From: Enterobacteria phage vB_EcoM_IME338
Direction: 5' to 3' (one strand)
Sequence record: MH051914
DNA: 64,000 nt
In this document: positions 1-64,000 of the stretch, piece after piece
Position numbering within the stretch: position 1 is the stretch's first letter
How the letters are laid out: the number at the start of each line of letters is the position of its first letter
The notes under the pieces: generated by a model
Told to the model about the DNA's origin: nothing
Database searches by the model: none
The model's input: only the letters and a program-made list of their open reading frames with translations
Made by a program: the position numbers and the translations under genes

Positions 1-2367
1 ATGCGCATGGTAAATGACCACGCAGAAGTTATTAAGAGTTCAACTTCTTTGGAGACATCTCAAGCACAGATTACAATGACACCTGAAATGTTCAGCCTTT
101 TGAGTTCCGGTGTATACACATTTAAAGAAAGGGCAGTGATTCGTGAACTGTCGTGTAATGCAGTAGATGCTCAGAAAGAAGCTGGAAAAGAAAACATCCC
201 GTTCCATGTGCATTTACCTACTCGTTTTGAGCCTTACTTTGAAGTTCGTGATTTTGGAACTGGATTGACTCATGATAAAGTTATGAGTTTGTATCTGAAC
301 TACGGAGCTTCTACGAAGAATGACTCTAATGACTACATTGGTGCAATGGGTATCGGCTCAAAATCCCCATTTTCAATTGCTCAGTCATTCACAGTGTCTA
401 GCTATGTTGATGGTGTTGTTAATAAGTACTCTGTTTACCTTGAGAATGGTAAACCTCAAGTAACTAAACTTACTACTAACCCAACAAATGAACCCAATGG
501 CTTAGCTGTACGTGTAGCAGTTGCTGACCACCGTATCTCAAAATTCTTTGAAGAAGCTGGTCACGTATACTCATACTTTGCTGTAAAACCAGAAAGCAAT
601 ATCGAGTATGACGATGTATTAGCAGATATGAACATCCTTGCCCGTGAAGAAGGTGTTTATGATGCTATGATTCATAAGCAAAGTTGGCGCTCTAGCAGTA
701 ACAGGACAGGGTTTAATGTGGTGATGGGTAACATTGCCTATCCAGTTAACATGGAAGCATTACTTGGTGATGATTTCTTCAAAATCTTGCCAGAATTTTT
801 CCGTAGGAGTGTAGACCTTGTAAACATCTACATGCCTATTGGTTCAGTTGCTATAGCAGCTTCTCGTGAAGCTTTGCAGATGAATGATACGACAAAAAAT
901 GCTATCATTGAAGCTACTAAAAAGATAACTGAAGCCATTACAAAGGATGTTATCAAGAAAGTTAACAGCCAACCTACACTCATGGATGCTGCACAGGCTT
1001 ATGCTGAGTTACGTTTGAACTCACGAGAGATGTTTAATGTTGTGTGTCCAAAGCTAGAGTGGGGAGGCGTTAAGCTTGATTCTCTGGAAGTAGAATTACT
1101 AAACATCCGTCGTGGGATTATCTACGCAGAAGACGGCTCAGTCATTTATGAACGTGACGGTAAAGGTAATATCAAGGTTGATAGGAACGGGAACAATATC
1201 CCTAAAGTGGATTATCTTTATAATCCAGTTGCTTATGTCAAGTTCAACTCTTTAGAGAGTAAGATTCGTGCAACAGCACTTTCCTACACTCAAGAGGCAA
1301 GTATGTTCAATATCTTTGGTGTAATGCGTAAAAGCCAAATTGAACAGTTTTTGTTCGTGATTAATGACCGTCGCAATAAAAACGGAACTGAGAAGACTGT
1401 AGGACGCAATCAAATCTTGCGTGGTGCATGTCGAGACTACGCCAACGAGTCAAGTCTGTTTCACAGATATAATGGTATTGTGTTTGTATTCTCGACTGAA
1501 AAAGAGCTAGATGACTTAATCAACCTACACAAACTTGATAAAAGCTTGTTAAAGATTGTGAAGATGTCTGATAAGGAACATCACTATCAGCGTAAAGAGG
1601 CTGTAAGAGGTGTTGTAAAACTTTGGAAAGCTGTTCCAGCAGAAGGTGTAGCTTCCTATAAAGAGGTGTCAGAAGACTTAGACACAATTGAAGAGCCTCA
1701 ACTTTACATTAAGGCAGTTGGTGATACTGTTGATGGCAAATGTTTTTGCTCATCTCCAGATGATGTAGCTAAGTCAGTTGCCAATGTCATTGGAAAGACG
1801 GTCTATGTTTTCCGAAAAGCAAATTGGAAAAAGATACCAGAAGACTGGATTGAAGTAGATGAGAAACTCTTGAACGACAGCTTAACTGATGTTCATTGGA
1901 TTAATCATAACAGGTATATGACACGCGTCTGTATGCGTGGTGTCCTTAACCTTACAAGCTGTTGGATTATTACCAGAAACTTTACGTTCAATAACAGGAA
2001 GATTTCTGATGGTTATTGCTATTCACGGGATACAAACAAAACTATCTTCCTAGAAGGTAATGAAGATGCTGTTGAGGCAATGTTCGGTAAAATCCAATAC
2101 GTTGCTGCACAATTTGCATACACTTACACTATTAGTGTGTTGCAAGATTTGAAAAGGTGTCTTGGTAAGGATACAAAGCTTTACAAGAAAATTAAGAAAG
2201 CTGGTGACCGTATGTTTATTAAGGTGACAAACTACTTCTCAAAAAGAAAACAAGAAAACTTCTTGCTTTCTCATTTAGATTGGAATAAAGTGTCACCTGT
2301 TGAAGTGAGCAAGTTCTTAGGCTTTGATGTGAAGTGTGTTCCAGAAGGGACTACAATTTACGATTAA
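1..2367 (+). CDS. rIIA: rIIA-like protein with GHKL-type ATPase domain; 5' end abuts window edge and may be partial
   Basis: 788-aa ORF; N-terminal GHKL ATPase-like motifs (NAVDA, RDFGTGL, GIGSKS); followed by rIIB-like gene. Confidence 0.55.
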   Translation: MRMVNDHAEVIKSSTSLETSQAQITMTPEMFSLLSSGVYTFKERAVIRELSCNAVDAQKEAGKENIPFHVHLPTRFEPYFEVRDFGTGLTHDKVMSLYLNYGASTKNDSNDYIGAMGIGSKSPFSIAQSFTVSSYVDGVVNKYSVYLENGKPQVTKLTTNPTNEPNGLAVRVAVADHRISKFFEEAGHVYSYFAVKPESNIEYDDVLADMNILAREEGVYDAMIHKQSWRSSSNRTGFNVVMGNIAYPVNMEALLGDDFFKILPEFFRRSVDLVNIYMPIGSVAIAASREALQMNDTTKNAIIEATKKITEAITKDVIKKVNSQPTLMDAAQAYAELRLNSREMFNVVCPKLEWGGVKLDSLEVELLNIRRGIIYAEDGSVIYERDGKGNIKVDRNGNNIPKVDYLYNPVAYVKFNSLESKIRATALSYTQEASMFNIFGVMRKSQIEQFLFVINDRRNKNGTEKTVGRNQILRGACRDYANESSLFHRYNGIVFVFSTEKELDDLINLHKLDKSLLKIVKMSDKEHHYQRKEAVRGVVKLWKAVPAEGVASYKEVSEDLDTIEEPQLYIKAVGDTVDGKCFCSSPDDVAKSVANVIGKTVYVFRKANWKKIPEDWIEVDEKLLNDSLTDVHWINHNRYMTRVCMRGVLNLTSCWIITRNFTFNNRKISDGYCYSRDTNKTIFLEGNEDAVEAMFGKIQYVAAQFAYTYTISVLQDLKRCLGKDTKLYKKIKKAGDRMFIKVTNYFSKRKQENFLLSHLDWNKVSPVEVSKFLGFDVKCVPEGTTIYD

Positions 2368-2372
2368 AGTGT

Positions 2373-2402
2373 TTGACAAGGGGCTTCAAAGCCCCTTAGA
2401 AT
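2373..2402 (+). promoter_or_regulatory. sigma70-like promoter with stem-loop in spacer (also candidate terminator hairpin for rIIA)
   Basis: TTGACA-N17/18-TAGAAT; hairpin GGGGC-TTCAAA-GCCCC lies between -35 and -10. Confidence 0.4.
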
Positions 2403-2446
2403 AACCTCACAAAATGATTTATTAACTAACAAGAGAGAGTAATAAG

Positions 2447-3553
2447 ATGACTACTAAAACTAAATCACAGATTGACGCAGAAATTTACAAACTGGTTAAA
2501 GAGGGCAAGCTGACTAAAACAGCTATTGCACAGAAATTTAATACTTCAACCCGTTCAGTTGGTCGTGCTGTAGAGCGTCATGAAGCAACCTTAAAAGGTA
2601 AGAAGAAGGCAACTTCTACACCAGCTACAAAGACTTTGAAACAAGTTGCTAAGACCTTTAAAAAGAAAGCTGACAAACCAGTTGAAAAGGTTGTTAAAAA
2701 GGCTGTACAGAAAGCTCCGGTAAATAAACTGCATGAAGCTATGCAGAAAGATGACAAGATTGAGTACATGATTACTGGCGACTCTGTAATTATGACTTAC
2801 GGTTCAGAATCTGAAATTGTTGAGTCTACTCATCCGAACTATCAAGAGATTGTAGTCCATGTTGTGAAAGGTGAGTTTAAGAAAGCCTTTGAACTGATGA
2901 ATATTCGTAAGTCTATCGAAAACTTCACTCAGGGTGCTATCACAATCAAAGGTGACAAGTTATTCTACGGTGCTGTTGAGATGCGTTCTACTCTGGTTGA
3001 CCGTATTCTTCACATGATGAAGACTGGAGATAAATGTTTTGAACGCCTTGTAATGTTCTTCGAAAAACTGATGGAAAACCCATCTAAAGGTTCTGTAGAA
3101 CAACTGTGGGGATTCATATCTCACCTTGATGTTGAAATTGATGAAGAAGGCTACATTATCGGTTGGAAAAAGGTACAAAGTAAAGCTGACGGTTCTCTGG
3201 TAGACAGCCACACCCATAAAGTACCTAATGACTTGGGTAACCTAGTTGAGATGCCTCGTTGGATGGTTGATAATGACCCTAACCGCACTTGCTCTCAGGG
3301 TTTACATGTTGGTGCATGGGAATATGTATCATGTTTTGGAGGTGATACCATCCTGAAAGTTCGTGTCCATCCACGAGATGTTGTATCTGTTCCGACTGAT
3401 TACAACGATATGAAGATGCGTGTATCAGCTTATGAGTCTTTTGCGATTGTTGACAGCAACCGTAAAGTTATCAAGACTCACTCTGGCTCTGGTGGGTATC
3501 GTGTAGTGATTGGTTCTCACGGTGAGTTAATCTCCAAGACAGCACGCGTTTAA
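2447..3553 (+). CDS. rIIB: rIIB-like protein
   Basis: 368-aa ORF directly downstream of rIIA-like gene; N-terminal HTH-like segment; conserved-looking C-terminal block VHPRDVVSVPTDYNDMKMR; assignment by synteny and motif recollection. Confidence 0.5.
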   Translation: MTTKTKSQIDAEIYKLVKEGKLTKTAIAQKFNTSTRSVGRAVERHEATLKGKKKATSTPATKTLKQVAKTFKKKADKPVEKVVKKAVQKAPVNKLHEAMQKDDKIEYMITGDSVIMTYGSESEIVESTHPNYQEIVVHVVKGEFKKAFELMNIRKSIENFTQGAITIKGDKLFYGAVEMRSTLVDRILHMMKTGDKCFERLVMFFEKLMENPSKGSVEQLWGFISHLDVEIDEEGYIIGWKKVQSKADGSLVDSHTHKVPNDLGNLVEMPRWMVDNDPNRTCSQGLHVGAWEYVSCFGGDTILKVRVHPRDVVSVPTDYNDMKMRVSAYESFAIVDSNRKVIKTHSGSGGYRVVIGSHGELISKTARV

Positions 3554-3564
3554 TAGTTTACAAT

Positions 3565-3588
3565 AGGCTACTTCGGTAGCCTTTTTTG
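3565..3588 (+). terminator. rho-independent terminator
   Basis: AGGCTAC-TTCG-GTAGCCT hairpin followed by T6. Confidence 0.65.
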
Positions 3589-3602
3589 ATATGGGAGGAT
3601 GA

Positions 3603-4502
3603 ATGGCTAAAGCAGAACTTGATAAATACTACACACCTGACGAAGTAATAAGGGTGTGTGAAGATAAGCTACAAAAGGTCTTTAAAGGCTCTATTTCGTG
3701 CATTATAGACCCCTGTGCAGGTGACGGAAGATGGAAAGATTCTTTTAAGAGGGTTTGTCAAGATGTTGTGCTATACGACATCGAACCAGACTCTGAAGAT
3801 GTTAGTACAAGAGACTTCCTGAAAGATGACTTAGAGATTCCAGATAAACCTTTTGCGATTGTTACCAACCCTCCATTTGGTAAGGCAAATAGTCTGTCTA
3901 CAAAGTTCTTTAACAAGGCTGCTACAATGAATCCAGACTACATTTGCTTCTTAGTTCCCATTAACTTTGGGAAGAAGAATCTTAGCAGACTTAGCAGAGA
4001 GTACACCTGCATTGATGAAGTAGAACTACCTAACCTTCATTTTGAAAGGATTGATGGAGTTACCTACTCAGCAAAAGAATCATCACTACGCTGTAACTTC
4101 CAAATCTGGAAGAGACAAAAACGGACAGATAAAATTTGTAAGATTGTCCCTGTGATAGTTGATGGCGTAAGAGTTTATAAGCGTGAGAAATTCACACTAT
4201 ACAGGCCACCATGTCACAAGATTGATGGTAAAGAGCAGCCAGTAGGTGTTTTAGGTAAACTGGATGGAAAAGATTTGTTCACGATTATTACACATGGTCG
4301 TAAGGCTGGCACTGTGAAGGTTTTTGAACCAGATAAAGATAAGGTGTCAGTGAAACAGTTTATCGAACCACACGTAGAGGGTCTTTACTCAGCAATCAAA
4401 CAAGAATGGTTTAATGATTTGAGAGATGGTTTTGCACTGAGTCATGCAGGTTCTATCAACTCACAAGAAATTATAAATACTTTAGAAAAACACTTGCATT
4501 AA
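3603..4502 (+). CDS. N6-adenine DNA methyltransferase, gamma-class (TaqI/Eco57I-like), orphan
   Basis: motif X YYTPDEV, motif I DPCAGDG (SAM binding), motif IV TNPPFG in gamma-class order; no adjacent restriction enzyme. Confidence 0.75.
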   Translation: MAKAELDKYYTPDEVIRVCEDKLQKVFKGSISCIIDPCAGDGRWKDSFKRVCQDVVLYDIEPDSEDVSTRDFLKDDLEIPDKPFAIVTNPPFGKANSLSTKFFNKAATMNPDYICFLVPINFGKKNLSRLSREYTCIDEVELPNLHFERIDGVTYSAKESSLRCNFQIWKRQKRTDKICKIVPVIVDGVRVYKREKFTLYRPPCHKIDGKEQPVGVLGKLDGKDLFTIITHGRKAGTVKVFEPDKDKVSVKQFIEPHVEGLYSAIKQEWFNDLRDGFALSHAGSINSQEIINTLEKHLH

Positions 4503-4565
4503 TAAAAGAATTTATATAGTATACCTGTAAACAAACCTAGTAGACGAGAGAGAGAGAGAGCAACT

Positions 4566-5405
4566 ATGAAATTCAAAGAGTTCCAGAGCAAAACACCTTG
4601 CAAGATTGATTTCGTTTGTGGTGTAGCTTCCTTCTTCATGGGGTACATGGATTGGGCTAACTGTGCAAAGCCTTACTCAGCAAACCGTAGCATTGAACGA
4701 CGAATTGCTAAACCTTACCTTAATGAAGAACTTCGTGAGGTGGATTTACGTTCCCGTGTTACGGGTGTACTGTTCAATGGAGAAGTTATCAACATTGATT
4801 CTCATGCGCGTGTAGAGAACTGGAAGAATGGGAAGTTAGGTGCTCCCAAGAACGGCCTTGTCTATGTGACCCTGTTTGCTGTTAATTCACAGGAAGAAGT
4901 AGATTTCCTCTACGACCAAGAAAACTCACTAGACTCACGAGCCACAAATGGTGACCAAGTTACAACTGCAATACTACGCTCTGGTTATAAGCCACAGACA
5001 GCGTTCACCAAGAAATTTACTGGTGCTGGTGTGTGGGCCTTATTAGGTCTCCGTGGATGCCTTGATGAAGCATTTGTACTCTATCAAGAAGAGCTTAAAC
5101 TTATTGATGCACTTGGCATTGATAAGGATGAGATGGATAAGTACAAAGAGAAGACTGTAAACGGTATTAAGCAGAAGTGTGAACTGCGTAAAAAGTACTC
5201 TGCTCCAATTATGGCAGCAATGCTTAAGAGCTTCAAAGAAAACCCTGAAAAGGCTACAAAGTTCTGGTTGGACTACCGTGATGATGATGAGTCTGTAAGC
5301 AGCTTCTTAGATGCCATGAAGACCCAGTATGACCAGAATGGTGGTGTGTTTCAAGGTTATGTAATGTCACAAGCTGACGTTGCATTTAGAGCTTATAAGG
5401 ACTGA
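4566..5405 (+). CDS. hypothetical protein
   Basis: 279-aa ORF, purine-rich RBS upstream. Confidence 0.55.
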   Translation: MKFKEFQSKTPCKIDFVCGVASFFMGYMDWANCAKPYSANRSIERRIAKPYLNEELREVDLRSRVTGVLFNGEVINIDSHARVENWKNGKLGAPKNGLVYVTLFAVNSQEEVDFLYDQENSLDSRATNGDQVTTAILRSGYKPQTAFTKKFTGAGVWALLGLRGCLDEAFVLYQEELKLIDALGIDKDEMDKYKEKTVNGIKQKCELRKKYSAPIMAAMLKSFKENPEKATKFWLDYRDDDESVSSFLDAMKTQYDQNGGVFQGYVMSQADVAFRAYKD

Positions 5406-5406
5406 T

Positions 5407-5640
5407 ATGCAAGTTAAAAAGATGATGGTAAGAGTTGCTCTCAAGTATCTGGTGGCAGCTACACAATACGAAGTAGCAGAGTACCTCTCTACAAAGTTTG
5501 GTAAAAAATATCTCCCATCGGATTTTACACAGACTTTTATAGACTTAGAGAAGACGAAGACTATCACTAAGTTACCTGTTAAGCGTCGTAACTTTCGTAA
5601 TGGGAAACCTACAGGTTTTGGGAACCTCTACGTAATGTAA
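5407..5640 (+). CDS. hypothetical small protein
   Basis: ATG 1 nt after the preceding stop; track ORF 5380 trimmed to avoid overlap. Confidence 0.4.
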   Translation: MQVKKMMVRVALKYLVAATQYEVAEYLSTKFGKKYLPSDFTQTFIDLEKTKTITKLPVKRRNFRNGKPTGFGNLYVM

Positions 5641-5646
5641 CTAAAA

Positions 5647-5668
5647 GGCTGCTTCGGCGGCCTTTTTA
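5647..5668. terminator. rho-independent terminator
   Basis: GGCTGC-TTCG-GCGGCC hairpin flanked by A-run and T-run. Confidence 0.6.
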
Positions 5669-5669
5669 T

Positions 5670-5697
5670 TTGTATTTTGTGCAGAGTGCTGTATAAT
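5670..5697 (+). promoter_or_regulatory. sigma70-like promoter
   Basis: TTGTAT-N16-TATAAT upstream of 5729 gene. Confidence 0.5.
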
Positions 5698-5728
5698 TGT
5701 TGTCACGATAAACTAAACAGGAGAACCA

Positions 5729-6277
5729 ATGAAGAAGTTGATTCTAGGTTTGTGCTTAATGTTTACAGCACACTTATCTTATGCAGTTGACTGCCCAGAG
5801 CTATCAATTAGCCAAAAAGTAAACATGTTAAAAGCTTACCAGTATGGTGAGAATAACATGGGTAAAGGTTGGGGTATCACTCTAGCTGCTATAGCCTTAC
5901 AAGAGTCAGAGTTAGGTCTGAATATGGAGAATAAAAAGACCCATGACTATGGTATCTTCCAGAATCACTTGAAGACTGTTGTAAAGCGTAACAAAATTAG
6001 TCCTAATGTGGCTAAAAAGAAACTCTTAAAAGACTTTGACTATGCTGCAAAGGAAACGCACAAAGAACTTGAGTTTTGGACAAAGGTACATGGTCAGCCA
6101 AAGTCAAAGAAGACTTTACAAAAAGTTTTAGCATCATATAATGCTGGGTATTCGTACAAAATCCCTAAAGCTAAGAAATACTCTCAAGATGTCTATAACA
6201 ATATGAAAGTTATCGCTCAATGTGAATTTGCAACAAACATTTCTAAGGTAAATCATGAAAAAATTAAGAAAGTCTGA
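5729..6277 (+). CDS. secreted lysozyme-like / lytic transglycosylase (SLT-type) protein
   Basis: N-terminal signal peptide MKKLILGLCLMFTAHLSYA; SLT-like catalytic block QESELG...YGIFQ. Confidence 0.5.
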   Translation: MKKLILGLCLMFTAHLSYAVDCPELSISQKVNMLKAYQYGENNMGKGWGITLAAIALQESELGLNMENKKTHDYGIFQNHLKTVVKRNKISPNVAKKKLLKDFDYAAKETHKELEFWTKVHGQPKSKKTLQKVLASYNAGYSYKIPKAKKYSQDVYNNMKVIAQCEFATNISKVNHEKIKKV

Positions 6278-6950
6278 TGAAGTACTGTGCCATGCTTATG
6301 ACTTGCATCCTCATGAGTTAGGTCTTGATTCCTGTGTATGGACTCCAGAACAGTGCAGGGATTTTGAAGATACTGCAAGAGAAGTTGTATGTTCACTTGA
6401 AGAGTTCCACACATCAGAACCAATTGTGAACGTTGTGGACAAAGAGACTGGACAATCTATAGGTGTAAGACGTGATAGTTTAGTCATAGTCAATAAAGAC
6501 CTTGTAGAAAAAGGTAACCTCATCTTAGCAGATATTGATGGTGTTCTTACAAATTTTAATCACGAAGATTGCTCAACGGAACTGATTGATGGGTCATTCT
6601 CACAGTACACTAATCTTCTTGACTCTGTAAGAGCAAAACCAACATATGTTTTTAGTATTATTGATGCAATTGCTAATTATGCTGCCATTGGACTCTTGAC
6701 AGCTAGAGGTGAATCTCAGAGAATACCTACTGAGATGTTTTTAAGGCATTACATAGAGCATGATTACATGCTTTTCATGCGTGGTTTTGGAACTAACTCT
6801 ATAAGTGCAGAAAGTTTAAAAGTTAGGATGATTCAGTCTTGCATTCTTCCTTACTTTAATATAGTATGCTTTATAGAAGATACAGAGAAGAATGTTCAGA
6901 AGGTGAACAGGATTCTCCCACACATCAAAACCATGTTAGTTAAACATTGA
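6255..6950 (+). CDS. hypothetical protein
   Basis: 231-aa ORF, AGGT RBS. Confidence 0.5.
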   Translation: MKKLRKSDEVLCHAYDLHPHELGLDSCVWTPEQCRDFEDTAREVVCSLEEFHTSEPIVNVVDKETGQSIGVRRDSLVIVNKDLVEKGNLILADIDGVLTNFNHEDCSTELIDGSFSQYTNLLDSVRAKPTYVFSIIDAIANYAAIGLLTARGESQRIPTEMFLRHYIEHDYMLFMRGFGTNSISAESLKVRMIQSCILPYFNIVCFIEDTEKNVQKVNRILPHIKTMLVKH

Positions 6951-6960
6951 GAGAAAACTT

Positions 6961-7425
6961 ATGAATAATATCATTACGGTAGCACTGGACGTTACGGCAA
7001 ACAAATCTGAAGTAGTTCGTAACATTATCAAAAGCAACTTTGAGGGTAAAATCTTCCGTGCTGTCAATGTAAAAGCAGATGGTAACATCCGAGAATACCG
7101 TGCTCTTCTGAATGTTAAGAAACACGTCAAAGGTGCTGGTTCAACGACTGCACACAAAGAAAACCTGATGACTATCTATGATATGGGTATGGCTTCAGAG
7201 TTAGGTGCTGAAGGTATCGTTAAAGAAGGTGCTCCGTATCGCTCTTTCAATCTGGAAACTGCTCTTATGCTTTCCTTTACAAGTGGTTCTAAAACAACTA
7301 CTTATCTCTTTACTGATGCTGCAACGGTATCTGCTATCAAGGATGGCACTGTCAAAGCTGGCGTAGTTGCTGCTGCAAAAGCTTCTTCGATGGCTGCAAA
7401 TGTCCTTGCTAAAGTCCTCGGTTAA
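6961..7425 (+). CDS. hypothetical protein
   Basis: 154-aa ORF followed by strong terminator. Confidence 0.55.
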   Translation: MNNIITVALDVTANKSEVVRNIIKSNFEGKIFRAVNVKADGNIREYRALLNVKKHVKGAGSTTAHKENLMTIYDMGMASELGAEGIVKEGAPYRSFNLETALMLSFTSGSKTTTYLFTDAATVSAIKDGTVKAGVVAAAKASSMAANVLAKVLG

Positions 7426-7435
7426 GGTTAAGATA

Positions 7436-7459
7436 CAGGCTCCTTCGGGAGCCTTTTTC
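7436..7459 (+). terminator. rho-independent terminator
   Basis: GGCTCC-TTCG-GGAGCC hairpin followed by T5. Confidence 0.65.
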
Positions 7460-7476
7460 ATTTCAGGAGATTGTAT

Positions 7477-7635
7477 ATGTACAAAACATATTTGATAACA
7501 GTCGTCATAAAGGGTGTTGAAATTACCCTCCCAATGGCATCTAAAACTACTTGTGAGGTAGAGGCTTTGCAAGAGTTAGTTGAGCAAGCTGAATTACTTT
7601 ATCCACAAGCTGAATTTGTTTATCCAGCAGTGTAG
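7477..7635 (+). CDS. small hypothetical protein (52 aa)
   Basis: ATG preceded by GGAG RBS just after terminator; below ORF-track length cutoff. Confidence 0.35.
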   Translation: MYKTYLITVVIKGVEITLPMASKTTCEVEALQELVEQAELLYPQAEFVYPAV

Positions 7636-7647
7636 AGGATACTAAAA

Positions 7648-7995
7648 ATGACATTTAAAGAGTTCTGTCAAGCCACTTTCATAATTGTTTTCTTAGTTGG
7701 AGCAGGTGTCTGGGGAGGATACTCTTACAGAGACTACCAAGTTGCTGAAGCTGAGCTAAATAATGAGAAACTAATAAGTGTTGCCAAAGATGCTTATCAG
7801 GAAGGTTTAGCCACACTCAGCACCAATTACAAAAATGATTTGAAAGACGTGCTTGCTAAGAATAAGCATACAAAAGAGGTACTAACGTATGAAAAGACTA
7901 AGCCAGAGTTTTATAACATTTGTGCTACTGATACTTATGTCAGGGTGTTCAACGAACAAAGCGAACTTTACGTTCAAAAACTCCCAAGTAAGTGA
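7648..7995 (+). CDS. i-spanin-like (Rz-like) inner-membrane protein
   Basis: N-terminal TM helix then charged periplasmic region; overlaps a lipoprotein ORF in another frame. Confidence 0.5.
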   Translation: MTFKEFCQATFIIVFLVGAGVWGGYSYRDYQVAEAELNNEKLISVAKDAYQEGLATLSTNYKNDLKDVLAKNKHTKEVLTYEKTKPEFYNICATDTYVRVFNEQSELYVQKLPSK

Positions 7996-8158
7996 GAGTG
8001 ATAAGTACACTCAAGAAGAATCACGGTATATCATCAAAGGCAACACAGGCAGTGATGTAGCAGCAGCACTTGAGTTCTACCGTGATGGCTTTTACCAGTG
8101 TACAATTAAAGCTAATAACCTTATTGACATGATTTTATTAGGAAATAAGCAGCAATGA
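7889..8158 (+). CDS. o-spanin-like (Rz1-like) lipoprotein, overlapping the i-spanin gene
   Basis: lipobox LLILMSGCS; start embedded in 7648-7995 in a different frame. Confidence 0.5.
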   Translation: MKRLSQSFITFVLLILMSGCSTNKANFTFKNSQVSESDKYTQEESRYIIKGNTGSDVAAALEFYRDGFYQCTIKANNLIDMILLGNKQQ

Positions 8159-8424
8159 CAGAGAATCAAGATACTTTCTATGTAGAAGGTTACTTACTGT
8201 TACCACGACCAAAAGAAACTTATATGCGAATCGACTTCTTACCAACCATTATGGATAATGTGATGTGCCATATCTTTATGCAAGGTGTCACAGCACAGCT
8301 TAAGCATGTTGGTAAAGAGTGCAAAATAAAGGTTGACACTCATCCAGAAATCAAAGAGAATCACTACACATGGTTCTTACCAGACTCTAAAGAAATCTTA
8401 GCAGTTCTTAAAACGAGGAAGTAA
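8155..8424 (+). CDS. hypothetical protein
   Basis: 89-aa ORF, start overlaps upstream stop. Confidence 0.45.
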   Translation: MTENQDTFYVEGYLLLPRPKETYMRIDFLPTIMDNVMCHIFMQGVTAQLKHVGKECKIKVDTHPEIKENHYTWFLPDSKEILAVLKTRK

Positions 8425-8426
8425 CT

Positions 8427-8753
8427 ATGCAGATTAATGGAAGAGACTTTGTAGCTGTTTACTACGAGAAAGATAAAGAAGTTGGCGTAGCACAAGTATC
8501 TTATGGTAATGGTAAGTGGTTGTATGGGACAATCGCAGTAGTCGGAACAAGAAGTGATACAAAGACTTTTAAAGACTGTGTTGACCTTCTTGAAGAATCC
8601 ATCCACAATCATTGGTGTCTGATATGGATGACTGGCAACGAAGTGATAGAACGCTTCAAAAAGATTGGTATCAACATTGATAGTATTGAGCATGTTGACT
8701 TGTATGAGCTAACTGAGAAGGTAAACTATGAAAGTAATACTAGCCAGAGATAA
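8427..8753 (+). CDS. hypothetical protein
   Basis: 108-aa ORF, GAGGAAG RBS. Confidence 0.5.
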   Translation: MQINGRDFVAVYYEKDKEVGVAQVSYGNGKWLYGTIAVVGTRSDTKTFKDCVDLLEESIHNHWCLIWMTGNEVIERFKKIGINIDSIEHVDLYELTEKVNYESNTSQR

Positions 8754-8961
8754 AAAGACACGTAAGATTGTACGTTCAGCAGTATTCAAAGGGAGACATG
8801 AAGTCATCCCGTTTGCAGAAGAAGATGTGTTAACTTACAAGAAGGTGATAAAACGTGAGTGCAGTAACCATTTCCGTGACTTCTTCTCTGAACCATTAGA
8901 AGATTTCAAAAGTCGCTGTGGCGAAGGCATCATCATTCAAGAGGCAATTATTCATGGCTGA
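8728..8961 (+). CDS. hypothetical protein
   Basis: 77-aa ORF, AAGGTAA RBS. Confidence 0.4.
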   Translation: MKVILARDKKTRKIVRSAVFKGRHEVIPFAEEDVLTYKKVIKRECSNHFRDFFSEPLEDFKSRCGEGIIIQEAIIHG

Positions 8962-9154
8962 TTTCTGCAAAGATTGTGCTATCGAAATGTTTGGACGTGA
9001 TACAGGTGACTTAAAAGGCCTTATCACTGAAGATGACTTTAAAGCTGGCTATGCAATGCCAGTAATCTGTGAAGGTTGTGGATGTATCTGGGTAGACCAC
9101 GAAGGACAACGTGTAAAACCTTCAGAAGATAAAGAATCTTGGGAGAGATGCTAA
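8954..9154 (+). CDS. hypothetical Cys-rich (zinc-ribbon-like) small protein
   Basis: CxxC...CxGC pairs; start moved to ATG at 8954 with AAGAGG RBS (track start 8918). Confidence 0.4.
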   Translation: MADFCKDCAIEMFGRDTGDLKGLITEDDFKAGYAMPVICEGCGCIWVDHEGQRVKPSEDKESWERC

Positions 9155-9940
9155 ATGGGTATTGTAAAAATCATCAATGGGGATATCTTCTCCGCATTTG
9201 ATAAAGGTAAGTTTGATATCATTGGTCACGGTTGCAACTGTATGAATTTAATGGGTGCAGGTATCGCTGACAAGATTTCTAAACTTTACCCAAAAGCATA
9301 TGAAACCGATACAGAAGTTTATCTGTATGCAGGTGGCATAGGTCACAAACCCTGTGAAAATTTACTAGGGAATTTCTCTGTAGCACGTTTAGAACAAGGC
9401 CGTATAGCTAACCTTTACACTCAGCTTAAGACTGGTAAAGATGCCCGATACAGTGCTTTAGAGTCATCTTTGAAACAGCTTAACAGATACTGTGAAGTTA
9501 ATCAGTTGAAGAAGGTTGGGTTACCTATGATTGGTGCAGGTATCGGTGGGCTAGACCCTCAAGCCGTCACAGTTATCATCAATCAGGTGATGAAGAGTGT
9601 AGATGTTTATCTATATGTCTACGAAGGAGAGATGTACCACAAGTTACGCTCAGGTTGGAAGAACTACTGTGAACCAGAATACTTTGCAGGTGTAGTTGTG
9701 TTCACGGATAATGCAGTTACCCTCTTCAGACGAAGAAAAGGTAAGATACATCAAAGTAACCCTCCGGTTGAAAAGATGTCTCTAAGTAACGCTCTAGTTA
9801 CCCACCTGTCGAAGAGCAATCACAGAATTGCAGTAACATTTGGCAGTGATGCAGATACGTATATCTATGCAAGAACTGATGAGGATATCGAGACGGTCTT
9901 CTCATCACCGGAAGTTACCTTCTTAGACGCAAAGAACTAA
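9155..9940 (+). CDS. macro-domain (ADP-ribose-binding/processing) protein
   Basis: N-terminal NGDIF...GHGCNCMNLMGAGIA and later GLPMIGAGIGGL match the macro-domain Gly-rich phosphate-binding loops. Confidence 0.6.
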   Translation: MGIVKIINGDIFSAFDKGKFDIIGHGCNCMNLMGAGIADKISKLYPKAYETDTEVYLYAGGIGHKPCENLLGNFSVARLEQGRIANLYTQLKTGKDARYSALESSLKQLNRYCEVNQLKKVGLPMIGAGIGGLDPQAVTVIINQVMKSVDVYLYVYEGEMYHKLRSGWKNYCEPEYFAGVVVFTDNAVTLFRRRKGKIHQSNPPVEKMSLSNALVTHLSKSNHRIAVTFGSDADTYIYARTDEDIETVFSSPEVTFLDAKN

Positions 9941-9996
9941 GAAACTCTGTAGAATATTCACAATAGACTAAGCCTTTCTTATCTGGTAAATTTTTC

Positions 9997-10215
9997 AGGT
10001 AAGGAGGGCTTTTTCATTTCAGAATTGTGCAGGTATATTTCTATAGAGAAATCTGTAGAGAAAATTTTGAACTCCAAAGAGGAAATTCATTTTCAAACTG
10101 TGCAGGTAATCTCCAAAGAGCTTTTTCATTTTCAAAACGTGCAGAGAAAAATCAGGTCGGGCAAGAAAAATCATTTTAGAATTGTGCAGGTAGGTGGGTG
10201 CAGGTGGGGATGTTG
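9997..10215. repeat. four direct repeats of about 28 bp (TTTTCATTTTCA-AAYTGTGCAGGTA), 40-45 bp apart
   Basis: copies near 10007, 10081, 10119, 10166; ends in GGTGGGTGCAGGTGGGG. Confidence 0.5.
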
Positions 10216-10369
10216 CCATTTCTCACAATGCTACCACATCTGAAAAGAAAAGTCAACAGAAAAATTTGTAGCGGATTGAAAAATAATTCTTGATTGTAGT
10301 TCTGTTTTGTGGTAGCCGCGCGCACCCGTTTCATTACAATTTTTTGCAAAAATATTTTTAAAATTCCTA

Positions 10370-10398
10370 TTGACTCTTTGAGTATGGTTATCTAATAT
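10370..10398 (+). promoter_or_regulatory. sigma70-like promoter for small-gene array
   Basis: TTGACT-N17-TAATAT. Confidence 0.55.
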
Positions 10399-10447
10399 TT
10401 GCATCAGACGGGCAATCAAGCTCACTTCCTAAACTGGAGAATCAGAA

Positions 10448-10630
10448 ATGGCTAAAAAGATTAATGTTGGCGACGAAGTTGTTTTAAAGTTCGAAAAACG
10501 CTACACAAGAATGTCAATTAGTTCTCACAAGGTTTATAATGTTGATGCTATAAACAGCGATGGGACAATCAAGCTAAAAGGACACAAAGAAAGTTTTCCA
10601 AAAAATATGTTTGACAAATGGAAAAAATAA
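10448..10630 (+). CDS. small hypothetical protein (array gene 1)
   Basis: conserved TIR CCTAAACTGGAGAATC-N5-ATG. Confidence 0.5.
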   Translation: MAKKINVGDEVVLKFEKRYTRMSISSHKVYNVDAINSDGTIKLKGHKESFPKNMFDKWKK

Positions 10631-10669
10631 GTTATTCTCTTCCTTGATTCCTAAACTGGAGAATCTAAA

Positions 10670-10876
10670 ATGCTTTACAGCCGTGAATTGATGGATACAA
10701 CCAACGTTAATACAAAGGTAAAACGTTTTTATATGCAAGTGTGTGGCGCATGGCGTAGAATACCAGAAGCTGACTATTGCAACTATGTAGAAACGGCTAT
10801 CAACTCTAGTTGTTACCTTACAAAGAATACAAAGAAACTTATAAAACATACAGCTGTTTACTATTACGATATATAA
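10670..10876 (+). CDS. small hypothetical Cys-containing protein (array gene 2)
   Basis: conserved TIR upstream. Confidence 0.5.
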   Translation: MLYSRELMDTTNVNTKVKRFYMQVCGAWRRIPEADYCNYVETAINSSCYLTKNTKKLIKHTAVYYYDI

Positions 10877-10964
10877 AAAGTACTTTACAAGGGGCTTAAA
10901 AGTTGATATCTTAAGCCCCAGATAAAGAGCTTTACTAACTAACCTTAAACTAGGAGATTCTAAA
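10877..10964 (+). repeat. intergenic module family A copy 1 (promoter + stem-loop + RBS), diverged
   Basis: TTTACA..GGGGCTTA...TAAGCCCC..RBS. Confidence 0.5.
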
Positions 10965-11345
10965 ATGGCTTATCGTGCACCGAAATTCATCAACAAAGAC
11001 AACTTTCGCAAAGTACTGGAGAAGTCACTTGATGAAAAATTTAACGGAAAATTGATTATTGTTCACGCATTTAATTTTAAGTATGACATTAACGGGAATA
11101 AAATCAATCATTACACGGCAACAATGGTGGACGGTTTACTATCAAGTGAAAAAGCCATACTGAATGCGCTTGCTGGACGTGGTAAAAACCTGATAAGATG
11201 TGATAAGAGACGTTATCAAGGCGGCACATATGGTTATGATGATACTGTTTATCATCTTGAAAACATGGGCTATCAAGTAGAAAAAGCTGGAGTATCACAA
11301 ATTATCGGTAGTGATGGCTATGTGACAATTTTTAAAATTAAATAA
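10965..11345 (+). CDS. hypothetical protein (array gene 3)
   Basis: conserved TIR; 126 aa. Confidence 0.55.
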   Translation: MAYRAPKFINKDNFRKVLEKSLDEKFNGKLIIVHAFNFKYDINGNKINHYTATMVDGLLSSEKAILNALAGRGKNLIRCDKRRYQGGTYGYDDTVYHLENMGYQVEKAGVSQIIGSDGYVTIFKIK

Positions 11346-11432
11346 AAAGTACTTTACAAGGGGCTTATAGTTCGATAAAGTAAGCCCCAGATAAAGAGCT
11401 TTATCACTCAATCCTAAATTGGAGATTCTAAA
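11346..11432 (+). repeat. intergenic module family A copy 2
   Basis: TTTACA-N17-TAAAGT with hairpin GGGGCTTA/TAAGCCCC overlapping the spacer and -10, then conserved RBS. Confidence 0.55.
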
Positions 11433-11945
11433 ATGAAAACTGTAGACGCTACCTTTGAAGTTGTAAAAGAAAAATTTTCCATCATTTATGAGGCTGTTAC
11501 TTGGTATGAACCAAGTCATGCCCTTGAAAATTGGGAATTTACAGATGACCATCAAGGCGGGGTAACTATCAAAAATCCTAACTATCAACGAAATGGATTT
11601 AAGTATGCAATCCCTTTACATTATAGCCTGAAACAGCTTTCAAGTGATTATGCAAAACAAGGCCGGGAAAATCCATCCCGTGAGGCTTACACCAGCTTAC
11701 AGGAAGAACTACAAAGGGATTTAGAGGCTTCAGAGTATTACCTATCTGCAAAAGTTGTCGATGCAAACGGAAAAACGGTCTTAGATAGTTTTTCTATTGG
11801 TTACGCTTTCGATTGGTGCTATAGCGACGGTGAGGATTTAGAGGATAGACTAAGAGAAGAGGTGAACAATTCAGACGCAGAATCTGAAGTTATGGAACAA
11901 TTAGAAGCCTTAAAAGATTCAGTGATGAATATCTTTAAAAATTAA
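11433..11945 (+). CDS. hypothetical acidic protein (array gene 4)
   Basis: conserved TIR; 170 aa. Confidence 0.55.
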   Translation: MKTVDATFEVVKEKFSIIYEAVTWYEPSHALENWEFTDDHQGGVTIKNPNYQRNGFKYAIPLHYSLKQLSSDYAKQGRENPSREAYTSLQEELQRDLEASEYYLSAKVVDANGKTVLDSFSIGYAFDWCYSDGEDLEDRLREEVNNSDAESEVMEQLEALKDSVMNIFKN

Positions 11946-11961
11946 ATTAAGAAGGAACATC

Positions 11962-12294
11962 ATGTTAATGATGGGTGTCACTGCAATCATAGCCATTATA
12001 GCACTTTATAAGGCATATAAAGCCTATAATCTAGCAAGTAAGGCAATCACGCAACAGGTTAACAATAATCTCGTGATGAACTTTCTGGAGCGTTTAAGTG
12101 ATGAGCAAATAAAACGGTTAGAAATGAGCTTCAGATTTCAATCAAAAACCTATCAAATCAGCGACATTTTCAAAGATGATTTTCAGCTTGTCGATGATTA
12201 TAACTCTCTGATAAATGCTTTAAATATCAGTGATTTAAAAGATTATCATGCTGTAATAGTTCAAGAATTGAGCAAACGAAAAAATTCCTCTTGA
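11962..12294 (+). CDS. hypothetical membrane protein (array gene 5)
   Basis: N-terminal TM helix; AAGGAA RBS. Confidence 0.5.
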   Translation: MLMMGVTAIIAIIALYKAYKAYNLASKAITQQVNNNLVMNFLERLSDEQIKRLEMSFRFQSKTYQISDIFKDDFQLVDDYNSLINALNISDLKDYHAVIVQELSKRKNSS

Positions 12295-12381
12295 TTTTGG
12301 TTTTTAAAACAAGTAAATTACTAATCAACGGGAGGGATAACCTCCCCACTAAGTAAAGTCCTTAAACTAGGAGATTCTAAA
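12281..12381 (+). repeat. intergenic module family B copy 1
   Basis: TTGATT-N17-TAAATT, hairpin GGGAGG-GATAA-CCTCCC, conserved RBS; 5' end includes last codons of upstream gene. Confidence 0.55.
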
Positions 12382-12654
12382 ATGTATACTACTAACAATG
12401 GCCGTACTCTAAATGTCACTCTACGCCACTATGTAGACGGCGTGATGAACTTTGAAGATTTACAAGCGGAGCAACATATCTTAGATTGGCAACTTGCTGG
12501 ACTTCAAAAAACTGCTACCGGATATGGTAAAAAGATTCCAACTAGCTGGAAAGTATACTACAAAGGCCGTTTGCGCAGAATTTATCAGGATGTATACAGC
12601 AATAGCGCAACAAGTTACATCATGGTAAAAGGTAAAAAGCTGCATTTAGTGTAA
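12382..12654 (+). CDS. hypothetical protein (array gene 6)
   Basis: conserved TIR. Confidence 0.5.
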   Translation: MYTTNNGRTLNVTLRHYVDGVMNFEDLQAEQHILDWQLAGLQKTATGYGKKIPTSWKVYYKGRLRRIYQDVYSNSATSYIMVKGKKLHLV

Positions 12655-12739
12655 AGTACTTTACAAGGGGCTTATAGTTCGATAAAGTAAGCCCCAGATA
12701 AAGAGCTTTATCACTCAATCCTAAATTGGAGATTCTAAA
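12655..12739 (+). repeat. intergenic module family A copy 3
   Basis: near-identical to copy 2. Confidence 0.55.
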
Positions 12740-13144
12740 ATGGCTATTAATAACCGTGAATTATCAATTTTAAAAGCACGTTTGACCGTTAACCGGATTA
12801 ATGTTATGACATCAGCAGCGCCAGATGAGACCTTATATAATATTATCGGAAAGATTCAAAGCGTTATCTTAGACGTTGAAAGCGTAAAAAAATCACTGAT
12901 TGACGTTGCAGCGGGTATCACGCTAGACGGCGCACAATATGAAATGGCTGACATGTTAGGCAAATCTAAGGTAATGAATAGAGAGCTGGATTTGAAAATG
13001 TTCCGTTTTGCTGTCAAGGTGTGGCTATCCATCGAATATGACGCAAATTTTGCAATCGCTGACTTTTTCGCAACATGGTTACAACGTAATTTAACAAATT
13101 ATGATTTTCGTGATATCTGCGACGTAATTTATTCAGAACTTTAA
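12740..13144 (+). CDS. hypothetical protein (array gene 7)
   Basis: conserved TIR. Confidence 0.55.
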   Translation: MAINNRELSILKARLTVNRINVMTSAAPDETLYNIIGKIQSVILDVESVKKSLIDVAAGITLDGAQYEMADMLGKSKVMNRELDLKMFRFAVKVWLSIEYDANFAIADFFATWLQRNLTNYDFRDICDVIYSEL

Positions 13145-13248
13145 AAAATTCCTCTTGATTTTGGCTTTAAAAGCAAGTAAATTACTAATCAACGGGAAGG
13201 GGATGAACTCCCCCACTAAGTAAAGTTCTTAAACTAGGAGATTCTAAA
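13145..13248 (+). repeat. intergenic module family B copy 2
   Basis: as copy 1 with compensatory changes in hairpin. Confidence 0.55.
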
Positions 13249-13452
13249 ATGGCTATTATTAACGGTTTAAACATTGAAACTACTCATATCAAAGATATCA
13301 AAGTCGGTGATATAGTCCTTTTTCACGGCGTAGAAAAAACCGTCACTGAAAAGGATATCAAAGAGGATTTATTCATGGGCCGGACTCTCTTCGGTGATTC
13401 CTATTGCTTAGGTTACCGTGCAGTTTTAAAAGTTATCAAAAATAATCGTTAA
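13249..13452 (+). CDS. small hypothetical protein (array gene 8)
   Basis: conserved TIR. Confidence 0.5.
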   Translation: MAIINGLNIETTHIKDIKVGDIVLFHGVEKTVTEKDIKEDLFMGRTLFGDSYCLGYRAVLKVIKNNR

Positions 13453-13537
13453 AGTACTTTACAAGGGGCTTATAGTTCGATAAAGTAAGCCCCAGATAAA
13501 GAGCTTTATCACTCAATCCTAAATTGGAGATTCAAAA
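13453..13537 (+). repeat. intergenic module family A copy 4
   Basis: near-identical to copy 2. Confidence 0.55.
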
Positions 13538-14080
13538 ATGAAATGCTTTCACGGTACTACTCAAGAAAATTTTATCAACCTGATTAATAACGGTGATAAG
13601 CCATCAGGTGCATGGAATTGTTCGGATATGGATGGGAATTTTTACGTTTATCCAGAAAATAAAATCTATGGCGACGATGAGGAAGAGATAATCTCTGAAG
13701 GTATCCAACAATCTCTGGGTAATGCCGCTATCACCGCAGCTTTCCAGATGAAAACTCAAAACATTGTTATCTTGGAACTTGATATTCCAGAGGATGAGTT
13801 GAATGATGATTATTCTTGTGATAATATGTCAAACGTGGCAAGTTTTACAGAGTATTTTGATACAAGCTGGATTAAAAAGGTTTACATCACTGAATTTAAT
13901 GCTATGTTTTCGCCATTTTGTCTTCCTTCACTGGATAACCCGAATTTAAACCATATTGATGAGTCTCTGGAACTCCTCGCTAAAAGCGTTCAACAGTCCG
14001 ACAATATTCAGGTTTTTTGTGACATCATGGACACACTGACAGAAAACATCATAGAAAGAGATTTGAAGAGCTTTTTCTAA
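13538..14080 (+). CDS. hypothetical acidic protein (array gene 9)
   Basis: conserved TIR; 180 aa. Confidence 0.55.
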   Translation: MKCFHGTTQENFINLINNGDKPSGAWNCSDMDGNFYVYPENKIYGDDEEEIISEGIQQSLGNAAITAAFQMKTQNIVILELDIPEDELNDDYSCDNMSNVASFTEYFDTSWIKKVYITEFNAMFSPFCLPSLDNPNLNHIDESLELLAKSVQQSDNIQVFCDIMDTLTENIIERDLKSFF

Positions 14081-14146
14081 TAACCTATACAATCACCTTA
14101 TAAACACTATTCAGCCCCTTGTAGGGGCTTTTAGAAGGCTTTAATC

Positions 14147-14380
14147 ATGCTTACAACCGTTTATCTCATCCTTTCCATCTGTAATGGTCATTCATGTGAT
14201 TTTAAAGGGCTTGAGGAGTTTACAGGGAGTAAAGAAAATGCTATTCAGGTTTGCCAGATAGCAAGGCAAGACTACCCCGCCAGTGATGATATACAATGTT
14301 ATTTTAAGACAGAAGACAGCGACGGCGTCTATTTTGACAGTGTTGACGGGCAAGATGAAATTATCATAGAAAAAGACTAG
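14147..14380 (+). CDS. small hypothetical protein (array gene 10)
   Basis: GAAGG RBS; GC hairpin upstream. Confidence 0.45.
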   Translation: MLTTVYLILSICNGHSCDFKGLEEFTGSKENAIQVCQIARQDYPASDDIQCYFKTEDSDGVYFDSVDGQDEIIIEKD

Positions 14381-14470
14381 ACAAGCCTGATAGAAATCTG
14401 TAAATTGTCAATTAACGGGGAAGCGATAACATCCCCACTAGATAAAGTCCTTAAACTAGGAGATTCAAAA
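14381..14470 (+). repeat. intergenic module family B copy 3 (5' part diverged)
   Basis: hairpin GGGGAAGCGATAACATCCCC + conserved RBS. Confidence 0.5.
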
Positions 14471-14719
14471 ATGTATACCAAAACACAGCTCAAAAATATG
14501 GTTAAAAATGGCTTGATGGATGAAGTCTATATAGAGTGTAGACGATATGGAGAAATCAAAGGTAAATCAAGCTATGAATACACCCACACAATAAACTTTA
14601 AAACTAATGAGCAAAAAACCGACTTGATAACTAGCATTATAATTGAGTACAAAGGTATAATATGGTCCTTTGAGCTAGTAAAAGGCGAGTGTATAGAAAT
14701 CGAATTCAAAGACGCTTAA
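14471..14719 (+). CDS. small hypothetical protein (array gene 11)
   Basis: start reset to ATG after conserved TIR; track ORF 14405 starts inside the repeat module. Confidence 0.5.
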   Translation: MYTKTQLKNMVKNGLMDEVYIECRRYGEIKGKSSYEYTHTINFKTNEQKTDLITSIIIEYKGIIWSFELVKGECIEIEFKDA

Positions 14720-14806
14720 AAGTACTTTACAAGGGGCTTAAGAGATTGATACCATAAGCCCCAGATAAAGAGCTTTACCACTAAATCCTAAACTGGAGTT
14801 TTCACA
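14720..14806 (+). repeat. intergenic module family A copy 5 (variant)
   Basis: same architecture, variant stem. Confidence 0.5.
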
Positions 14807-14953
14807 ATGTCAAATGCTGTTGAAACGGTTTTTAACAATCCGGTATTTTCAGAGATGATTTTCTCGTTTATCATGATGTTACTTGTTAAAACCATGAAAA
14901 AGGCCGAAAAATTACACTCAAAGAAAAAAGCTATTGCAAACCGTTTTAAGTAA
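14807..14953 (+). CDS. small hypothetical membrane protein, 48 aa (array gene 12)
   Basis: conserved TIR then ATG; hydrophobic core; below track cutoff. Confidence 0.4.
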   Translation: MSNAVETVFNNPVFSEMIFSFIMMLLVKTMKKAEKLHSKKKAIANRFK

Positions 14954-15000
14954 AGCTATAGTATCAATCAAGCCCACTTCCTAAACTGGAGATTCAAAAA

Positions 15001-15342
15001 ATGGCTTATGTAACTGTAATTACCAATAAAGCGGATTCATCTTGGTCAACTCAAGTAAGCGATAAAATGTCACCTATGCAGTGCCTAAAATACTTTGAGC
15101 AGTGGAACAAAGGCGAGGATGTCAGCCCCTTTCAAGTCATGCAGATTATCCATGTAAGCAATGAAGGGGTTAAAACGGTTTTAAATAGTGAGTACTATGT
15201 AACCAGATTTGAAACAAGATGTAAAGCAATGAAGCTCTTGCGTGAGTCTGGTTATGCCCATATCGCCGCGTTAATCTGGAATGACTTGCTAAAAAATCAG
15301 CGTATCAGCTACGTAAAACCTGAAAAAATATTCATCAGTTAA
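15001..15342 (+). CDS. hypothetical protein (array gene 13)
   Basis: conserved TIR. Confidence 0.55.
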   Translation: MAYVTVITNKADSSWSTQVSDKMSPMQCLKYFEQWNKGEDVSPFQVMQIIHVSNEGVKTVLNSEYYVTRFETRCKAMKLLRESGYAHIAALIWNDLLKNQRISYVKPEKIFIS

Positions 15343-15461
15343 TCAATAACTTACAAAAAACTTTTAAAAAGATGTTGACAATCCCTCTTGACATTGGTAA
15401 CTTTGTTCGAGGGGGTTTATCTAAAAGGGATTCACTTAAAAGATTCTTTATAGATAAACTT

Positions 15462-15564
15462 AAAAAATTGCTTGCAATCAGATATCAAAACAAGTAAATT
15501 ACTAATCAACGGGGAGACGATAACCTCCCCACTAAATAAAGCCCTTAAACTAGGAGATTCAAAA
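15462..15564 (+). repeat. intergenic module family B copy 4
   Basis: TTGCAA-N17-TAAATT, hairpin GGGGAGACGATAACCTCCCC, conserved RBS. Confidence 0.55.
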
Positions 15565-16095
15565 ATGAACAAGTTCAAAGCTATCAACTTCATTCGTTCA
15601 AATAGTGTCATGTCAAAGCCTGTCAAAGATACCTACGAATTTCGTTGCAATAGGGTACATTTTGCAACCATCACCAAATCAGAAAACGGGGCTTATTACG
15701 TTCATCGTCGTAATGCTGCAACCGTTGCAGTCTCTCACTTTATGCAAGCTGTAGCAGAGTTATTACCGCTATTCTTAGAGATTTACTTAGATGATTGTAA
15801 AAACGTTCACAGACACGTTAAAAACCTTTTAAATGGTTATAAAATGGCTTATGAACGTTCTATTAAGTCCTTAAACAAGTTCTATAAAGCCCCTGTAAAT
15901 ACTGTTTCAATGGCCTACGGCATAGGTGGCTGGACTGTTAACCTTTCTCTAGTGGAAGAAATCGAGCTTTATGATTTACGTCCTAGCTGTTACGCTAAGA
16001 CACTGGGAGAGGGCTTATCTTTCAACATCAAGAACTTAGAGAAAACTTTAAAAGATATTGAAAAAGATATTGATGAGACAATCAAAAATCTGTAA
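15565..16095 (+). CDS. hypothetical protein (array gene 14)
   Basis: start reset to ATG after conserved TIR; track ORF 15472 starts inside the repeat module. Confidence 0.5.
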   Translation: MNKFKAINFIRSNSVMSKPVKDTYEFRCNRVHFATITKSENGAYYVHRRNAATVAVSHFMQAVAELLPLFLEIYLDDCKNVHRHVKNLLNGYKMAYERSIKSLNKFYKAPVNTVSMAYGIGGWTVNLSLVEEIELYDLRPSCYAKTLGEGLSFNIKNLEKTLKDIEKDIDETIKNL

Positions 16096-16136
16096 ATTAC
16101 TAATCAACGGGGCTAAATAGCCCCAGATACCTGAAC

Positions 16137-16161
16137 AGCCCCTATTTAAAGGGGCTTTTTT
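16137..16161 (+). terminator. rho-independent terminator closing the small-gene array
   Basis: AGCCCC-TATTTAAA-GGGGCT followed by T6. Confidence 0.6.
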
Positions 16162-17880
16162 ACGTCTTATCAAATACCCTTTCCTTTCCTTTCCAGAATC
16201 TATCCCACTGGTTCGATAGAATCTATCTCATACCTTAAAAGCAATAACTCTATAGTCTACTCTATAATCTCTTATCAAATCAACTTAAATATAAGCCCAT
16301 AACCCGAAAGGGAAGGGCAACCATTAATTGGTATTGTTACCAATCCCTAAAACGCTCTATAAAGCTCTATAACAGCCTTATCAACCTAACTTAAGCAATC
16401 ATATTAACCCACTTTAAAAAGCCCTTCCTAGAGCTTCCCAGAGCCTTAAAAGAATCTTATAAGTGTGTGAGCTTTATCATCTCGTTAGCTATCTTAATGG
16501 TATTGTTATCAATCCCTAGTGAATAACTAAACAACCCCTTGATAGTCACTAAAAAGTATGTTATAGGGGTTTAAAAGTTACTTTGAAGTAGCTTAAAAGT
16601 TACGTAAATGCTAGCCCCCTTAACATTTTCTTAACAATTCCTTAACAATCCCTACATAGTTATGCTTTTAAGGCACTTGTTAGCAACTTGTTAGCCCCTT
16701 GTTAAATCTCTGTTACAACCATGTAAAAGTTTTGTAAGAGTCTTTGACATAGCCTTAAAAGCTCCTGTAAAGCCCTATAAAGAGCTATCCATACAGTTGA
16801 GGGGTAGATACTAGGAAGAGGCTTAAAAGAGCTTACAAAGAGCTATAGAGAGCTTTTAAGAGGGCTATTTAAAGGGTCACTAGGGGTTGGTAACAATACC
16901 AATTAAGAAGGAAAGGGAACGATAAGAAAAGAGATAAGTTGTGTTTGTAAACAACCACTGTGACCATGTTAATAGCTTGTTAAAAAGATTAGACACTTGT
17001 TAGGAACTTGTTAATTATCTTAACAAAATAACTCTTAAAAATTAACTAATTGGTATTGTTACCAATCCCTGTTAACTCTTGTCAGTCATCTGTTAAACCT
17101 CTGTAAAGACTATGTATCAACTGTTAAGAAACTGTTACACTCTTGTTAAAACTGTTAAGAAACTGTTAAGACCTCTGAAGAGATGTTAAGAGCTTGAGAG
17201 AGTTGTTAAGAAATTGTTAAGGATATTTTAAAATTTTGCAAAGTACTTGTAAGGGAGCTGTTAAGGGCTACCAAGCAGATATACATCTTCTACAGATATT
17301 TTTGAGTTCCTTCAAAGACCCTAAAAAATGACTTGATAGTCCTATTTTATAAAAATTTTAAAATTCTGAATAATTACCTAGACAGTCTTTTAAAAATACA
17401 GGCATAAACAGGCTTATAAGATACCTTGTTAGTACCGTGTTAGACCTTGTGAGATAAGGTCTGTAAAGATATTCCTGTTAAGTTTGTTAAAACAGTCTAT
17501 ATAGAGGCTTAGTAATACCTAGTGAACACCTATAGAGGGTAACATAGCTGACATAATGGGTTACTGTTAAGTAATACAGATAACCTAGAGATTAAGAGGT
17601 GTATAGGGGCTTCTAAGAGGGTATAGAGAGATGGTTAAGGTGATTGTATAGGTTGTTAAGAATGCTTGTTAGAAGAGTGTTTAGAAGGGCTATACAGAGG
17701 GCTATTAAGACCACTAGATAGTTACTAAGATACTATATAGTACTATATAACTATATATAGAGAGTAAGATTAAGAAGGTTGTTAAGAAGGGTAGATATTT
17801 TATTCACATATGATGGTGACCCAGAGGTTGGGACAACCGATAAAATTTTATAAAAATTATAAATTTCGTAAATTTTACTC
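16162..17880. repeat. ORF-free repeat-rich region (palindromes, iteron-like short repeats)
   Basis: no ORF of 60 aa or more on either strand; 4 copies of palindrome-containing motif GGTATTGTTACCAATCC; many CTTAAAAG and TGTTAAG repeats. Confidence 0.6.
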
Positions 17881-17883
17881 AAT

Positions 17884-17915
17884 AAAAAGCCCCCAATTAA
17901 GGAGGCTCTTAAGAT
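17884..17915 (-). terminator. rho-independent terminator (minus strand)
   Basis: minus-strand hairpin AGCCTCC-TTAATT-GGGGGCT followed by T-run, downstream of 17919-18599. Confidence 0.5.
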
Positions 17916-17918
17916 ATT

Positions 17919-18599
17919 TTAAATCAGTGTTTCCAGAACTGTCTTCAGTGATGACTTGGTTGTCTGATAAAAATGAGTAAATCCGTTGTTGTTATCGAAT
18001 ACCAGCATCATGATATCATCTCCATTGATTGGGTACACTCGGATATCATAGTGGGACCCATTAAAGACAGCAGAACCATTACAGAATACACTAAAATCAT
18101 CCACTGAGATATACTCTTCATGACCTGTGATTTTTATACAAACACCTTTACTCGGTCTCTTAGGGTTGATATCTTCCATCACAAGCATTTGTTGTCCACC
18201 AAGAGAAATCATAGTGAACTCTTTACGGTTCTGCTGTTTAACATACATTTCAAGTTTCTGCAAAGTATCTTTATAGAACGGATAAGACTCCTTAACAAAG
18301 ATACCTTTTAGTGGCTCTTTACCATTCTTAACTTCTCTGATATGCCGTACTGTTAAGACAAGCTGCTCTAGTCTGTTAAGGCTTTCTTTGGATAATGCTT
18401 CTTGAACATCATTCCAGTCAAGTACCAAGTACTTTCTCTCTAATTCAAACTGTTTTTCCATATCTATCAAATCCTGAAAATACTTCTTAGTGATTTTTGA
18501 CCACTCAGCAAAATGAATCTTTTTCTTCTTCCGAAGGAGAACCATATCTTTCAAGTTCATCCAATTCATCCTGCGAAGGTGTCCCGTAAGATTCTTCAT
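17919..18599 (-). CDS. hypothetical protein
   Basis: 226-aa ORF. Confidence 0.55.
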   Translation of the reverse strand: MKNLTGHLRRMNWMNLKDMVLLRKKKKIHFAEWSKITKKYFQDLIDMEKQFELERKYLVLDWNDVQEALSKESLNRLEQLVLTVRHIREVKNGKEPLKGIFVKESYPFYKDTLQKLEMYVKQQNRKEFTMISLGGQQMLVMEDINPKRPSKGVCIKITGHEEYISVDDFSVFCNGSAVFNGSHYDIRVYPINGDDIMMLVFDNNNGFTHFYQTTKSSLKTVLETLI

Positions 18600-18764
18600 C
18601 GTACAATTTCATAGTGTGGTATAGAGTAAGTTTTATTTCCAGATGACATAGCTAAATCTTCTTTAGTAGAGTTATTCAGTATTGCTTTACGAACAATTTC
18701 TTTAAGTTTCATTTTCACTACCTTGTTTGGTTAAGAGGGGCTATCAAGTAACCCCTTCAAGATT

Positions 18765-18992
18765 TTACTCAGAATCCTCAGATTTCTTTTCAGTCTTCTT
18801 CGTTTTCTTTTCAGCTTTCTTCTCAACTTCTGGTTTTGATTCTACAGTAGCTTCAATAGCAATGTCCAGAAGTTTTGAAAGGTCAGATTTAAGAACCGTT
18901 ACAGGTTGTTCATTGTAGTAGTTCTTGTCAAGGTGCTCTTTCAGTTCGTTCAGAGAGCTAAAGCCGAATGGCTGGATAGGTGTCTTAATCAT
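18765..18992 (-). CDS. hypothetical protein with Lys/Glu-rich tail
   Basis: 75-aa ORF. Confidence 0.45.
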   Translation of the reverse strand: MIKTPIQPFGFSSLNELKEHLDKNYYNEQPVTVLKSDLSKLLDIAIEATVESKPEVEKKAEKKTKKTEKKSEDSE

Positions 18993-19068
18993 TACTTAGT
19001 TTCTCCATAAGCATCTTTCAAGATTGCCTTGTTAATCATTTCAGCGATTGCAAAACGAACACATACAG

Positions 19069-19602
19069 CTATAATTGTAGGTTGCATTCTTTACTTACCT
19101 CTTCAAGTTTAACCTCAGAGTCCTTAAGTCGTTTCTTATGAACTCTGAATCTCATTAGTGCGATGATGATACCAACTAAAGGGACAGCATACAAGTACCA
19201 AACATCATATACCTTTGCAGTAATCTGTGTAATGGTTGAGTCTTGAGCTATGGAACTGATTTCTGATACTGCCAGTAATGTTGCTAGGAAAAATGCCAGT
19301 ACCATTACCGTACTTAAACAACCTCTGGCATGGTGTTCATGCTTAATGCACTTATTCTTTTCGTCAACAACCCTGTTGTAGTCATTTGCAAAGTCTCTGT
19401 AGAAAGCTTTCAAGTATTCTTGACTGTAGCCTTCAAAGCAACCTGTACCGTACCAATAATCACCACCAAAATGTGCTATAATACCGGTATCTCCATTTGG
19501 TTTGGTTACTCTCAAAGAAGTGTGATGACGAGTATCTTGATAGTCTATTTTGTATCTTTCTTCGTAAATCATTTTCCAACCCCTCTCAATCGTTTGTTCC
19601 AT
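19069..19602 (-). CDS. hypothetical membrane protein
   Basis: 177 aa with hydrophobic helices in C-terminal half. Confidence 0.5.
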   Translation of the reverse strand: MEQTIERGWKMIYEERYKIDYQDTRHHTSLRVTKPNGDTGIIAHFGGDYWYGTGCFEGYSQEYLKAFYRDFANDYNRVVDEKNKCIKHEHHARGCLSTVMVLAFFLATLLAVSEISSIAQDSTITQITAKVYDVWYLYAVPLVGIIIALMRFRVHKKRLKDSEVKLEEVSKECNLQL

Positions 19603-19802
19603 TCAAGGTCAACAAGTCTTTGCAGGACTTTCCCTCTAGGTGTTACACCTTTTAAATCTGCATCGTAGCAACGGTAAAAGTCGCCTTCAGCGTGTTTACC
19701 ATAGCATTTTCTGATATTCTGACTTCTACGGTATTGTTCTAATAGAGACAGTCTGTAGTAATCTTCAACTGTAGTTAGTTTTTTCATTCTTTCACCACGC
19801 AT
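19569..19802 (-). CDS. hypothetical protein
   Basis: 77-aa ORF. Confidence 0.4.
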   Translation of the reverse strand: MRGERMKKLTTVEDYYRLSLLEQYRRSQNIRKCYGKHAEGDFYRCYDADLKGVTPRGKVLQRLVDLEWNKRLRGVGK

Positions 19803-19870
19803 CTTCTTAAGAAACTAAAAAGGGAACTACCTCTCGATAGCTCCCATCATAGTTAACATTGTATATTTGG

Positions 19871-20452
19871 TCAAGAGTATTTTTTAGGCAGTAATGCACT
19901 ACGTTTGTTACTCTCTTCACTCAACAGTGTGATAAAATCGTCACCTTTGCCTTTCCACGGGCTGAATGAAGGGATATGCTCACGAATGGCTTCAATCACT
20001 GTCTTCAGTGCTGTATTTTTCATCCACCAGTCAGAATCTGCTGATGCTACAACATAGTAGCCACCTTCATCAGTCAGGATTGGCTCTGAGATACATGGTG
20101 AAATCAGAGTGGTGATGATTGAACCATTATTCATGTAGTATGTGCGCTTCATAACCTTTTCAAGAAGCTTGTGAAGGTCACCAAACAGTGTTACAAGCTC
20201 TTTATGGTCAATGTCTTTTTCAAGATTTGCTCGATACTTCAAAAGTGCAGCATCAACTTCTCTGTCATTAAACTTGAAGTACTGGACTTCCTCAACAAGA
20301 CAAACACTGATGTTGTTGACATTCATAGTCAACTTGCAGACTTTTGCAGGAGAATTGATATTTGGTTGAAAAAGTGCAATACACCCTTCGATGTTTCCAA
20401 AATGTTGTACTAATGTCACTTGTGGAGTGATACTCTGTTGCTCTTCGGACAT
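19871..20452 (-). CDS. hypothetical protein
   Basis: 193-aa ORF. Confidence 0.55.
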   Translation of the reverse strand: MSEEQQSITPQVTLVQHFGNIEGCIALFQPNINSPAKVCKLTMNVNNISVCLVEEVQYFKFNDREVDAALLKYRANLEKDIDHKELVTLFGDLHKLLEKVMKRTYYMNNGSIITTLISPCISEPILTDEGGYYVVASADSDWWMKNTALKTVIEAIREHIPSFSPWKGKGDDFITLLSEESNKRSALLPKKYS

Positions 20453-20796
20453 TACAGTTTCCTCATTAAATACTTTTTAAGTTGTGTGTTAGGTTTCTCA
20501 AAAACTTCTATAGAAGATATCTTGACAGATTCACCACGCATACCTGTATGTTTGAATATATAGTATTCTAACATCCCTATATACTTTGCTGGTAAGTCAT
20601 ACTTGACATACACCGTTACAGAATCTTCAAATTCAACAACCTTTGTACCATCTTTGTAGTTAAACTCTTTAGGATGGTTGTAGTTGTCTATGTCGTACAT
20701 TAAAAAGAGTCTTTTACGTTGTAAGTCAAGCTTATTTGTTAAAGACTCTTTGATATCTGAGAAGTTTTTGTACACTGTGACATGGAGCTTACTCAT
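20452..20796 (-). CDS. hypothetical protein
   Basis: 114-aa ORF, start/stop overlap. Confidence 0.5.
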   Translation of the reverse strand: MSKLHVTVYKNFSDIKESLTNKLDLQRKRLFLMYDIDNYNHPKEFNYKDGTKVVEFEDSVTVYVKYDLPAKYIGMLEYYIFKHTGMRGESVKISSIEVFEKPNTQLKKYLMRKL

Positions 20797-21082
20797 CGTT
20801 AAACTCTCTGACGAAGAAATAGTTGACTTTGTTATTACCTACCATAAGGTCAAAGCAGGTATTCTCAAAAGGTTTGTTGTAGGCATCATATGAAGTGTAT
20901 GTATCAGCTACTTGTTTGGTGTTGAGCTTTTTACTTGATGGATTTAAGAGGCCACCATACAGTTTCTTGATAGCCTCTTCTACAACAGACCAGATGATTT
21001 CGTCAGTAATTTCTTCGTACAGGTCAAGTTCACGTTCTAGTGAGAAGTCACAAATAGGGAAAATAACCTGTACTTTACTCAT
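20789..21082 (-). CDS. hypothetical protein
   Basis: 97-aa ORF. Confidence 0.5.
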   Translation of the reverse strand: MSKVQVIFPICDFSLERELDLYEEITDEIIWSVVEEAIKKLYGGLLNPSSKKLNTKQVADTYTSYDAYNKPFENTCFDLMVGNNKVNYFFVREFNDE

Positions 21083-21492
21083 TAACGAATAACCTGTGTG
21101 ACTTGAATTGCTTCAGTTACGGACAAATCACCTACTTTCTCTTCTTTGATAAAAGTGAAGGTGAGTTCAACAGGTTCTTCTTCTTCTTGCTCAACTGGAA
21201 CACCATTAAGCTCATCAAAGATTGATTGAGTTGTCCAGTCTTCTCCACCATCTGGATAATGGATGGCGTAAAGAGGAAACTCCATATCATACCAGCCAAA
21301 TACAGGACAACCATCTTCATCATCATAGCGGTGATGCAGAACATTACCACTGTTTACAAAATGAAGACGCAGCTCACCATTATGCTGGTAAATAACTGCA
21401 CTTGCTTCTTGCTCATCCGTATTGCCATGAGCAGAAACGTCAACAATTACTGGAATCTCTTTATTCATAATAACCTCTCTCAGCTTTCTCAA
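21082..21492 (-). CDS. hypothetical acidic protein
   Basis: 136-aa ORF. Confidence 0.5.
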   Translation of the reverse strand: MRKLREVIMNKEIPVIVDVSAHGNTDEQEASAVIYQHNGELRLHFVNSGNVLHHRYDDEDGCPVFGWYDMEFPLYAIHYPDGGEDWTTQSIFDELNGVPVEQEEEEPVELTFTFIKEEKVGDLSVTEAIQVTQVIR

Positions 21493-21859
21493 TTTTTGCT
21501 CTTAAAGTTTCGCAATGCTGTAGATGGTAGTTAGCTTCTTGTTCATGTGTTGCTAACTTCCTTTCCAGAACAGATTTATAGTAACCTGCAAGTTGCTCTT
21601 TTGTCAATGGGTGCTCTGAAATAATATCAAGTCCACTTTCACCAAGAGGATTGAATTGTCCATGTTCGTTGACATTGTAAGTCTCAAACTTGAACAGACC
21701 ATTGTTCACAGACTCAATAGGTGACAGTTCAACAGGCTCTACAGTAAACCGTGTATATACCTTGTCACCTCTTGAAACCACATTGTTCCCGACAATGCGT
21801 ACAAGCGAGCCATTACGAGTGTACTTAAAAGTACCAAAGTCACTAGCCAAAAGTTTCAT
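21461..21859 (-). CDS. hypothetical protein
   Basis: 132-aa ORF. Confidence 0.5.
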   Translation of the reverse strand: MKLLASDFGTFKYTRNGSLVRIVGNNVVSRGDKVYTRFTVEPVELSPIESVNNGLFKFETYNVNEHGQFNPLGESGLDIISEHPLTKEQLAGYYKSVLERKLATHEQEANYHLQHCETLRAKIEKAERGYYE

Positions 21860-21876
21860 AGTTTTCTCCTTATAAA

Positions 21877-21900
21877 ATAAAAAAGGCTCCCGAAGGAGCC
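21877..21900 (-). terminator. rho-independent terminator (minus strand)
   Basis: GGCTCC-CGAA-GGAGCC hairpin with T-run on minus strand, downstream of endolysin. Confidence 0.6.
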
Positions 21901-21910
21901 TATGAAGATA

Positions 21911-22375
21911 TTACTTTGGATATAGATTGTCAAGATAAATATCAGCTTCCATCCTACGTCTGTTTTTCAGGCCGTTTGAAGTGACCTTCTTACCTTTGAC
22001 AGTAATCTTATCCCACCACTGCATAGCTTCTGCACAACCTACCTTATTACCAGCATTGTGGCGCTTGATAAATGTGGAATCCTGCATAGCCGTGATACCA
22101 ATGTTGTATGTTTCACTTACAAGTGCATCGAACTCATTCTGAGAAGTTGGAACCTTGATAGCTTTGTTCACTGCTGCAACGAACTTCTCAACATCTGCGA
22201 GAAGATACTGTTCAGCTTGTTCAGCAGTAATTTTCATACCCATCTTAACAGGTTTTCCGTCAATACGGATTGTCCCATACCCGATTGTTGGGATTCCGGC
22301 AGAGTCTTCGTAAGCCTCTAACTTCAGACCTTCAAAGAACTTGATAGCTTCTAAACCTTTTCTTGATAGTTGCAT
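21911..22375 (-). CDS. endolysin, T4-lysozyme-like (GH24 muramidase)
   Basis: LEAIKFFEGLKLEAYEDSAGIPTIGYGT matches the T4 lysozyme catalytic Glu/Asp/Thr block. Confidence 0.8.
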   Translation of the reverse strand: MQLSRKGLEAIKFFEGLKLEAYEDSAGIPTIGYGTIRIDGKPVKMGMKITAEQAEQYLLADVEKFVAAVNKAIKVPTSQNEFDALVSETYNIGITAMQDSTFIKRHNAGNKVGCAEAMQWWDKITVKGKKVTSNGLKNRRRMEADIYLDNLYPK

Positions 22376-23007
22376 TATACCTCCGCTACTGTGATAAATG
22401 TAACTGTTGCCGCATTAGATGTTACAGAGCCACCTGCACCAGTCACTACACAAGTGTAGATTCCTTCATCAGCAGCAGTTGCACCTTCTTTGGTGTAAGT
22501 TGCAGAAGTGGCACTGGGGATGTCCTCACCATCCTTCTTCCACTGGTAACCTGTTGCACCTGTTGCCACAACATTAAGCGTTAAGGTATCACCTTCAGTG
22601 ATTTCTTGATTGGTTGGCTGTTGAGTGATTGATGGTGGCTTGATAGCACCCTTCAGCTTAGCATTCAGCATTGAGAAGGGCTTAACTCTTGCCAACCATT
22701 CACAATACACTGTGTCAACGTCTTTACCATTGATGATTGCATACTGTAAATCCATGAAGAAATCAGCAGTTCTCATCTGTGCACCAACACTGTAAAGGAG
22801 TTCATCACTAAAAGGAACTTTGTAGTCTGGTTTGTAGTCAAACTTCGCAACCTCTGCAATATCAGCTTCAGGCCAATATGAGCTATAGGTGAGCGGTAAA
22901 ATAGCTTCTTGATATGTTCTAAAACCATATCTCTTACCAGCCTTTACATTTGCAACGAAACCTTTTACAAATTCTTTGAAGTCTGGGTAAGTCTTTGCTT
23001 TAATCAT
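22375..23007 (-). CDS. hypothetical protein with C-terminal Ig-like domain
   Basis: C-terminus YQWKKDG...DEGIYTCVV is I-set-like; N-terminal 120 aa paralogous to next gene. Confidence 0.55.
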   Translation of the reverse strand: MIKAKTYPDFKEFVKGFVANVKAGKRYGFRTYQEAILPLTYSSYWPEADIAEVAKFDYKPDYKVPFSDELLYSVGAQMRTADFFMDLQYAIINGKDVDTVYCEWLARVKPFSMLNAKLKGAIKPPSITQQPTNQEITEGDTLTLNVVATGATGYQWKKDGEDIPSATSATYTKEGATAADEGIYTCVVTGAGGSVTSNAATVTFITVAEV

Positions 23008-23375
23008 TTCTTTTTAGCCTCTAAATGTGCGTTTAGTCTAAAATAACCTTTGTGATGCGGAGATACATCACCAACAACAATACCTTTAACCTTATAACCT
23101 TTACCAATTACATACTGGATATCCATAAGGAATCTTCCAAGACCAACAATATGGAACATGGGATATAATAGATTCTCAGAGTCTGGAATATTGATTTCAG
23201 GTTTGTAGGTGCATTGTTCACTTGTTGGTGTGATATCTTCTTCAGGCCATTTACTGAGTCTCCATGTCAAAGGTGTTGGGATAACATCATTAAGGTTGTA
23301 CCTTTCACCATTTTGCACGGAATTGATATAGGATTGTAGGAAGCAATAAAAGTCTTTTGCACTCTTAGCTTTCAT
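23004..23375 (-). CDS. hypothetical protein, paralog of N-terminal domain of 22375-23007
   Basis: shared blocks e.g. FLMDIQYVI vs FFMDLQYAI. Confidence 0.5.
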   Translation of the reverse strand: MKAKSAKDFYCFLQSYINSVQNGERYNLNDVIPTPLTWRLSKWPEEDITPTSEQCTYKPEINIPDSENLLYPMFHIVGLGRFLMDIQYVIGKGYKVKGIVVGDVSPHHKGYFRLNAHLEAKKK

Positions 23376-23422
23376 TAAATATCCTTATAAATAGTTAAAG
23401 GGGCATCAGCCCCTATTCACAC

Positions 23423-24013
23423 TTAAGTTTTGGTCTTAAGTAGGTTCTTAAGTTTTTTAAGATTCATACTCTCATCAAACTTAAAACCAAATCCATTGAC
23501 ATAATCAATGAACTCGGATTTCTTACTAAGTGACAATGCGTAACTCATATCAAAGTTCTTACTTGTTTCTGCGTCTGGACTAGAGTTCACATCAAATGAA
23601 ATTTCTGTAGATTCTTGCTTACTTTTTCTCATATTATCAACCAACAAACATGTATAGTTTGCTGGATAGAAGTTAACACTACCATCAACATAGCTATACT
23701 TATTATTGTGAATAAGATTGGAAAATACATTAAAGAATGTTTCTGAGTCGTGGCACACAAGTTTGAATTGGCTGCTCTCTCCAAGCGCAACTAATGAGTA
23801 TGGACTTTCACTATCAAAGTCATAATTTGTATTCGATGCCGTCACTGTTACACGCATCAAGTTATTAGCAATAGTCTTCTGTTTAAAAGAATTTGGGATA
23901 TAGTGAAGACCTCTATCACACTGATTGACTAGCTCTTTAAGTAGGTCATTTGCATATGGTGAATTAATTGATACAGAACCATCACTATTGTAATTAAAAC
24001 TTACTGTTAACAT
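23423..24013 (-). CDS. hypothetical protein
   Basis: 196-aa ORF. Confidence 0.5.
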   Translation of the reverse strand: MLTVSFNYNSDGSVSINSPYANDLLKELVNQCDRGLHYIPNSFKQKTIANNLMRVTVTASNTNYDFDSESPYSLVALGESSQFKLVCHDSETFFNVFSNLIHNNKYSYVDGSVNFYPANYTCLLVDNMRKSKQESTEISFDVNSSPDAETSKNFDMSYALSLSKKSEFIDYVNGFGFKFDESMNLKKLKNLLKTKT

Positions 24014-24240
24014 TTTTCAGTTCTCCTGCGATTTATAATTTTGCTGCAATAGAGAAACGAAGTAAACTCACTGGAAGAAACCATTAAGTGTTGTTCACTA
24101 GATTGAGCCATTGCCCTGAAATACATTCCAGTCAAAGCATCATAGTGACTATTCTTTCCAATTGAGGTTATATAGCCATGACTCTTTGCAGTTTGATATA
24201 AATCTATAATATCTGCGATTTCTAATTGGGAACTACACAT
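24007..24240 (-). CDS. hypothetical protein
   Basis: 77-aa ORF. Confidence 0.4.
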   Translation of the reverse strand: MCSSQLEIADIIDLYQTAKSHGYITSIGKNSHYDALTGMYFRAMAQSSEQHLMVSSSEFTSFLYCSKIINRRRTEKC

Positions 24241-24404
24241 AGATAATCCTCTTGTCTTCTGTAATTTTGAAAGAACAGGTACAGACCAATTTCAGAGGAT
24301 GAATAGTAGAGCAACTCTACCCTTTTTGATTCCTTACAGTGATTGGTATTTTTACCTTTCTTCGGGTTGTTTGATTTTCTCATTAAGTCTCCTTTGTAGA
24401 ACAA
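24222..24404 (-). CDS. hypothetical basic protein
   Basis: 60-aa ORF. Confidence 0.35.
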   Translation of the reverse strand: MFYKGDLMRKSNNPKKGKNTNHCKESKRVELLYYSSSEIGLYLFFQNYRRQEDYLCVVPN

Positions 24405-24632
24405 GGCAGACCTACAGCTTCAAGTAAGATGGTACAGTAATCCATACAACAAGTCAAGAACTATTGCAAGTTAAAAAAGTTGTTGACAAAGTACTTGACA
24501 AGGTGTAGGCTTATAAATACTTAGAAGATAACTTAAAAGGTTCCTCTAAAAAGGCTATTTAAACAGATATCTTTCTGGATATCTATCTTTTATCTTAAAA
24601 GCCTTTTAAGAGGTCTTATAAGAGGCATACCA

Positions 24633-25004
24633 ATGAAAAACAGAACAAACAAAGGCCAGTTTAAAAAAGGCCAGTCTGGAAACCCATCTGGAAGACCAAA
24701 AGGCTCTCGTAACAAAAGCTCACTCGTAAAAGCTCAACTGACCATTGATAATTCTGCTGAGTTCGCTGCAAAGCTGTTTGAGGCGATTGTTACAAGGGAC
24801 GCGGCTAAGCTTGCAGAGTTCGGTTTGACGACTGACGATGTAAACCTGAAGTCAATGATGGAAGCTGGTAAAACTATCATGACCCACTCAGCAGGTGAGA
24901 TGAAAGCAATTGCAGCAGACACTAAGAAGACTCCTGATAATGGTGGTCAACAACAGACAGATAACAAACCAACGTTCTCTGCTGTAGCGACTCTCAAAAA
25001 ATAA
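24633..25004 (+). CDS. hypothetical protein with basic N-terminal GNPSGRPKG motif
   Basis: 123-aa ORF, AAGAGG RBS. Confidence 0.5.
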   Translation: MKNRTNKGQFKKGQSGNPSGRPKGSRNKSSLVKAQLTIDNSAEFAAKLFEAIVTRDAAKLAEFGLTTDDVNLKSMMEAGKTIMTHSAGEMKAIAADTKKTPDNGGQQQTDNKPTFSAVATLKK

Positions 25005-25015
25005 TTTTAAAAGGT

Positions 25016-25045
25016 GTTGACAGACTCTACAAAGTTGCTCTAAAG
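25016..25045 (+). promoter_or_regulatory. sigma70-like promoter upstream of Ro60-like gene
   Basis: TTGACA-N18-TAAAGT. Confidence 0.5.
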
Positions 25046-25085
25046 TCTGTCACATCAAACAACAAATGAGAGAAGAGAGTAAAAT

Positions 25086-26501
25086 ATGAGCGAGTTATTT
25101 AAACATGCGCACCTTCATGCAGGTCGAACTGAAAATGGTGCTGTAAACCATACTTCATCAATGTCTGCTCTGGTAGACTTCTACAAAGCCGCTGGCTCAA
25201 GCCGTAGCAATGTAGAAATCTTACCAGACCTGTTCTACAAAGCTTTGCGTGAGGATGTTGATGTTGCAGTTCGTATTTTACTGCATATGCGAGATGTAAG
25301 AGAAGGTATGGGTGAGCGTAAAGCTTTCCGAACTGTTTTACTTCAAGCGATTGAAGATAAGGTTTTAGAGCCTACACAGGTTCTTCGCATTATGGATAAG
25401 ATTGCAGAACTTGGTCGTTTTGATGACTTCAAAATCTTCGTAGGTACTCGTTTTGAGACAGATGCCTTCAAACATTTAGAATCAGCATTACTAGACCCTG
25501 CAACAGCAGGTTTAGCAGCTAAGTGGTTGCCACGAGTAAAACCACGCCACAAACAGTTTGTAAAACGTTTCTGCAAGTTTGCAAACTTAAGTGAGAAGGA
25601 GTATCGCACACTGTTGTCTGCACTATCTGATACGGTTGAGCAAAAAATCTCTGCTAATAAGTTTGGTAAGATTGACTACAGCAAGATTCCTTCACTCGCT
25701 GCTGCACGTTACCAAAAGCTCTTTAACCGTAAAGATGGGGAACGTTACAAAGCTTACATCGAGTCCCTCTCAAAAGGTGAGGCTAAGATTAACGCTGGTG
25801 CTGTTTACCCATACGATGTGATTAAATCTATCAAGTATGGTAATGCAGATGTTGCTAATGAGCAGTGGAAAGCACTACCAAACTGGATGGCAGAGGGTGA
25901 AAACATCTTGTGTATGACTGATGTTTCAAGCTCAATGTCTTGGGTGAATCTTGGTTCAATCACTGCCCTTGATATTGGTGTATCACTTGCCTTGTATGTA
26001 GCAGAACGCAATACAGGTTGCTTTAAAGATGAGTTAATGGTCTATTCAACAAACCCTCATTTCATTGAACTGAGTGGTGATTTACGAAACCGTCATCGTC
26101 AGGTAATGCGTCATGTTGAATATGGTTCAACTAACTTACAAGCAGCTTTTGACCGTATTCTTGAGGTAGGTAAGAGAAACAACTTGACTCAGAAAGATAT
26201 GCCAAGTAAGCTTATCATCTTCTCCGATATGGAGTTCAATCAGGTTGATGGAGCAAATGGTCGTACAAACTTTGAAGCAATTCAGAGTAAGTACAAAAAA
26301 GCTGGATACGAAATGCCACAACTAGTATTCTGGTACTTAGCAAACCGTAATGGGACTTGCGAAGTATCTGTTAAGGATAATGGTGTAGCAATGGTATCAG
26401 GGTTCTCTCCAGCCACTTTAAAAGCTCTGCTTGGTGGTGAGAAGTTTGACCCAATCAGCGTAATGCTCAAAGCAGTAATGATTGACCGTTACATCTGGTA
26501 A
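25086..26501 (+). CDS. rsr: Ro60/Rsr-like protein (C-terminal vWA with MIDAS; TROVE-like N-terminus)
   Basis: MIDAS DVSSSMS...T...D; C-terminal blocks IIFSDMEF and NRNGTCEVSVKDNGVAMVSGFSPATLKAL align with recalled human Ro60 vWA region; helical N-terminal region. Confidence 0.65.
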   Translation: MSELFKHAHLHAGRTENGAVNHTSSMSALVDFYKAAGSSRSNVEILPDLFYKALREDVDVAVRILLHMRDVREGMGERKAFRTVLLQAIEDKVLEPTQVLRIMDKIAELGRFDDFKIFVGTRFETDAFKHLESALLDPATAGLAAKWLPRVKPRHKQFVKRFCKFANLSEKEYRTLLSALSDTVEQKISANKFGKIDYSKIPSLAAARYQKLFNRKDGERYKAYIESLSKGEAKINAGAVYPYDVIKSIKYGNADVANEQWKALPNWMAEGENILCMTDVSSSMSWVNLGSITALDIGVSLALYVAERNTGCFKDELMVYSTNPHFIELSGDLRNRHRQVMRHVEYGSTNLQAAFDRILEVGKRNNLTQKDMPSKLIIFSDMEFNQVDGANGRTNFEAIQSKYKKAGYEMPQLVFWYLANRNGTCEVSVKDNGVAMVSGFSPATLKALLGGEKFDPISVMLKAVMIDRYIW

Positions 26502-26519
26502 AAAGTTTTAAAAAGGGTA

Positions 26520-26548
26520 TTGACAACGTGTTTGATACCCTTTAATAT
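26520..26548 (+). promoter_or_regulatory. sigma70-like promoter (tRNA/ncRNA array), overlapped by palindrome GGGTAT...ATACCC
   Basis: TTGACA-N17-TAATAT. Confidence 0.6.
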
Positions 26549-26610
26549 GTTCTACATAGAAACGAAATGAGAACTTTTCTAAGATACTGAAAAATATTTT
26601 AAAAAAGTTC

Positions 26611-26640
26611 TTGACAACCACTAAAAAATAATGTTAAAGT
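26611..26640 (+). promoter_or_regulatory. second sigma70-like promoter for tRNA array
   Basis: TTGACA-N17/18-TAAAGT. Confidence 0.55.
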
Positions 26641-26666
26641 GGTTACATAGAGTTTGAAAAGTTTAT

Positions 26667-26743
26667 CTCTGTTTAGCTCAGCTTGGTAGAGCGTTCCGTT
26701 TGGGGCGGTAAGGCCGGAGGTTCAAGTCCTCCAACAGAGACCA
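26667..26743 (+). tRNA. tRNA-Pro (anticodon TGG)
   Basis: manual cloverleaf: acceptor CTCTGTT/AACAGAG, anticodon loop TTTGGGG, T-arm GGAGG-TTCAAGT-CCTCC, CCA encoded. Confidence 0.75.
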
Positions 26744-26750
26744 AATTAAT

Positions 26751-26828
26751 GTTCCAGTAGACAAAATGGTATAGTCACCACTCTTTCAAAGTGGATATTT
26801 GAGGGTTCAAATCCCTTCTGGAACGCCA
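26751..26828 (+). tRNA. tRNA-Glu (anticodon TTC)
   Basis: acceptor GTTCCAG/CTGGAAC, anticodon arm CCACT-CTTTCAA-AGTGG, CCA encoded. Confidence 0.75.
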
Positions 26829-26835
26829 GTTTTGA

Positions 26836-26908
26836 CAGAAGACCAATTACAGCAAACTTAATCTTATTCATCTGACACGAAATCGGACAAAGAAGAGATT
26901 TGGTCTGG
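26836..26908 (+). ncRNA. Y-RNA-like structured element E1
   Basis: 5' CAGAAGACCAATTACAGCAA ... 3' TTGGTCTGG; terminal helix AGACCAA/TTGGTCT. Confidence 0.4.
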
Positions 26909-26919
26909 TCATTAAGAAT

Positions 26920-26996
26920 TGCGGGTATAGAGAAAGGGCGTCTCACATGTCTCATTAGCATGGTATCGGCAGGTTCGACTCCTGCACCCGCCTCCA
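26920..26996 (+). tRNA. tRNA-Met-like (anticodon CAT), atypical acceptor/D junction
   Basis: D-arm GAGA/TCTC, anticodon arm CATGT-CTCATTA-GCATG, T-arm GCAGG-TTCGACT-CCTGC; acceptor pairs only with a 3-nt connector or 1-72 mismatch. Confidence 0.5.
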
Positions 26997-27002
26997 ATTT
27001 TG

Positions 27003-27062
27003 CAGAAGACCGTATGCAGCAATAAACTACTTTTTGCGGATAAAAGAAAAAACACGGTCTGG
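27003..27062 (+). ncRNA. Y-RNA-like structured element E2
   Basis: 5' CAGAAGACCGTATGCAGCAA ... 3' ACGGTCTGG; helix AGACCGT/ACGGTCT (compensatory vs E1). Confidence 0.4.
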
Positions 27063-27073
27063 CAACCTATTAA

Positions 27074-27147
27074 GGTTAGGAAGCACATGAGGTATGTGCG
27101 GTCGCCTGTTAAGCGAATGGCACAGGGTTCGAATCCCTGACTAACCG
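27074..27147 (+). tRNA. tRNA-Asn (anticodon GTT)
   Basis: D-arm GCAC/GTGC, anticodon loop CTGTTAA, T-arm CAGGG-TTCGAAT-CCCTG. Confidence 0.75.
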
Positions 27148-27159
27148 CAAAATTTAAAT

Positions 27160-27247
27160 GTGTCGTTATCCCGTAGATGGTAGCGGTGGGGACTGTAAAT
27201 CCCTTGTCATTGAGACTCGGTAGGTTCGACTCCTACACGGCACACCA
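27160..27247 (+). tRNA. tRNA-Tyr (anticodon GTA), class II
   Basis: acceptor GTGTCGT/ACGGCAC, anticodon arm GGGGA-CTGTAAA-TCCCT, long variable arm, T-arm GTAGG-TTCGACT-CCTAC, CCA. Confidence 0.75.
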
Positions 27248-27308
27248 ATTTTGAGAGGGCTATTTAGCCCCTCCCTTAAAGGGTTCTTACGAGTATTCTT
27301 TAAAGGAG

Positions 27309-27382
27309 CAGAAGACCAAATACAGCAAGTTATTTAAAATTTCAAGCCAATTTAATTTTGAAAAATTTAAAACTTGGTCTGG
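27309..27382 (+). ncRNA. Y-RNA-like structured element E3
   Basis: 5' CAGAAGACCAAATACAGCAA ... 3' TTGGTCTGG. Confidence 0.4.
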
Positions 27383-27395
27383 CTCAACAAATTTA

Positions 27396-27526
27396 CAGAA
27401 AACCGTTTACAGCAAAACTTAAACAATCTATTTCTCGGTAAAGAAAAGGCGAAGGTTCGATTCCTTCACTCGGCAGATGTCGAGTTGGTGTAATGGTAGC
27501 ACTTAAGATGATAAACAACGGTCTGG
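27396..27526 (+). ncRNA. YrlA-like RNA candidate: terminal helix enclosing a permuted tRNA-like module
   Basis: ends CAGAAAACCGTTTACAGCAA / AACGGTCTGG; internal T-arm GAAGG-TTCGATT-CCTTC, closed acceptor-like hairpin ACTCGGC-AGAT-GTCGAGT, D-arm GTGT-AATGGTA-GCAC. Confidence 0.5.
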
Positions 27527-27529
27527 TAA

Positions 27530-27669
27530 TTATCTTTGTAGATAAGTTATTAAGCTTACCTGTGAGTATGCGACCACAAAGGGTGAAAGGGTAAATTCTA
27601 GATTTAAACCCAACAAGGCACATCGCTACAGACCTTAAGCAAGTCTGGGTAGCTTATCTACAAAGATAA
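27530..27669 (+). ncRNA. structured RNA candidate with perfect 17-bp terminal stem
   Basis: TTATCTTTGTAGATAAG pairs with CTTATCTACAAAGATAA about 105 nt away; inner bulged hairpin CTACAGAC/GTCTGGGTAG. Confidence 0.4.
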
Positions 27670-27675
27670 TTTAAT

Positions 27676-27751
27676 GGAAGTGTAGCAGAATGGTGATGCG
27701 GCAGACTTTTAATCTGACAGGCGATGGGTTCGAATCCCTCCACTTCTACCA
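27676..27751 (+). tRNA. tRNA-Lys (anticodon TTT)
   Basis: acceptor GGAAGTG/CACTTCT, anticodon loop CTTTTAA, T-loop TTCGAAT; T-stem only 3 G-C pairs. Confidence 0.6.
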
Positions 27752-27755
27752 ATAT

Positions 27756-27832
27756 GGTTCAGTCGCAGATAAGGTAATGCAGGGGTCTCATAAGCCCTAT
27801 GAATGTGGGTTCGATTCCCATCTGAACCTCCA
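27756..27832 (+). tRNA. tRNA-Met (anticodon CAT; initiator/elongator/Ile2 not resolved)
   Basis: acceptor GGTTCAG/CTGAACC, anticodon arm GGGGT-CTCATAA-GCCCT, T-arm GTGGG-TTCGATT-CCCAT. Confidence 0.7.
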
Positions 27833-27834
27833 AT

Positions 27835-27910
27835 GCTGTGAAAGCACATATGGATGTGCATTCGGCTGATAACCGAAAGGCAGAAGGTTCGAATCCTTCT
27901 CACAGTACCA
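27835..27910 (+). tRNA. tRNA-Ile (anticodon GAT)
   Basis: canonical: D GCAC/GTGC, anticodon arm TTCGG-CTGATAA-CCGAA, T-arm GAAGG-TTCGAAT-CCTTC, CCA. Confidence 0.85.
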
Positions 27911-27925
27911 ATTTCAATAAAGTTG

Positions 27926-27954
27926 TTGACATTGATGTGTGACTACTTTATAGT
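27926..27954 (+). promoter_or_regulatory. internal sigma70-like promoter within tRNA region
   Basis: TTGACA-N17-TATAGT. Confidence 0.55.
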
Positions 27955-28157
27955 AACCTTAGTTTTCGTTGCGTAGCGTCTATTTTGCAAATCTAAAATA
28001 AATGCAAACGACAATGTTTTTCTGGCAGTAGCTTGATAGGCTAAACACCAGTGAGGTCTTCCAATCCCTCATCAAAGAATTTGGCGTACTCGCCCACGGT
28101 ATGATTAATAAGGTGGGCATCTTTAAGGGCTTTCTAAGAGAGTCTTTAAAGATTAAT

Positions 28158-28234
28158 GCACCCTTAGTTCAACTGGACAGAACAAATGACTTCTAATCAT
28201 TAGGTTACAGGTTCGAATCCTGTAGGGTGTGCCA
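28158..28234 (+). tRNA. tRNA-Arg (anticodon TCT)
   Basis: D GTTC/GAAC, anticodon arm AATGA-CTTCTAA-TCATT, T-arm ACAGG-TTCGAAT-CCTGT, CCA. Confidence 0.8.
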
Positions 28235-28376
28235 AATAGTTAGCAGATTGCTTAGACGACCTTATCGGGTCTCCGTGTAAGGAGGTGGTCTGTATCTCAT
28301 GTTTTCCAGAACATGTAAATAATCTGAGAAGGGGCTTTACAGTGTTGTGAAAATACGGTAAGCTTCGAATTATAGT

Positions 28377-28459
28377 GTGGGACGATGTTAAGACTCTAAG
28401 GCATGAGCAACGGCTTCCAACACCGTTTCAAAGGGGTTCAACTCCTCCGTCCCATGCCA
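28377..28459 (+). tRNA. tRNA-Trp-like (anticodon CCA) with 7-nt insertion between acceptor stem and D-arm
   Basis: acceptor GTGGGAC/GTCCCAT + CCA; D ACTC-TAAGGCAT-GAGC; anticodon arm AACGG(C)-TTCCAAC-(A)CCGTT with 31-39 mismatch; T-loop TTCAACT; 9-nt connector instead of 2. Confidence 0.45.
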
Positions 28460-28472
28460 AAGTCTTATTAGG

Positions 28473-28560
28473 GGTAGGTAGCGGCTAATGGTAGCCAAAC
28501 TGTCTTGAAAACAGTTGCCACTGTAGAGATACGGTGAGGGTTCGACTCCTTTACTTACCG
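28473..28560 (+). tRNA. tRNA-Ser (anticodon TGA), class II
   Basis: acceptor GGTAGGT/ACTTACC, anticodon arm ACTGT-CTTGAAA-ACAGT, variable arm stem CTGTA/TACGG, T-loop TTCGACT. Confidence 0.7.
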
Positions 28561-28817
28561 CCTAATAAGATTTAAAGCCAAGCTTCATTCGGATGTTGCT
28601 TTGGTATCCCTCGTGTATTGTCGTACACCCTGATAAAGCACCTAGTAGGTGTCACGGAGAAGAGATAATATCAAGCTCTCCAAAGGTTCTAGTCACCGGA
28701 TTGAACAAGACTATGCAAAGACCAATTTAGGTCTTTTTAGAGGGCTTCTAAGGTTATTACAGCTTGTTGTGGAACCTTGTTGCTTAGGTTCTTAGAAGTT
28801 CTCTAAAAAGATTTAAT

Positions 28818-28894
28818 GCACCTATAGCCCAACTGGTAGAGGCAGCAGACTTAGAATCTGCTCAGTGTGAGTTCGAATCTCTCTAGGTGTACCA
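28818..28894 (+). tRNA. tRNA with anticodon TAG (Leu by anticodon) but short variable arm
   Basis: acceptor GCACCTA/TAGGTGT, anticodon arm GCAGA-CTTAGAA-TCTGC, T-loop TTCGAAT, A73, CCA. Confidence 0.6.
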
Positions 28895-28901
28895 AATTAA
28901 T

Positions 28902-28977
28902 GCAGGTGTAGCAAAATGGTTATGCGGCTGACTCTTAATCAGTAAGACGATGGGTTCAATTCCCTCCACCTGTACCA
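28902..28977 (+). tRNA. tRNA-Lys (anticodon CTT)
   Basis: paralog of Lys-TTT gene; anticodon loop CTCTTAA; CCA. Confidence 0.6.
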
Positions 28978-28983
28978 AACATT

Positions 28984-29059
28984 GGGGTCATAGTTTATAT
29001 GGTTAAAATTCGAGTTTTGCAAACTTGGGAACTGAGTTCAATTCTCAGTGACTCCACCA
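28984..29059 (+). tRNA. tRNA-Ala (anticodon TGC)
   Basis: acceptor GGGGTCA/TGACTCC with G3-U70 identity pair, anticodon loop TTTGCAA, T-arm CTGAG-TTCAATT-CTCAG, CCA. Confidence 0.8.
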
Positions 29060-29065
29060 ATTAGT

Positions 29066-29140
29066 GCATCCATAGTTTAAACGGGAAAATTACAGTCTTC
29101 CAAACTGAGGTTGAGGGTTCGATTCCCTCTGGATGCTCCA
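29066..29140 (+). tRNA. tRNA-Gly (anticodon TCC)
   Basis: acceptor GCATCCA/TGGATGC, anticodon loop CTTCCAA, T-arm GAGGG-TTCGATT-CCCTC, CCA. Confidence 0.75.
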
Positions 29141-29147
29141 AATTAAT

Positions 29148-29224
29148 GCTGCTTTCGTATAATTGGCTATTACACATCCCTTGTAAGGATGGAAATGCAG
29201 GTTCGAGTCCTGTGAGCAGCACCA
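29148..29224 (+). tRNA. tRNA-Thr (anticodon TGT)
   Basis: anticodon arm CATCC-CTTGTAA-GGATG, T-arm GCAGG-TTCGAGT-CCTGT, CCA. Confidence 0.75.
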
Positions 29225-29227
29225 ATT

Positions 29228-29319
29228 CAGAGGTCAAGTGAAAGACCGCTGGTGTCAACTGAAGACCGTAACAAATTCCACGGAGTTGAGTTAGCGGCAC
29301 AACTTCAGACCTCTTTCAT
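29228..29319 (+). ncRNA. structured element E6 with two GAAGACC-type motifs
   Basis: CAGAGGTC...GACCTCTTTCAT terminal pairing; internal GTGAAAGACCGC and CTGAAGACCGTAACAAA. Confidence 0.3.
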
Positions 29320-29394
29320 ACTCGCTTAGTTTATATGGTAAAACACCACCCTTACAAGATGAAGAAAAAGGTTCAAGTCCTTTAGTGAGTACCA
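29320..29394 (+). tRNA. tRNA-Val-like (anticodon TAC) with weak anticodon stem; possible pseudo-tRNA
   Basis: good acceptor, D-arm GTTT/AAAC, T-arm AAAGG-TTCAAGT-CCTTT; anticodon loop CTTACAA but stem CCACC/GATGA has 3 of 5 pairs. Confidence 0.45.
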
Positions 29395-29395
29395 T

Positions 29396-29474
29396 GTTCC
29401 AGTATCCCAATTGGCAGAGAGGCCAGACTTAAAATCTGTGTTATGTATCGGTTCGAATCCGATATGGAGTACCA
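29396..29474 (+). tRNA. tRNA-Leu-like (anticodon TAA), atypical 5' half
   Basis: T-arm ATCGG-TTCGAAT-CCGAT, anticodon loop CTTAAAA, acceptor GTTCCAG/ATGGAGT with two G-U pairs; D-arm pairing ambiguous. Confidence 0.45.
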
Positions 29475-29479
29475 AATTT

Positions 29480-29555
29480 AGCGGTATAGCATAACTGGCA
29501 ATGCAACAGTCTCTGAAGCTGTCTTATTAAGGTTCAAATCCTTATGCCGCTGCCA
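29480..29555 (+). tRNA. tRNA-Gln (anticodon CTG)
   Basis: D GCAT/ATGC, anticodon arm ACAGT-CTCTGAA-GCTGT, T-arm TAAGG-TTCAAAT-CCTTA, CCA. Confidence 0.75.
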
Positions 29556-29586
29556 CTTCTAAGGATTCTTACGAGAGTCCTTAAAT

Positions 29587-29662
29587 GTGGCCTTATCATA
29601 AATGGTAATAACCCATGCTGTGAACATGGTCTATACGGGTTCAAATCCCGTAGGTCACCCCA
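29587..29662 (+). tRNA. tRNA-His (anticodon GTG)
   Basis: anticodon arm CCATG-CTGTGAA-CATGG, T-arm ACGGG-TTCAAAT-CCCGT, C73, CCA; no encoded G-1. Confidence 0.7.
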
Positions 29663-29667
29663 ATTTA

Positions 29668-29744
29668 TAGTCCAAGTAGCTTATATGGTTAAAGCGCGTG
29701 TCTGAAAAACATGAGAAGAGGGTTCAAATCCCACTGGACTACCA
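29668..29744 (+). tRNA. tRNA-Phe-like (anticodon GAA), 4-nt acceptor/D connector
   Basis: perfect acceptor TAGTCCA/TGGACTA, D GCTT/AAGC, anticodon arm CGTGT-CTGAAAA-ACATG, T-loop TTCAAAT. Confidence 0.55.
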
Positions 29745-29760
29745 ATTTCAAAGGTGCTTA

Positions 29761-30495
29761 ATGAAAGAGATGACAGAACAAGGTAAGGAGATTTTTAATC
29801 TCTTAAAAACCGGTAGAGGGTTTTCTAATCCCCTTATTACTGGTGCAGCAGTTCTCGGTGGAACCGTAGCTGCCTCTACATCACTTATAAGCTCTATTAG
29901 CTCTGTAACAGACCCTACAATAAAGGATAAACTTGTTGCTGCTGGACTGACAACAGTTCTGCTTAACAGCTTTACAACGAGCCTGACAAGCACTACATCA
30001 ACCACTAAGACATTGACAGACTACGGTCAAAAGTCTATTGATGAGTTTTCATCACGTATGCAGGTAGCAAAAGGCTATTCTAATGTTATGGGTGCAGCAG
30101 GAGAGCAAGTTGGTTGTACACCATTTAGTGGTATTATGGGTGTTGCTACAGAGTATGGTCAAAAAGCTATTGACACAATTAACAGTGCACTAGATGGTGT
30201 TAATGATGTATTAAGCGACTTACAAGATGCTATTGATAAAGGTCTTGATACTATTTCTGATTTAGCTAACCAAGCTGTTAGCAAGATTAATGAAGGTATC
30301 TCAAAGATTACAGCTTATGCAGATGAAGTTGTGCAGATGATTGAAGAAGAAGCTGCCCTTATTGCAGAGTACCTTAAAACGAATATCAATGGGTTCTTAG
30401 CAGGTATCTTACCAGACTGGTTTGACGATGCTTGTAAAACTGGTGTAATTGATACTATTGCAACACCAGAAATGAAGAACGCATTACAGAAATAA
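29761..30495 (+). CDS. hypothetical Ser/Thr/Ala-rich protein embedded in tRNA array
   Basis: start reset to ATG 29761 with AAAGGTG RBS; track start 29698 would overlap tRNA-Phe-like gene. Confidence 0.5.
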   Translation: MKEMTEQGKEIFNLLKTGRGFSNPLITGAAVLGGTVAASTSLISSISSVTDPTIKDKLVAAGLTTVLLNSFTTSLTSTTSTTKTLTDYGQKSIDEFSSRMQVAKGYSNVMGAAGEQVGCTPFSGIMGVATEYGQKAIDTINSALDGVNDVLSDLQDAIDKGLDTISDLANQAVSKINEGISKITAYADEVVQMIEEEAALIAEYLKTNINGFLAGILPDWFDDACKTGVIDTIATPEMKNALQK

Positions 30496-30496
30496 T

Positions 30497-30589
30497 GGAA
30501 GATTAACCCTAAAAGGTAAGGGAGCAGTTTGCTAAACTGCCAGTAGCTGAGAAATCGGTGTACCAGTTCAAGTCTGGTATCTTCCTCCA
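30497..30589 (+). tRNA. tRNA-Ser (anticodon GCT), class II
   Basis: acceptor GGAAGAT/ATCTTCC, anticodon arm GCAGT-TTGCTAA-ACTGC, long variable arm, T-arm ACCAG-TTCAAGT-CTGGT, CCA. Confidence 0.75.
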
Positions 30590-30593
30590 ATTT

Positions 30594-30669
30594 GAATCCG
30601 TGACAGAAATGGATATGTGCCTGTCTGCAAAACAGGTTTATAAGGGTTCGAGTCCCTTCGGATTCTCCA
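30594..30669 (+). tRNA. tRNA-Cys (anticodon GCA)
   Basis: acceptor GAATCCG/CGGATTC, anticodon arm CCTGT-CTGCAAA-ACAGG, T-arm AAGGG-TTCGAGT-CCCTT, CCA. Confidence 0.8.
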
Positions 30670-30706
30670 AGTTATTTTACTCTCTCTCAATTAAAATAAT
30701 AATAAT

Positions 30707-30766
30707 GCCCTGCTATAAGTATTCTTCCTTTCGCTACCGAAGAGTATTTTTAGACAGGGCTTTTTT
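30707..30766 (+). terminator. compound terminator hairpin
   Basis: GCCCTG ... CAGGGC followed by T6, inner hairpin. Confidence 0.5.
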
Positions 30767-30831
30767 ACAGAGTTATACTTTATAAGAAGACTTATACAGT
30801 ATGTCTCTGACGTACATTGTGGTTTCTCCTT

Positions 30832-30855
30832 GACGGTCTCTGTACCGTCTTTTTT
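30832..30855 (+). terminator. rho-independent terminator
   Basis: GACGGT-CTCTGT-ACCGTC followed by T6. Confidence 0.6.
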
Positions 30856-30891
30856 AAGGAGAAACATGGTTAATTATTTGGAGAAAACATA

Positions 30892-31092
30892 ATGAGCGAG
30901 ACCGTTTATAAAGAACTTTATGAAGCTAATAAGAAGCTAGAATTTATGCAGAACACTATCATGGCAATTGCAGACAGATTGTCTGTAGCAACAGGTATTG
31001 ATATTAAAGAGGCATCTATGGATGCACTTCTTGATGCTGTTGATGCAAAGTTCGAAGTTAAGAAAGAAGAGACTGCTACAGACTCTGAATAA
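30892..31092 (+). CDS. small hypothetical protein upstream of terminase
   Basis: 66 aa, GGAG RBS; too short to call small terminase with confidence. Confidence 0.45.
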   Translation: MSETVYKELYEANKKLEFMQNTIMAIADRLSVATGIDIKEASMDALLDAVDAKFEVKKEETATDSE

Positions 31093-31113
31093 TTCTATTT
31101 GCGGAGGCGCTTA

Positions 31114-32715
31114 ATGGACTTAAATGCTGTTAAGCAGAAGCGAGTGGAAGATGTTAGGAAAGTCCTAGCTGGAGAGTTGGGGCTTTCTGATGAAGTAAAA
31201 GAAATTATCAAATCATTCGGTAAAGACCCCTCTAAATTCCTTCCAACTCAAATTCTGACTTTATTAAGATACACACCAGACCAAGTTCGCCTCATCTTTA
31301 AATTGATGACTGATAAGAACTATGTAGCCCCTCAACCGGGTTCTCAAGAGGTGTTTTTAAATACTAATGCTGACTTGGTTTTATATGGTGGTGCTGCTGG
31401 TGCTGGTAAAACTGCTGCATTGTTAATGGACTCTTTAAGGTTTATTGAAGACCCTAACTATAATGCTGTATATTTCCGTCGAAATACAACACAGTTACAA
31501 GGTGGTTTATGGCCTGCTGCAAAGAAACTATTTGGTAAGTTTGGTGGGGTTCCTCACGAGCAGAAGATGACTATCACATTCCCTTCTGGGGCAACTATCA
31601 AGTTCACCTACCTAGAACTTGAAAAGCACGCTGAAGGTCATCAGGGTATTGAATACTCAGCTATTTACTTTGACGAAGGTACACACTTCTCAGCTTCACA
31701 GATTTCATACCTACAGACTCGTCTACGTTCCGGTGCTGAAGGTGATTCATACATGAAGATTTCTATGAACCCAGATAGAGACCACTTCATTTATGATTGG
31801 GTAGAGCCATTCTTAGATGAAGAAGGTTATCCAGACCCTGAGAAATGTGGTCGTATTCGTTGGTATGTTATGAATGATGGTGTGATGGTTTCTGATTGGG
31901 AGAGAGACAAGATTCTTGAAATGTTCCCTCTTGAGATTCCTCAGACATACACCTTCATCTCTGGTACGATTGATGATAACCCAATTCTTGACTTCTTAGA
32001 ACCTAAATATCGTGGTAAGTTGGAAAACAACACACCTGTAAACGTTGCAAGACTTCGTTTCGGTAACTGGAAGGCTCGTGCAGAAGGTTCAAACTATTGG
32101 CAAAGACAATGGTGTGAGATTGTTGATTCACTACCAGAAGATGTTTTTGATGTCAGAGCATGGGACTTAGCAGCGACTTTACCATCTGAAATTAACCCTA
32201 ACCCAGACTGGACAGCGGGTGTTAAGATGGGTAAATCTAAAAAAGACGGTTGCTATTATATCATTGATGTAGTAAGATTTAGAGATAGACCCTCTGGAGT
32301 CGAAACACAAATTAATTTGACTGCTGAAAGTGACGGTAAGCGAACTGGTATTTTTATCCCTCAAGACCCAGGCGCTGCTGGTAAATCCTATGCAACATCC
32401 CTCATCAGGAAACTTGCCGAGAAAGGTTATCGCGCAAGAGCTAAACCCACAAATAAAGATAAAGTTACCCGCTTTGCGGGATTTTCTGCTGCTTCTGAAG
32501 CTGGACTTGTAAAAGTCTTGAGAGGTAGTTGGAACGAAGCTTACTTCCAAGAACTTGAAGGTTTTTGTGGTGATGGCAAAACTAAAGATGACCAAGTGGA
32601 TGCTACCAGTGATGCTTTCAACAGTCTTAATGAAGTTAAATTATTCAAGCCACCATCAATGGGTGCTCACACAGACTTAGTGAGAGGAAACCCATATGAG
32701 GGGCTTAGACGTTGA
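31114..32715 (+). CDS. terminase large subunit
   Basis: Walker A LYGGAAGAGKT; GGAGG RBS before ATG 31114 (track start 31099); precedes portal. Confidence 0.75.
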   Translation: MDLNAVKQKRVEDVRKVLAGELGLSDEVKEIIKSFGKDPSKFLPTQILTLLRYTPDQVRLIFKLMTDKNYVAPQPGSQEVFLNTNADLVLYGGAAGAGKTAALLMDSLRFIEDPNYNAVYFRRNTTQLQGGLWPAAKKLFGKFGGVPHEQKMTITFPSGATIKFTYLELEKHAEGHQGIEYSAIYFDEGTHFSASQISYLQTRLRSGAEGDSYMKISMNPDRDHFIYDWVEPFLDEEGYPDPEKCGRIRWYVMNDGVMVSDWERDKILEMFPLEIPQTYTFISGTIDDNPILDFLEPKYRGKLENNTPVNVARLRFGNWKARAEGSNYWQRQWCEIVDSLPEDVFDVRAWDLAATLPSEINPNPDWTAGVKMGKSKKDGCYYIIDVVRFRDRPSGVETQINLTAESDGKRTGIFIPQDPGAAGKSYATSLIRKLAEKGYRARAKPTNKDKVTRFAGFSAASEAGLVKVLRGSWNEAYFQELEGFCGDGKTKDDQVDATSDAFNSLNEVKLFKPPSMGAHTDLVRGNPYEGLRR

Positions 32716-32731
32716 TAGCTAGGTGAGAAGA

Positions 32732-34258
32732 ATGGCAGAAATTACAGAAACACAAGAAAGCTTACCACCATTTAGAATGGGTGAAGTAGGTTCTTTGGGT
32801 CTGAAGGTTAAGAATGGTAGAATCTATGAAGAACCTCGTCAGGCACTAAGGTTCCCTGAAAGTATTAAAACTTTCCAATTAATGATGCGTGACCCTGCTG
32901 TAGCAGCATCTGTAAATATTATTAAGATGTTTGTCAGAAAAGTCAACTGGAGATTCGTACCTCCAAAGGGAAAAGAGCAAGACCCTAAAATGCTTGAAAG
33001 AGCAGACTTCTTTAATTCTTTAATGGATGACATGGAGCATGATTGGGCAGATTTTATTAACTCTGTAATGTCATTCTGCACTTATGGATTCTGTGTTAAC
33101 GAAAAGGTTTATAAGAAACGTCAGGGTAAAAAAGGAAAGTACCAGTCAAAATTTGATGATGGTCTAATTGGGTGGGCTAAATTACCAATCAGAAATCAAT
33201 CAACGCTTGATAAGTGGTATTTTGACGAAGACTTTAGAAAAGTTACTGGTGTAAGACAGAATCTGAGAAATGTTTCACATATTGCTGGAGCAATTAATCT
33301 TGGAGAAAGACCACTAACAAGAAAACTCCCACGAGCTAAGTTCATGCTGTTTAAGTATGATGATGAGTATGGTAACCCAGAAGGTCGTTCACCAGCTAAG
33401 TTCATGCTGTTTAAGTATGATGATGAGTATGGTAACCCAGAAGGTCGTTCACCATTACTTAATGCTTATGTACCGTGGAAGTATAAAGTACAGATTGAAG
33501 AGTATGAAGCTGTTGGTGTTTCAAGAGACTTGGTAGGTATGCCAAAGATTGGTTTACCACCAGATTATCTGGATGAAAATGCAGAACCTGAAAAGAAAGC
33601 TTTCGTACAATACTGCAAAACTGTTGTTAATGATATGATTGCTAACGACAGAGCAGGTTTAATCTGGCCTAGATATATCGACCCAGATACTAAAGAGGAT
33701 ATTTTCGAGTTCTCATTAGTTTCTAGACAGGGTGCTAAAGCATATGACACAGGCTCTATTATTGACAGGTATTCTAAGCAGATTATGATGGCATTTATGT
33801 CAGATGTTCTTGCTATGGGTCAATCAAAATATGGTTCATTCTCTCTTGCAGATTCTAAGACAAGCTTATTAGCAATGTCAGTAGACATTCTGCTGAAGCA
33901 AATTAAGAACGTAATCAACCGCGACTTAGTTGCACAGACTTATGCTCTTAATATGTGGGATGATGAAGAACATGTGCAAATCACATATGATGATATCGAA
34001 ACTCCAGACCTTGAAGTAATTGGTTCTTACATTCAGAAGACTGTTGCAGTAGGTGCTTTGGAAGTTGACAAAGAGCTATCTAATAAACTTAGAGAGCATA
34101 TTGGTCTTCCTCCTGCTGATGAGTCTCAGCCAGTATCTGAAAAGCTTTCTCCAAATAGCCAAAGCCGTTCAGGAGATGGTTATAAGACCGCTGGAGAAGG
34201 TACTGCAAAGACACCTTCAGCGAAAGACCCAAGCACAGCAAATAAGGCAAATAAATAA
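32732..34258 (+). CDS. portal protein (candidate), contains 60-bp in-frame tandem duplication
   Basis: about 508 aa directly after terminase; AGGTGAG RBS before ATG 32732; duplicated 20-aa unit AKFMLFKYDDEYGNPEGRSP. Confidence 0.6.
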   Translation: MAEITETQESLPPFRMGEVGSLGLKVKNGRIYEEPRQALRFPESIKTFQLMMRDPAVAASVNIIKMFVRKVNWRFVPPKGKEQDPKMLERADFFNSLMDDMEHDWADFINSVMSFCTYGFCVNEKVYKKRQGKKGKYQSKFDDGLIGWAKLPIRNQSTLDKWYFDEDFRKVTGVRQNLRNVSHIAGAINLGERPLTRKLPRAKFMLFKYDDEYGNPEGRSPAKFMLFKYDDEYGNPEGRSPLLNAYVPWKYKVQIEEYEAVGVSRDLVGMPKIGLPPDYLDENAEPEKKAFVQYCKTVVNDMIANDRAGLIWPRYIDPDTKEDIFEFSLVSRQGAKAYDTGSIIDRYSKQIMMAFMSDVLAMGQSKYGSFSLADSKTSLLAMSVDILLKQIKNVINRDLVAQTYALNMWDDEEHVQITYDDIETPDLEVIGSYIQKTVAVGALEVDKELSNKLREHIGLPPADESQPVSEKLSPNSQSRSGDGYKTAGEGTAKTPSAKDPSTANKANK

Positions 34259-34758
34259 TGGCTGAAGTTATCTCTATTTCAAATGCTACACGGGTGCATT
34301 CGTATAGAGGTGTCCTTATCATCACTGATAAGTTATCTGTAGAGGCTGGCTCAAGGGTCAGCCTTTCAGGTTATGTTAGTGATGGTGGAGCCTCTGACGT
34401 TTTCACTATTTGCAGGTTACTTGATGCACCAATGAGTGGAAAACCGTTTATTTCAGGAAATTGTAGTGAAATTGTTAAAATTCCATTTGACAGTTCATGC
34501 CTTTTGGGTGTAAAGTTATATAACTGCGAGAATAAACGTATCAATGTTAAAAGCATTGAAGCCGCTTTCATTACCCTCGACACTGCATTTCAATCTCCAA
34601 TGACAGTTAATAAAGAAACAAACAGACTTGAATACATTTTTTCACAAAATGATTACAAAGTACTTGTCAAAGGTAAAGTATATGATATGATTGTAAATGT
34701 GGTAGATGAATCTGGTAACCATTCAACAGTCCTTAAACAAAAAGTAAGGTTTAATTAA
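34258..34758 (+). CDS. hypothetical head-module protein
   Basis: 166-aa ORF. Confidence 0.5.
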   Translation: MAEVISISNATRVHSYRGVLIITDKLSVEAGSRVSLSGYVSDGGASDVFTICRLLDAPMSGKPFISGNCSEIVKIPFDSSCLLGVKLYNCENKRINVKSIEAAFITLDTAFQSPMTVNKETNRLEYIFSQNDYKVLVKGKVYDMIVNVVDESGNHSTVLKQKVRFN

Positions 34759-35090
34759 TGGGAACATTAACTATTGATGGTAAGAATAAAATCCTCGCCA
34801 CGCTAACCCCAACGACTATTATTTTACACAATGTAGACCCAACGGCAGACCCTACAGCAAATAAGGTTACTCAGCCAGTGGCTATTTATTTTTCTGAACC
34901 GGATAATGGCTTAATTGCCTCAGAAGACACAGTTAACATTACTGTCCCAGCTTCTGCAACGGTCTCACACTATAGCTTGTGGGATACTAACGATAAATGC
35001 GTGGCAACTGGTGCTCTTAGTAAACCTCAATTCTTTGCTGAAGAAGGTATCTATGTTATCTCTTCAGTCTCTGTAGATTTAAACAAATAG
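34758..35090 (+). CDS. hypothetical head-module protein
   Basis: 110-aa ORF. Confidence 0.5.
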   Translation: MGTLTIDGKNKILATLTPTTIILHNVDPTADPTANKVTQPVAIYFSEPDNGLIASEDTVNITVPASATVSHYSLWDTNDKCVATGALSKPQFFAEEGIYVISSVSVDLNK

Positions 35091-35101
35091 GGTGAGTAAA
35101 A

Positions 35102-36448
35102 ATGAGTTCGAATATCTTCAGACTTGCTGATAGATTATTCAACCAACCTTTACTAGCCACTGAATCATTAGCTCACTCAGCAGCAACTTATGTGAATAAC
35201 AGATTGCTGGGTGATGTCCAAGCAGCAGTAAACTTTGATAAGCCCAAAGGTGACGCAAGAAGTCTTTTAAAAGTAAGAGATGATATTGCTATTATCCCTA
35301 TTATGGGTGGTTTAACTCATCGTATGACATTCATTGATGCAATGTGTACAGGTGGTTTAAGCTCTTATGAAGGTTTACGCAGAGGCTTTGACGAAGCTTT
35401 AGCAGATGAGTCAATCAAGACTATTGTTCTGCACATTGATTCTGGTGGTGGTGAAGCTTCAGGTTGCTTTGAATTAGCACGTCACATTATGGCTTCAAGA
35501 GGCCAAAAGAAAATTATTGCTTATGTAGATGAGTTCGCTTGTTCCGCTGCATATGCTCTTGCATCTTCTGCTGAAGAAATTATTGCGTCACCAGATGCAG
35601 ATGTTGGTTCTATTGGTGTAATCATGGTTCATCAGGAATTAACTAAGGCGTTTGAAAAGAATGGCGTAACAATTAACGTCATCAAAGCTGGTGAGTTTAA
35701 AGGTATGGGTTCACCATTCCAAGCACTTTCAGAAGAAAGCAAAGAAAGACTTCAAAAGAGAATTAATGATACCTACGCAACTTTTACAGGTTTTGTAGCT
35801 GAATCTCGTAATCTCTCTGAAGAAGCTGTAAAGAATACTGAGGCGAATGTTTATTCTGCTCAGGAAGCTCTTGAACTTGGTTTAATTAACTCAATCATGT
35901 CTCAAGATGATTTCTTAAATTACTTACAAGGTTCTGAAGAGGCTCCTGTAAGTTTAAACGTTAACAATTCAGGTGAAGAAATGACTGAACAAGAAAAGCA
36001 AGAACTAGAAGCTTTGCGTCTTCAGGTTGCTCAAATGAAAGCTAAAGAACAGGAAGCTGCTTTGTCAGATTTGACTAATAAGATTTCTGCTTCTGCTGAG
36101 GCTTTTGGATTTGATGCAAAAGAAGCTGCAACGACTATTTTAGGTGCTGGTCTTGATAACCCTCTGAGTGTTCTGTTTATGAATGCTATGGAAGGTGCTA
36201 ACCAGAAACTTAATGAAACTATCGCATCACATGCTTCTGCAATGGAAGAAAAAGAATCAGAAATTACCAAGCTGAAAGAAACTGCTGGTGCTGTTCTTGA
36301 ACATTCCAACGCTATGGAAGAAATGGGTAATGACGGCGAAGCTGATTTGGTTGAAGAAGAAAAAGAACCAGCTAAGAATGCTTCCGAAGACACCGCTGAA
36401 CAACGCAAACTGGCTCTCCAGAATGCTCTAAAATCTCTTATCAAATAA
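35102..36448 (+). CDS. prohead protease (ClpP/S49-like) fused to scaffold-like C-terminal region
   Basis: IDSGGGEASGC and CSAAYALASSA protease blocks; C-terminal E/A/K-rich coiled-coil-like region. Confidence 0.65.
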   Translation: MSSNIFRLADRLFNQPLLATESLAHSAATYVNNRLLGDVQAAVNFDKPKGDARSLLKVRDDIAIIPIMGGLTHRMTFIDAMCTGGLSSYEGLRRGFDEALADESIKTIVLHIDSGGGEASGCFELARHIMASRGQKKIIAYVDEFACSAAYALASSAEEIIASPDADVGSIGVIMVHQELTKAFEKNGVTINVIKAGEFKGMGSPFQALSEESKERLQKRINDTYATFTGFVAESRNLSEEAVKNTEANVYSAQEALELGLINSIMSQDDFLNYLQGSEEAPVSLNVNNSGEEMTEQEKQELEALRLQVAQMKAKEQEAALSDLTNKISASAEAFGFDAKEAATTILGAGLDNPLSVLFMNAMEGANQKLNETIASHASAMEEKESEITKLKETAGAVLEHSNAMEEMGNDGEADLVEEEKEPAKNASEDTAEQRKLALQNALKSLIK

Positions 36449-36459
36449 GGAACACAATA

Positions 36460-36837
36460 ATGGCATATCAAGGTTTTACTAAGTTAGGTAACAGAGAACC
36501 TCTGAATGATATCATTCTTTGGGAACAGATTACCCCAACAGGCCACTCTCGTAAAGAGTACACCCCACAGGCATCTACAGAATATCGTGTAGGTGAGGTT
36601 CTGAAAGCAGATGGTACTAAGGTTACAGCAGGGCAAGAGGCTCAGGCTGATTCAGTATGTATCGTTAACTTTTATGCAGACCTGCAACTGTCTTATCATG
36701 GTCAGTTGAAAGTTGTTGGTATTTACCGCGACGCAGAACTGAAAGACATGCTTACTCTTGAGTCTGGTGTTAATGCTGAGAACGTCAAGAAAGCTCTGGC
36801 TGCTAAAGGTATTGATTTCGTACCAACTGGCCTGTAA
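36460..36837 (+). CDS. head decoration protein (candidate), by position
   Basis: 125-aa ORF between protease/scaffold and major capsid gene. Confidence 0.4.
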   Translation: MAYQGFTKLGNREPLNDIILWEQITPTGHSRKEYTPQASTEYRVGEVLKADGTKVTAGQEAQADSVCIVNFYADLQLSYHGQLKVVGIYRDAELKDMLTLESGVNAENVKKALAAKGIDFVPTGL

Positions 36838-36870
36838 TAACAATAATAAGACATTCTGGAGAATTTTACA

Positions 36871-37974
36871 ATGTTGACTAATTCTGAAAAAAGCAGATTT
36901 TTCCTTGCTGACCTGACTGGTGAAGTCCAGTCTATCCCAAATACTTATGGGTATATTTCCAACTTAGGTCTGTTCCGTTCAGCACCAATCACCCAAACTA
37001 CTTTCCTTATGGACTTGACTGATTGGGATGTTAGCTTGCTTGATGCAGTAGACCGTGATAGCCGTAAAGCAGAGACTAGCGCACCTGAGCGTGTTCGTCA
37101 AATCAGCTTCCCAATGATGTACTTCAAAGAAGTTGAAAGCATCACTCCTGATGAAATTCAGGGTGTACGTCAGCCAGGCACTGCAAACGAGCTTACTACT
37201 GAAGCTGTAGTACGTGCTAAGAAGCTGATGAAGATTCGTACCAAGTTTGATATTACTCGTGAGTTCCTGTTTATGCAAGCTCTGAAGGGTAAAGTTGTTG
37301 ATGCTCGTGGTACTCTGTACGCTGACCTGTACAAGCAGTTCGACGTTGAGAAGAAGACTGTTTACTTCGACCTTGACAACCCTAATGCTGACATCGACGC
37401 TTCTATTGAAGAACTGCGTATGCACATGGAAGACGAAGCTAAGACTGGTACTGTAATCAACGGTGAAGAAATTCACGTAGTTGTTGACCGTGTATTCTTC
37501 AGCAAACTGGTTAAGCATCCTAAGATTCGTGACGCTTATCTTGCACAGCAGACTCCGCTGGCTTGGCAACAGATTACTGGTTCTCTGAGAACTGGTGGCA
37601 CTGACGGCGTTCAGGCTCATATGAACACCTTCTACTACGGTGGTGTTAAGTTTGTCCAGTACAACGGTAAGTTCAAAGACAAGCGTGGTAAGGTTCACAC
37701 TCTGGTGAGCATTGACAGCGTAGCAGACACTGTTGGTGTAGGTCATGCTTTCCCTAACGTATCTATGCTGGGTGAAGCAAACAACATCTTCGAAGTGGCT
37801 TATGGTCCATGTCCTAAGATGGGTTATGCAAATACACTTGGTCAGGAACTGTACGTATTCGAATATGAAAAAGACCGTGACGAAGGTATTGACTTCGAAG
37901 CTCACTCTTACATGCTGCCATACTGTACTCGTCCTCAGTTGCTGGTAGATGTTCGCGCTGACGCTAAAAAATAA
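36871..37974 (+). CDS. major capsid protein
   Basis: 367 aa, strong RBS, position after protease/scaffold, codon usage typical of highly expressed genes. Confidence 0.65.
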   Translation: MLTNSEKSRFFLADLTGEVQSIPNTYGYISNLGLFRSAPITQTTFLMDLTDWDVSLLDAVDRDSRKAETSAPERVRQISFPMMYFKEVESITPDEIQGVRQPGTANELTTEAVVRAKKLMKIRTKFDITREFLFMQALKGKVVDARGTLYADLYKQFDVEKKTVYFDLDNPNADIDASIEELRMHMEDEAKTGTVINGEEIHVVVDRVFFSKLVKHPKIRDAYLAQQTPLAWQQITGSLRTGGTDGVQAHMNTFYYGGVKFVQYNGKFKDKRGKVHTLVSIDSVADTVGVGHAFPNVSMLGEANNIFEVAYGPCPKMGYANTLGQELYVFEYEKDRDEGIDFEAHSYMLPYCTRPQLLVDVRADAKK

Positions 37975-37995
37975 TATTCTTAAGGAGGGTTATGA

Positions 37996-38445
37996 ATGTG
38001 CTATACAGGCGACCCAGCCAATAACCCTCTTGATAGAGTAAGAATCCTCTGCACAGACACCAATAATGATGAAATTCTTATTGAACAGTCTGTGCTAGAG
38101 TGGTTCTATCTAGAATCTGGAAAGGATGAAAAGAAAGCAGCCATCAAAGCTCTTAAATATTTACTCTTTCAAGTAGCCAAGATGGGAGATGAGAAGGTTG
38201 GTGGTGTTTATTTACGTAACTCTTCCAGATTCAAATCTCTGAAAGCTGTTTATGACGACCTTGTTAAAAGCTCTGTTTCAGGACTACCCTATGCAGGTGG
38301 TATTAATCAGTGTGATATTGACATGCGTCGTCATAATCCTTGCTCTGTCAAGAAATACACAGAATATGGTGATGCTGCCAGATACGAAGGCAGAGATTAC
38401 TGCAACCGTGTTAATGGCGTATTTATTATCGAGCGAGATGAATAA
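37996..38445 (+). CDS. hypothetical head-tail joining protein
   Basis: 149-aa ORF, AAGGAGGG RBS. Confidence 0.5.
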   Translation: MCYTGDPANNPLDRVRILCTDTNNDEILIEQSVLEWFYLESGKDEKKAAIKALKYLLFQVAKMGDEKVGGVYLRNSSRFKSLKAVYDDLVKSSVSGLPYAGGINQCDIDMRRHNPCSVKKYTEYGDAARYEGRDYCNRVNGVFIIERDE

Positions 38446-38927
38446 TGGTTAAAAGGGTTATTCACCCCGCTAGAGCAAAATTAGTCGGGGCTATGAAGAA
38501 CTTGCAAACGGCTAATGCTCAAGTTGGGTATTTTCAAGAACAAGGTCAACATAGCTCTGGTTTTTCTTATCCTGCTTTAATGTATTTACAAGAAGTTATT
38601 GGGGTTCCTTCAGCTTCTGGTAAAGTATATCGTAGGTTGTTTGAAATCACTATGATGCTAAACAAACAGACCTTGTTAGAGCAGACTAAGAAGAATCTAT
38701 ATAAGCAACTTAGAAGTCTCAACACGGACCCTTCAAATACCTTAGAAGCATTTGCAAAGAATGCTCAAAAGGCAATTAAAAGAGGTTTTGGTAATTCTGC
38801 TATCCTCCCTCCTAACGCACCTTCCACAGTCAAGAAAAAAGGCTTTAATGCACCTCTTGTTGAGACAGGTGATTTAAGGGAGAACCTTGCTTATAAAATT
38901 TCTACTAAGAAGGGTATTAAAAAATGA
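38445..38927 (+). CDS. hypothetical head-tail joining protein
   Basis: 160-aa ORF, overlapping start/stop. Confidence 0.5.
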   Translation: MVKRVIHPARAKLVGAMKNLQTANAQVGYFQEQGQHSSGFSYPALMYLQEVIGVPSASGKVYRRLFEITMMLNKQTLLEQTKKNLYKQLRSLNTDPSNTLEAFAKNAQKAIKRGFGNSAILPPNAPSTVKKKGFNAPLVETGDLRENLAYKISTKKGIKK

Positions 38928-39325
38928 GACTCTTAAACAGACACAGCTTTGTAGTAAAGCGTAAAGTCTCTGAAGATGGTTATTATAATGATGATGGTGA
39001 TTGGGTAGCTTCACAAGATATTGTAGAGGTTAACTGTAAAGGTAATATCCAGCCATATATCAAAGGTTCTGTAAAGAATGGTACACAGATTGCTTTACCG
39101 GAAGGTATTAGGCTTACCGATACAAGAATCCTGTATACCACATATAAGCTTAGAACTTCAGATGATGTAGAGTGGAATGAGTCTGACATTGTTATGATTG
39201 ATGGTCATGAGTATGAAGTATTTATGACTATGGATTGGTCACAGCAATTAGCCCATACGTCCCATTATGAATATATCATTATTAGAAGGGATAAAATGAA
39301 TGCAGTTAGAAACAGCAGAACTTGA
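38924..39325 (+). CDS. hypothetical head-tail joining protein
   Basis: 133-aa ORF. Confidence 0.5.
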   Translation: MRLLNRHSFVVKRKVSEDGYYNDDGDWVASQDIVEVNCKGNIQPYIKGSVKNGTQIALPEGIRLTDTRILYTTYKLRTSDDVEWNESDIVMIDGHEYEVFMTMDWSQQLAHTSHYEYIIIRRDKMNAVRNSRT

Positions 39326-39899
39326 AAAAGGTCTAGTTAGAACCTTAGTGGATGTTATTGGTCACAGACTAGCTCGTGATAAAAATAATAGACCAAACGT
39401 AATTAGAGCTTACCCTTCTGATAACTCAAATGACAAAGGTTTAAAACCTGACCAGCCATTTATTACCGTATATTGTCAAGATGCTGCAACACCTTATGGT
39501 TGGGTTCTTGATAAGTTTGTTGAGGATGATGTAGTTTGCTACAGAATTGCTTTTCAGATTCCAGTATTAATTACGGTAAATGGTAAAGGTGCTCACAGTA
39601 TTATGCTTGAGCTTAAACAAAGATTAGAGATGAGTTCAGTCAGAGATTTAATCCTTGAAGAAACAGGAGCTACAGTACTGGACACTGGAGCAATCCCGAA
39701 TGACTATACTTATCTCAATACAGATTTCGAAAATTCTGCACCTCTTGTTGTAACTCTTGTAAAAAACTCAGTCCTGAAAGATGAACGTGGAAGTATTATT
39801 GAGCGTGTCATTGTTGATGGTGAGTTGGTTTATGAAGAAGGACAAGAGCCACCAGAATATACTATCCATCTAGATGTAGACTCCAAAGGGGTAAAATAA
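39300..39899 (+). CDS. hypothetical tail completion protein
   Basis: 199-aa ORF. Confidence 0.5.
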   Translation: MQLETAELEKGLVRTLVDVIGHRLARDKNNRPNVIRAYPSDNSNDKGLKPDQPFITVYCQDAATPYGWVLDKFVEDDVVCYRIAFQIPVLITVNGKGAHSIMLELKQRLEMSSVRDLILEETGATVLDTGAIPNDYTYLNTDFENSAPLVVTLVKNSVLKDERGSIIERVIVDGELVYEEGQEPPEYTIHLDVDSKGVK

Positions 39900-41252
39900 A
39901 TGTGGAATCCAATTGTTAATGTAGATATTACATTGAACACCGCAGGAACTACAAGAGAAGGTTTTGGCTTGCCACTATTCTTAGCTTCAACAGATAACTT
40001 TGAAGAAAGAGTGCGTGGTTACACTTCCTTAACTGAAGTTGCTGAAGATTTCGATGAGAGGTCTGCTGCATATAAGGCTGCTAAACAACTTTGGAGTCAG
40101 ACTCCTAAAGTAACTCAGCTTTATATTGGTAGACGTGCTATGCAGTACACTGTATCAATTCCTGATGCCGTTACCGAAAGTACAGACTACTCAATTACTG
40201 TTGCTGTTGGTGGTGGAATTTCTCAACCATACCAGTACACAGCACTGAAATCAGACACTGCTGAGAAAGTTTTGCAACAGTTTAAAACACAGATTGAAGC
40301 TGACCAAACAATCAAAGATAAGGTTTCTGTGAATGTGACTGGTAGCAATGGCTCTGCCACAATGATTATTACCAAAGCTGGTGATAATGACTTTGTGAAA
40401 GTAACAACCACAGCAAAGACTGTATATATTGCAAGTACAACTGCCGATACAGCATCAACTGCTCTGGCAGCTATTGAAGCCTATTCTACTGACTGGTATT
40501 TCATTGCAGCAGAAGATAGAACTCAACAGTTTGTCTTAGCAATGGCTTCTGAGATTCAAGCCCGTAAGAAGATTTTCTTTACAGCTAACTCTGGTGTAAC
40601 AGCCCTACAAGGCACAGAATTAGCCAGTGCAAATGATGTTCCAGCACAGCTTGCTAAGGGTATGTATACTCGCACAGTTTGCTTGTGGCATCACACAGCG
40701 GCAGAAGATTATCCAGAGATGGCATACATTGCTTATGGTGCTCCATATGATGCAGGTTCAATTGCTTGGGGTAATGCTCAGCTAACTGGTGTAGCTGCTT
40801 CTCTACAGCCAGCTAATAAGAGACCTCTGACAAGTATTCAGAAGTCAGCTTTAGATGCACGTCACTGTAACTTTATTGACCTTGATGGTGGTGTTCCAGT
40901 GGTTCGTAGGGGGATTACTTCTGGTGGGGAATGGATTGATATCGTCCGTGGTGTTGACTGGTTAGAATCAGACCTGAAAACTTCTCTGAGAGACTTGCTA
41001 ATTAATCAGAAGGGTGGTAAGATTACTTATGATGATACTGGTATTACCCGTATTCGTCAAGTCATTGAAACCTCTCTGCAAAGAGCAGTCAACAGAAACT
41101 TCCTGTCATCTTACACAGTTAATGTTCCTAAAGCCTCTCAAGTTGCTTTGGCAGACAAGAAAGCGCGTATCCTGAAAGATGTTACCTTCGCAGGTATCTT
41201 AGCAGGGGCTATCTTGGATGTTGACTTGAAAGGTACAGTGGCTTACGAATAA
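39900..41252 (+). CDS. tail sheath protein (candidate)
   Basis: 450 aa immediately upstream of small tube-like gene; gene order sheath-tube-chaperones-tape measure. Confidence 0.55.
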   Translation: MWNPIVNVDITLNTAGTTREGFGLPLFLASTDNFEERVRGYTSLTEVAEDFDERSAAYKAAKQLWSQTPKVTQLYIGRRAMQYTVSIPDAVTESTDYSITVAVGGGISQPYQYTALKSDTAEKVLQQFKTQIEADQTIKDKVSVNVTGSNGSATMIITKAGDNDFVKVTTTAKTVYIASTTADTASTALAAIEAYSTDWYFIAAEDRTQQFVLAMASEIQARKKIFFTANSGVTALQGTELASANDVPAQLAKGMYTRTVCLWHHTAAEDYPEMAYIAYGAPYDAGSIAWGNAQLTGVAASLQPANKRPLTSIQKSALDARHCNFIDLDGGVPVVRRGITSGGEWIDIVRGVDWLESDLKTSLRDLLINQKGGKITYDDTGITRIRQVIETSLQRAVNRNFLSSYTVNVPKASQVALADKKARILKDVTFAGILAGAILDVDLKGTVAYE

Positions 41253-41267
41253 TAGAGGTAAATTGGA

Positions 41268-41714
41268 ATGGCTATGTATCAGCAATATTCCCCTAAAGAC
41301 GTTGTATGTAGCTGGAATGGTATTGCCATTGAAGGCTTTGCCCCAGACTCATTCTTACGTCTACAGAGAACATCGCCACTTGTGACACCAGTTGTTGGTG
41401 CAGGTGGTCAAGTTGCTCTGACAAGAAATGCAGACAAGACAGGTACTATTGAGATTGAGCTAATGCAGACTTCTCTCTCTAACCAGATGCTTTCTGCAAT
41501 TCAAGCTAAACAAGACAATATGGAACTTGAAGAAGATATCTCTTCTAACTTCGTAATCTACGACCCATCAGGCTCTGTTCTGGCAACTGGTATTAATGCT
41601 TGGTTGCAGGAATTACCACAGGTTGAACTTGGTCGTGACCAGAACTCTAAAACTTGGATTTTTGGTTGTGAGAAGTTAGACTACACTTCTACAATTCCAG
41701 CGTCAAGTGTTTAA
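41268..41714 (+). CDS. tail tube protein (candidate)
   Basis: 148 aa after sheath, followed by strong terminator. Confidence 0.5.
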   Translation: MAMYQQYSPKDVVCSWNGIAIEGFAPDSFLRLQRTSPLVTPVVGAGGQVALTRNADKTGTIEIELMQTSLSNQMLSAIQAKQDNMELEEDISSNFVIYDPSGSVLATGINAWLQELPQVELGRDQNSKTWIFGCEKLDYTSTIPASSV

Positions 41715-41726
41715 TAAATCCTATAA

Positions 41727-41758
41727 GGGGGAGACTTTAAAAGGTCTTCCCCTTTTTT
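41727..41758 (+). terminator. rho-independent terminator
   Basis: GGGGGAGAC-loop-GTCTTCCCC followed by T6. Confidence 0.7.
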
Positions 41759-41787
41759 GTTTCTTTTAAAAGTATTAAGGAATCACA

Positions 41788-42186
41788 ATGAAAACAGAAT
41801 CTAGAGTAATTAACGGTAAGAAAGTGAATATCATTCTGCTTGGGGCAAGAGATGGTATTAAGATGTCTATGAAGTTGGGTAAAATTGTTGTTCCAACTTT
41901 TGCACAGATGCTATCAAGTCTGACTGATAAAGATAAGAAAGAAGTTCCAATGGTTCCATTTAAAGAACTTGTTGAAGCTTGTTTTGACAGAATTGAAGAA
42001 ATTAACCTTGAAGAAATGGCTACCCTGTTATTTCAAGGGGCAACTGTTGATGACTTCCCACTTAATATTGATACATACTTCCAAGCAAACTATGGTGAGT
42101 TTATTGATTACTTAGCATTTGCGCTGGAGGCAAACTTCGGAAGTTTTTTCGAAGCAAGCATTTTCAAAAGCCTAACTTCTCAGTAA
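41788..42186 (+). CDS. tail assembly chaperone (candidate)
   Basis: 132 aa upstream of tape measure. Confidence 0.45.
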   Translation: MKTESRVINGKKVNIILLGARDGIKMSMKLGKIVVPTFAQMLSSLTDKDKKEVPMVPFKELVEACFDRIEEINLEEMATLLFQGATVDDFPLNIDTYFQANYGEFIDYLAFALEANFGSFFEASIFKSLTSQ

Positions 42187-42188
42187 AC

Positions 42189-42427
42189 ATGGGCAATACT
42201 CTACAGACACCACTGACTGATGCTGCTGTAGAGGCAACCTATGAAGAAGCAGACGAGATGAAATTTGTGCTTGCTATTTATGGTATGGAAGGGTGTAAAG
42301 AAACACTTGACCAACTCTTTGCTATGACATTCTCTGATTTATTATCATTGAGACAATTTCTTGAGATTCAGAGGTCGTATAAAGAGGAAATTGCTTACAA
42401 CGAACTTAGAAGAGCAGGAAAAATGTA

Positions 42428-42428
<1 letters not shown>
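42189..42428 (+). CDS. tail assembly chaperone, second ORF (candidate)
   Basis: 79 aa between chaperone and tape measure. Confidence 0.4.
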
Positions 42429-50426
<7,998 letters not shown>

Positions 50427-50428
50427 TA

Positions 50429-51601
50429 ATGGCAGTAGGTGAAATTCAAATTAGTGCCTTGCCTCAAGCAGCCTTACCAATTGACCTTAGTGATATCTTC
50501 CATCTTAAGCAGGGTATTGAGGATAAGAGGTGCACTCTTGAGCAATTACTTGCCCCACACGCAAGTCTAAAAAATAACCCTCATGGTGTTACTAAAACAC
50601 AAATTGGTTTAGATAATGTTATTAATGCTCTTCAGTTAGTCGCTGCAAATAACTTATCAGATATTGTTAATGTAGCTGAGGCAAGAGCAAATCTACAGAT
50701 TATGTCTTCAGAAGAGGTTAATAACCTTGTCCAGCAACATATCAAGGACAAGAGTAACCCACACAATACAACTAAGGCACAGGTTGGTTTAAGTAACGTT
50801 CAGAACTGGACAACATCCAACCTTTATAATGAAGATGCAGATAAGTACGCTACAGCAAGAGCAGTAAATAACTTGTACAAGGCTGTTCAGGCTTCTTATC
50901 CAGTAGGTACTATCCATCTTTCTATGAACTCTGCAAACCCTTCTACATATTTAATTTGTGGAGGCACTTGGGAGTTAGTTTCAAAAGGTAGGGCATTGGT
51001 TGGTTATGCCTCTGATGCAAGACCAGCAGGTTCTGTATTTGGTGCTTCAACTGTCACTTTGTCAGTTAATAACATGCCTCAACACTCACACTCTGTGTCT
51101 CTTAGTGGTGGTGGTCACACTCATAATGCAACTGTGTCAATTTCAGCTTTTGACTATGGGACTAAGACTACCAACTCTTTTGACTATGGAACAAAAGATA
51201 CCAATACAACTGGTAACCATACACACAACGTATCAGGTAACACAAGTACAGATGGCACTCACAACCATGATGTGTACCCTAGAGAAAATGATGGTACTGG
51301 TAATGCTGTAGCTGACTCTGATGGTGGTGGTGCATGGAGAACATCAAGAACTTCTAGTGACGGTGCACACTCACACAGTTTTAACGTCACATCTGGTGCA
51401 TCAGGTGACCACAGCCACACGGTTGGTATTGGTGCTCACAGTCATACTGTTGGTATTGGCTCACATACACACAATGGTACTGTGGCAGTTTCTTCTTCTG
51501 AGCATACGCATAGTGGGGACACTAATAGTATTGGTGGTGGACAAGCTTTCAACATTGAGCAGCCATCCTTCGTACTGTATGTATGGCAGAGAACAGCTTA
51601 A
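50429..51601 (+). CDS. tail fiber protein with C-terminal HxH repeat domain
   Basis: repeated HSHS/HTHN/GDHSHTVGIGAHSHTVGIGSHTHNG motifs. Confidence 0.6.
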   Translation: MAVGEIQISALPQAALPIDLSDIFHLKQGIEDKRCTLEQLLAPHASLKNNPHGVTKTQIGLDNVINALQLVAANNLSDIVNVAEARANLQIMSSEEVNNLVQQHIKDKSNPHNTTKAQVGLSNVQNWTTSNLYNEDADKYATARAVNNLYKAVQASYPVGTIHLSMNSANPSTYLICGGTWELVSKGRALVGYASDARPAGSVFGASTVTLSVNNMPQHSHSVSLSGGGHTHNATVSISAFDYGTKTTNSFDYGTKDTNTTGNHTHNVSGNTSTDGTHNHDVYPRENDGTGNAVADSDGGGAWRTSRTSSDGAHSHSFNVTSGASGDHSHTVGIGAHSHTVGIGSHTHNGTVAVSSSEHTHSGDTNSIGGGQAFNIEQPSFVLYVWQRTA

Positions 51602-51610
51602 TTTCTTTAC

Positions 51611-51631
51611 AGGGGCTTTATAGCCCCTTTT
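51611..51631 (+). terminator. rho-independent terminator
   Basis: GGGGC-TTTATA-GCCCC followed by T4. Confidence 0.6.
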
Positions 51632-51647
51632 AAGAGGAAAATTTATA

Positions 51648-53999
51648 ATGGCAGATTACAAATTGAGTCAATTAAACTCAATCGATACAATCCGTTCAGA
51701 TGACCTTCTTCATGTCAGAGTTAAAAAGAGACCTGAAATGCTGGGTGATGAAGACCGTCGAATGACCTATCAAGACTTCTTAGCATCTTTTAAACTAGAA
51801 AGATTTGTCCAGATTGCTGGTAGTACTATGACGGGTGACTTAGGTATTGTTAAGCTACTCTATGGTGGTAAGGCAGTATTTGACCCAACAGGCTCTTCTG
51901 AGATTACTATTGGGGATGTTTTAAAGACTTTTAAAATCAACGCAAACGACCTTAGACTAACTATTGCAGATGCTTCAAGGTCAGCAACTGTTTATCATAC
52001 TCTGAATAAACCAAGTCCTAATGAACTTGGGATGAGAACTAATGAAGAGAATGATGCAAGATACTCAAGATTAGCTGCAAATAACATCTTTACATTCCAG
52101 CAGGTTATTCAAGCAAATGGTGAGGCTATTAGGTTAAAAAACTCTTCTGAGAACTCACCGTTGTATATCAGAGGTCAGGATAGCGCTGGGAATAATAGGT
52201 GGTATGTAGGTAATGATTCGGGGAATGATGATGTTCTTATCTACAACAACAAGACAGGCTCTCAAGTTATCATCACTAATGATGTTGCTGTCAATAAAAC
52301 ACTGAGAATCACTGGTCAAGTTCAACCATCCGACTTCTCTAACTTAGATGCTAGATACTTTACTCAGACAGTTGCTAATCAGAGATTTGCACAGTTAGCT
52401 GAAAATAATACTTTCAGTGGTTTAAACAAATTTAATAACTATGTTAGTGTTAGCTCTAATGCTGCTGCTATCGTGCTAAAAAATAAAGCTGTCAATGAAT
52501 CTTTGTTCATCCTAGCAAAAGATATTGAAGACAATAATCTGTGGTATATTGGTAAAGGTGATGCAAACGACAATATCACATTTTACGATTACAAGGGTGG
52601 TACTTCTCTTGTCTTCAACTCGTCTGGTGCTGCATTTAACAAACCTGTAAAAATCACTGGTCAAGTTCAACCTTCCGATTGGACCAACATTGACTCTAGA
52701 TACATTCCAGCAGGGACTTTGAGTAATCTTGCTAAGCTAAGTGATGTAAACACTTTTAGGATTGCACAGATTATTAATCAGAATGGCTCATTGTTACAGC
52801 TAAAGAATACTACACAAGACAAAGAGCTATACTTTGCTGGTCATAATGCTGATGGTGTTAGAAGGTGGTACATTGGGAATGGGGAAACATCCAACCCAAA
52901 AAGATTTATTATCCATAACGACAGAACTGCAACTACGATTTACATGGAAGATGATTTCTTGTTGAATAAAACAGTCAGAGTTAATGGTCAAGTTCAACCT
53001 TCTAATTGGTCTAACTTAGATAATAGATATTTTGTTAAGACTAAGCTATTAGACCAATCCTTAATGACTGTAACTGTAAATAACCTTGAAGACCATCCAG
53101 CATTTAATCTTGGATACTCAGGTTTTGTCAGAAATAACGGCGTTACTGATGGCTTGAGAGATTTGGCAATTCATGTTGCGCACTCTAGTAAGACTGCTGC
53201 ATATGCAAGGGGTATCTCTTTTTCGTACGGCTCAATGGGTTTAGGAGTATTCACCTATGCCTATGATGACGAGGGTGAATACGCTGGAGAAGCACAGTTT
53301 TATACAACTGATTTTAAACCAACCCCTTCAGATATTGGTGCATACACTAAAGCTGAAACTGACCAGAAGATTGCACAGGCAATTAGTGACTCTACAGACC
53401 TTAATAAAATCTATCCAGTAGGTATTGTAACGTGGTTTAACAGTAATGTTAACCCTAATACAGCACTTCCTGGGTTAACTTGGACGTACCTGAACAATGG
53501 TGTTGGTAGAACTATCAGAATCGCAGCAGCAAACGGTTCAGATGTTGCTACAACTGGTGGTTCAGACTCTGTAACTTTAGATGTTGGTAACTTACCATCA
53601 CACACTCACAGTTTCTCTGCTACCACTTCATCTTTTGACTATGGTACGAAGGGAACTAACACTACGGGTGGACACACTCACTCTGGTAGTGGTTCTACTA
53701 GCACAAATGGTGGGCACACCCACTACATTGAGGCGTGGAACGGTACTGGTGTAGGTGGTAATAGGACTTCATCATATGCTGTATCATACAGGAGTGGTGG
53801 TCATGAAACTTATGCATCAGGTGACCACAGCCATACTTTCTCTTTTGGTACTAGCGGTGCTGGTGACCATTCCCACTCTGTAGCTATTGGTGCTCACACC
53901 CACACAGTTAGTGGTAACACTGGTAGTACAGGTTCTGGTTCGGCATTTAGTGTTACTAACCAGTTCTACAAGTTAATGGCTTGGGTAAGAACTGCTTAA
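51648..53999 (+). CDS. long tail fiber protein with three internal repeats and C-terminal HxH domain
   Basis: three repeats of ITGQVQPSD(F/W)(S/T)N(L/I)D(A/S)RY; C-terminal domain homologous to 50429-51601. Confidence 0.6.
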
Positions 54000-54078
54000 T
54001 CCCTTGTTGACTGATTGTTAAGATGGTGTTAATATTCTTTATGGGTATTCTCACCATCTTGGCTGATGAGGTGATTAA

Positions 54079-54276
54079 ATGCCTACAATCCTAGCAATTC
54101 TTCTAAAAAATCTAGGTAGTTTCTTCTGGAAACTCATTTTATCCCTTCTAAGTGAATACATGATTGAGAAAGTGTTCTTTAGGCTTGCAAGATACCTTGC
54201 GAGTAAAACAGACACACCTATTGATGATGAGTTCGTAGATAACTTAGAAAAAGCTTTTAAGGGGGAGAATAAATGA
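54079..54276 (+). CDS. small membrane protein (holin-like candidate)
   Basis: 65 aa, hydrophobic N-terminal helix, charged C-terminus. Confidence 0.35.
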   Translation: MPTILAILLKNLGSFFWKLILSLLSEYMIEKVFFRLARYLASKTDTPIDDEFVDNLEKAFKGENK

Positions 54277-54644
54277 AGTGGCTGGAGGAAGCTTTTAAAA
54301 ATAATATTGGTGCAATTGTAGTTGGTATTTTTAGTGTTATTGGGATGTATACCACCATGCAAGTTTCAAGTGGTAAACAAGAAGTGTCTGTCTCAACAAA
54401 GTTACAACAGCTAGATAATTATTCAAAAAGTAATTATTCAGCTATTCGTGATTTACAGTCTGATATGAGGCTGCTTCAGCTAGGGATGGAGAACCAGAAA
54501 GTCCAGTTAGAGAATGTTAAGGGTGAGAACGCAAAACTTACTAAGACTCTTGATAAATTCTCTGATAGTGTGAACAATCTGGCTCAATCAGTATCAGCCC
54601 TCCAAGCTATTACTGAAAAGAACACAAAGAATACTGAAAAGTAA
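54273..54644 (+). CDS. membrane-anchored coiled-coil protein
   Basis: N-terminal TM helix then Q/L-rich coiled-coil region. Confidence 0.4.
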   Translation: MKWLEEAFKNNIGAIVVGIFSVIGMYTTMQVSSGKQEVSVSTKLQQLDNYSKSNYSAIRDLQSDMRLLQLGMENQKVQLENVKGENAKLTKTLDKFSDSVNNLAQSVSALQAITEKNTKNTEK

Positions 54645-54650
54645 AGTTTA

Positions 54651-54678
54651 AGGCTCCTTTTTTACGGGAGCCTTTTTT
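54651..54678. terminator. bidirectional terminator between convergent gene blocks
   Basis: GGCTCC-TTTTTTAC-GGGAGCC flanked by T-runs. Confidence 0.6.
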
Positions 54679-54681
54679 GTT

Positions 54682-55581
54682 TTATTTACCTACTGACAAA
54701 GGTGCTTCAATCTTTCCTGCATGTTGATAGTTGCTAATACCACCAATAAAGTCACTTGCAGTGAGATGTTTTAAGTCACTTAAAGTGTTAAGTGGGACAC
54801 CAATCTCAAAAGTTGGTGCATGGAACTCTTCATTGTTCATCAGTTCATAAACCTGCTTCATATGGTTCTGATAAATCTGAGTATCTCCAAAGACACCTAT
54901 CAAATATCGTGGAGTGTATCCAGTCATCTTGCAAAGAACTTCCAGAATAAAGCCATAAGACGCAATATTAAACGGAAGTCCTAAAAAGGTGTCTACAGAA
55001 CGCTGATACCATTGCAAATCAACTTCACCCTCGTTAGTGATATAAATCTGAAACAGAACATGACAAGGTGCTAAAGCCATTGAGTTTGCTGCAATATCTG
55101 CTGCATTCCAAGCATTAACAAGCATGTAACGGTCTGTGATATCACCCTTCATCTTCGCTACTAAGGTCTCTAACTGGTCTACAACACAACCATTATGACC
55201 TTCAAAGTTTCTCCACTGAACCCCGTAGATTCTTCCACCTGCATCTTCTAACCAATCTTGTTCAGAAGAGTAATTAGAGCTTAACCAGCGTTTAAAATCA
55301 TCTGACCAGATAGTCCAACGTTCTCCGTCATTTTCACCCCAAGTACGATAACGGAGTTCACCAAGCTTATTCTCGCCATTCAGGAACCATAAAGCTTCCC
55401 CAATAACTTGCCGTGTAAACACCTGTTTAGATGTTAAGAGTGGGAAACCAGTTCGCATATCAAAACGAAACTGAGGTGGAGCAAATGCAGAGATAACATC
55501 TCCAGTTCGTGTAGTACGCAGTTCACCAACGGATAAAACATGGTTCAGGATATTTTTGTAACTTGAATCTGCTTGTGACAT
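54682..55581 (-). CDS. thyA: thymidylate synthase
   Basis: ThyA blocks RTGDVISAF, active-site LAPCH, QRSVDTFLGLPFNIASY. Confidence 0.85.
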   Translation of the reverse strand: MSQADSSYKNILNHVLSVGELRTTRTGDVISAFAPPQFRFDMRTGFPLLTSKQVFTRQVIGEALWFLNGENKLGELRYRTWGENDGERWTIWSDDFKRWLSSNYSSEQDWLEDAGGRIYGVQWRNFEGHNGCVVDQLETLVAKMKGDITDRYMLVNAWNAADIAANSMALAPCHVLFQIYITNEGEVDLQWYQRSVDTFLGLPFNIASYGFILEVLCKMTGYTPRYLIGVFGDTQIYQNHMKQVYELMNNEEFHAPTFEIGVPLNTLSDLKHLTASDFIGGISNYQHAGKIEAPLSVGK

Positions 55582-55582
55582 A

Positions 55583-56128
55583 TCAAAAGTGTCCTTTTAC
55601 TTGTGGAACATAAATTTCAAAAGTTGCTTTACCATCCTCTGATGGTTTTGACTGTACCTTTGTAAATACACGGTTATCATACAGCTTCTCAAAGAAGTTT
55701 TCAAAAGGTAAATGCACAGTGGCCTCTTCAGTAACTTTATGGAAAACTGTATGGAAAACTACACCAGCATACGGTAAAGCATTGACAAGGACACCTGCAC
55801 CACCAATTACAAAGACATCTTCATCAATAGAGCTATCAAGATAGTTCAAAAATGCTCCAAAGGATTCTTTGCTGGCCTTAGCATACATTACATCATCTTT
55901 GCCAAAATCTATGCCTAAATATGGTACAGAGTTTGTTAAGATGAGGTTTGCACGTTCTGGTAAAGGTTTACTACCCAGAGTCTTAAAAGTCTCATTACCC
56001 ATTACTACTAAGTTGTTTTTAGTGAGTCTCTTAAACTCTTGCATATCCTGTTTATGTCGAGGCCACGGCATACCAGTTGGAGTACCAAACTCACCATTTT
56101 CACCACTTGCAAAGATTAATTTAATCAT
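55583..56128 (-). CDS. folA: dihydrofolate reductase
   Basis: N-terminal MIKLIFA...GMPWP...FKRLT...VVMGNETFKTLG DHFR pattern. Confidence 0.8.
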   Translation of the reverse strand: MIKLIFASGENGEFGTPTGMPWPRHKQDMQEFKRLTKNNLVVMGNETFKTLGSKPLPERANLILTNSVPYLGIDFGKDDVMYAKASKESFGAFLNYLDSSIDEDVFVIGGAGVLVNALPYAGVVFHTVFHKVTEEATVHLPFENFFEKLYDNRVFTKVQSKPSEDGKATFEIYVPQVKGHF

Positions 56129-56397
56129 TTTGTAAATCCTTTCTTAATGAACCAGTTGATAACATTCTTCACAGCTTTATTGCTATGGTAGATTAAGTGT
56201 GGTGTAGGTTGGTATGAACCGTAAGCCCAGAAAGCAATGATTTCACTACACCCTGTACACCTTGTACTCTCTTCAGCAATATGACCGTTGACTATTTCAC
56301 TTACCTCACCTTGTAAGTCTGTACATCCACAATGTGGGCATTTTAAAGGTTCTCCGTCTTGACTGTAACAGTGTTCAAACTTCTCAAACAGTTTCAT
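56125..56397 (-). CDS. hypothetical zinc-ribbon protein
   Basis: CPHCGC...CTGC. Confidence 0.45.
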   Translation of the reverse strand: MKLFEKFEHCYSQDGEPLKCPHCGCTDLQGEVSEIVNGHIAEESTRCTGCSEIIAFWAYGSYQPTPHLIYHSNKAVKNVINWFIKKGFTK

Positions 56398-56915
56398 TTT
56401 TTGTTTACCTTAAAAGTTTGCTGGATATCAACTACGAAGTCTAAATCATCACACTCACTTGATAGGAAATCTTCAAAGTGTTTTGGTATAAAACTTAGGA
56501 AATCCATAGAACCTAAATCACCTACTAAGCGAATGTAATAATTGTTCTCACAAGTTGCATTAACTACATGTCGGCCTATGTATGGCTTCACAACCTCTCT
56601 GATATCATCTATGAAGATGTTCAGAAGAGTTTTGAAGGATTTAGGGTACTGAGTTCCTCCATACAAGTCAATGCTTGCTTCAGTCTTTACAGAGATTGAT
56701 TTAGCATCTCTGAACTCAGTTGCGAACAGATGAGCAGGAAGAATACAAAGTGAGTCCCCAGTATCTTCATCAACCAACTCAATAGTTCCTGCATCATAGT
56801 TTGTTTTAATCAGTATTTCACCTTCTTGTGACTTTTTGGTTTCAAGGTGAGTGGTGATAATACCTCTCAACATTGATGCTTCTGGGAGCAGTAAGTTAAT
56901 TCCAATCTTTTGCAT
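56394..56915 (-). CDS. hypothetical protein
   Basis: 173-aa ORF. Confidence 0.5.
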   Translation of the reverse strand: MQKIGINLLLPEASMLRGIITTHLETKKSQEGEILIKTNYDAGTIELVDEDTGDSLCILPAHLFATEFRDAKSISVKTEASIDLYGGTQYPKSFKTLLNIFIDDIREVVKPYIGRHVVNATCENNYYIRLVGDLGSMDFLSFIPKHFEDFLSSECDDLDFVVDIQQTFKVNKK

Positions 56916-56916
56916 G

Positions 56917-57420
56917 TCATACCTCTACAAAGGTGTTTTTGTCATTATCAAACTCGAAGAGTTTTATACACTTCTGAGTCTTCCAGTCAATCTTTTGGTC
57001 ATAAGAAAGACCTTGAGAGACTCTCTTACCAACTGTTTGATAGATAATTTCACGCAGAGCATCATATTCCTTCCAAGCTCTTGTACCAATAGTTATATTG
57101 GCTCTCTTATAGCTCTCAACAGCTTGCTCATTCCAACGTTGCTCACTAACACTACCAACTTTGTAGAGTCTTGGAAGAAGCTCATAAACCATTTGACCTT
57201 TCTCTCTGGCAATCTTTAGGTTATGAAGGTACTCGTTAAGGCGACCGTCTTCTTCAAGCCAACGATAAAGACTCTGGAGACCAAAAATCTCGTTGTTGAA
57301 GTGAGCAGCACGTTTCACAGAACCTAAGTCAGCACGATAATCTGATTTAGGGAGGCTTAGAATACAATCTTGTAATACATTGTATCCAAAGTACAAGTTC
57401 AGTTTTATGGGAAGAGACAT
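56917..57420 (-). CDS. hypothetical protein
   Basis: 167-aa ORF. Confidence 0.5.
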   Translation of the reverse strand: MSLPIKLNLYFGYNVLQDCILSLPKSDYRADLGSVKRAAHFNNEIFGLQSLYRWLEEDGRLNEYLHNLKIAREKGQMVYELLPRLYKVGSVSEQRWNEQAVESYKRANITIGTRAWKEYDALREIIYQTVGKRVSQGLSYDQKIDWKTQKCIKLFEFDNDKNTFVEV

Positions 57421-57764
57421 TTAATATCCTCATTTTTAAAGGTGAACGTGGTGTAGTTGTGACCATCAACATCCAGCCAAACAGCCTGAACATCTACACC
57501 ATCGAGATTCTGGTAAAGCTCTTTGATGAAGTGGTCTTTTACAATCTGACTGCTAGTGGTTTCCAGCTTAATGTTTGAGATTGCTGAACCTACAGCCATA
57601 TAACCCATGACACGTTTCTTCTCAGTATGCTTAATCTTACCATCTTTGTAAGCCATAATGAGATTGGAAAGAATCTTTACACCATAATACTTTTCAAGGT
57701 GAGTAGGTACACCATAAAAGCCTAATGCGAAGTTTTCAGAGTGGATAATGTTTTCACGTTTCAT
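57405..57764 (-). CDS. hypothetical protein
   Basis: 119-aa ORF. Confidence 0.5.
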   Translation of the reverse strand: MKRENIIHSENFALGFYGVPTHLEKYYGVKILSNLIMAYKDGKIKHTEKKRVMGYMAVGSAISNIKLETTSSQIVKDHFIKELYQNLDGVDVQAVWLDVDGHNYTTFTFKNEDIKCLFP

Positions 57765-57765
57765 A

Positions 57766-58095
57766 TTAATCTGCCAGCCTTAAATTAAAATTAACACCAA
57801 ATTTTTCACATACTTCCAACATAAACTCCAGAGAGACATTACCAGTGAGGTTGATTATGTTGGATACGCGAGCCTGAGATATACCACAAATTTTAGCAAC
57901 TTGCTCTTGAGAAAGACCTCTGGATTTAATCTCTCTCTTAAAACGATGTGCAACGAAGTCTCTCATTTCGTCTACATCCATCGGACAAATATAACTCTCC
58001 ATTTCAGCTTCTCTGTCAGCCTCCCAATCATCTTGTGGAGCATAAGGGTCAAAAACCTCATTCATCTTTCTTCTTCCGTTTACGTGAAGTGTCAA
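57766..58095 (-). CDS. HTH (XRE-like) DNA-binding protein
   Basis: helix-turn-helix LSQEQVAKICGISQARVSNI. Confidence 0.55.
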   Translation of the reverse strand: MTLHVNGRRKMNEVFDPYAPQDDWEADREAEMESYICPMDVDEMRDFVAHRFKREIKSRGLSQEQVAKICGISQARVSNIINLTGNVSLEFMLEVCEKFGVNFNLRLAD

Positions 58096-58270
58096 TCAAT
58101 GAATCTATGTTTGTAGCCCTAACCTTTTCACGTTCATCGTTAAGATAATCGTCAAGAGCCTTTTCAATCTGTGAATCATCTTGACAGATGACTGTAAAGA
58201 CTGTAAAGCCGTCTGTATCGTCAATTATCTTACCATAACCGCTTCTGGGATGTAACTTTTTAAGAGCCAT
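58058..58270 (-). CDS. hypothetical protein
   Basis: 70-aa ORF. Confidence 0.4.
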   Translation of the reverse strand: MALKKLHPRSGYGKIIDDTDGFTVFTVICQDDSQIEKALDDYLNDEREKVRATNIDSLIDTSRKRKKKDE

Positions 58271-58271
58271 A

Positions 58272-58655
58272 TCAAATACCTGTGCAGCTTCTGTTTTCTA
58301 AGAAATACTCAACACCATACATAGCTTTTTGCATCAAGTCTTCTTTAAACTGGATACGGTGGTTGAGCATAGCCTGTACATCAATATCATCACGGTGTTT
58401 CTCTTTAATATTTGCAGATTGCAGGAAATACTCTGCAAGAACACGATACTGGTAGTCAGTTACCTTATCAGTCATCTCTGTTAAAGACTCTTCAGAGATT
58501 GGTTTAAGTAACTCACCATTAGCCAGAGCAACACCTTTAACAATCTGACAAGTATCTTCTGGAACACCGGATAAGTCCACATTTGGGAGTTCTGTTGCAT
58601 TGACTGGTAAATTCATTGCCATGACCATTGCAGCAGCTAATAAAATCTTTTTCAT
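58272..58655 (-). CDS. secreted hypothetical protein
   Basis: signal peptide MKKILLAAAMVMAMNLPVNA. Confidence 0.5.
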   Translation of the reverse strand: MKKILLAAAMVMAMNLPVNATELPNVDLSGVPEDTCQIVKGVALANGELLKPISEESLTEMTDKVTDYQYRVLAEYFLQSANIKEKHRDDIDVQAMLNHRIQFKEDLMQKAMYGVEYFLENRSCTGI

Positions 58656-58938
58656 AATGACCTCAAAGTTATATTAAATTTTGTATTACGTTGAGTATAA
58701 AAATAAGCTATAACACCTGACTTGTCAACAGATTTTATAGCTTATTTGGCAGATTTTTTATAAGGCTACTGCCATCCTTCCATACCAGACCACACCATGC
58801 AAAACCAGACTTCACATCACCCTACCGTGCAATACATCACTTAAAAACCCTTTTAAAAGACTCTTAAGTGATGCTGGTGAGTACCCGTTGGTTTATGCTG
58901 CTCAGTATACTCACCAAATTCCCTATGTCAACAACTTT

Positions 58939-60039
58939 TTATTCGTAATCTCGTATAACTAACCCAACAGGGAACTGTAAAGAACCCTTACGAGTCATCT
59001 TCTGGAACTGAACCGTTAAAGGCTTCCCGATAAACTCTTCAGGATGCTCAGCAAGATACTGTTTCTTCTCATGAGTAGTCTTCCATGAGACATCTACAAA
59101 GACGTTAGGAAGAGTCTCTACAACGAACTTGCCATGACCACGCTTATCAGTCTTTACACCAGTCACTTTAAACTCTTCAGTGTGCATCTTCTTATGCTTA
59201 ATCAAGAAGTATGAACGGTGACAACACTCATAGAAGGAGTCTTCAGAGATTGAACGGTACATTGCACCTTCAAACTTAGCTTCAACCCACTTATCATGAG
59301 CTTCATCAAACTCTTCCCAAGAGTTAACACGGATAGTCTGTACAGGAACAACTCTACAGGTATCACCAAGCTCAATAATGGGTGAGTTATCAATAACTTC
59401 ACGACGCTCAGGCCAAGTTTTTGAATTGTCACAGATATCATACCAGTAGAATTTAAGAAGGTGACGTTCTGGGTTGTCAGCATTCTTAATCATAGACACA
59501 ATATCTTCTAAGTCCCAACCATGAGCATAAATCTCACCATCAAAGTCTTCGACTTGTGGATGTAATTTAAGCAACAAAAGCAAATCTGGGATTAGTTCTG
59601 CTGGGACGTTGTAAACAGTATTCTCACGAGAATAAGCCGTGAAGCTAACTGAATCAGCATCTCTTGAAATTCTACAACGTACACCGTCAAGTTTTGGTTG
59701 AGCATCAGCAGGGAACTTCAGATACTTTGCATGGCTAACCTTTGCAGCATCATGAGCAAGTTGTACACCAACCTTCTCAGTGTTCTGTGCAGACTCTTTT
59801 GTGTAAGCATAACCTTTGCGGTCAACTTGCTTTTTATACTTAGCAGCAACTTCAAAGAGAGCTTGCTGTTCAGCGTTACGCTCATTCTTTTTACCGATGT
59901 TTTTAGGTTCTGCTGTATACTCTTCAAACATCATCTTGCCATTTTCTTTACCATACGTGGTAACAACTTTGTCACCTACAGCAACACATGACCAGACGTT
60001 GAAAGAGCCGTCTTTATTTTGTTTGTACAGAATTGTCAT
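58939..60039 (-). CDS. ATP-dependent DNA ligase
   Basis: nucleotidyltransferase motif I PKLDGVRC, motif IV-like FDGEIY; 366 aa (too short for NAD-dependent LigA). Confidence 0.7.
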   Translation of the reverse strand: MTILYKQNKDGSFNVWSCVAVGDKVVTTYGKENGKMMFEEYTAEPKNIGKKNERNAEQQALFEVAAKYKKQVDRKGYAYTKESAQNTEKVGVQLAHDAAKVSHAKYLKFPADAQPKLDGVRCRISRDADSVSFTAYSRENTVYNVPAELIPDLLLLLKLHPQVEDFDGEIYAHGWDLEDIVSMIKNADNPERHLLKFYWYDICDNSKTWPERREVIDNSPIIELGDTCRVVPVQTIRVNSWEEFDEAHDKWVEAKFEGAMYRSISEDSFYECCHRSYFLIKHKKMHTEEFKVTGVKTDKRGHGKFVVETLPNVFVDVSWKTTHEKKQYLAEHPEEFIGKPLTVQFQKMTRKGSLQFPVGLVIRDYE

Positions 60040-60242
60040 TTTCTCTTACCACCAATTTCTACGTCAATAACTTGAACATCACCAGCAACATCAAACTTAT
60101 GAATGATACTTTCCACAGTGTAAGTCCAACCATCAATACGAACCAATTCACCTTCTCGTGGGACGATTGGGTTACGTTGAGCTACGGTTGTAGTGGAGTG
60201 AACAACATCATAACAGTAGATATAGTTTACTAGGACTTCCAT
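60036..60242 (-). CDS. hypothetical protein
   Basis: 68-aa ORF. Confidence 0.4.
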   Translation of the reverse strand: MEVLVNYIYCYDVVHSTTTVAQRNPIVPREGELVRIDGWTYTVESIIHKFDVAGDVQVIDVEIGGKRK

Positions 60243-60251
60243 ATCTTTTCC

Positions 60252-60470
60252 TTAAAATGATAAGTCAATATTAATACGTTCACCCTTAATGACTCCTGTA
60301 TGGTCTCTTGCAATCTTCCCTTCAACAATAAGAATGTGTGCAGACCTTAAAGTGTCACTGTTAAAGGCTTTTACGAACTTGCTAGGCATCACTACAATAA
60401 GCATCTCCTGAATCAACTCTGGAGTATAGCAATTGTCGTGAAGTTGTTGGATAACGTCTGCAAGTTTCAT
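60252..60470 (-). CDS. hypothetical protein
   Basis: 72-aa ORF. Confidence 0.4.
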   Translation of the reverse strand: MKLADVIQQLHDNCYTPELIQEMLIVVMPSKFVKAFNSDTLRSAHILIVEGKIARDHTGVIKGERINIDLSF

Positions 60471-60521
60471 ATAACCTCCTATATAAGATATTGTATAATA
60501 TACTCTTCCATGAGCACCTTG

Positions 60522-61054
60522 TCAAGATAGTTTTGCAAACTCTCCGTGGAGTTTTATAGTGGCTTCACAGTAAGCTTTATGGGCTTCTTCAGGTGTGTCA
60601 TGATAACCTAAAAACATCTTCTTACCTCTATAACTTATCTGTGCGACCCACCTACCAGACTTCTTCTTAAGACTTACACCCTTGTACCCAGATTTATTGG
60701 TGACTGGCTTACCTTTATTCCAAGCACTTTGAAAGTCATCTGCTTCCCTTAAGTTTACAATCCTGTTGTCAAGTGAGTCTCCGTTGATATGGTCAATGAT
60801 ACTTTTGGCATCTTGCCATACACGTAAAGCCATGCGAGTCTGTGTGCTTTATGTGCTTTCTTGTCAAAATAGATACTAATCTGTTTATGACCACTTGAAT
60901 CAGTCTGGATATTACCTGCCACCTTTCCTGCATAATTACTGTTAAAAACACTAACAGCTCTTGATTTACCTTCTCTACGAAGCCAAGTAAAGACCCCTGT
61001 TTCGGGGTCATAGCGTAGCAGCTCCTTTAAACGTTTTTGTAAAATAAAATCCAT
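60522..61054 (-). pseudogene. HNH homing endonuclease with AP2-like DNA-binding domain, split by a frameshift
   Basis: two overlapping ORFs in different frames: N-terminal part [10 protein letters not shown]...AHRLAW (60755-61054) and HNH motif [17 protein letters not shown] + AP2-like C-terminus (60522-60833). Confidence 0.55.
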
Positions 61055-61057
61055 TAA

Positions 61058-61615
61058 TCAATGTACCTCATACCAGCTCTTACCAACCTTTGCTGTACCA
61101 GTTACAAGTGTTTCTTTCCTCAAGCCTAAGTTTTTTGAAGCTTGCCCATACATCCAGTCAGCAATTGCTTTCATATCATGTGTCATACCCTCTGGGCATT
61201 CCCAACTATTTTCGTCGTGATATGCCAGAAGTAACCTTGCTCCGATAGCTGGTTTTCGAGCATTCAGTTTTGTCAGGCCATCTTCACAGGCTTTTCTTGC
61301 TGCTAGGTTGATGGCTTCATTCTGAATCTGTGCTTCCGAACTCATCAGGAGGTAGTTCAGTAGTTTATGTGGAGATTTGCACCATATCCATGCTCCAGCG
61401 ACCCTGATATAACCACCTTTAGCAATTGAAGAGTTCTTCCCAAAAACCTCTTCCAGAGCCTTTTTAGACGCCTTAAAATCAGCTTCTAAGCTATCAAGTA
61501 ACTTCTTAATCTTTGGTAAACGCATATAGTAAGTTTGTTTAGTCAATGCACCTTCTTCCGTAGATGATGCCTTGATAGTTTTTGCAAACTTCTCATCGCC
61601 AGCCCCGAACAATAC
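61058..61615 (-). CDS. DNA polymerase family A, exon 2 (C-terminal part)
   Basis: starts inside motif B (LFGAGDEK) and contains motif C LLLAYHDE; no ATG in frame (first track codon is TTG). Confidence 0.7.
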   Translation of the reverse strand, partial: VLFGAGDEKFAKTIKASSTEEGALTKQTYYMRLPKIKKLLDSLEADFKASKKALEEVFGKNSSIAKGGYIRVAGAWIWCKSPHKLLNYLLMSSEAQIQNEAINLAARKACEDGLTKLNARKPAIGARLLLAYHDENSWECPEGMTHDMKAIADWMYGQASKNLGLRKETLVTGTAKVGKSWYEVH

Positions 61616-61886
61616 ATCTGGTCAATACACTCGCAAGGTGTACCAGTTCTCTTATGAACTTCTCCGCATTTCTACGGAGTGTCGGACTATATCACGTAGC
61701 AGTGATGCTACCGTTGCACTTGGGGATGGTCATTAGCTTACCACCCTACTCTACTCAGTTCATACGTTAAGTATGCTTTTCGATAGTCTCTGAACGTTCC
61801 TCTTAAGAGGCTTCGCTGCTGATTACCATATCTTTCCAGACTTAGGCTTCCAGCAATTCACAACGTTTTACATGCGCCACTGACGC
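61616..61886 (-). other. group I intron interrupting the DNA polymerase gene (boundaries within a few nt)
   Basis: minus-strand RNA carries group I core: P4-like GAAUUGCUGGAAGCC, UAUGGUAAUCAGCAG, P7 strands GUUCAGAGACUA and GAUAUAGUCCGAC; exon 1 frame hits a stop inside. Confidence 0.75.
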
Positions 61887-64000
61887 ATAAATGCCATTTT
61901 TGGCTTTCTTACGACCTTTTGTAATCTCGTGAAGAAGCTCCTCATCCTGCGTCTCCCTACAACGAACAATATCATCTTCCTTGTTTAGACCGAAGTAAAT
62001 ACTATTCAGTGTATGTGCATCAGTACCTGTGTAGACTTCGTAGAGGTCATTCTCAGCATCATAACGAAGATACTTATCAGTTTCTGGATTGAGGTACTTA
62101 TCGAGATGCTTGCAATAGTATCTTCCATCCTCTTGCTTGGTAAATTCTACTGACTCTTTACCTTCAGTTACCGCTTTGGTGAAGTCTTTATCACCCATAA
62201 AGTTACACAGTAAAACAAGCTGTGCAGAGTTCTGGTCAACTGAAACGATATTAGTCCCTTCCTCGCAAATCCACACCTCCCTCATAGGTGCTCCATAGAC
62301 AGCAGCACCAGACGGTACGTTTACAATACCATATTGTGTCATACGTCCAGTTGAAGTACCAAACACCATTGCACCAGCACTAAGGCGACCATCAGGACGA
62401 ATCTGGTTCAACCAACCTTTTTCATCATCCTTTGAGTTCTCAATAGTTCTGCGTCGGTGCATCAAGGTATAGTATTTCGCAATCTTCTGTCCAAGCTCAC
62501 CTTCAATCGTATCATAAGATGATTCAGTAAGTTTTGGTGAAGTACGGATTAAGCAAGGCTCAAGCAAATCTGTGTACTTCTTCACAGACCAGTTATGCTC
62601 AATGTACTGGACACCTTCGTGTTCAACATAACTCAAACCACACCGTTCCACCATCTCATCCCATTTAGGATGCTTTGTAATCATCTTTTTGTTGTCTTTG
62701 AAGCGACAAACCTTAACAGGACGACCATCAGAGTCTTTCTTATAGTTCCAGTCATCTGGAATCCAACCAACTGATTTCAAGTAGTCTTTAACAACTGCTA
62801 CCTGAGTCATACGAGAAACTTCGAACTCAATTGGTGTATATGGTGCATCAATCAAACCTGTGTAGCGACTTGACTCAAGTTCAAAGTGGTTAACAACATG
62901 ACTGTTATAGTACTTCACAGTCTTAACTGTTTTTACTGGCTTCCAGTCTTTGCATTTCTTACCAATCTTTGCATTCAACTCATTGCAAATTGCACGAGCA
63001 TCCTTCATTGCTACAAAGCCTTCCTTGTACTCTTCACCAGTTACCGAGTTGGTTGGTGTATAGCAATTCCGCTTTTCAATGTTAAAAATCTTTGTAGTTG
63101 GCTTACCAAATGGCTTGATTTCATATGTCTGCATCTCACCGTTACGTACCTGTTGACGATACTTTGTCTTAGGGTACTTGGTAATTCTCTTCAGTCCATC
63201 TGCATGACCAAATGCTTCAACATACTCATTCCAAGCTTTTGCAAATTCTTCTCCAGTGACTTTACCTTTGGTCTTAATAGTTGGAGGAAGATGTGGTTCA
63301 ACTTCTGAAGCAAGCTCGTTAGTCAACTTGTCAAGTTCCTTTACATGGAACTCCATAAGCTCTTTATCAGCTTTCCAACCATTGATAGCCTGTTGACTCA
63401 TCCAGAAAGATGTTTCTTTAGCTCGCATGTAGGTTTCATAGGTGTCTACGCCACACTTCTTTAGCTTCAGATATTCATTATCCAATGCACGTTTAGTTTT
63501 GGCGTTAATACGGATATCTTCCACAACACGAGTGAAGATTTCTGCATTCCACACACCCCAATGTTCAATCTCTGGTTTACGGACACCAACACGAGCACCC
63601 CATGCTGCCAAGCCATGAGCACCTTTATAGCCTTTTGGAGTTGGTCTATCCATCCACTGAACACGAGACTGGATAAGAGAATCCTGAAAGAAATTACTCC
63701 ACGGCTTACACTTTGGATTATCAAAGTTCCACAAATCGGGTGCAATGTGATTGAAAACCCACCAGTCATAACCGAGACCGTTATGGATGCAAAGACGTTT
63801 TGCCTTTAACGCAAATTCAACACCTTCACGTAAACCACCCTTAATGTACTTGGTATACTTGTGACCGAGGATAGGTTCATCTGTAAAGACCCATACAGGT
63901 GGCTCTTCATCGTCAGATTTATAGTCTGCGAAAGCCATTACGTGCACTTTAGTGAACTCAAGGAGTAAACCATCAGTTTCTGTATCACCAACTAAATGTA
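61887..64000 (-). CDS. DNA polymerase family A, exon 1 (N-terminal part, runs off window end)
   Basis: Exo I motif DTETDGL in the frame extending past 63947 to the window edge; motif A VSVDQNSAQL; ends inside motif B RKKAKNGIY. Confidence 0.75.

Follow-up and report, generated by a model that had tools for sequence, protein, structure and literature searches.

Ro60 and the Y RNAs have been studied mainly in animals, where the protein is an autoantigen in lupus and Sjögren syndrome, and in a few bacteria. In YrlA RNAs, the tRNA-like domain consists of T and D stem-loops with an acceptor-like stem-loop between them, often with a V element ahead (PMC4201824). The Ro60 protein of Thermus phage phiLo binds two adjacent Y-like RNAs and the host PNPase (PMC12135203), and mycobacteriophages, CcrColossus, and Bacillus phage G have been reported to carry YrlA-like RNAs. 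The gp130 protein of phage Bas63 has been described as Ro60-like, is encoded directly upstream of tRNA genes, and is reported to counter the Ppl defence system; knockout of the protein gene in one FelixO1-type phage has been reported to cause loss of resistance to Ppl. The authors of the Bas63 study only guessed that some of the 'tRNA genes' might be Y RNAs.

We analysed a stretch of 64,000 nt (hereafter, the window) of Enterobacteria phage vB_EcoM_IME338 (MH051914), in which a gene for a Ro60-like protein, whose orthology with Bas63 gp130 we infer from synteny, is followed on the same strand, 330–1030 nt downstream, by four elements (E1–E4) whose RNAs carry no annotation in public genome records (Table 1). 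E1–E4 are a real RNA family of the Ro60/Y RNA kind, for which we infer protein binding and function. Specifically, we propose that they are small RNA genes whose products serve as RNA partners of the phage Ro60-like protein, as Y RNAs do with Ro60, and we give this reading a probability of about 0.72.

Table 1. Features of the Ro60-like locus, in coordinates of the 64,000-nt window
Feature	Positions	Strand	Context or basis
Ro60-like protein gene, 471 aa	25086-26501	+	Pfam, predicted fold, PHROG
Promoter-like TTGACA-17-TAATAT	26520-26548	+	consensus scan, 10/12
Promoter-like TTGACA-18-TAAAGT	26611-26640	+	consensus scan, 10/12
tRNA genes Pro, Glu, Met, Asn, Tyr	26667-27247	+	ARAGORN and Rfam
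E1, short form, 79 nt	26833-26911	+	between tRNA-Glu and tRNA-Met
E1 outer stem	26833-26836/26908-26911
E1 internal loop	26837-26839/26907		AGA facing G
E1 inner stem	26840-26846/26900-26906
E1 UUACAGCAA	26847-26855	+
E2, short form, 66 nt	27000-27065	+	between tRNA-Met and tRNA-Asn
E2 outer stem	27000-27003/27062-27065
E2 inner stem	27007-27013/27054-27060
E2 AUGCAGCAA	27014-27022	+
E3, short form, 80 nt	27306-27385	+	downstream of tRNA run
E3 outer stem	27306-27309/27382-27385
E3 inner stem	27313-27319/27374-27380
E3 AUACAGCAA	27320-27328	+
E4, long form, 137 nt	27393-27529	+	encloses tRNA-like domain
E4 outer stem	27393-27396/27526-27529
E4 inner stem	27400-27406/27518-27524
E4 UUACAGCAA	27407-27415	+
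E4 circularly permuted tRNA-like domain	27431-27502	+	order V, T, acceptor-like, D
E4 V hairpin	27431-27446	+
E4 T arm, GAAGGUUCGAUUCCUUC	27451-27467	+
E4 acceptor-like stem	27468-27474/27479-27485	+	closing loop AGAU
E4 U8-G9	27486-27487	+
E4 D arm, 4 bp	27488-27502	+	loop AAUGGUA

All four elements lie on the plus strand and share their ends, CAGAAGACC…RCAGCAA at the 5' side and GGTCTGG at the 3' side (at 26902, 27056, 27376, and 27520). With up to two mismatches allowed, the pattern AGAARACCNNNNRCAGCAA matches the 64-kb window only at 26837, 27004, 27310, and 27397, always on the plus strand; the chance expectation is 0.61, and none of 100 shuffles reached four matches. The four elements with common ends that an initial annotation had listed are thereby borne out, with none elsewhere in the window. 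The helix runs 3 bp further than noted there, through the extra outer pairs TGAC/GTCA, TTGC/GCAA, GAGC/GCTC, and TTAC/GTAA, which also covary, and the units are therefore delimited as in Table 1. E1, E2, and E3 score 45.1, 43.8, and 47.1 bits, respectively, with the R2 model, and R1, a model made from the orthologs of E4, gives E4 itself 169.5 bits. E1–E3 have no tRNA resemblance and no tRNA-like domain; the interior of E1 forms a 5-bp hairpin, the loop of which is hypervariable among orthologs. The earlier description of the interiors as AT-rich and different is incomplete for E4, in which the interior is the permuted tRNA-like domain.

In the closing helix, an AGA/G internal loop separates an outer stem of 4 bp from an inner stem of 7 bp. 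The covarying strands quoted in the initial annotation are correct as given, with AGACCAA/TTGGTCT in E1 and E3, AGACCGT/ACGGTCT in E2, and AAACCGTT/AACGGTCT in E4. Twenty-seven related Felixounavirus loci have the four elements as well, and in an unchanged order (at locus L003, extraction gave E1–E3 only, as E4 there lacks the exact 3' motif). From the Felixounavirus group we compiled 45 distinct termini (alignment A4), which were picked by fixed motifs only, the tested pairs not being used. Each of the five variable pairs is canonical in at least 44 of these 45 termini, with two to four pair types per position, and overall pairing is 86.0 per cent, compared to 23.8–48.7 per cent with the partners slid. 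Within the group, 100 per cent of outer-stem cells pair; in E2, the outer stem changes from UGC/GCA to UAC/GUA in orthologs, which is a compensatory change. The 45 termini contain eight G·U cells versus two A·C cells, which favours RNA from the plus strand. As suggested in the initial annotation, we folded the elements: RNAalifold recovers the same two-stem closure for the ortholog sets of E1, E2, and E3 and for that of E4. The claim of a conserved RNA helix, as opposed to a protein motif, is thus upheld at positions outside the selection. In the window itself, E4 has an A at 27401 instead of a G and hence an A·C mismatch; a G is found in all 26 related loci from which E4 could be extracted. 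On the apical 5' side of the helix, facing an A-rich strand, the single-stranded (U)UNCAGCAA is invariant. A kink-turn reading of the AGA/G loop was rejected on inspection, as the unbulged strand is U-G-G and provides no G-A for tandem sheared pairs.

In the E4 domain, the acceptor-like stem occurs among orthologs in three complementary versions (ACUCGGC/GUCGAGU, ACACGUU/GGCGUGU, and ACCCUUC/GAAGGGU), with double changes at three pairs and no pair broken; the T arm and the D arm are both invariant. The match of E4 to the Rfam tRNA model is only local, at the T arm (14.9 bits), and neither ARAGORN nor Rfam calls a contiguous tRNA at E1–E4. ARAGORN draws a canonical cloverleaf from E4 once the domain is un-permuted and supplied with a borrowed anticodon arm, and not otherwise. 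An anticodon-stem equivalent, CUUAA/UUAAG, was predicted in E4 and is lost in orthologs such as L017, L018, and L021; because it is not kept, we do not claim it.

The 471-aa product of the upstream gene matches DUF2828 (1.8e-29) and DUF7788 (1.7e-43) in Pfam and, among PHROGs, PHROG 850, which is named 'RNA-binding protein'. No TROVE match was found in Pfam and no match of any kind in NCBIfam, and searches of PDB sequences, by phmmer with the single query or with a 33-sequence profile, retrieved no Ro60 chain. An AF2 model of the protein (pLDDT 88.3, pTM 0.88) was compared to the PDB with Foldseek, and the best 12 matches are all Ro60/TROVE structures (TMq 0.45–0.67; E 2.5e-8 and TMq 0.67 for the best), including the Ro60 of Thermus phage phiLo. 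These matches span about 505–553 aligned columns, that is, the full length of the protein, and the structures ranked after them are vWA domains only. In the predicted architecture, an alpha-helical ring comes first and a vWA domain after it; the vWA domain contains a MIDAS motif, whose DxSxS residues (D279, S281, and S283) are invariant in 33 homologs. Judged by this model, the gene product is Ro60-like at the level of the fold, without detectable TROVE sequence similarity. Among the candidates scored, 2972 proteins are homologous at E <= 1e-5, and the predicted fold points to a Ro60-like family that is common in phages and constitutes a second protein family of similar shape and unrelated sequence, one that would have partner RNAs of its own. 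The DUF2828/DUF7788 ring could be used differently from that of Ro60. In the literature, we found incidental mentions of DUF2828 only.

The same RNA adjoins the gene in distant phages. We assembled 64 distinct loci in which the protein is 29–49 per cent identical, with about 5 kb fetched on each side of the gene. At about 40 of them, a stem, then (U)UNCAGCAA, and a 3' closure YUG lie next to the gene and on its strand; about 24 have no strict element within 1 kb. The search of related phages that the initial annotation had recommended is therefore positive in both the Felixounavirus and the distant set, and its own counter-hypothesis, that the motif is part of a tRNA leader or processing sequence, is contradicted by the 27 of the 40 element-bearing loci that contain no tRNA in the fetched sequence. 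Over the 64 loci (protein 29–46 per cent identical), CAGCA[AC] motifs that have an exact partner of 7 bp or more number 0.52 per kb in the 1 kb around the gene on its own strand, as against 0.03–0.06 per kb elsewhere and on the other strand; given the motif, the probability of a partner is 0.447 in the vicinity of the gene on that strand versus 0.035–0.12 elsewhere. In 56 of 64 matches, the base directly after the 3' strand is a G, and in 50 of 64 the stem opens with [AU]G, neither feature being a search criterion. Across both strands of 690 kb, the R2 model yields 72 matches at E <= 1; 71 of these share the strand of the gene, and most are no further than about 2 kb from it. In distant phages, R1 finds full-length relatives adjoining the gene (62.4, 51.1, 65.3, and 55.8 bits).

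The arrangement and form of the RNA vary among these loci. Many have a single short form 24–65 nt past the stop codon or 60–260 nt ahead of the start, AGCAA is repeated two or three times in some short forms, and arrays of three to seven copies with different stems are found at L050, L112, and L118 as well as in the window. Two loci came from another database and were outside the training set: L116 has a short form 12 nt past the stop codon (43.5 bits), and at L118 the gene, five to six short and long elements, and a tRNA run follow one another as in the window. Many of the distant long forms are good tRNA mimics. The one at 6895–7137 of L067 is an open-acceptor tRNA form with an NCCA end and the module inserted in the anticodon loop. 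In one distant member, at 7324–7432 of L100, the terminal helix takes the place of the acceptor on a tRNA body. We define the DUF2828-linked stem-CAGCAA family by a 5'/3' helix of at least 6–7 bp, (U)UNCAGCA(A/C) 1–3 nt after the 5' strand, a G after the 3' strand, and a DUF2828 gene nearby on the same strand; E1–E4 have every one of these features. A general outer stem for the distant family was rejected, as only 64 per cent of its cells pair, and the 4-bp outer stem is therefore claimed for Felixounavirus only. Because the distant members were picked by complementarity, the 100 per cent inner-stem pairing in their alignment (A3) is circular, and we use the enrichment statistics and A4 as evidence instead. 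The pairing of RNA and protein recurs in many unrelated phages and looks like an undescribed phage Ro60/Y-RNA particle.

E1–E4 are like YrlA and YrlB beside rsr in being RNA genes on the same strand as an adjoining ring-protein gene, often in several copies, and in YrlA, too, the 5' and 3' ends pair into a presumed protein-binding stem (PMC4201824). E4 shares with YrlA the V-T-AS-D order and the loop-closed acceptor-like stem, and E1–E3, like YrlB, are short and have no tRNA-like module. Unlike in YrlA, (U)UNCAGCAA is what is conserved, apically in the stem, the presumed partner is a DUF2828/DUF7788 protein that is not detectably TROVE by sequence, and the genes are inside a tRNA cluster. YrlA is characteristically encoded no more than about 4 kb from a Ro60 ortholog and on its strand; the gene upstream of E1–E4 is at such a distance and is Ro60-like by its predicted fold, though not a TROVE ortholog by sequence. 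The phiLo Ro60 with Yrl1 and Yrl2 likewise combines a phage-borne ring protein with adjacent Y-like RNAs (PMC12135203), and its RNA binding and PNPase complex are a precedent for the mechanism that we propose below. The Ro60 proteins of phiLo and of the other phages named above are, however, classical TROVE proteins whose RNAs were found via CGAA, neither of which applies here, and the present family is far more widespread. Metazoan Y RNAs and Deinococcus radiodurans Yrn1 also have a terminal helix with a loop or bulge for the protein and a variable apical module, and the L100 form recalls the alternative arrangement described for Yrn1; E1–E4 differ from them in having no sequence or model similarity and a helix without GGUCCGA or a bulged C.

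In the Infernal comparison proposed by the initial annotation, neither Rfam model matched the window: YrlA (RF02553) stays below the gathering level, with no match at E <= 10 in 26450–31000 or 27385–27535, and Y_RNA (RF00019) has no match at E <= 10 in these two segments. At 6963–7079 of the distant locus L067, the YrlA model scores 18.1 bits (E 0.37), against a gathering threshold of 69 bits. The Ro-binding motifs GGUCCGA, GNCGAAN0-1G (situated close to the 5' end in YrlA, where it presumably contacts Ro60), and 'CGAA' are absent from E1–E4. The window elements read (R)CAGAAGACC, which is near GNCGAAN0-1G with an extra A between C and G, and nothing CGAA-like is conserved, because distant members have AAAGG, UUAGG, or AUUGG there. 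Of the original description of Y-RNA-like elements beside a Ro60-like gene, the likeness therefore stands, on the Ro60 fold and the conserved pairing, and membership in the Y RNA or YrlA families falls. The T4 RNAs rnaC and rnaD (species 1 and 2) resemble E1–E4 as small stable RNAs that are co-located and co-processed with phage tRNAs, and the 3' end of rnaC is a tRNA-like T arm. We rejected them as members, as they have no stem-CAGCAA closure and R1, run with filters off, retrieves T-arm fragments only.

In the window, the tRNA genes are interleaved with E1 and E2, the run ending before E3; E1 is 4 to 8 nt from the neighbouring tRNAs, and the remaining tRNA spacers carry no element motif. The two sigma-70-like matches both fall in the gap that separates the protein gene from the first tRNA and, judging from their sequence, are the likely start of a transcript of tRNAs and Y-like RNAs, although promoter-like sites are no more frequent in the region than in shuffles by the consensus scan. 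No promoter or terminator of its own was seen for any of E1–E4. Among relatives, HNH endonuclease insertions occur in this region. A literature search for Felixounavirus transcriptomes returned nothing relevant.

We hypothesize that E1–E4 are transcribed from the plus strand together with the tRNA cluster, either from promoters past the protein gene or by read-through, and that they would be released from the common precursor upon cleavage of the adjacent tRNAs by RNase P and the enzymes that form tRNA 3' ends. The ends of each RNA close into a bipartite helix presenting (U)UNCAGCAA, as covariation and conservation show. Since the helix and CAGCAA are common to every family member, it is there that the Ro60-like ring is likely to dock, a view that gene linkage and the analogy with Ro60 and Y RNAs favour. 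The apical part would be a variable second module, a small hairpin in E1–E3 and a tRNA mimic in E4, and the mimic could recruit tRNA-recognising enzymes or be a decoy, as in YrlA. The particle probably acts in RNA surveillance, repair, or counter-defence.

Other explanations have to be weighed against such a particle. Interleaving with tRNAs on the same strand, 4–8 nt from tRNA ends and with no separate promoter or terminator seen for any element, would suit tRNA-operon spacers, processing signals (for RNase E, RNase III, or RNase P), or sequences protecting the precursor, which would have neither a separate function nor any connection with the Ro60-like protein. We consider this very unlikely: in the tRNA-free majority of element-bearing distant loci (27 of 40, with about 5 kb on each side), the element comes directly after the DUF2828 gene, often about 30 nt past its stop codon; the other tRNA spacers of the window lack the motif; and a processing helix needs neither an invariant CAGCAA nor a tRNA-like module. 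The many distant loci with one short form near the stop or start codon, and no obvious promoter for it, could instead be read as 3' or 5' UTR elements of the Ro60-like mRNA that serve autoregulation or message stability. Yet the window elements lie 330–900 nt downstream, past two promoter-like sites and two tRNAs, arrays of three to seven copies with different stems are hard to explain as UTRs, and both the tRNA-like modules and the release from between tRNAs speak for free RNAs, which leaves the UTR account with very little probability.

That E1–E4 are inverted repeats acting at the DNA level, as protein-binding, recombination, or homing-endonuclease sites, or decayed tRNA pseudogenes, is hardly credible. 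The termini are indeed inverted repeats, and HNH endonucleases have inserted here in relatives, but wobble is tolerated on the plus strand only (eight G·U versus two A·C), the asymmetric CAGCAA is on the gene's strand in 71 of 72 R2 matches, and the stem sequences change freely provided that pairing stays. For pseudogenes, invariant T and D arms and a covarying acceptor-like stem in E4 are the opposite of decay, and E1–E3 do not resemble tRNAs. A reading that we judge unlikely, with more in its favour, is that the elements are stable RNAs independent of the Ro60-like protein, linked to its gene through shared regulation only. They could act as decoys that mimic tRNAs and so occupy host anticodon nucleases or tRNA-modifying enzymes, as E4 and many distant long forms are good mimics, or as sponges for a host protein that binds RNA at AGCAA-type motifs, as some short forms have two or three AGCAA repeats, and the checkable sequence features of Ro60 RNA-binding surfaces are missing from the protein. 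What the short, permuted, and un-permuted forms have in common, however, is the stem with CAGCAA and not the tRNA mimic; moreover, across 29–49 per cent protein identity and very different genomes, the elements stay linked to a single gene family, on its strand and as a rule no more than a few hundred nt away, which is the pattern of rsr and yrlA.

Returning to the proposed pairing of E1–E4 with the Ro60-like protein, we tentatively extend it, with somewhat less than even confidence, to a large, hitherto unrecognised phage-specific branch of Ro60/Y-RNA particles, in which DUF2828/DUF7788 proteins and stem-CAGCAA RNAs combine a fixed docking helix with interchangeable heads and counter defences that attack RNA or tRNA, or Ppl. 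The heads would include tRNA mimics of both permutations, closed-acceptor as in E4 and open-acceptor as at 6895–7137 of L067, and, by analogy with the phiLo Ro60 and PNPase, the particle may possibly recruit host nucleases or repair enzymes. FelixO1-type phages of Escherichia coli and Salmonella are easy to manipulate and carry a complete set of one protein, three short RNAs, and one tRNA-mimic RNA. The Y RNA candidates in them are the unannotated spacers between tRNA genes, not the annotated tRNA genes as the Bas63 authors had guessed, and the R1 and R2 models are a means of annotating the stem-CAGCAA family. At L116, the neighbouring genes encode an Rnl1-type RNA ligase and a metallophosphatase, which constitute an RNA-repair context.

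The window belongs to a phage of the FelixO1 type (Felixounavirus), and its 26500–28200 region matches 269 phage records at 80–99 per cent identity, mostly from Escherichia, Salmonella, and Shigella phages. The four candidate small-RNA elements at the start of its tRNA cluster, E1–E4, are unannotated in the public records inspected. Within the 64 kb, the 5' composite motif AGAARACCNNNNRCAGCAA has four occurrences (+ strand only: 26837, 27004, 27310, and 27397), against a chance expectation of 0.61, and four matches were reached in 0 of 100 shuffles. GGTCTGG lies 46–117 nt downstream of each, confirming the four similarly bounded elements of the initial annotation, and the variable bases beside GACC/GGTC are complementary exactly as stated there. 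Folding of each element upheld the paired termini but not the proposed boundaries, as three more outside bases pair. The outer stems, including a conserved C-G pair, are TGAC/GTCA, TTGC/GCAA, GAGC/GCTC, and TTAC/GTAA. In every copy, (U)UNCAGCAA stands immediately 3' of the inner stem's 5' strand and faces an A-rich side.

Features of the Ro60-like gene and tRNA cluster region, with the modules of the E4 interior
Feature	Position	Strand	Description
Ro60-like ORF	25086-26501	+	471 aa; E-element region directly downstream
tRNA cluster	26667-30669	+ (all)	22 genes; E1–E4 at cluster start
E1	26833-26911	+	pairing-defined unit
E2	27000-27065	+	pairing-defined unit
E3	27306-27385	+	pairing-defined unit
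E4	27393-27529	+	pairing-defined unit
E4 V hairpin			UUUCU-CGGUAA-AGAAA
E4 T arm			GAAGG-UUCGAUU-CCUUC
E4 acceptor-like stem			7 bp, closing loop AGAU, then U8-G9
E4 D arm			GUGU-AAUGGUA-GCAC

All 27 Felixounavirus loci that we fetched (protein 84–99 per cent identical) carry E1–E4 in the same order; in one of them (L003), where E4 is without the exact 3' motif, only E1–E3 were extracted. Among these orthologs, the termini are nearly invariant, and the interiors diverge, with indels. In 45 distinct termini, selected solely by fixed motifs, the outer pairs at columns (4,46), (5,45), and (6,44) are canonical in 45/45, 45/45, and 45/45 cases, and the inner pairs at columns (16,36) and (17,35) in 44/45 and 45/45, with two to four pair types at each of the five variable pairs. 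Overall, 86.0 per cent of cells are paired, compared to 23.8–48.7 per cent with the partners slid. RNAalifold found an identical closure for the E1, E2, E3, and E4 ortholog sets: a 4-bp outer stem, 5' AGA facing 3' G, and a 7-bp inner stem. The excess of G·U over A·C cells (8 vs 2) favours an RNA read from the + strand. The elements therefore have in common a conserved terminal helix in two parts, flanked by an invariant CAGCAA, and the helix inferred earlier from compensatory change proves larger and better supported than claimed. Within E4 of the window, position 27401 is A, which disrupts the second inner-stem pair (A·C); all 26 related loci with an extracted E4 have G there (AGAAAACC vs AGAAGACC).

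The apical part is modular. The interiors, initially described as AT-rich and differing, do diverge among orthologs, but that of E4 reads as a tRNA-like domain. Among orthologs, its T arm is invariant, whereas its acceptor-like stem comes in three forms, each fully complementary (ACUCGGC/GUCGAGU; ACACGUU/GGCGUGU; ACCCUUC/GAAGGGU). Once the domain was re-permuted and lent an anticodon arm, ARAGORN drew it as a canonical cloverleaf in which the acceptor stem has 7 bp, the D and T stems have 4 and 5 bp, each with a loop of 7 nt, and V forms a long variable arm. The E4 interior is thus a tRNA mimic, open on the anticodon side and closed at the acceptor, and its module order, V-T-AS-D (AS, acceptor-like stem), is that of bacterial YrlA.

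The adjacent 471-aa ORF matches DUF2828 and DUF7788 in Pfam, with TROVE absent from its matches, and is labelled 'RNA-binding protein' in PHROG 850. Sequence and profile searches with the ORF did not find Ro60 among PDB chains. However, when an AlphaFold2 model based on 33 homologs (pLDDT 88.3, pTM 0.88) was compared to the PDB, the best 12 matches were all Ro60/TROVE structures, among them those of Xenopus, Deinococcus, and Thermus phage phiLo (best E 2.5e-8; query-normalised TM-scores 0.45–0.67), followed by vWA domains only. The MIDAS motif DxSxS is invariant among homologs. Given the predicted fold and this motif, the description of the gene as Ro60-like is correct at the fold level. A preprint notes both the Ro60 resemblance of Bas63 gp130 (Felixounavirus) and its counteraction of the Ppl defence system; judging from its fold and its position directly upstream of tRNAs, gp130 is probably the ortholog of the window's ORF.

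The decisive evidence is that the linkage of RNA elements and gene is kept in distant phages. We ran R1, a covariance model built from E4 orthologs, on 65 loci with a DUF2828 protein 39–46 per cent identical and on five with one at 29–40 per cent. Full-length relatives adjoin the gene on the same strand in L100 (62.4 bits), L050 (four copies, 51.1 to 26.0 bits), and L112 and L067 (three each). These matches retain YCAGCAA and the tRNA-like arms, and the R1 matches have unrelated yet complementary stems (GGCUCA/UGAGCC, AGAUUGAU/AUCAAUCU, AGGUUCAC/GUGAACCU, GGAAUGU/ACAUUCC). A structure-blind count over 64 distinct loci looked for CAGCA[AC] accompanied by an exact partner of 7 bp or more. On the gene's strand, up to 1 kb from the gene, its density was 0.52 per kb, vs 0.03–0.06 elsewhere or on the other strand; the fraction of motifs having a partner was 0.447 vs 0.035–0.12. 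Two features outside the search criteria recur in the matches, namely G after the 3' strand (56/64) and a stem start of [AU]G (50/64). Distant copies are mostly short like E1–E3 (median 62 nt; 16 of 57 are long). R2, the short-form model, was run against both strands of 690 kb and gave 72 matches at E<=1. Of these, 71 share the strand of the gene, and most are no more than about 2 kb away from it; in the window, R2 matches only E1–E3. Two loci from another database, outside model training, agree: L116 has a short form 12 nt past the stop codon (43.5 bits), and L118, a 149-kb phage with a 49 per cent identical protein, repeats the window's order of gene, five to six short and long elements, and tRNA run (R1 65.3 and 55.8 bits). 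The elements are thus lastingly linked, on the same strand, to one protein family of Ro60-like fold.

This distribution bears on the rival explanations. In about 40 distant loci, one or more strict copies occur no further than 1 kb from the gene, and 27 of these loci are without any tRNA in the whole fetched locus, which excludes both a tRNA-spacer origin and a tRNA leader or processing motif, the reading that the initial annotation had named as fatal to its proposal. That the elements are processing signals of some kind is accordingly improbable, UTR elements are marginally more so, and DNA repeats, set beside the G·U excess, are very improbable. The strongest rival has the RNAs acting without the Ro60-like protein; we consider it unlikely, if clearly less so than the others.

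E1–E4 are probably RNA partners of the Ro60-like protein. They would be co-transcribed with the tRNAs from promoter-like sites at 26520–26548 and 26611–26640 and released by tRNA end processing, and the protein may dock on the helix-plus-CAGCAA module. A role in RNA surveillance, repair, or counter-defence is suggested by the Bas63 phenotype and by the RNA-repair-like neighbourhood in L116, where a T4 Rnl1-type RNA ligase and a metallophosphatase (3279–4391 and 6842–7555) flank the DUF2828 gene, with a Band_7 gene farther upstream.

Phages that encode a classical TROVE Ro60 with Y-like RNAs next to it are already known (mycobacteriophages, CcrColossus, Bacillus phage G, and phiLo); for phiLo Ro60, RNA binding and complex formation with host PNPase have been demonstrated (PMC12135203). 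The Y-like RNAs of TROVE-carrying phages were recognised via the CGAA-type motif GNCGAAN0-1G, which is not conserved in the DUF2828-linked stem-CAGCAA family. The suggested Infernal search with the Rfam YrlA and Y_RNA models left the window unmatched (presence of the YrlA model in the library was verified). Since such pairs are known, yet no description of the stem-CAGCAA family was found in the literature searched, we class it as a variant of the Ro60/Y RNA kind.

The family shows one design in several circular permutations, a hint that it arose from tRNA genes. Two units of L067 (6895–7015 and 7025–7137) align over their full length with the Rfam tRNA model (56.9 and 40.9 bits); in place of the anticodon loop they carry an insertion of 55 or 52 nt, which is the same stem-plus-CAGCA module with a GAYA closing loop, and their perfect 7-bp acceptor stems are open and end in NCCA (ACCA or GCCA). 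A permuted E4-like unit follows 3' (7147–7295), so both topologies coexist in one locus. At L100 7324–7432, the terminal helix replaces the acceptor stem and encloses a tRNA body (Rfam tRNA model positions 5–66, 55.7 bits) with D, anticodon-like, and T arms in normal order. Many permuted forms keep NCCA just past the acceptor-like 3' strand, and the closing loop often starts with it (GCCA, GACCA), as in the L019/L020 E4 orthologs, L050 4367–4515, L112 4113–4246, and L067 7147–7295. It resembles a tRNA 3' end plus spacer and may be left over from a tRNA ancestor or serve as a processing site for enzymes of tRNA end maturation. Some short forms (L051 6785–6855, L057 2079–2146, L066 4789–4848, and similar) have one or two additional interior AGCAA/AAGCAA copies besides the stem-adjacent CAGCAA. 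On one distant phage contig (L111), the DUF2828 gene and its two Y-like elements are followed, 1.4 kb downstream, by a full tmRNA gene (7760–8252; RF00023, 80.1 bits).

Other spacers of the window's tRNA cluster are also structured. Directly 3' of E4, 149 nt (27527–27675, +) form a 24-bp terminal stem around four small hairpins (MFE -48.3 kcal/mol, z -5.85, 0/200 shuffles as stable); it has no CAGCAA and no Rfam match, and is possibly a further RNA of the cluster that lacks annotation. A 91-nt long hairpin occupies 28727–28817 (+; z -3.98), and a 95-nt spacer at 29225–29319 (+; z -2.86), closed by AGAGGUC/GACCUCU, has no CAGCAA but includes a near-copy (CUGAAGACCGU) of the 5' motif of the E elements. 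The 88-nt tRNA-Tyr called by ARAGORN at 27160–27247 scores under the Rfam tRNA threshold, and two related records label its counterpart 'putative tRNA pseudogene' or 'tRNA-OTHER'. The region's best sigma-70-like match (TTGACA-17-TATAGT, 11/12; 27926–27954, +) lies inside the cluster, separated from tRNA-Arg by a leader of ~200 nt (27968–28157, +) with weak tmRNA-type matches (15–20 bits, far under threshold). Elsewhere in the window, a group I intron (61662–61945, -; RF00028) scores 62.2 bits, over the gathering score.

Follow-up and report, generated by a model that had tools for sequence, protein, structure and literature searches.

A probable tRNA-Trp with an expanded acceptor/D linker among irregular, conserved tRNA genes of a Felix O1-like phage

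Introduction

Several described classes of RNA offer points of comparison for irregular tRNA genes. Allo-tRNA-like irregular tRNAs (Mukai et al. 2017, reviewed in PMC7609411) come from soil bacteria and metatranscriptomes, are Ser-like, with a long variable arm and anticodons of various kinds; E. coli enzymes failed to charge such soil tRNAs, in which an extra loop lies at the acceptor/D junction (PMC7609411). Type I tRNA-Leu, such as S. coelicolor tRNA-Leu(CAA) (PMC6614811) and animal mitochondrial tRNA-Leu, have a short-variable-loop body, and in Streptomyces coelicolor one LeuRS can serve both tRNA-Leu types (PMC6614811). Certain coliphage tRNAs, which are host-isoacceptor copies with anticodon-stem or loop deviations including a shortened stem, have a measured resistance to nucleases (PMC12445682; anticodon-loop variants, PMC10264068), and YrlA-type bacterial Y RNA (PMC4201824) combines tRNA mimicry with a position beside a Ro60-like gene.

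The 64,000 nucleotides of Enterobacteria phage vB_EcoM_IME338 analysed here (MH051914; the window) are Felix O1-like phage DNA (Ounavirinae). An earlier note had singled out five tRNA-like elements in it. One of them, named Trp-L here, shares with E. coli and phiEa21-4 tRNA-Trp the anticodon loop CUCCAAA (in most Trp-L relatives), G73, A1-U72, a 5-nt variable loop and a TPsiC-type T-loop, and with phiEa21-4 tRNA-Trp (L063:24578-24653) also C31xA39. It differs from bacterial and phage tRNA-Trp, however, in that its acceptor and D stems are 9-11 nt apart rather than 2, its D-stem has 3 bp, its anticodon stem is displaced so as to include 26:44, and tRNA finders miss it. It resembles the allo-tRNA-like tRNAs in that this junction likewise contains additional unpaired nucleotides and that an 8/4 acceptor/T arrangement (G8-C65) is possible, whereas its short arm, Trp identity nucleotides and enterobacterial phage origin set it apart. 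The tRNA-Sec model (Rfam RF01852), which accommodates a lengthened acceptor and an enlarged D region, is the sole Rfam model to align Trp-L, and pairing of the linker with the D-loop would give a composite D helix of 6 bp; Trp-L nevertheless has anticodon CCA rather than UCA, no long variable arm and an acceptor plus T stack of 12 rather than 13 bp. The Leu genes of the window combine phage Leu anticodons with a type I body but, in contrast to the S. coelicolor and mitochondrial examples, are phage-encoded and have a Leu-type D-loop and A73 that fit E. coli rules.

The tRNA array and its irregular members

The region is a phage tRNA array with 22 ARAGORN tRNA calls and 97% identity to Felixounavirus genomes. 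Nearly all of its tRNAs encode the CCA end, and the genes are presumably co-transcribed. Array content differs among phages: Asp is absent here, and Leu(UAG) occurs in only some relatives. Other tRNA-like and Y-RNA-like RNAs are abundant in the region.

Table 1. Irregular tRNA genes of the window and the parts of Trp-L
Feature	Coordinates	Strand	Basis or detail
tRNA(CAU), initiator-like acceptor	26920..26996	+	ARAGORN, Rfam, covariation
Trp-L, candidate 83-nt tRNA-Trp(CCA), expanded acceptor/D linker	28377..28459	+	Whole gene including encoded CCA; fold, covariation, covariance model
Trp-L acceptor 5' strand GUGGGAC	28377..28383	+	7 bp with GUCCCAU at 28449-28455
Trp-L linker GAUGUUAAG	28384..28392	+	9 nt versus canonical 2; alignments
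Trp-L D-arm: A, stem CUC/GAG, loop UAAGGCAU, then C	28393..28408	+	CUC 28394-28396, GAG 28405-28407
Trp-L anticodon arm: AACGG/CCGUU around CUUCCAACA	28409..28427	+	Anticodon CCA 28417-28419
Trp-L T-arm GGGG, UUCAACU, CCUC	28433..28447	+	Helix 4 in covariation test
Trp-L discriminator G73 and encoded CCA end	28456..28459	+	Invariant in all variants
Type I tRNA-Leu(UAG), short variable loop	28818..28894	+	ARAGORN, Rfam, matches to annotated tRNA-Leu genes
tRNA-Val(UAC)	29320..29394	+	ARAGORN, Rfam, covariation
Type I tRNA-Leu(UAA), recombinant here	29396..29474	+	Alignment with paralogues
tRNA-Phe(GAA)	29669..29744	+	ARAGORN, Rfam, covariation

All five described anomalies were recovered where the earlier note had placed them, with one correction: tRNA-Phe starts at 29669 and not at 29668. 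Standard tools returned no canonical cloverleaves with other boundaries. The note had allowed that its manual folding might be at fault, and in the Rfam alignment the CAU tRNA does take another register, in which it begins at G26921, its connector is 2 nt long and position 66 is deleted. With this register, however, a surplus U would precede the CCA end, something that almost no other tRNA of the array shows. The independent ARAGORN drawings contain identical connectors and mismatches for four of the elements, and for the fifth, Trp-L, covariation backs the fold and rejects shifted registers. An artefact of folding or boundary choice is thus largely refuted and hardly credible as an explanation.

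The odd features are found again in distant relatives, in which stems covary while the anticodon loop and discriminator are retained; in the CAU, Phe, Val and Leu tRNAs, too, the stems covary while the defects stay. Judged from these alignments, the oddities would be inherited features of Ounavirinae tRNAs, with folding errors excluded, and all five elements are probably genuine, conserved genes of the Felix O1-type array. Covariation, the kept anticodon loop and discriminator, and the recurrence in distant relatives thus favour one option of the earlier note, real but unusual tRNAs. Its suggested tie to a Ro60/Y-RNA module does not hold for the five elements: the 5' and 3' ends of each are free, making up an acceptor stem that carries an encoded CCA, and, unlike YrlA-type Y RNA, the elements have anticodon loops and no enclosing Y-RNA stem. 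The tRNA mimic of the Ro60/Y-RNA kind in the window is a separate element, at 27396-27526. Taken as a whole, the interpretation first offered is partly supported.

Structure and conservation of Trp-L

The anticodon CCA, 9-nt connector and 31x39 mismatch read by hand in Trp-L were borne out by RNAfold, in which the cloverleaf is both the MFE and the centroid structure, and by covariation, although the thermodynamic z-score is only -1.44. The score with a covariance model is 110 bits. Within the acceptor helix (helix 1), 98% of cells are paired and two pairs have both sides changed; pair 1:72, G.U in the window, is A-U in the majority of relatives, and Arno18 and the metagenome contig L079 have G-C. 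The linker is identical in 16/16 variants, with AU added after it in Arno18. Its A9-U10-G11 could pair with the last three nucleotides of the D-loop in all 16, with wobble-compatible changes only, which we regard as a weak lead. The D-stem has 3 bp, replaced in relatives by CAC/GUG, CAU/GUG or CGU/ACG, and its loop contains G18G19. Double changes affect four of the five anticodon-stem pairs; C31 (28414) and A39 (28422) pair in no variant, which may leave an anticodon loop of effectively 9 nt. A49xC65 flanks the T-arm; alternatively, G8 (28384) may pair with C65 (28448), both bases being invariant, in an 8/4 arrangement.

Trp-L was missed by the standard tRNA finders used and by the public annotations examined. 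ARAGORN made no call even with 80% thresholds, the Rfam tRNA model gave no match, and the only Rfam match, to tRNA-Sec, fell short of the gathering score of 47, with 22.4 bits. When 6 linker nucleotides were removed in silico, ARAGORN called a tRNA-Trp(cca) with the same ends. The gene is present in 235 phage records, and none of the 40 records listed from these annotates it as a tRNA.

Covariation was assessed over 19 pairs in 16 distinct variants from four lineages, with 500 shuffles, five measures and slid controls. Across the cloverleaf 98% of cells are paired, and 9 of the 19 pairs show changes on both sides. At most 1/500 shuffles matched Trp-L on any of the five measures and 0/500 on four of them; slid controls were close to zero. 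The predicted fold is far beyond chance. U33, anticodon CCA, A37, G73 and the CCA end are fixed in all 16 variants; Arno18 has an acceptor-stem bulge and L079 two acceptor mismatches. Sequence conservation (82-89%) is no higher than in the adjoining spacer (87%), so that it is the pattern of substitution that carries the case. The insertion was present before Felixounavirus, Mooglevirus and the Arno18 group diverged, and no base of it has changed since.

Identity and proposed role of Trp-L

The annotated tRNA set covers 19 of the 20 amino acids, and Trp-L supplies the missing one. Sf13, annotated with tRNAscan, has 26 tRNAs for all amino acids but Trp, and the tRNAs of Sf14 likewise cover 19 amino acids (PMC12482277). 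A different tRNA-Trp(CCA), annotated as tRNA-Trp in some cases, is found in 23 other Ounavirinae records that lack Trp-L, and it occupies precisely the Trp-L site in the three loci read; every complete locus examined has either Trp-L or the alternative allele. The best non-family match of the Trp-L model is the phiEa21-4 tRNA-Trp, which is of normal length and also has C31xA39.

These comparisons establish the fold, conservation, identity nucleotides and allelic replacement of Trp-L, and we consider it likely to be a functional tRNA-Trp of new architecture. With its 7-bp acceptor and encoded G73-CCA, it would be cut from the array transcript like its neighbours. It would then adopt the cloverleaf, the 7 extra acceptor/D nucleotides looping out of, or packing onto, the D-arm. 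Host TrpRS could charge it by recognising the discriminator G73, the anticodon CCA and the first pair, the elements that determine Trp identity in E. coli (PMC9976931), and the charged tRNA would read UGG. We found in the literature no expression, processing, modification or charging data for Trp-L and no description of a functional tRNA with a 9-nt acceptor/D linker.

The invariant linker resembles a binding site: no other stretch is as conserved, and in the D-stem each of the three pairs has changed. Trp-L might thus be a non-translational RNA with a tRNA shape for recognition only, serving as a decoy or sponge (for a host nuclease directed at tRNA-Trp, or for TrpRS), as a regulatory RNA or as partner to the neighbouring DUF2828 (Ro60-like) protein. 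A DUF2828/DUF7788 protein gene lies 1.9 kb upstream, the region is crowded with tRNA-like and Y-RNA-like RNAs, and the failure of E. coli enzymes to charge irregular extra-loop tRNAs (PMC7609411) points the same way. A decoy, however, has no need of an invariant CCA anticodon, U33, A37 and G73. Moreover, Trp-L lacks a flanking Ro60-binding helix, its ends making up an ordinary acceptor stem that bears CCA; it serves the one amino acid that the phage tRNA set would otherwise leave out; and where phages lack it, a tRNA-Trp recognised by the tools occupies its site, which argues for a common translational role. We regard a non-translational function as unlikely.

The CAU, Phe and Val tRNAs

The connectors described for the CAU and Phe tRNAs reappear in the ARAGORN drawings. 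The tRNA(CAU) has a 3-nt connector, AUA, a 6-nt variable loop and an unpaired 1x72 in its acceptor (U1xC72, G2-C71, C3-G70), together with A11-U24, U37 and U73; its Rfam score, 28.5 bits, is just below the threshold of 29. The 1x72 position is UxC or CxC in 7/7 variants, and the T-stem covaries. The gene lacks the three G-C pairs and A73 of true initiators, and may be a working isoacceptor with an initiator-like acceptor. The tRNA-Phe(GAA) (45 bits) has a 6-bp acceptor with A7 partnerless, so that A plus GUA is effectively a 4-nt connector, and A50xA64 in a weak T-stem; four acceptor pairs covary and the defects persist.

The poorly paired anticodon stem noted for tRNA-Val(UAC) was confirmed with ARAGORN: C27xA43 and C30xA40 are mismatched and 3/5 pairs form, and Rfam nevertheless gives 55.8 bits. 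Position 30x40 is CxA in 8/14 variants and UxU in 6/14, a mismatch kept across the subfamily. Such deviations (Val 30x40, Trp 31x39, the Leu arm loss and the Trp linker) might have arisen as an evasion of host tRNA-cleaving defence nucleases with translation retained, a tentative possibility that is compatible with functional tRNAs and adds a reason for their oddities. Coliphage tRNA-Thr genes resist P2-OLD through motif changes and a shortened anticodon stem (PMC12445682), a bacterial Schlafen nuclease cuts between nucleotides 30 and 31 with tRNA-Val(UAC) and tRNA-Phe(GAA) among its targets (PMC13056530), and anticodon-loop changes are reported in the related phage Sf14; persistence of two mismatch types at Val 30x40 fits this reading. 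Against it, one phage tRNA is cut better than its host counterpart by this Schlafen nuclease (PMC13056530), and we found no nuclease against tRNA-Trp or the acceptor/D junction for these hosts. Resistance was measured in the described coliphage tRNAs, whereas for Val 30x40 and Trp 31x39 it is suggested by analogy only; by that analogy, conserved mismatches and the linker may help phage tRNAs to escape host nucleases.

Type I tRNA-Leu genes and possible signs of decay

As described before, tRNA-Leu(UAG) has a short variable arm: ARAGORN draws 77 nt with a 4-nt variable loop. It has A73, G1.U72 and a Leu-type D-loop, CAACUGGUAGA, and can be aligned without gaps to genes annotated as tRNA-Leu in unrelated phages. 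Absence of the long arm is common in such phages, with examples from those of Mycobacterium, Streptomyces, Bacillus, Pseudomonas and Klebsiella, and by the tRNAscan isotype models Leu is the top-scoring identity of all three Leu tRNAs of Sf14. The report that E. coli LeuRS charges type II tRNA-Leu only (PMC6614811) counts against the Leu reading; elsewhere the long arm was found unneeded by this enzyme (PMC9976931). Both Leu tRNAs of the window lack the long arm and retain A73, A15-U48, G18G19 and A20a, used by E. coli LeuRS. We suggest that the Val, Phe, CAU and Leu tRNAs are working isoacceptors with family-specific quirks.

Decay, whether as pseudogenes or under relaxed selection in a phage reliant on host tRNAs, with Trp-L disabled by a 7-nt insertion, appears very unlikely. 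Some Felix O1 tRNAs were labelled pseudo by tRNAscan (PMC3185647), and the variable array content and the L079 acceptor mismatches could be read in the same way. But compensatory changes in every stem of the Trp-L, Phe, Val and CAU tRNAs show continued selection on the fold. The age and constancy of the Trp-L insertion and the presence of one or the other allele at each complete locus examined also speak against decay. The pseudo-tRNA status raised earlier is not supported for the conserved features, and is plausible only for two features limited to the window and a few close relatives. One is Val C27xA43, found in the window and one other variant, 27:43 being paired in the other 12. The second is the recombinant Leu(UAA), whose acceptor strand and D-arm at the 5' end come from the Leu(CAA) paralogue and whose remainder comes from Leu(UAA), leaving a damaged acceptor stem (G1.U72, U2.G71, G7xA66); in relatives, about 1 kb (Arg-ACG, ORFs, Gln-UUG) separates the two parents.

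The tRNA array and the element Trp-L

[quoted passage not shown] The 4.5-kb segment in which it lies (26400-30900) shares 95-97% identity with over 200 Felixounavirus genomes, the relatives within the Ounavirinae including Salmonella phage Felix O1, E. coli phage wV8 and their kin. Phages of the Felix O1 type are classic typing and biocontrol phages, and hundreds of their genomes have been sequenced. The + strand of this segment is a phage tRNA array in which ARAGORN recognizes 22 tRNA genes, 20 of which also reach the gathering score of the Rfam tRNA model; nearly all encode the CCA end. Promoter- and terminator-like signals are found as consensus matches only, the hairpin of the latter being 3' of the array.

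Several features of the array and of the window may be recorded here. An unusually high share of the array tRNAs, six, open with a G1.U72 wobble. Three stretches (27248-27310, 27074-27148 and 28473-28562) bear on its gene content: tRNA-Asp, which in relatives directly follows tRNA-Tyr, is absent from the window, and the Asn and Ser(UGA) tRNAs are the only ones in the array that lack an encoded CCA. Outside the array, a full-length group I intron match reaches 62 bits in Rfam (gathering score 50); introns were stated to be absent from the Felix O1 genome (PMC3185647).

Positions of the features discussed (window coordinates unless a related locus is named)
Feature	Position	Sequence or remark
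471-aa DUF2828/DUF7788 protein	25086-26501	
Sigma-70-like promoters	26520, 26611, 27926	perfect TTGACA boxes
tRNA array	26667-30669	
Hairpin modules	26836-26908, 27003-27062, 27309-27382, 27396-27526	
CAU tRNA	26920-26996	
Permuted domain, T-arm	27451-27467	
Permuted domain, closed acceptor hairpin	27468-27485	
Permuted domain, D-arm-like stretch	27486-27502	
G1.U72 tRNAs, first base	27676, 27835, 28158, 28377, 28818, 28902	Lys-UUU, Ile, Arg-UCU, Trp-L, Leu-UAG, Lys-CUU
Spacer upstream of Trp-L	28235-28376	
Trp-L acceptor stem	28377-28383 with 28449-28455	GUGGGAC / GUCCCAU
Trp-L linker	28384-28392	GAUGUUAAG, 9 nt
Trp-L D-stem	28394-28396 with 28405-28407	CUC / GAG, loop UAAGGCAU
Trp-L anticodon stem	28409-28413 with 28423-28427	AACGG / CCGUU around CUUCCAACA
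Trp-L anticodon	28417-28419	CCA
Trp-L variable loop	28428-28432	UCAAA (5 nt)
Trp-L T-arm	28433-28447	GGGG, UUCAACU, CCUC
Trp-L 3' end	28456-28459	G73, CCA
Leu(UAG)	28818-28894	4-nt variable loop
Val(UAC)	29320-29394	
Leu(UAA)	29396-29474	7-nt variable loop
Phe(GAA)	29669-29744	
Terminator-like hairpin	30832	
Group I intron match (- strand)	61662-61945	
71-nt tRNA-Trp(CCA), wV8 (L011)	L011:2152-2222	
71-nt tRNA-Trp(CCA), locus L025	L025:2220-2290	
71-nt tRNA-Trp(CCA), locus L017		
tRNA-like elements near Arg(UCU) in relatives	L011:1921-2002, L025:1981-2048	also L021, L022

Fold and detection of Trp-L

The five anomalous folds that the earlier note had drawn by hand all proved correct: four were redrawn by ARAGORN, and that of Trp-L is both the minimum free energy and the centroid structure of RNAfold. 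Trp-L itself is not called by ARAGORN at default or 80% thresholds, the sole product of the latter being a spurious tRNA-Pyl(cta) that overlaps its 5' half, and a 111-nt slice searched against RF00005 gave no match to it even at E<=10. When 6 linker nucleotides are removed in silico, ARAGORN calls a 77-nt tRNA-Trp(cca) with ends identical to those of Trp-L; the length of the linker is thus what defeats the tRNA finders. The only Rfam model that aligns the element is tRNA-Sec (RF01852), at 22.4 bits versus a cut-off of 47. Besides this low score, the anticodon CCA in place of UCA, the 5-nt variable loop and a 12-bp stack led us to reject a tRNA-Sec, which is marked by a 13-bp stack of acceptor and T-stem, a D-stem of 6 bp, a long variable arm and UCA.

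Measured against a canonical tRNA, the 5' and 3' ends of Trp-L form the usual 7-bp acceptor followed by discriminator G73 and CCA, whereas the 2-nt connector (positions 8-9) is replaced by 9 nt, or by 11 nt in Pectobacterium phage Arno18. The D-arm has a 3-bp covarying stem and retains G18G19. The anticodon stem comprises five covarying pairs spanning 26:44 to 30:40, with 31x39 unpaired in all variants (CxA, or CxC in Arno18), and, given this use of 26:44, the anticodon loop may effectively be 9 nt rather than the canonical 7. The T-stem consists of 4 bp plus an AxC where a canonical tRNA has 5 bp, and G8 could join C65, both bases being invariant, to give an 8/4 acceptor/T arrangement. Irregular acceptors occur among the homologues, with a bulge in Arno18 and two mismatches in a metagenome contig (L079).

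Covariation in the Trp-L family

Homologues were drawn from IMG/VR loci, from GenBank (the Mooglevirus Sf13 and Arno18) and from metagenomes, where the 3' half alone served as anchor of the scan; together they comprise 16 distinct sequences. Across these 16 variants, 98% of cells are in standard pairs and both sides change in 9 of the 19 pairs; in the acceptor, 98% of cells are likewise paired and two pairs covary. Of 500 column shuffles, no more than 1 reached any of five measures (none for four of them), and the pairing signal disappears when partners are slid by 1-3 columns. Four of the five anticodon-stem pairs change (AACGG/CCGUU, GUAAG/CUUAC, GUAGG/CCUAC, ACUUG/CAAGU) and the D-stem takes the forms CUC/GAG, CAC/GUG, CAU/GUG and CGU/ACG; the whole 9-nt linker, U33, the CCA anticodon, A37, G73 and the 3'-terminal CCA are the same in every variant. 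Identity to Moogle-like phages is 82-89% for Trp-L versus 87% for the adjacent upstream spacer, so that sequence conservation cannot serve as evidence of function, and the case rests on the kind of substitutions rather than on their number.

Two other D-arm registers, UGUU/GGCA and GUU/AGC (Rfam Sec alignment), are broken by substitutions in Moogle-like phages and Arno18, whereas CUC/GAG covaries; a helix between linker and 3' trailer (UAAGAC/GUCUUA) was discarded on a differing trailer in one related locus (L024). The upstream spacer, which holds a Y-like stem (GACGACC...GGUGGUC) and two further hairpins, and in Moogle-like phages an extra internal 23-nt hairpin, is probably another structured RNA.

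A probable tRNA-Trp missing from annotations

The identity rule for the enterobacterial TrpRS comprises anticodon C34 C35 A36, discriminator G73 and a first pair A1-U72 (PMC9976931). The first two are invariant in the 16 variants of Trp-L, and 1:72 is A-U in 10 of them, G.U in 4, the window included, and G-C in 2. The element is present in 235 phage records, and in the 40 listed the feature beneath it is either "none" or "hypothetical protein". The tRNAscan-SE annotation of Sf13 contains 26 tRNAs for all amino acids but Trp, with Trp-L lying unannotated between the Arg(UCU) and Ser(UGA) genes; for its sister phage Sf14 the published count is 26 tRNAs and 19 amino acids (PMC12482277), and at this site the Felix O1 genome paper (PMC3185647) has no entry. 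We found no description of a Felixounavirus tRNA-Trp or of the 9-nt linker in the literature, the nearest published precedent being allo-tRNA-like irregular RNAs with an extra acceptor/D loop, which are not charged by E. coli enzymes (PMC7609411).

The complete loci without Trp-L (wV8 and two others) each carry a different tRNA-Trp(CCA), of 71 nt, at exactly its position, 3' of the same conserved spacer. This tRNA has the acceptor AGGGGUG/CACCCCU, G73, a 1-nt connector and a 3-bp D-stem with a 5-nt loop, and occurs in 23 Ounavirinae records, some with a tRNA-Trp annotation. It is followed by an ORF for a 134-aa Cys-rich product with weak HNH similarity (E about 0.006, below the Pfam cut-off), and looks like an allele replacement linked to a homing endonuclease. 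That two elements sharing only the anticodon and identity nucleotides replace each other at one site argues for a shared job.

Two further unannotated tRNA-like elements lie beside Arg(UCU), or replace it, in relatives. In the first, the anticodon loop shows UCU, the D-arm is absent and the variable region measures 23 nt; the second consists of an acceptor and a T-arm with a GCCA end, a short central hairpin taking the place of the D and anticodon arms.

Trp-L is confined to the Ounavirinae within the viral, metagenome and genome collections scanned. A linker-anchored scan of viral contigs found it only in Felix-like contigs, the remainder being chance coding matches; 185,579 representative bacterial and archaeal genomes yielded 23 chance matches and no tRNA; and every copy recovered from metagenomes with the 3' half as anchor has the linker. 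Outside the family, the Trp-L covariance model scores highest (39 bits) on the normal-length tRNA-Trp of the more distant Erwinia phage phiEa21-4, which has the same unusual C31xA39. In the simplest history, a canonical phage tRNA-Trp acquired 7 nt between acceptor and D-stem before the Felixounavirus, Mooglevirus and Arno18 groups split.

Possible roles of the linker

In all 16 variants, linker nucleotides A9-U10-G11 are complementary to the last three nucleotides of the D-loop (CAU, UAU or UGU). Together with the D-stem, this weakly suggests an H-type pseudoknot with a 6-bp composite D helix, the linker being invariant and the support therefore consisting of one-sided, wobble-compatible changes. 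Recoding of UGA by Trp-L was rejected on its anticodon, CCA and not UCA, and on the use of TGA as the stop of 16 of the 66 long ORFs, large terminase included, which makes strong UGA readthrough unlikely; weak readthrough may occur. A more elaborate reading, to which we give rather little credence, is that Trp-L is a working tRNA of undescribed architecture whose invariant linker would either pair with the D-loop, in a pseudoknotted, Sec-like 6-bp D helix, or act as a hinge, and would have been selected for changed ribosome behaviour (e.g. Hirsh-suppressor-like UGA reading) or for invisibility to a host nuclease attacking tRNA-Trp.

The acceptor/D junction controls the bending of tRNA in decoding, and its length is normally fixed at 2 nt. 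According to published reports, the tRNA sets of Felix O1-type phages serve 19 amino acids. Should Trp-L work as a tRNA, these phages would encode the complete set of 20, standard tRNA finders would systematically overlook one conserved gene, and bacterial translation could accommodate a tRNA that is 7 nt longer at this junction. Trp-L would offer tRNA engineers a natural scaffold, and a case, directly testable in E. coli, of how far the tRNA core may be changed.

The four other tRNAs

The four remaining elements are known phage tRNAs that carry annotations, and their quirks are conserved. In the CAU tRNA, ARAGORN draws U1xC72 unpaired, a 3-nt connector AUA and U37; 1x72 is unpaired in all seven variants (UxC, or CxC in two), and two T-stem pairs covary. 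The determinants of the initiator formylase are an unpaired 1x72 with G2-C71, C3-G70 and A11-U24, all of which this tRNA possesses. It lacks the three G-C pairs of initiators at 29-31:39-41, its anticodon stem being CAUGU/GCAUG (U29-A41, G30-C40, U31.G39), and has U73 rather than A73; it is thus initiator-like, not a clear member of the class.

By ARAGORN, tRNA-Phe has a 6-bp acceptor, a partnerless A7 followed by GUA, and a T-stem A50xA64. Its acceptor shows four covarying pairs (e.g. AGUCCA/UGGACU to GGGUUA/UAACCC), the unpaired state of A7 and the T-stem mismatches being retained throughout. In tRNA-Val, three of the five anticodon-stem pairs form in the ARAGORN fold; the 30x40 mismatch is found in all 14 variants, as CxA in 8 and UxU in 6 (Arno18 included), and a second mismatch, C27xA43, is restricted to the window and one other variant.

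The two Leu tRNAs, UAG and UAA, are of type I in the ARAGORN folds, and every Leu gene in the subfamily measures 74-79 nt. Read from the sequence, both carry A73, A15-U48, G18G19 and A20a, which make up the identity set of E. coli LeuRS; the long arm is dispensable for this enzyme, and arm-less variants of E. coli tRNA-Leu stay active (PMC9976931), although type II tRNA-Leu has also been stated to be the only type that E. coli LeuRS charges (PMC6614811). The top-scoring tRNAscan isotype model of the Sf14 orthologues is Leu. Annotated tRNA-Leu genes that match without gaps are present in phages of Mycobacterium, Streptomyces, Gordonia, Bacillus, Enterococcus, Pseudomonas, Klebsiella and Cronobacter, so that a tRNA-Leu lacking the long arm is commonplace among phages and not peculiar to the window.

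The Leu(UAA) gene is itself a recombinant, its first ~25 nt deriving from the Leu(CAA) paralogue and the remainder from Leu(UAA), and the event deleted ~1 kb that relatives keep between these two genes (Arg-ACG, one or two ORFs and Gln-UUG). The resulting acceptor, with two wobbles and a G7xA66 mismatch, is a form common only to one related locus (L020).

Coliphage tRNA-Thr genes evade the P2-OLD nuclease through motif changes and the loss of one anticodon-stem base pair (PMC12445682), and a bacterial Schlafen nuclease, whose several tRNA substrates include Val(UAC) and Phe(GAA), cleaves between nt 30 and 31 (PMC13056530). By analogy, the conserved stem mismatches could lower recognition by host tRNA nucleases, as perhaps could the linker of Trp-L and the missing long arm of the Leu tRNAs. 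The conserved mismatches and arm-less Leu tRNAs are added candidates for the escape of phage tRNAs from tRNA-cleaving immunity.

The proposed Ro60/Y-RNA module

The 471-aa protein matches DUF2828/DUF7788 and is annotated in relatives as "RNA-binding" or vWFA. The earlier note had considered that the five elements might be tied to a Ro60/Y-RNA module. This is not supported. In YrlA/Y RNAs the tRNA-like domain lies within a Ro60-binding stem built from both RNA ends, and a loop closes its acceptor-like helix; all five elements are open-ended tRNAs whose acceptor stems end in CCA, and the permuted, closed form is found only at 27451-27502. Interspersed with the first tRNAs are four hairpin modules that have CAGAAGACC...ACAGCAA and GGUCUGG as their common ends and no match in Rfam. 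The tRNA mimic of the region is one of these, 27396-27526, which encloses the circularly permuted tRNA-like domain and in this respect resembles the YrlA Y RNAs (PMC4201824).

Follow-up and report, generated by a model that had tools for sequence, protein, structure and literature searches.

E4, an element near the start of a tRNA array in the 64,000-nucleotide stretch of Enterobacteria phage vB_EcoM_IME338 (MH051914) analysed here as the window, is in our assessment a Y-RNA-type non-coding RNA and the proposed tRNA-mimic partner of a phage Ro60-fold protein, a reading to which we give a probability of about 75%. As judged from sequence comparison, chance does not account for E4: 236 phage records conserve it, its hairpin turns over in sequence with its pairing kept, and it is matched by a covariance model built from distant members of the family. 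On the same grounds it is a real Y-RNA-like tRNA mimic, for which we infer binding, expression and function.

The conservation of Ro60/Y-RNA particles extends from bacteria to humans, and what the tRNA-like domain does in the bacterial Y RNAs has yet to be explained. The YrlA RNAs and their tRNA mimicry, the presence of Y RNAs in phages that encode TROVE proteins, and the Ro60-like fold of phage Bas63 gp130 are already known. RNAs of the E1–E4 type, their CAGCAA signature and their pairing with DUF2828-type proteins were absent from Rfam 15, from the GenBank annotations inspected and from the searchable literature. The locus brings a predicted Ro60-fold protein together with four candidate Y RNAs, including a tRNA mimic, and it does so in a group of E. 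coli and Salmonella phages that is genetically tractable.

The locus and the anatomy of E4

BLAST places the region among the Felix O1-like myoviruses (Felixounavirus). With a 3.4-kb query, 247 records were covered over at least 80% of its length, and the closest named record was Salmonella phage BPS17L1 (98% identity). ARAGORN calls an array of 22 tRNAs on the + strand, and this array, together with E1–E4, lies directly downstream of the gene for the Ro60-fold protein (Table 1). E4 begins 899 nt past the stop codon of that gene, on the same strand. Two matches to the sigma-70 promoter consensus fall between the gene and the first tRNA, a count not above that in shuffled sequence.

E4 is one of four paralogous elements that share the module 5′-AGACCNN-NN(N)CAGCAA ... 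NNGGTCT-G-3′. A 20-nt pattern for the 5′ end, CAGAARACC-N-WWTRCAGCAA, has four matches in the window (0.28 expected), all of them + strand and no more than 700 nt apart (starts at 26836, 27003, 27309 and 27396), and each is followed 55–130 nt downstream by GGTCTGG. The ends of each paralogue pair as a helix of 7–8 bp. E1 and E3 have the AGACCAA/TTGGTCT helix and E4 shares with E2 the AGACCGT/ACGGTCT type, and the differences among the paralogues are therefore compensatory. The tRNA-like interior is found in E4 only. Within the window the module is limited to the 700 nt nearest the Ro60-like gene and is missing from the other 2.8 kb of the tRNA array. The four paralogues, and the much wider RNA family described below, go beyond what the earlier note on this DNA had seen.

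Table 1. Coordinates of the Ro60-fold protein gene, the four paralogous elements and the parts of E4 in the window
Feature	Position	Strand	Details
Gene for predicted Ro60-fold protein	25086..26501	+	471 aa; Pfam DUF2828 and DUF7788; PHROG 850 'RNA-binding protein'; orthologue Bas63 gp130
Two sigma-70-like promoter matches	26520-26548, 26611-26640	+	Between Ro60-like gene and first tRNA; consensus only
E1, short paralogue	26840..26907	+	Helix AGACCAA/TTGGTCT; motif TTACAGCAA; 3′ G; without tRNA-like module
E2, short paralogue	27007..27061	+	Helix AGACCGT/ACGGTCT; motif ATGCAGCAA; termini matched by model R1 at 21.7 bits
E3, short paralogue	27313..27381	+	Helix AGACCAA/TTGGTCT; motif ATACAGCAA; A/U-rich internal hairpin
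E4, Y-RNA-like element with permuted tRNA-like module	27400..27525	+	Model R1, 54.6 bits; 236 phage records
E4 terminal helix, 5′ strand	27400-27407	+	AAACCGTT; pairs with 27517-27524
E4 conserved single-stranded motif	27408-27415	+	TACAGCAA; with the helix 5′ strand, proposed protein-docking site
E4 V-arm-like hairpin	27431..27446	+	TTTCT-CGGTAA-AGAAA; from folding
E4 T-arm	27451..27467	+	GAAGG-TTCGATT-CCTTC; stem 27451-55/27463-67, loop 27456-62
E4 closed acceptor-like hairpin	27468..27485	+	ACTCGGC-AGAT-GTCGAGT; strands 27468-74/27479-85, loop 27475-78
E4 TG, equivalent of tRNA positions 8-9 (U8-G9)	27486-87	+	From sequence
E4 D-arm	27488..27502	+	GTGT-AATGGTA-GCAC; GTGT 27488-91, loop 27492-98, GCAC 27499-502
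E4 terminal helix, 3′ strand, and conserved 3′ G	27517..27525	+	AACGGTCT; strand itself 27517-24

The earlier note had described a T-arm, a closed 7-bp hairpin and a D-arm in E4, and the letters read exactly as it claimed. The tRNA-mimic architecture that it likened to YrlA is also borne out: the V, T, acceptor and D elements follow one another in the YrlA order, the acceptor is capped, and a terminal helix takes the place of the anticodon arm (PMC4201824). That helix, AAACCGTT/AACGGTCT, comprises 8 bp including one A.C mismatch (27401/27523), at which relatives have G-C. One of the seven pairs of the acceptor-like hairpin is a G-U, an A stands at the discriminator position, and the hairpin is closed by a 4-nt loop; the linkers to the terminal helix occupy the position of the anticodon arm. 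All of the tRNA-invariant nucleotides U8, A14, G18, G19, A21, T54-T55-C56, A58 and the pair G53-C61 are present. In the relative L015 the site of the V-arm reads CTTTC/GAGAG, so that the pairing is kept and the sequence changed.

A scanner of our own, which looks for a T-arm, an abutting closed hairpin, two nucleotides and a D-arm, returned E4 as its only match when both strands of the window (64 kb) were searched, and none of the tRNA–tRNA junctions of the window passed it. ARAGORN made no tRNA or tmRNA call on E4, and the Rfam tRNA model matched the T-arm alone (14.9 bits). The minimum free energy fold of E4 gives the T, acceptor and D hairpins; its stability is ordinary, with z-scores of −1.1 to −1.7 that are not significant, and for this reason the case for E4 is built on comparative evidence. 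With its acceptor end capped and its anticodon arm absent, E4 would be unable to decode. Permuted tRNA genes, as in Cyanidioschyzon merolae, and the two-piece (permuted) tmRNAs likewise place the 3′ half of the cloverleaf before the 5′ half, but they mature with a working anticodon arm or a tag reading frame, and E4 has neither; a functional permuted tRNA is ruled out by the absence of the anticodon arm.

Covariation and the reach of the terminal module

Pairing of the acceptor-like hairpin was assessed across the family with a fixed parse, in which the 7 nt right after the T stem are set against the 7 nt right before U8-N9-D stem. Of 19 tRNA-like members, 15 pair at all seven positions, with 13 different stem sequences among them. 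Three of the four exceptions are mis-anchorings of the D-arm, in which D stems of 3 bp then give 5–6 of 7 pairs, and the hairpin of one element at L045 (L045a) has 6 of 7 pairs. The sequence of this hairpin is thus replaced wholesale in relatives and is still paired. For 11 distant members, a set that contains no Felix-like sequence, RNAalifold predicted the outer helix, the T-arm, the acceptor hairpin and the D-arm, with compensatory pairs at 18 of 21 positions.

A covariance model, R1, was built from those 11 members, leaving out the clade of E4 itself. On the window it recovered E4 (27400-27525) over its full length (model positions 1–123) at 54.6 bits, E about 4e-9; the best tandem-tRNA junction in the window scored 21.2 bits. 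Searched against 73 sources (757 kb), R1 gave 39 matches at E<0.01, every one on the strand of the protein gene; tandem-tRNA junctions, of which window 29418-29515 is an example, are among its low-scoring matches. E4 both is found by this clade-free model and adjoins a DUF2828/DUF7788 gene on the same strand, the two features by which membership of the R1 family is defined.

On the 24 best R1 matches 93.9% of cells are paired; shuffles give 62.7%, with none of 500 attaining the observed value, and slid partners give 36–49%. Their alignment (A5), which was fitted to R1 itself and includes three Aeromonas-phage matches (L054, L060, L075) whose acceptor hairpin fails to form, has double changes at 19 of 21 pairs and a covariation score of 0.795, as against 0.21. 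These Aeromonas-phage matches are doubtful and may be pseudo-tRNA arrays. All six pairs of the terminal helix covary, with 97% of cells paired, the T-arm is paired in 99% of cells, and all four helices of E4 covary within the family. At the position of the Levitt pair (15-48), for which compensatory change has been noted in YrlA (Chen et al., 2014; PMC4201824), a G-C or A-U pair covaries in 13 members; the E4 of the window has A.C and that of other Felix-like phages A.A.

The terminal module reaches further than the tRNA-like interior. Our comparison set comprised 80 viral loci with relatives of the protein, four Logan contigs and six annotated phages, and a strict scan was taken over 65 distant loci in which the protein is 40–46% identical. 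To count in the scan, an element had to show a helix of 6 bp or more, 1–4 nt, C[AC]GCAA, the complementary strand and then G. On the gene strand it gave 77 matches no further than 800 nt from the gene (102 kb) and 24 elsewhere (566 kb); on the opposite strand there were 6 matches near the gene (102 kb) and 20 elsewhere (566 kb). At least one gene-strand element with CAGCAA and a helix was present at 48 of the 65 loci. Two to four elements adjoin the gene in Listeria phage P100, Mycobacterium phage LeBron, Campylobacter phage CP30A, Bacillus phage FADO, Staphylococcus phage S-CoN_Ph5 and Enterococcus phage iF6, and the sequence of the terminal helix is different in nearly every one of them. Interiors vary from tRNA-like modules to domains of 200–260 nt and small hairpins. 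Since several loci that bear the module, such as L021, have no tRNA called by ARAGORN, it is the gene, and not a tRNA array, to which the module is linked. Among the matches listed from the 236 records, E4 is unannotated or lies under a spurious ORF. By this simple signature the candidate RNA partners can be recognised in many phage lineages.

The Ro60-fold protein and known Y RNA systems

The phage protein is predicted to adopt the Ro60 fold, a relationship seen by fold comparison alone and not through any TROVE sequence signal. Pfam reported DUF7788 and DUF2828 only, even at E≤10, and at that threshold no TROVE (PF05731) signature was found; nor did single-sequence and profile searches with the protein find Ro60 in the PDB. 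An AlphaFold (AF2) model computed from 40 homologues has a pLDDT of 88.5, and its ten best Foldseek matches are all Ro60/TROVE chains (TM 0.48–0.68). Only Ro60 chains match over the full length of the fold, the next-ranked structures being isolated vWA domains. The predicted model has the HEAT-repeat ring and the C-terminal vWA domain with MIDAS that make up the Ro60 architecture, and the MIDAS residues DxSxS...T...D are invariant among the homologues. The earlier note had spoken of a Ro60-like protein, and that description holds for the fold of the predicted model and fails at the level of a Pfam TROVE match. Homologues occur in 709 sequenced phage records, among them Listeria phages of the P100 type, Staphylococcus and Campylobacter phages, Vibrio phages of the KVP40 type and cluster L mycobacteriophages.

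The orthologue in phage Bas63, bas63_0130 (gp130), has been described in the PhageMaP preprint as structurally Ro60-like and as counteracting the defence system ppl (PMC11482910), so that a phenotype for the protein is already in hand within the same phage group. The preprint also speculates that some annotated tRNAs are Y RNAs, and identifies none (PMC11482910). Bas63 gp130 alone, plasmid-borne or inserted in T7, counters ppl (PMC11482910), and the phage RNAs are thus not required for anti-ppl activity; E1–E4 RNAs may instead regulate or redirect the protein.

The closest counterpart of E4 is YrlA, in which a 5′/3′ terminal helix encloses V, T, acceptor-stem and D elements in that order (Chen et al., 2014; PMC4201824). 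Both have a short conserved motif 3′ of the 5′ strand of the terminal helix and an interior of V hairpin, T-arm, closed acceptor-like stem-loop and D-arm. For YrlA, a position less than 4 kb from a Ro60 (TROVE) orthologue, with both on one strand, is a defining trait; E4 agrees in distance and strand, lying within about 1 kb of the gene for a protein that has the Ro60 fold but gives no TROVE sequence match, and in both cases a locus can hold more than one candidate Y RNA. The two differ in that the protein of the E4 family is DUF2828/DUF7788 without TROVE signal and in the setting of the phage RNAs, which alternate with the genes of a functional tRNA array.

They differ also in sequence. The YrlA covariance model RF02553, to which the earlier note had looked as a check, gave no match on E4 even at E≤10 (851-nt and 151-nt searches), and the Rfam Y_RNA model gave none at its gathering threshold or at E≤10. 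RF02553 did match relatives, with 47.8 and 34.4 bits on tRNA-like elements of Enterococcus phage iF6 and 39.8 bits on that of Mycobacterium phage LeBron (E 1e-7 to 1e-3), all under the gathering score of 69 bits. The YrlA 5′ motif GNCGAAN0-1G, the proposed contact of Rsr (PMC4201824), is absent near the 5′ end of E4, where the region reads ...ACCGTTTACAGCAAAAC; in the E4 family (U/A)CAGCAA stands at this position, and one iF6 element carries the intermediate motif ACAGCGA. A GGCGAAG at 27448-54 was discarded as a YrlA motif, being in the wrong place (the V/T junction) and reading GGAGAAG in relatives. The designation of E4 as YrlA-like, also made in the earlier note, is therefore right as to layout, and does not extend to membership of the curated YrlA family, given the lack of an RF02553 match and the presence of CAGCAA in place of GNCGAAN0-1G. 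We read the E4 family as a divergent sister of YrlA, paired with a divergent Ro60 branch, and not as YrlA proper.

The Ro60 of Thermus phage phiLo binds Yrl RNAs and the host PNPase (PMC12135203; PDB 9l5y), but this Ro60 can be recognised as TROVE, and the RNAs Yrl1 and Yrl2 carry CGAA and have no reported tRNA-like module (PMC12135203). Metazoan Y RNAs and Ro60 differ from the phage system in their recognition sequence, in having no tRNA-like module and in a protein identity of 11–16%.

Possible function, alternative readings and a eukaryotic resemblance

If E4 is a Y RNA, it would probably be co-transcribed with the neighbouring tRNAs from the putative promoters just past the protein gene (sites 26520 and 26611) and released as host tRNA-processing nucleases excise the flanking tRNAs. 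The ring-shaped protein would then dock on the terminal helix, the single-stranded CAGCAA and the 3′ G, a proposed site that corresponds in RNA position to GGUCCGA in animal Y RNAs and to GNCGAA in YrlA. The interior of E4 would fold as the acceptor/T/D 'elbow' half of a tRNA and could serve as an effector module for host factors that recognise tRNA, for which TruB, DusA, RNase P, the CCA-adding enzyme and an exoribonuclease such as PNPase are candidates. YrlA is bound by Rsr/Ro60 and carries pseudouridine and dihydrouridine, the work of TruB and DusA (PMC4201824), and there are precedents in the tethering of PNPase by Y RNA and in the phiLo Ro60–Yrl–PNPase complex (PMC4201824, PMC12135203). 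E1–E3 share the docking module and have other interiors, which suggests that the phage carries a set of interchangeable adaptors or gates, with E1–E3 as possible alternatives for the one protein. Such a particle would most likely act in the surveillance or decay of RNA, or else protect the tRNA pool of the infected cell. For binding and knockout work, the motif CAGCAA and the terminal helix offer handles.

The main alternative is that the same fold belongs to a split or permuted tRNA-like gene, whose product would consist of two pieces and have its acceptor end free and possibly chargeable. RNase P would cut 5′ of G27479, the 3′ strand would be trimmed to A27475 and CCA would be added; for enzymes or toxins aimed at tRNA acceptor ends the product could be a decoy or a substrate, a role compatible with protein binding. 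We consider this unlikely. The 7-bp acceptor stem and the A at the discriminator position are what it would call for, and the cap loop starts with N73-CCA in several relatives (L015 and L016, GCCAAACA; L091, ACCAACTAT; L045, ACCAAAATCT; and L021, with the loops CCCAAC... and GCCAATT...), but the cap in the window is only AGAT, without CCA, and no family member has an anticodon arm, so that a decoding tRNA is not in question. Among the YrlA RNAs that of M. smegmatis is cleaved by RNase P and its CCA completed after cleavage, whereas no cleavage occurs in YrlA of S. Typhimurium or in Yrn1 of D. radiodurans (PMC4201824). The phage relatives that encode CCA in the cap loop differ in this respect from M. 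smegmatis YrlA.

Less probable again is the view that E1–E4 are cis-acting spacers that process or stabilise the tRNA operon, as punctuation for RNases P, E and Z, independently of the Ro60-like protein. It would account for their position among same-strand tRNAs in a cluster within which no terminator-like site was called on the + strand; it would not account for a module that flanks the protein gene at loci without ARAGORN tRNAs (again L021) and that keeps to the gene-proximal end of the array in the window, and a conserved single-stranded CAGCAA with modular interiors would be unexpected of spacers. We attach very little weight to the remaining suggestion, that E4 is a functionless remnant of a tandem tRNA duplication or the antisense of a small protein gene. 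Tandem tRNA junctions can indeed look alike, with T ahead of D (Chen et al., 2014; PMC4201824), and were met as false positives in the scanner and R1 searches, but their highest R1 score is about 33 bits, as compared with the 54.6 of E4. The acceptor strands of E4 are moreover complementary to each other, as those of unrelated neighbouring tRNAs would not be expected to be, no tRNA half flanks the element, and we have rejected the junction artefact for E4. Conservation in 236 genomes, with whole helices replaced in compensatory fashion, also speaks against a remnant. As for a protein gene, a 76-aa ORF does run on the minus strand at 27393-27623, where Bas63 annotates bas63_0137, but the minus-strand ORFs of relatives vary in frame, start and length, and a gene here is ruled out by this lack of conservation. 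The Y-RNA reading of E4 is the one that we prefer.

A resemblance of the short phage paralogues to the Class I RNAs of dictyostelids may be recorded here. Class I RNAs start with AAG and end with CUGU; they are ~60 nt long, with CCUUACAGCAA as their motif, and have a 6-bp stem that covaries and an interior that varies (PMC7919456). The short phage elements likewise have ends of the form AG... / ...CUG(U), a variable, covarying stem of ~6 bp with ..UUACAGCAA directly after its 5′ strand, a length of ~60 nt and a variable interior, and are clustered in multiple copies. They differ in the best-conserved U, which is position 4 of the motif in phage and position 3 in Dictyostelium. The model RF01414 gave matches below its gathering score of 41.5 that coincide exactly with the elements: on E2 (18.0 bits), on E3 (16.6 bits), on L044 4795-4844 (24.7 bits) and on Listeria phage P100 1121-1176 (23.1 bits). 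Convergence between the phage elements and Class I RNAs is conceivable. The DUF2828 family is also eukaryotic. Tentatively, and as a proposal more probably wrong than right, DUF2828/DUF7788 proteins might form a second Ro60 branch, not recognisable from sequence, with its own Y RNAs everywhere; these would be marked by a variable terminal helix, UUACAGCAA, 3′ CUG and interchangeable interiors, with the abundant Class I RNAs of Dictyostelium as their eukaryotic members. The sole direct binder of Class I RNAs shown in Dictyostelium is the RRM protein Rnp1A. [quoted passage not shown]

A probable structured RNA 3′ of E4

The 145-nt element that follows E4, the Y-RNA-like RNA with a permuted tRNA-like module, is probably a further structured RNA. 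Its predicted fold (MFE −47.9 kcal/mol, z −6.1) was equalled in stability by 0 of 200 shuffled sequences, and relatives carry a second sequence variant in which the helix is kept by compensatory changes (TCTTTGTAG/CTACAAAGA versus TCTTTGCAG/CTGCAAAGA). The element lacks the CAGCAA signature, the single-stranded motif common to E4, its short paralogues and their relatives, and nothing in Rfam matched it. In public records both E4 and this element are covered by small ORFs annotated as 'hypothetical protein'. Those on the minus strand over E4 are probably spurious as genes, since neither frame nor length is conserved among relatives.

Features in the window and in loci coding for relatives of the Ro60-like protein (L-numbers)
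Feature	Sequence	Coordinates	Strand	Remark
DUF5681 gene	window	24633-25004	+	123 aa; immediately upstream of Ro60-like gene
Short paralogues	window	26840-26907, 27007-27061, 27313-27381		resemble RF01414
Short paralogue	L044	4795-4844		resembles RF01414
Short paralogue	L084 (Listeria phage P100)	1121-1176		resembles RF01414
Element with 24-bp terminal helix	window	27528-27672	+	145 nt; between E4 (directly 5′) and tRNA-Lys
Group I intron match	window	61662-61945	-	Rfam 62.2 bits, above gathering score of 50
Element with cap loop starting discriminator + CCA	L015	7461-7579
Element with cap loop starting discriminator + CCA	L016
Element with cap loop starting discriminator + CCA	L021	4752-4881, 4378-4509
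Element with cap loop starting discriminator + CCA	L045	6947-7066
Element with cap loop starting discriminator + CCA	L091	6457-6583
'Hypothetical protein' ORF over E4 region	L094 (Bas63)	2972-3124	antisense	bas63_0137
'Hypothetical protein' ORF over E4 region	wV8			gene 48

Likenesses to known RNAs

In several relatives, the loop capping the acceptor-like stem opens with a discriminator base and CCA (for example GCCAAACA and ACCAACTAT), as if the 3′ end of a tRNA ran on into a leader. This suggests RNase P/CCA-type maturation in the lineages that bear it. Like the Dictyostelium Class I RNAs (RF01414), which they resemble, the short paralogues measure ~60 nt, have a terminal stem, carry the UUACAGCAA motif and run from AG... 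to ...CUG; the RF01414 matches coincide exactly with the short elements, at sub-threshold Rfam scores of 16.6–24.7 bits. A third CAGCAA-type class, of 200–260 nt, adjoins the Ro60-like gene in six loci (L025, L032, L034, L042, L048 and L052). These elements have a large conserved interior with a GTACAGCAAAAAGTAC hairpin at its start, and this interior has no tRNA-like features.

Gene and tRNA neighbourhood

The gene order upstream of the Ro60-like gene recurs in 3/3 of the Ounavirinae-like relatives fetched (L090-L092), where a DUF5681 gene is again immediately adjacent. In P100 (L084 3578-4455), the Ro60-like gene has two neighbours within ~1.3 kb on its 3′ side, one for an HD phosphohydrolase and the other for an RtcB-type 'tRNA splicing ligase', a layout that recalls the bacterial rsr-yrlA-rtcBA operon. 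A tRNA-Asp stands directly 3′ of tRNA-Tyr in relatives, whereas the window has instead a ~60-nt non-tRNA segment (27248-27308) containing the hairpin-like GAGAGGGCTATTTAGCCCCTCCC, and ARAGORN found no tRNA-Asp in the whole window. In other relatives, HNH homing-endonuclease genes are inserted into the RNA cluster.

Follow-up and report, generated by a model that had tools for sequence, protein, structure and literature searches.

An element of about 144 nt lodged in the tRNA array of Enterobacteria phage vB_EcoM_IME338 (record MH051914), just upstream of tRNA-Lys(UUU), is very probably a conserved structured RNA, judging from the way its sequence has changed among related phages. It would found a new family of structured RNAs, so far undescribed, and our search of the literature on Felix O1/Felixounavirus non-coding RNAs, DUF2828 and phage Y RNAs found no description of it. 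It most plausibly belongs to the Ro60/Y-RNA world. The best overall reading, which we favor tentatively and rate slightly below an even chance, is that of a stable RNA excised from a tRNA transcript and serving as an elaborated Y-RNA-type partner of Ro60. Hereafter, the window refers to the whole 64,000-nt stretch of phage DNA that was analyzed, and coordinates are those of the window (Table 1).

The initial annotation had drawn attention to a perfect 17-nt inverted repeat (27530-27546 and 27653-27669) enclosing about 105 nt. Both arms were recovered, nested in perfect arms of 19 nt (27528-27546, AATTATCTTTGTAGATAAG, and 27653-27671) that are separated by 106 nt in the window, extend to 22 nt at 95% complementarity, and amount to 24 pairs in the RNA-level closing stem, P1, once G-U pairs are counted. 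The same annotation had regarded such a long perfect stem as unusual, a view borne out by first-order Markov simulations of the window (n = 100): perfect inverted repeats of at least 17 nt lying no more than 300 nt apart occurred in none of the simulated windows, compared with two in the real one. Neither the arm sequence nor the whole element has a second copy that we could find within the window. The folding check that had been recommended gave -48.3 kcal/mol for the segment (z = -5.7), an energy equaled by none of 200 dinucleotide shuffles. On the + strand, the predicted fold consists of the 24-pair P1 and three inner hairpins, with the terminal hairpin lying against the 3' strand of P1.

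Table 1. Coordinates of the element, of its parts and of the neighboring features in the window.
Feature	Position	Strand	Basis or remark
Ro60 homolog, DUF2828 + DUF7788 (TROVE-like ring + vWA)	25086..26501	+	Pfam
Two sigma-70-like promoters before the tRNA array	26520..26640 (~26520, ~26611)	+	
tRNA array, 22 genes	26667-30669	+	element inside
M1	26836-26908	+	Y-like module among tRNAs
M2	27003-27062	+	Y-like module among tRNAs
M3	27309-27382	+	Y-like module among tRNAs
M4, YrlA-like	27396-27526	+	Y-like bulged stem (CAGAAAACCGUU.../...AACGGUCUGG), CAGCAA
P1 5' strand, closing stem	27528..27551	+	19 nt perfect, 24 pairs including G-U
Junction GCUUA, candidate pseudoknot 5' strand	27554..27558	+	complementary to terminal loop
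P2 hairpin GUG-AGUAUGCGAC-CAC	27562..27577	+	covarying stem, loop form (G)AGUR(U)GSS
P3 hairpin GGGUAAAUU-CUA-GAUUUAAACCC, contains UCUAGA	27589..27611	+	predicted fold
Terminal hairpin CAGAC-CUUAAGCAA-GUCUG, 5 bp, 9-nt loop	27629..27647	+	abuts P1 3' strand
Terminal hairpin strands	27629-27633 / 27643-27647	+	CAGAC/GUCUG
Loop bases UAAGC, candidate pseudoknot 3' strand	27636-27640	+	complementary to junction GCUUA
P1 3' strand	27648..27671	+	pairing and covariation
Linker UAAU, 4 nt, to tRNA-Lys(UUU)	27672..27675	+	predicted RNase P cut at 27675/27676

Comparison with related phages, which had also been proposed, revealed the same architecture built from unrelated stem sequences. The window is a Felixounavirus (Ounavirinae), and its region 27250-27680 shows 98-99% identity to more than 200 FelixO1-like relatives in this genus, from E. 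coli, Salmonella, Shigella and Citrobacter. With this shared architecture and at the corresponding site, the element is present in 11 sequence lineages of Ounavirinae-like phages: type A (the window and other Felixounavirus genomes), type B (Mooglevirus, Suspvirus and a few Felixounavirus), and lineages C to K, metagenomic or GenBank phages with a Ro60-like protein that shares 53-63% identity with that of the window (in order, L034/L117, L119, L121, L035, L118, Yersinia phage P778 or L116, L120/L124, L125, and L126). Each lineage carries a segment of 140-175 nt with a similar fold upstream of tRNA-Lys(UUU), usually at a distance of 1-8 nt, the exceptions being L118, in which a tRNA-Lys(CUU) intervenes, and L126, in which 140 nt more are found. 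P1 counts 18-30 pairs and the fold z-scores range from -3.6 to -6.7 in lineages A-I, and lineages J and K fold alike. The core is multi-branched and its last hairpin combines a stem of 5-6 bp with a 9-nt loop of the form C(C)UU(A/U)AG(C/U)AA, of which (A/U)AG(C/U)AA is retained in all lineages but I, where the loop reads CCUAUGCAA or CUUGCAC.

P1 of lineages D-K bears no sequence relationship to that of the window and yet keeps its pairing; only the A/U-rich base of the stem is moderately conserved (UCUUUG/CAAAGA, UAUUUA/UAAAUA). In a MAFFT alignment limited to types A-C (alignment A3), RNAalifold predicts both P1 and the terminal hairpin, with standard pairs in 99.6% of the cells. Both sides have changed in 10 of the 27 pairs (8/22 in P1 and 2/5 in the terminal hairpin), versus at most one when the structure is slid by 1-3 columns. 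Single substitutions within type A lead to G-U pairs rather than to mismatches. Of the two strands, it is the + strand (the tRNA strand) that gives the better fold in 10 of 11 representatives, and the G-U pairs likewise favor it. A MAFFT alignment of all lineages proved structurally unworkable, and P1 and the pseudoknot of lineages D-K were scored by custom structure-parsing scripts. Together, the changes on both paired sides, the preference for the + strand and the unrelated arms that still pair argue for a structure at the RNA level on the tRNA strand, not for a DNA palindrome. The proposal of the initial annotation that the repeat delimits another structured RNA thus gains support from covariation, from the architecture common to 11 lineages and from strand-specific G-U pairs.

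The inner parts of the element covary to different degrees. The P2 stem reads GUG/CAC in type A, CAU/AUG in type B, GGGG/CCCC in type C, and CUAU/AUAG in L035, its register being less certain than that of P1. In P3, types A and B have UCUAGA where type C, through changes on both sides, has ACUAGU; this hairpin is only partly recognizable in lineages D-K. The stem of the terminal hairpin is AGAC/GUCU, AAACC/GGUUU, AGUC/GACU, GUUC/GAAC, AUUC/GAAU, or GUCC/GGAU across lineages A-H, J, and K. The smaller bulged hairpin noticed inside the repeat exists, with a conserved core reduced to the 5-bp CAGAC/GUCUG and the 9-nt loop CUUAAGCAA. Its bulged CUAC/GUAG extension is unconserved and competes with an inward extension of P1 (AAGUUAU/GUAGCUU), which is the one that relatives keep. 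Similarly, GTCTGG, which had been read as a motif shared with Y-RNA-like elements, gives way to GACTGG, GAACGG, GAATGG, or GGATTG in relatives, each variant being matched by a compensating 5' strand. The suggested link to Y-RNA-like elements is itself reasonable, given the AGCAA loop and the position of the L035 element inside a CAGCA module stem, and what is held in common is the geometry of loop and helix rather than the GTCTGG word.

The terminal loop may be engaged in a tertiary contact. When this loop is compared with everything upstream of it in the same RNA, its best Watson-Crick duplex, or one that ranks equal or second, falls just 3' of the P1 5' strand in 10 of 11 lineages. The junction partner is located at element positions 23-30 in the sites of lineages A-I, and consists of UGCUU and UGCU at position 32, 2-3 nt past P1, in lineages J and K, respectively. 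Junction and loop change in a compensatory manner, as GCUUA/UAAGC (A), GCUAA/UUAGC (B, H), UUGCUUA/UAAGCAA (C), UUACUA/UAGUAA (D), UUGCU/AGCAA (E), UUGCUU/AAGCAA (F), and UGCUU/AAGCA (J). The duplex is limited to 4 bp in lineages G and K, and is missing at the usual place in lineage I. The paired loop bases continue straight into the 3' strand of the hairpin and leave 3-4 loop bases on the 5' side, as in the geometry of an H-type pseudoknot. Given that the junction strand could pair locally with another segment in types B and C, and shares 3 nt with the predicted base of P2 in types A and D, we refer to this pseudoknot as a candidate only. Dimerization through the self-complementary CUUAAG of the loop was also considered, and was rejected on the loss of this complementarity in type B (CUUUAG).

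The distribution of the element was explored in several ways. A model based on types A-C alone (R1) finds the element where it should lie in L119 (E = 9e-4) and in L121 (E = 0.017), and gives a weak match or none on lineages G, H, and I, so that the true distribution may exceed our sample. Around the Ro60 genes of ~150 distant loci, neither a regular expression describing the hairpin nor model R1 returned anything credible, the best R1 match being L096 (E = 1.2). A search of IMG/VR with P0022 yielded one distant locus only, a metagenome scan added members of types A-C and distant loci with no new intermediate lineage, and no D or E variant was found in GenBank phages. The Ro60 gene is thus far more widespread than the element, which is therefore not an obligatory partner of Ro60. 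All relatives were found via the Ro60 gene or as Ounavirinae, hence the co-occurrence of element and Ro60 gene is biased and does not constitute an independent test. Rfam 15 gave no match over the element at E <=10 in the window and none at E <=5 in six relatives; at gathering and permissive thresholds alike, the window and these six relatives returned tRNAs and chance matches only.

The gene upstream of the array connects the locus with the Ro60 world. Its product, annotated by PHROG as an 'RNA-binding protein', is predicted to adopt a Ro60 fold (TROVE plus vWA). The AlphaFold model has a pLDDT of 88.7, and its top 12 Foldseek matches in the PDB, among which Ro60 of Thermus phage phiLo, are all TROVE/Ro60/Rsr proteins (E 1e-6 to 4e-8, TM up to 0.66). 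The protein also shares 34% identity with a mycobacteriophage 'Ro-like RNA binding protein', and it corresponds to gp130 of the Felixounavirus phage Bas63, a Ro60-like protein reported to counter Ppl, a defense system that is itself uncharacterized (PMC11482910). The authors of that study speculated that some of the downstream 'tRNA genes' are Y RNAs (PMC11482910). In Thermus phage phiLo, Ro60 binds two adjoining Y-like RNAs, Yrl1 and Yrl2 (PMC12135203). Our element begins 1027 nt past the stop codon of the Ro60 homolog and on the same strand, a spacing well inside the ~4 kb within which YrlA RNAs are found on the same strand as Ro60 (PMC4201824).

Four modules separate the Ro60 homolog from the element. 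M1-M3 follow the pattern NNC-AGA-AGACCnnn-UnCAGCAA ... nnnGGUCU-G-GNN, and all four modules have a covarying 3-bp basal stem, a bulge (AGA / G), and a 7-bp helix AGACCnn/nnGGUCU followed by UnCAGCAA. M4 further contains a permuted tRNA-like domain, in which a T arm comes first, then an acceptor-like stem capped by a tetraloop, and last a D arm, the order described for YrlA (PMC4201824); the equivalent region of L003 gives a partial Rfam tRNA match. The YrlA motif GNCGAA was looked for as well and occurs in M4 by chance (GGCGAAGG), being conserved in neither L003 nor L004. M4 and the element form two independently folding domains 2 nt apart, in direct abutment in types A and B.

Such modules are not restricted to the window. 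A module was scored as a helix strand of 6 or 7 nt that is separated by 2-4 nt from NCAGCA and finds its reverse complement within ~190 nt. Among 74 distant viral loci with a Ro60 protein of 40-48% identity, 57 had modules on the gene strand within 1 kb of the DUF2828-type Ro60 gene, versus 11 for the opposite strand. Counted individually, 101 modules near the Ro60 gene were on the same strand and 14 on the opposite one, compared with 40 and 50 away from the gene. A second set of 74 metagenome loci gave 161 forward and 60 reverse modules. The consensus is AA-G-R-W-U-NNN-U-(A/U)-CAGCAA ... helix'-C-Y-G, with T and D arms in many copies. A helix-CAGCAA class thus adjoins DUF2828-type Ro60 genes in most of ~150 diverse phage loci. 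M1-M4 fit this consensus, and their fit, along with the strand-biased modules at distant Ro60 genes, makes them the local representatives of a Ro60-associated class of RNAs that is widespread. The class signature, CAGCAA, differs from the published GNCGAAN0-1G, and no published description of the class was found in the literature searched.

Several features tie the element to these modules. Its terminal hairpin, helix-(C)UU(A/U)AGCAA-helix', is a minimal form of the module helix-NU(A/U)CAGCAA ... helix'. The flanks of this hairpin are module-like in types A, B, and D (UACAGACC ... GGUCUG(C/G)GUA), and UUUGCAG is retained in types A and B within the 5' strand of P1. In lineage F (L035), the element has an entire module stem as its inner stem (AAAG-AAUCU-UU-CAGCA ... 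AGAUUC-CCUG); only this lineage shows the CAGCA signature in full, and the others have AGCAA only. The AGCAA hairpin, the module stem of lineage F, and the UUUGCAG of P1 suggest that the element evolved from a helix-CAGCAA module, and it may share the protein partner of the latter. Yet the two are not alike in every respect: the modules carry the motif where a long variable insert begins and the element carries it within a 9-nt hairpin loop, where its first base is A or U instead of C and where it is predicted to pair with the junction. If the pseudoknot forms, AGCAA would be partly sequestered, which would count against a partnership with Ro60. Known Ro60-binding motifs are the GGUCCGA bulged helix in animals and GNCGAAN0-1G near the 5' end in YrlA, and the element has neither.

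Y RNAs of the YrlA type (Chen et al. 2014, PMC4201824; Yrl1/Yrl2 of phiLo, PMC12135203) resemble the element in having a Ro60 homolog within ~1 kb on the same strand, a size of ~100-150 nt, and paired 5' and 3' ends (predicted in our case) that form a long basal stem around a structured domain. They also occur clustered with other Y-like RNAs, as the element does with M4 and its domain of T arm, acceptor, and D arm. By contrast, the element lacks GNCGAAN0-1G, CGAA, and GGUCCGA, has no tRNA-like domain, possesses a much longer and nearly perfect stem together with a candidate junction-loop pseudoknot, and resides inside a tRNA operon, next to a divergent Ro60 of the DUF2828 type and to RNAs that bear CAGCAA. 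The element RNA could be a partner of the phage Ro60 homolog, a proposal in which our confidence is not quite even.

The surroundings of the element indicate how such an RNA could be produced. It belongs to a stretch of 425 nt devoid of tRNAs that separates tRNA-Tyr (27160-27247) from tRNA-Lys(UUU) (27676-27751), with M4, 2 nt upstream of P1, on one side and tRNA-Lys(UUU) on the other. No terminator-like site was detected on the + strand before the next promoter at 27926-27954, and the downstream tRNA-Lys, tRNA-Met, and tRNA-Ile have no promoter of their own before 27926. The stem is followed by UAAUGG and by no U-tract (AAUUUAAUGG), and a scan for intrinsic terminators found none at the element. 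The + strand of the element would then be transcribed within the first transcript of the tRNA array, from the promoters at ~26520 and ~26611. RNase P, whose known role is to cut at the 5' ends of tRNAs, would release its 3' end by cutting at the 5' end of tRNA-Lys(UUU), 4 nt downstream, and an endonucleolytic cut past M4 would generate its 5' end. P1 would close both ends of the RNA and protect it against exonucleases. The AGCAA hairpin, together with the stem in some lineages, could supply the helix-plus-AGCAA signature for recognition by Ro60, and the pseudoknotted core could act as an effector or tethering domain. For comparison, the tRNA-like domain is the effector or tether in YrlA, as is the PNPase-binding loop in Yrn1 of Deinococcus.

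The same structural evidence applies to a stable structured RNA that operates independently of Ro60, either as a decoy or inhibitor of a host nuclease or of an RNA-sensing defense, or as a regulator of a host RNA-binding protein, the tRNA array having been chosen merely for its strong transcription and ready processing. We regard this alternative as somewhat unlikely, although the restriction of the element to Ounavirinae-like phages, compared with the much wider Ro60 gene and CAGCAA modules, and the lack of canonical Ro60-binding motifs both speak for it. It is also consistent with the tight adjacency to tRNA-Lys(UUU), which anticodon nucleases often attack, and with the tRNA cluster of T4, which keeps two stable non-tRNA RNAs, rnaC and rnaD (species 1 and 2). 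Like the element, these RNAs of 119-139 nt are located in a phage tRNA cluster and are presumably freed by tRNA-processing enzymes. Unlike the element, rnaC carries a T-arm-like domain on its 3' side and is not closed by a long stem, and neither RNA neighbors a Ro60 homolog; homology was rejected, as model R1 (filters off) gives no match and the folds differ. What speaks against a Ro60-independent role is the AGCAA loop signature, the embedding of the lineage F element in a CAGCA module, and the direct abutment on a YrlA-like module in types A and B. Moreover, mimicry of the tRNA-Lys anticodon arm, considered because CAGAC and GCAGA-C are alike in the window, was rejected: the hairpin stem does not track the tRNA-Lys anticodon stem in L034 or Yersinia phage P778. 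Nothing similar to the element exists in E. coli genomes, 5,426 of which yielded no host or prophage homolog.

A role limited to processing or insulation is improbable. The 22-26-bp duplex would then be an RNase III site enclosing a functionless RNA, which separates the Y-like cluster from the downstream tRNAs or sets the 5' leader of tRNA-Lys. RNase III stalks flank 16S and 23S rRNA, and those of rRNA operons and phage early transcripts likewise place a duplex of at least 20 bp on either side of a structured RNA within a polycistronic transcript. P1 reaches the length of an RNase III substrate (~20 bp of near-continuous duplex), and the duplex spans at least two helical turns in every lineage. 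The location between two gene classes, 1-8 nt from a tRNA, and the moderately conserved A/U-rich base of P1 fit this role as well. However, the RNA enclosed by the element is small and has a conserved candidate tertiary contact of its own, unlike that of RNase III stalks, and the conserved terminal loop, its covarying junction partner, and the covarying inner hairpins would be left unexplained. Most other tRNA junctions of the array also manage without a comparable element. Processing by RNase III and a functional product can in any case coexist.

The two remaining readings, even taken together, deserve very little weight. A DNA-level palindrome, whether it binds a protein, forms a cruciform, serves in recombination, or is left over from a small mobile element with terminal inverted repeats, is very improbable. 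The perfect 19-bp arms found in most Felixounavirus genomes would suit such a site, and so would Salmonella phage BPSELC-1, whose type-B core within a type-A backbone implies recombination within or next to the arms. Nevertheless, the arms are unrelated among lineages and still pair, their G-U pairs become A-C mismatches on the other strand, and the position relative to tRNA-Lys is fixed across lineages. There is no visible target-site duplication, and a mobile element of the MITE or IS type was rejected on the single copy in the window, on arms that covary as RNA pairs, and on the absence from 5,426 E. coli genomes. Finally, a terminator, an attenuator, or a small protein-coding gene is next to negligible: the hairpin is strong, and short ORFs are annotated across the element in several records (as 'hypothetical protein' in some GenBank records; overlapping frames of 33 aa on the + strand and 76 aa on the - strand are open in the window), but the stem is followed by no U-tract, three downstream tRNAs would be left without a promoter of their own before 27926, and no frame runs uninterrupted through the element in every lineage, the longest open stretch switching strand and frame between lineages.

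The preferred reading, that of a stable RNA partner of Ro60 released from the tRNA transcript, can be carried further. The element could be the founding member of a new class of pseudoknotted Ro60-associated RNAs that forms, along with the CAGCAA modules and Ro60, an RNA-protein anti-defense machine. We consider this extension unlikely as things stand. In such a machine, the closed stem and the knotted core would dock on or inhibit a host effector, such as the Ppl nuclease/ATPase or a tRNA-targeting nuclease. The AGCAA hairpin would recruit Ro60, and competition between loop-junction pairing and Ro60 binding would act as a regulatory switch.

Concrete candidates can now be named for the RNAs that phage Ro60 homologs use. 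These are the four CAGCAA modules, one of them YrlA-like, and a larger RNA with a candidate pseudoknot, all with defined secondary structures and contacts that can be mutated. More than 250 sequenced phage genomes gain an RNA family, in a region across which several phage records annotate spurious 'hypothetical proteins'. With these candidates in hand, the RNA side of the anti-defense function of phage Ro60 becomes testable in a tractable E. coli phage.

A same-strand helix-CAGCAA RNA module adjoins the DUF2828-type Ro60 gene in the majority of approximately 150 diverse phage loci, as surveyed in the window (26836-27526) and in two sets of loci carrying such genes, L042-L115 and L134-L207. The module is found in one to four tandem copies per locus, often with a T arm and a D arm. 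Near-gene modules in the first set lie in forward versus reverse orientation in 101 and 14 cases, respectively; the corresponding figures for the second set are 161 and 60. The modules appear to represent the Y RNAs of the DUF2828-type Ro60 family; no prior account of this class was found in the literature searched.

The stem of M4, one of the window's Y-like modules, encloses a T arm and a D arm with, between them, an acceptor-like stem capped by a tetraloop. M4 is left without annotation in GenBank records, and Rfam tRNA partially matches the equivalent region of L003, a relative. The 'tRNA-???' genes called by ARAGORN in three Ounavirinae-like relatives may be additional tRNA-like Y RNAs. 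On the other side of the Ro60 homolog, a DUF5681 gene lies directly 5' in all Ounavirinae-like loci examined (the window, L034, L035, L117-L121 and L124-L126), and may be part of the system of this homolog.

Features of the window and of related loci
Feature	Location	Strand	Description
tmRNA-like element	window 27968-28157		tRNA-Ile/tRNA-Arg interval, immediately past strong promoter 27926-27954
Module M4	window 27396-27526		YrlA-like; Y-type bulged stem around permuted tRNA-like domain
'tRNA-???' genes (ARAGORN)	L119 6091-6161; L120 6107-6181; L124 6098-6168		abnormal anticodon loops; directly 3' of Ro60 gene
DUF5681 gene	window 24633-25004		123 aa in window; immediately 5' of Ro60 homolog
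Second long perfect inverted repeat	window 16887-17065		19-nt arms TTGGTAACAATACCAATTA, 141-nt gap
Hairpin GAGAGGGCUAUUUAGCCCCUC	window 27253-27275		3' of tRNA-Tyr
Group I intron	window 61662-61945	-	Rfam RF00028, 62 bits, above gathering threshold

The tag frame of the tmRNA-like element (28004-28039) encodes ANDNVFLAVA, similar to the SsrA tag ANDENYALAA, followed by two stop codons; it is kept in the relative L001 and reads ANDNAFLAVA, again with two stops, in L003. The element scores weakly against Rfam tmRNA and tmRNA_permuted, at 15-31 bits, and is not recognised as a tmRNA by ARAGORN.

Besides the repeat of the structured element upstream of tRNA-Lys, the window holds a single long perfect inverted repeat, located in a 900-nt stretch (16500-17400) that is devoid of ORFs of at least 40 aa and rich in CTTGTTAA/CTGTTAA repeats; this stretch could serve as an origin or in regulation. 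The hairpin downstream of tRNA-Tyr, which precedes the conserved segment AAAGGGUUCUUACGAG, is kept in L034 as GGAAGGACUUUUUAGUCCCUCC, with a compensatory change.

Finally, the structured element exists in several types, among them type A, the form found in the window, and type B, found in Mooglevirus, Suspvirus and a few Felixounavirus phages. The Felixounavirus Salmonella phage BPSELC-1 (L001 729-874) combines a type-B core with type-A flanks and a type-A outer part of the closing stem P1. Given this mixed composition, the element has been swapped between genera, through recombination within or beside the stem.
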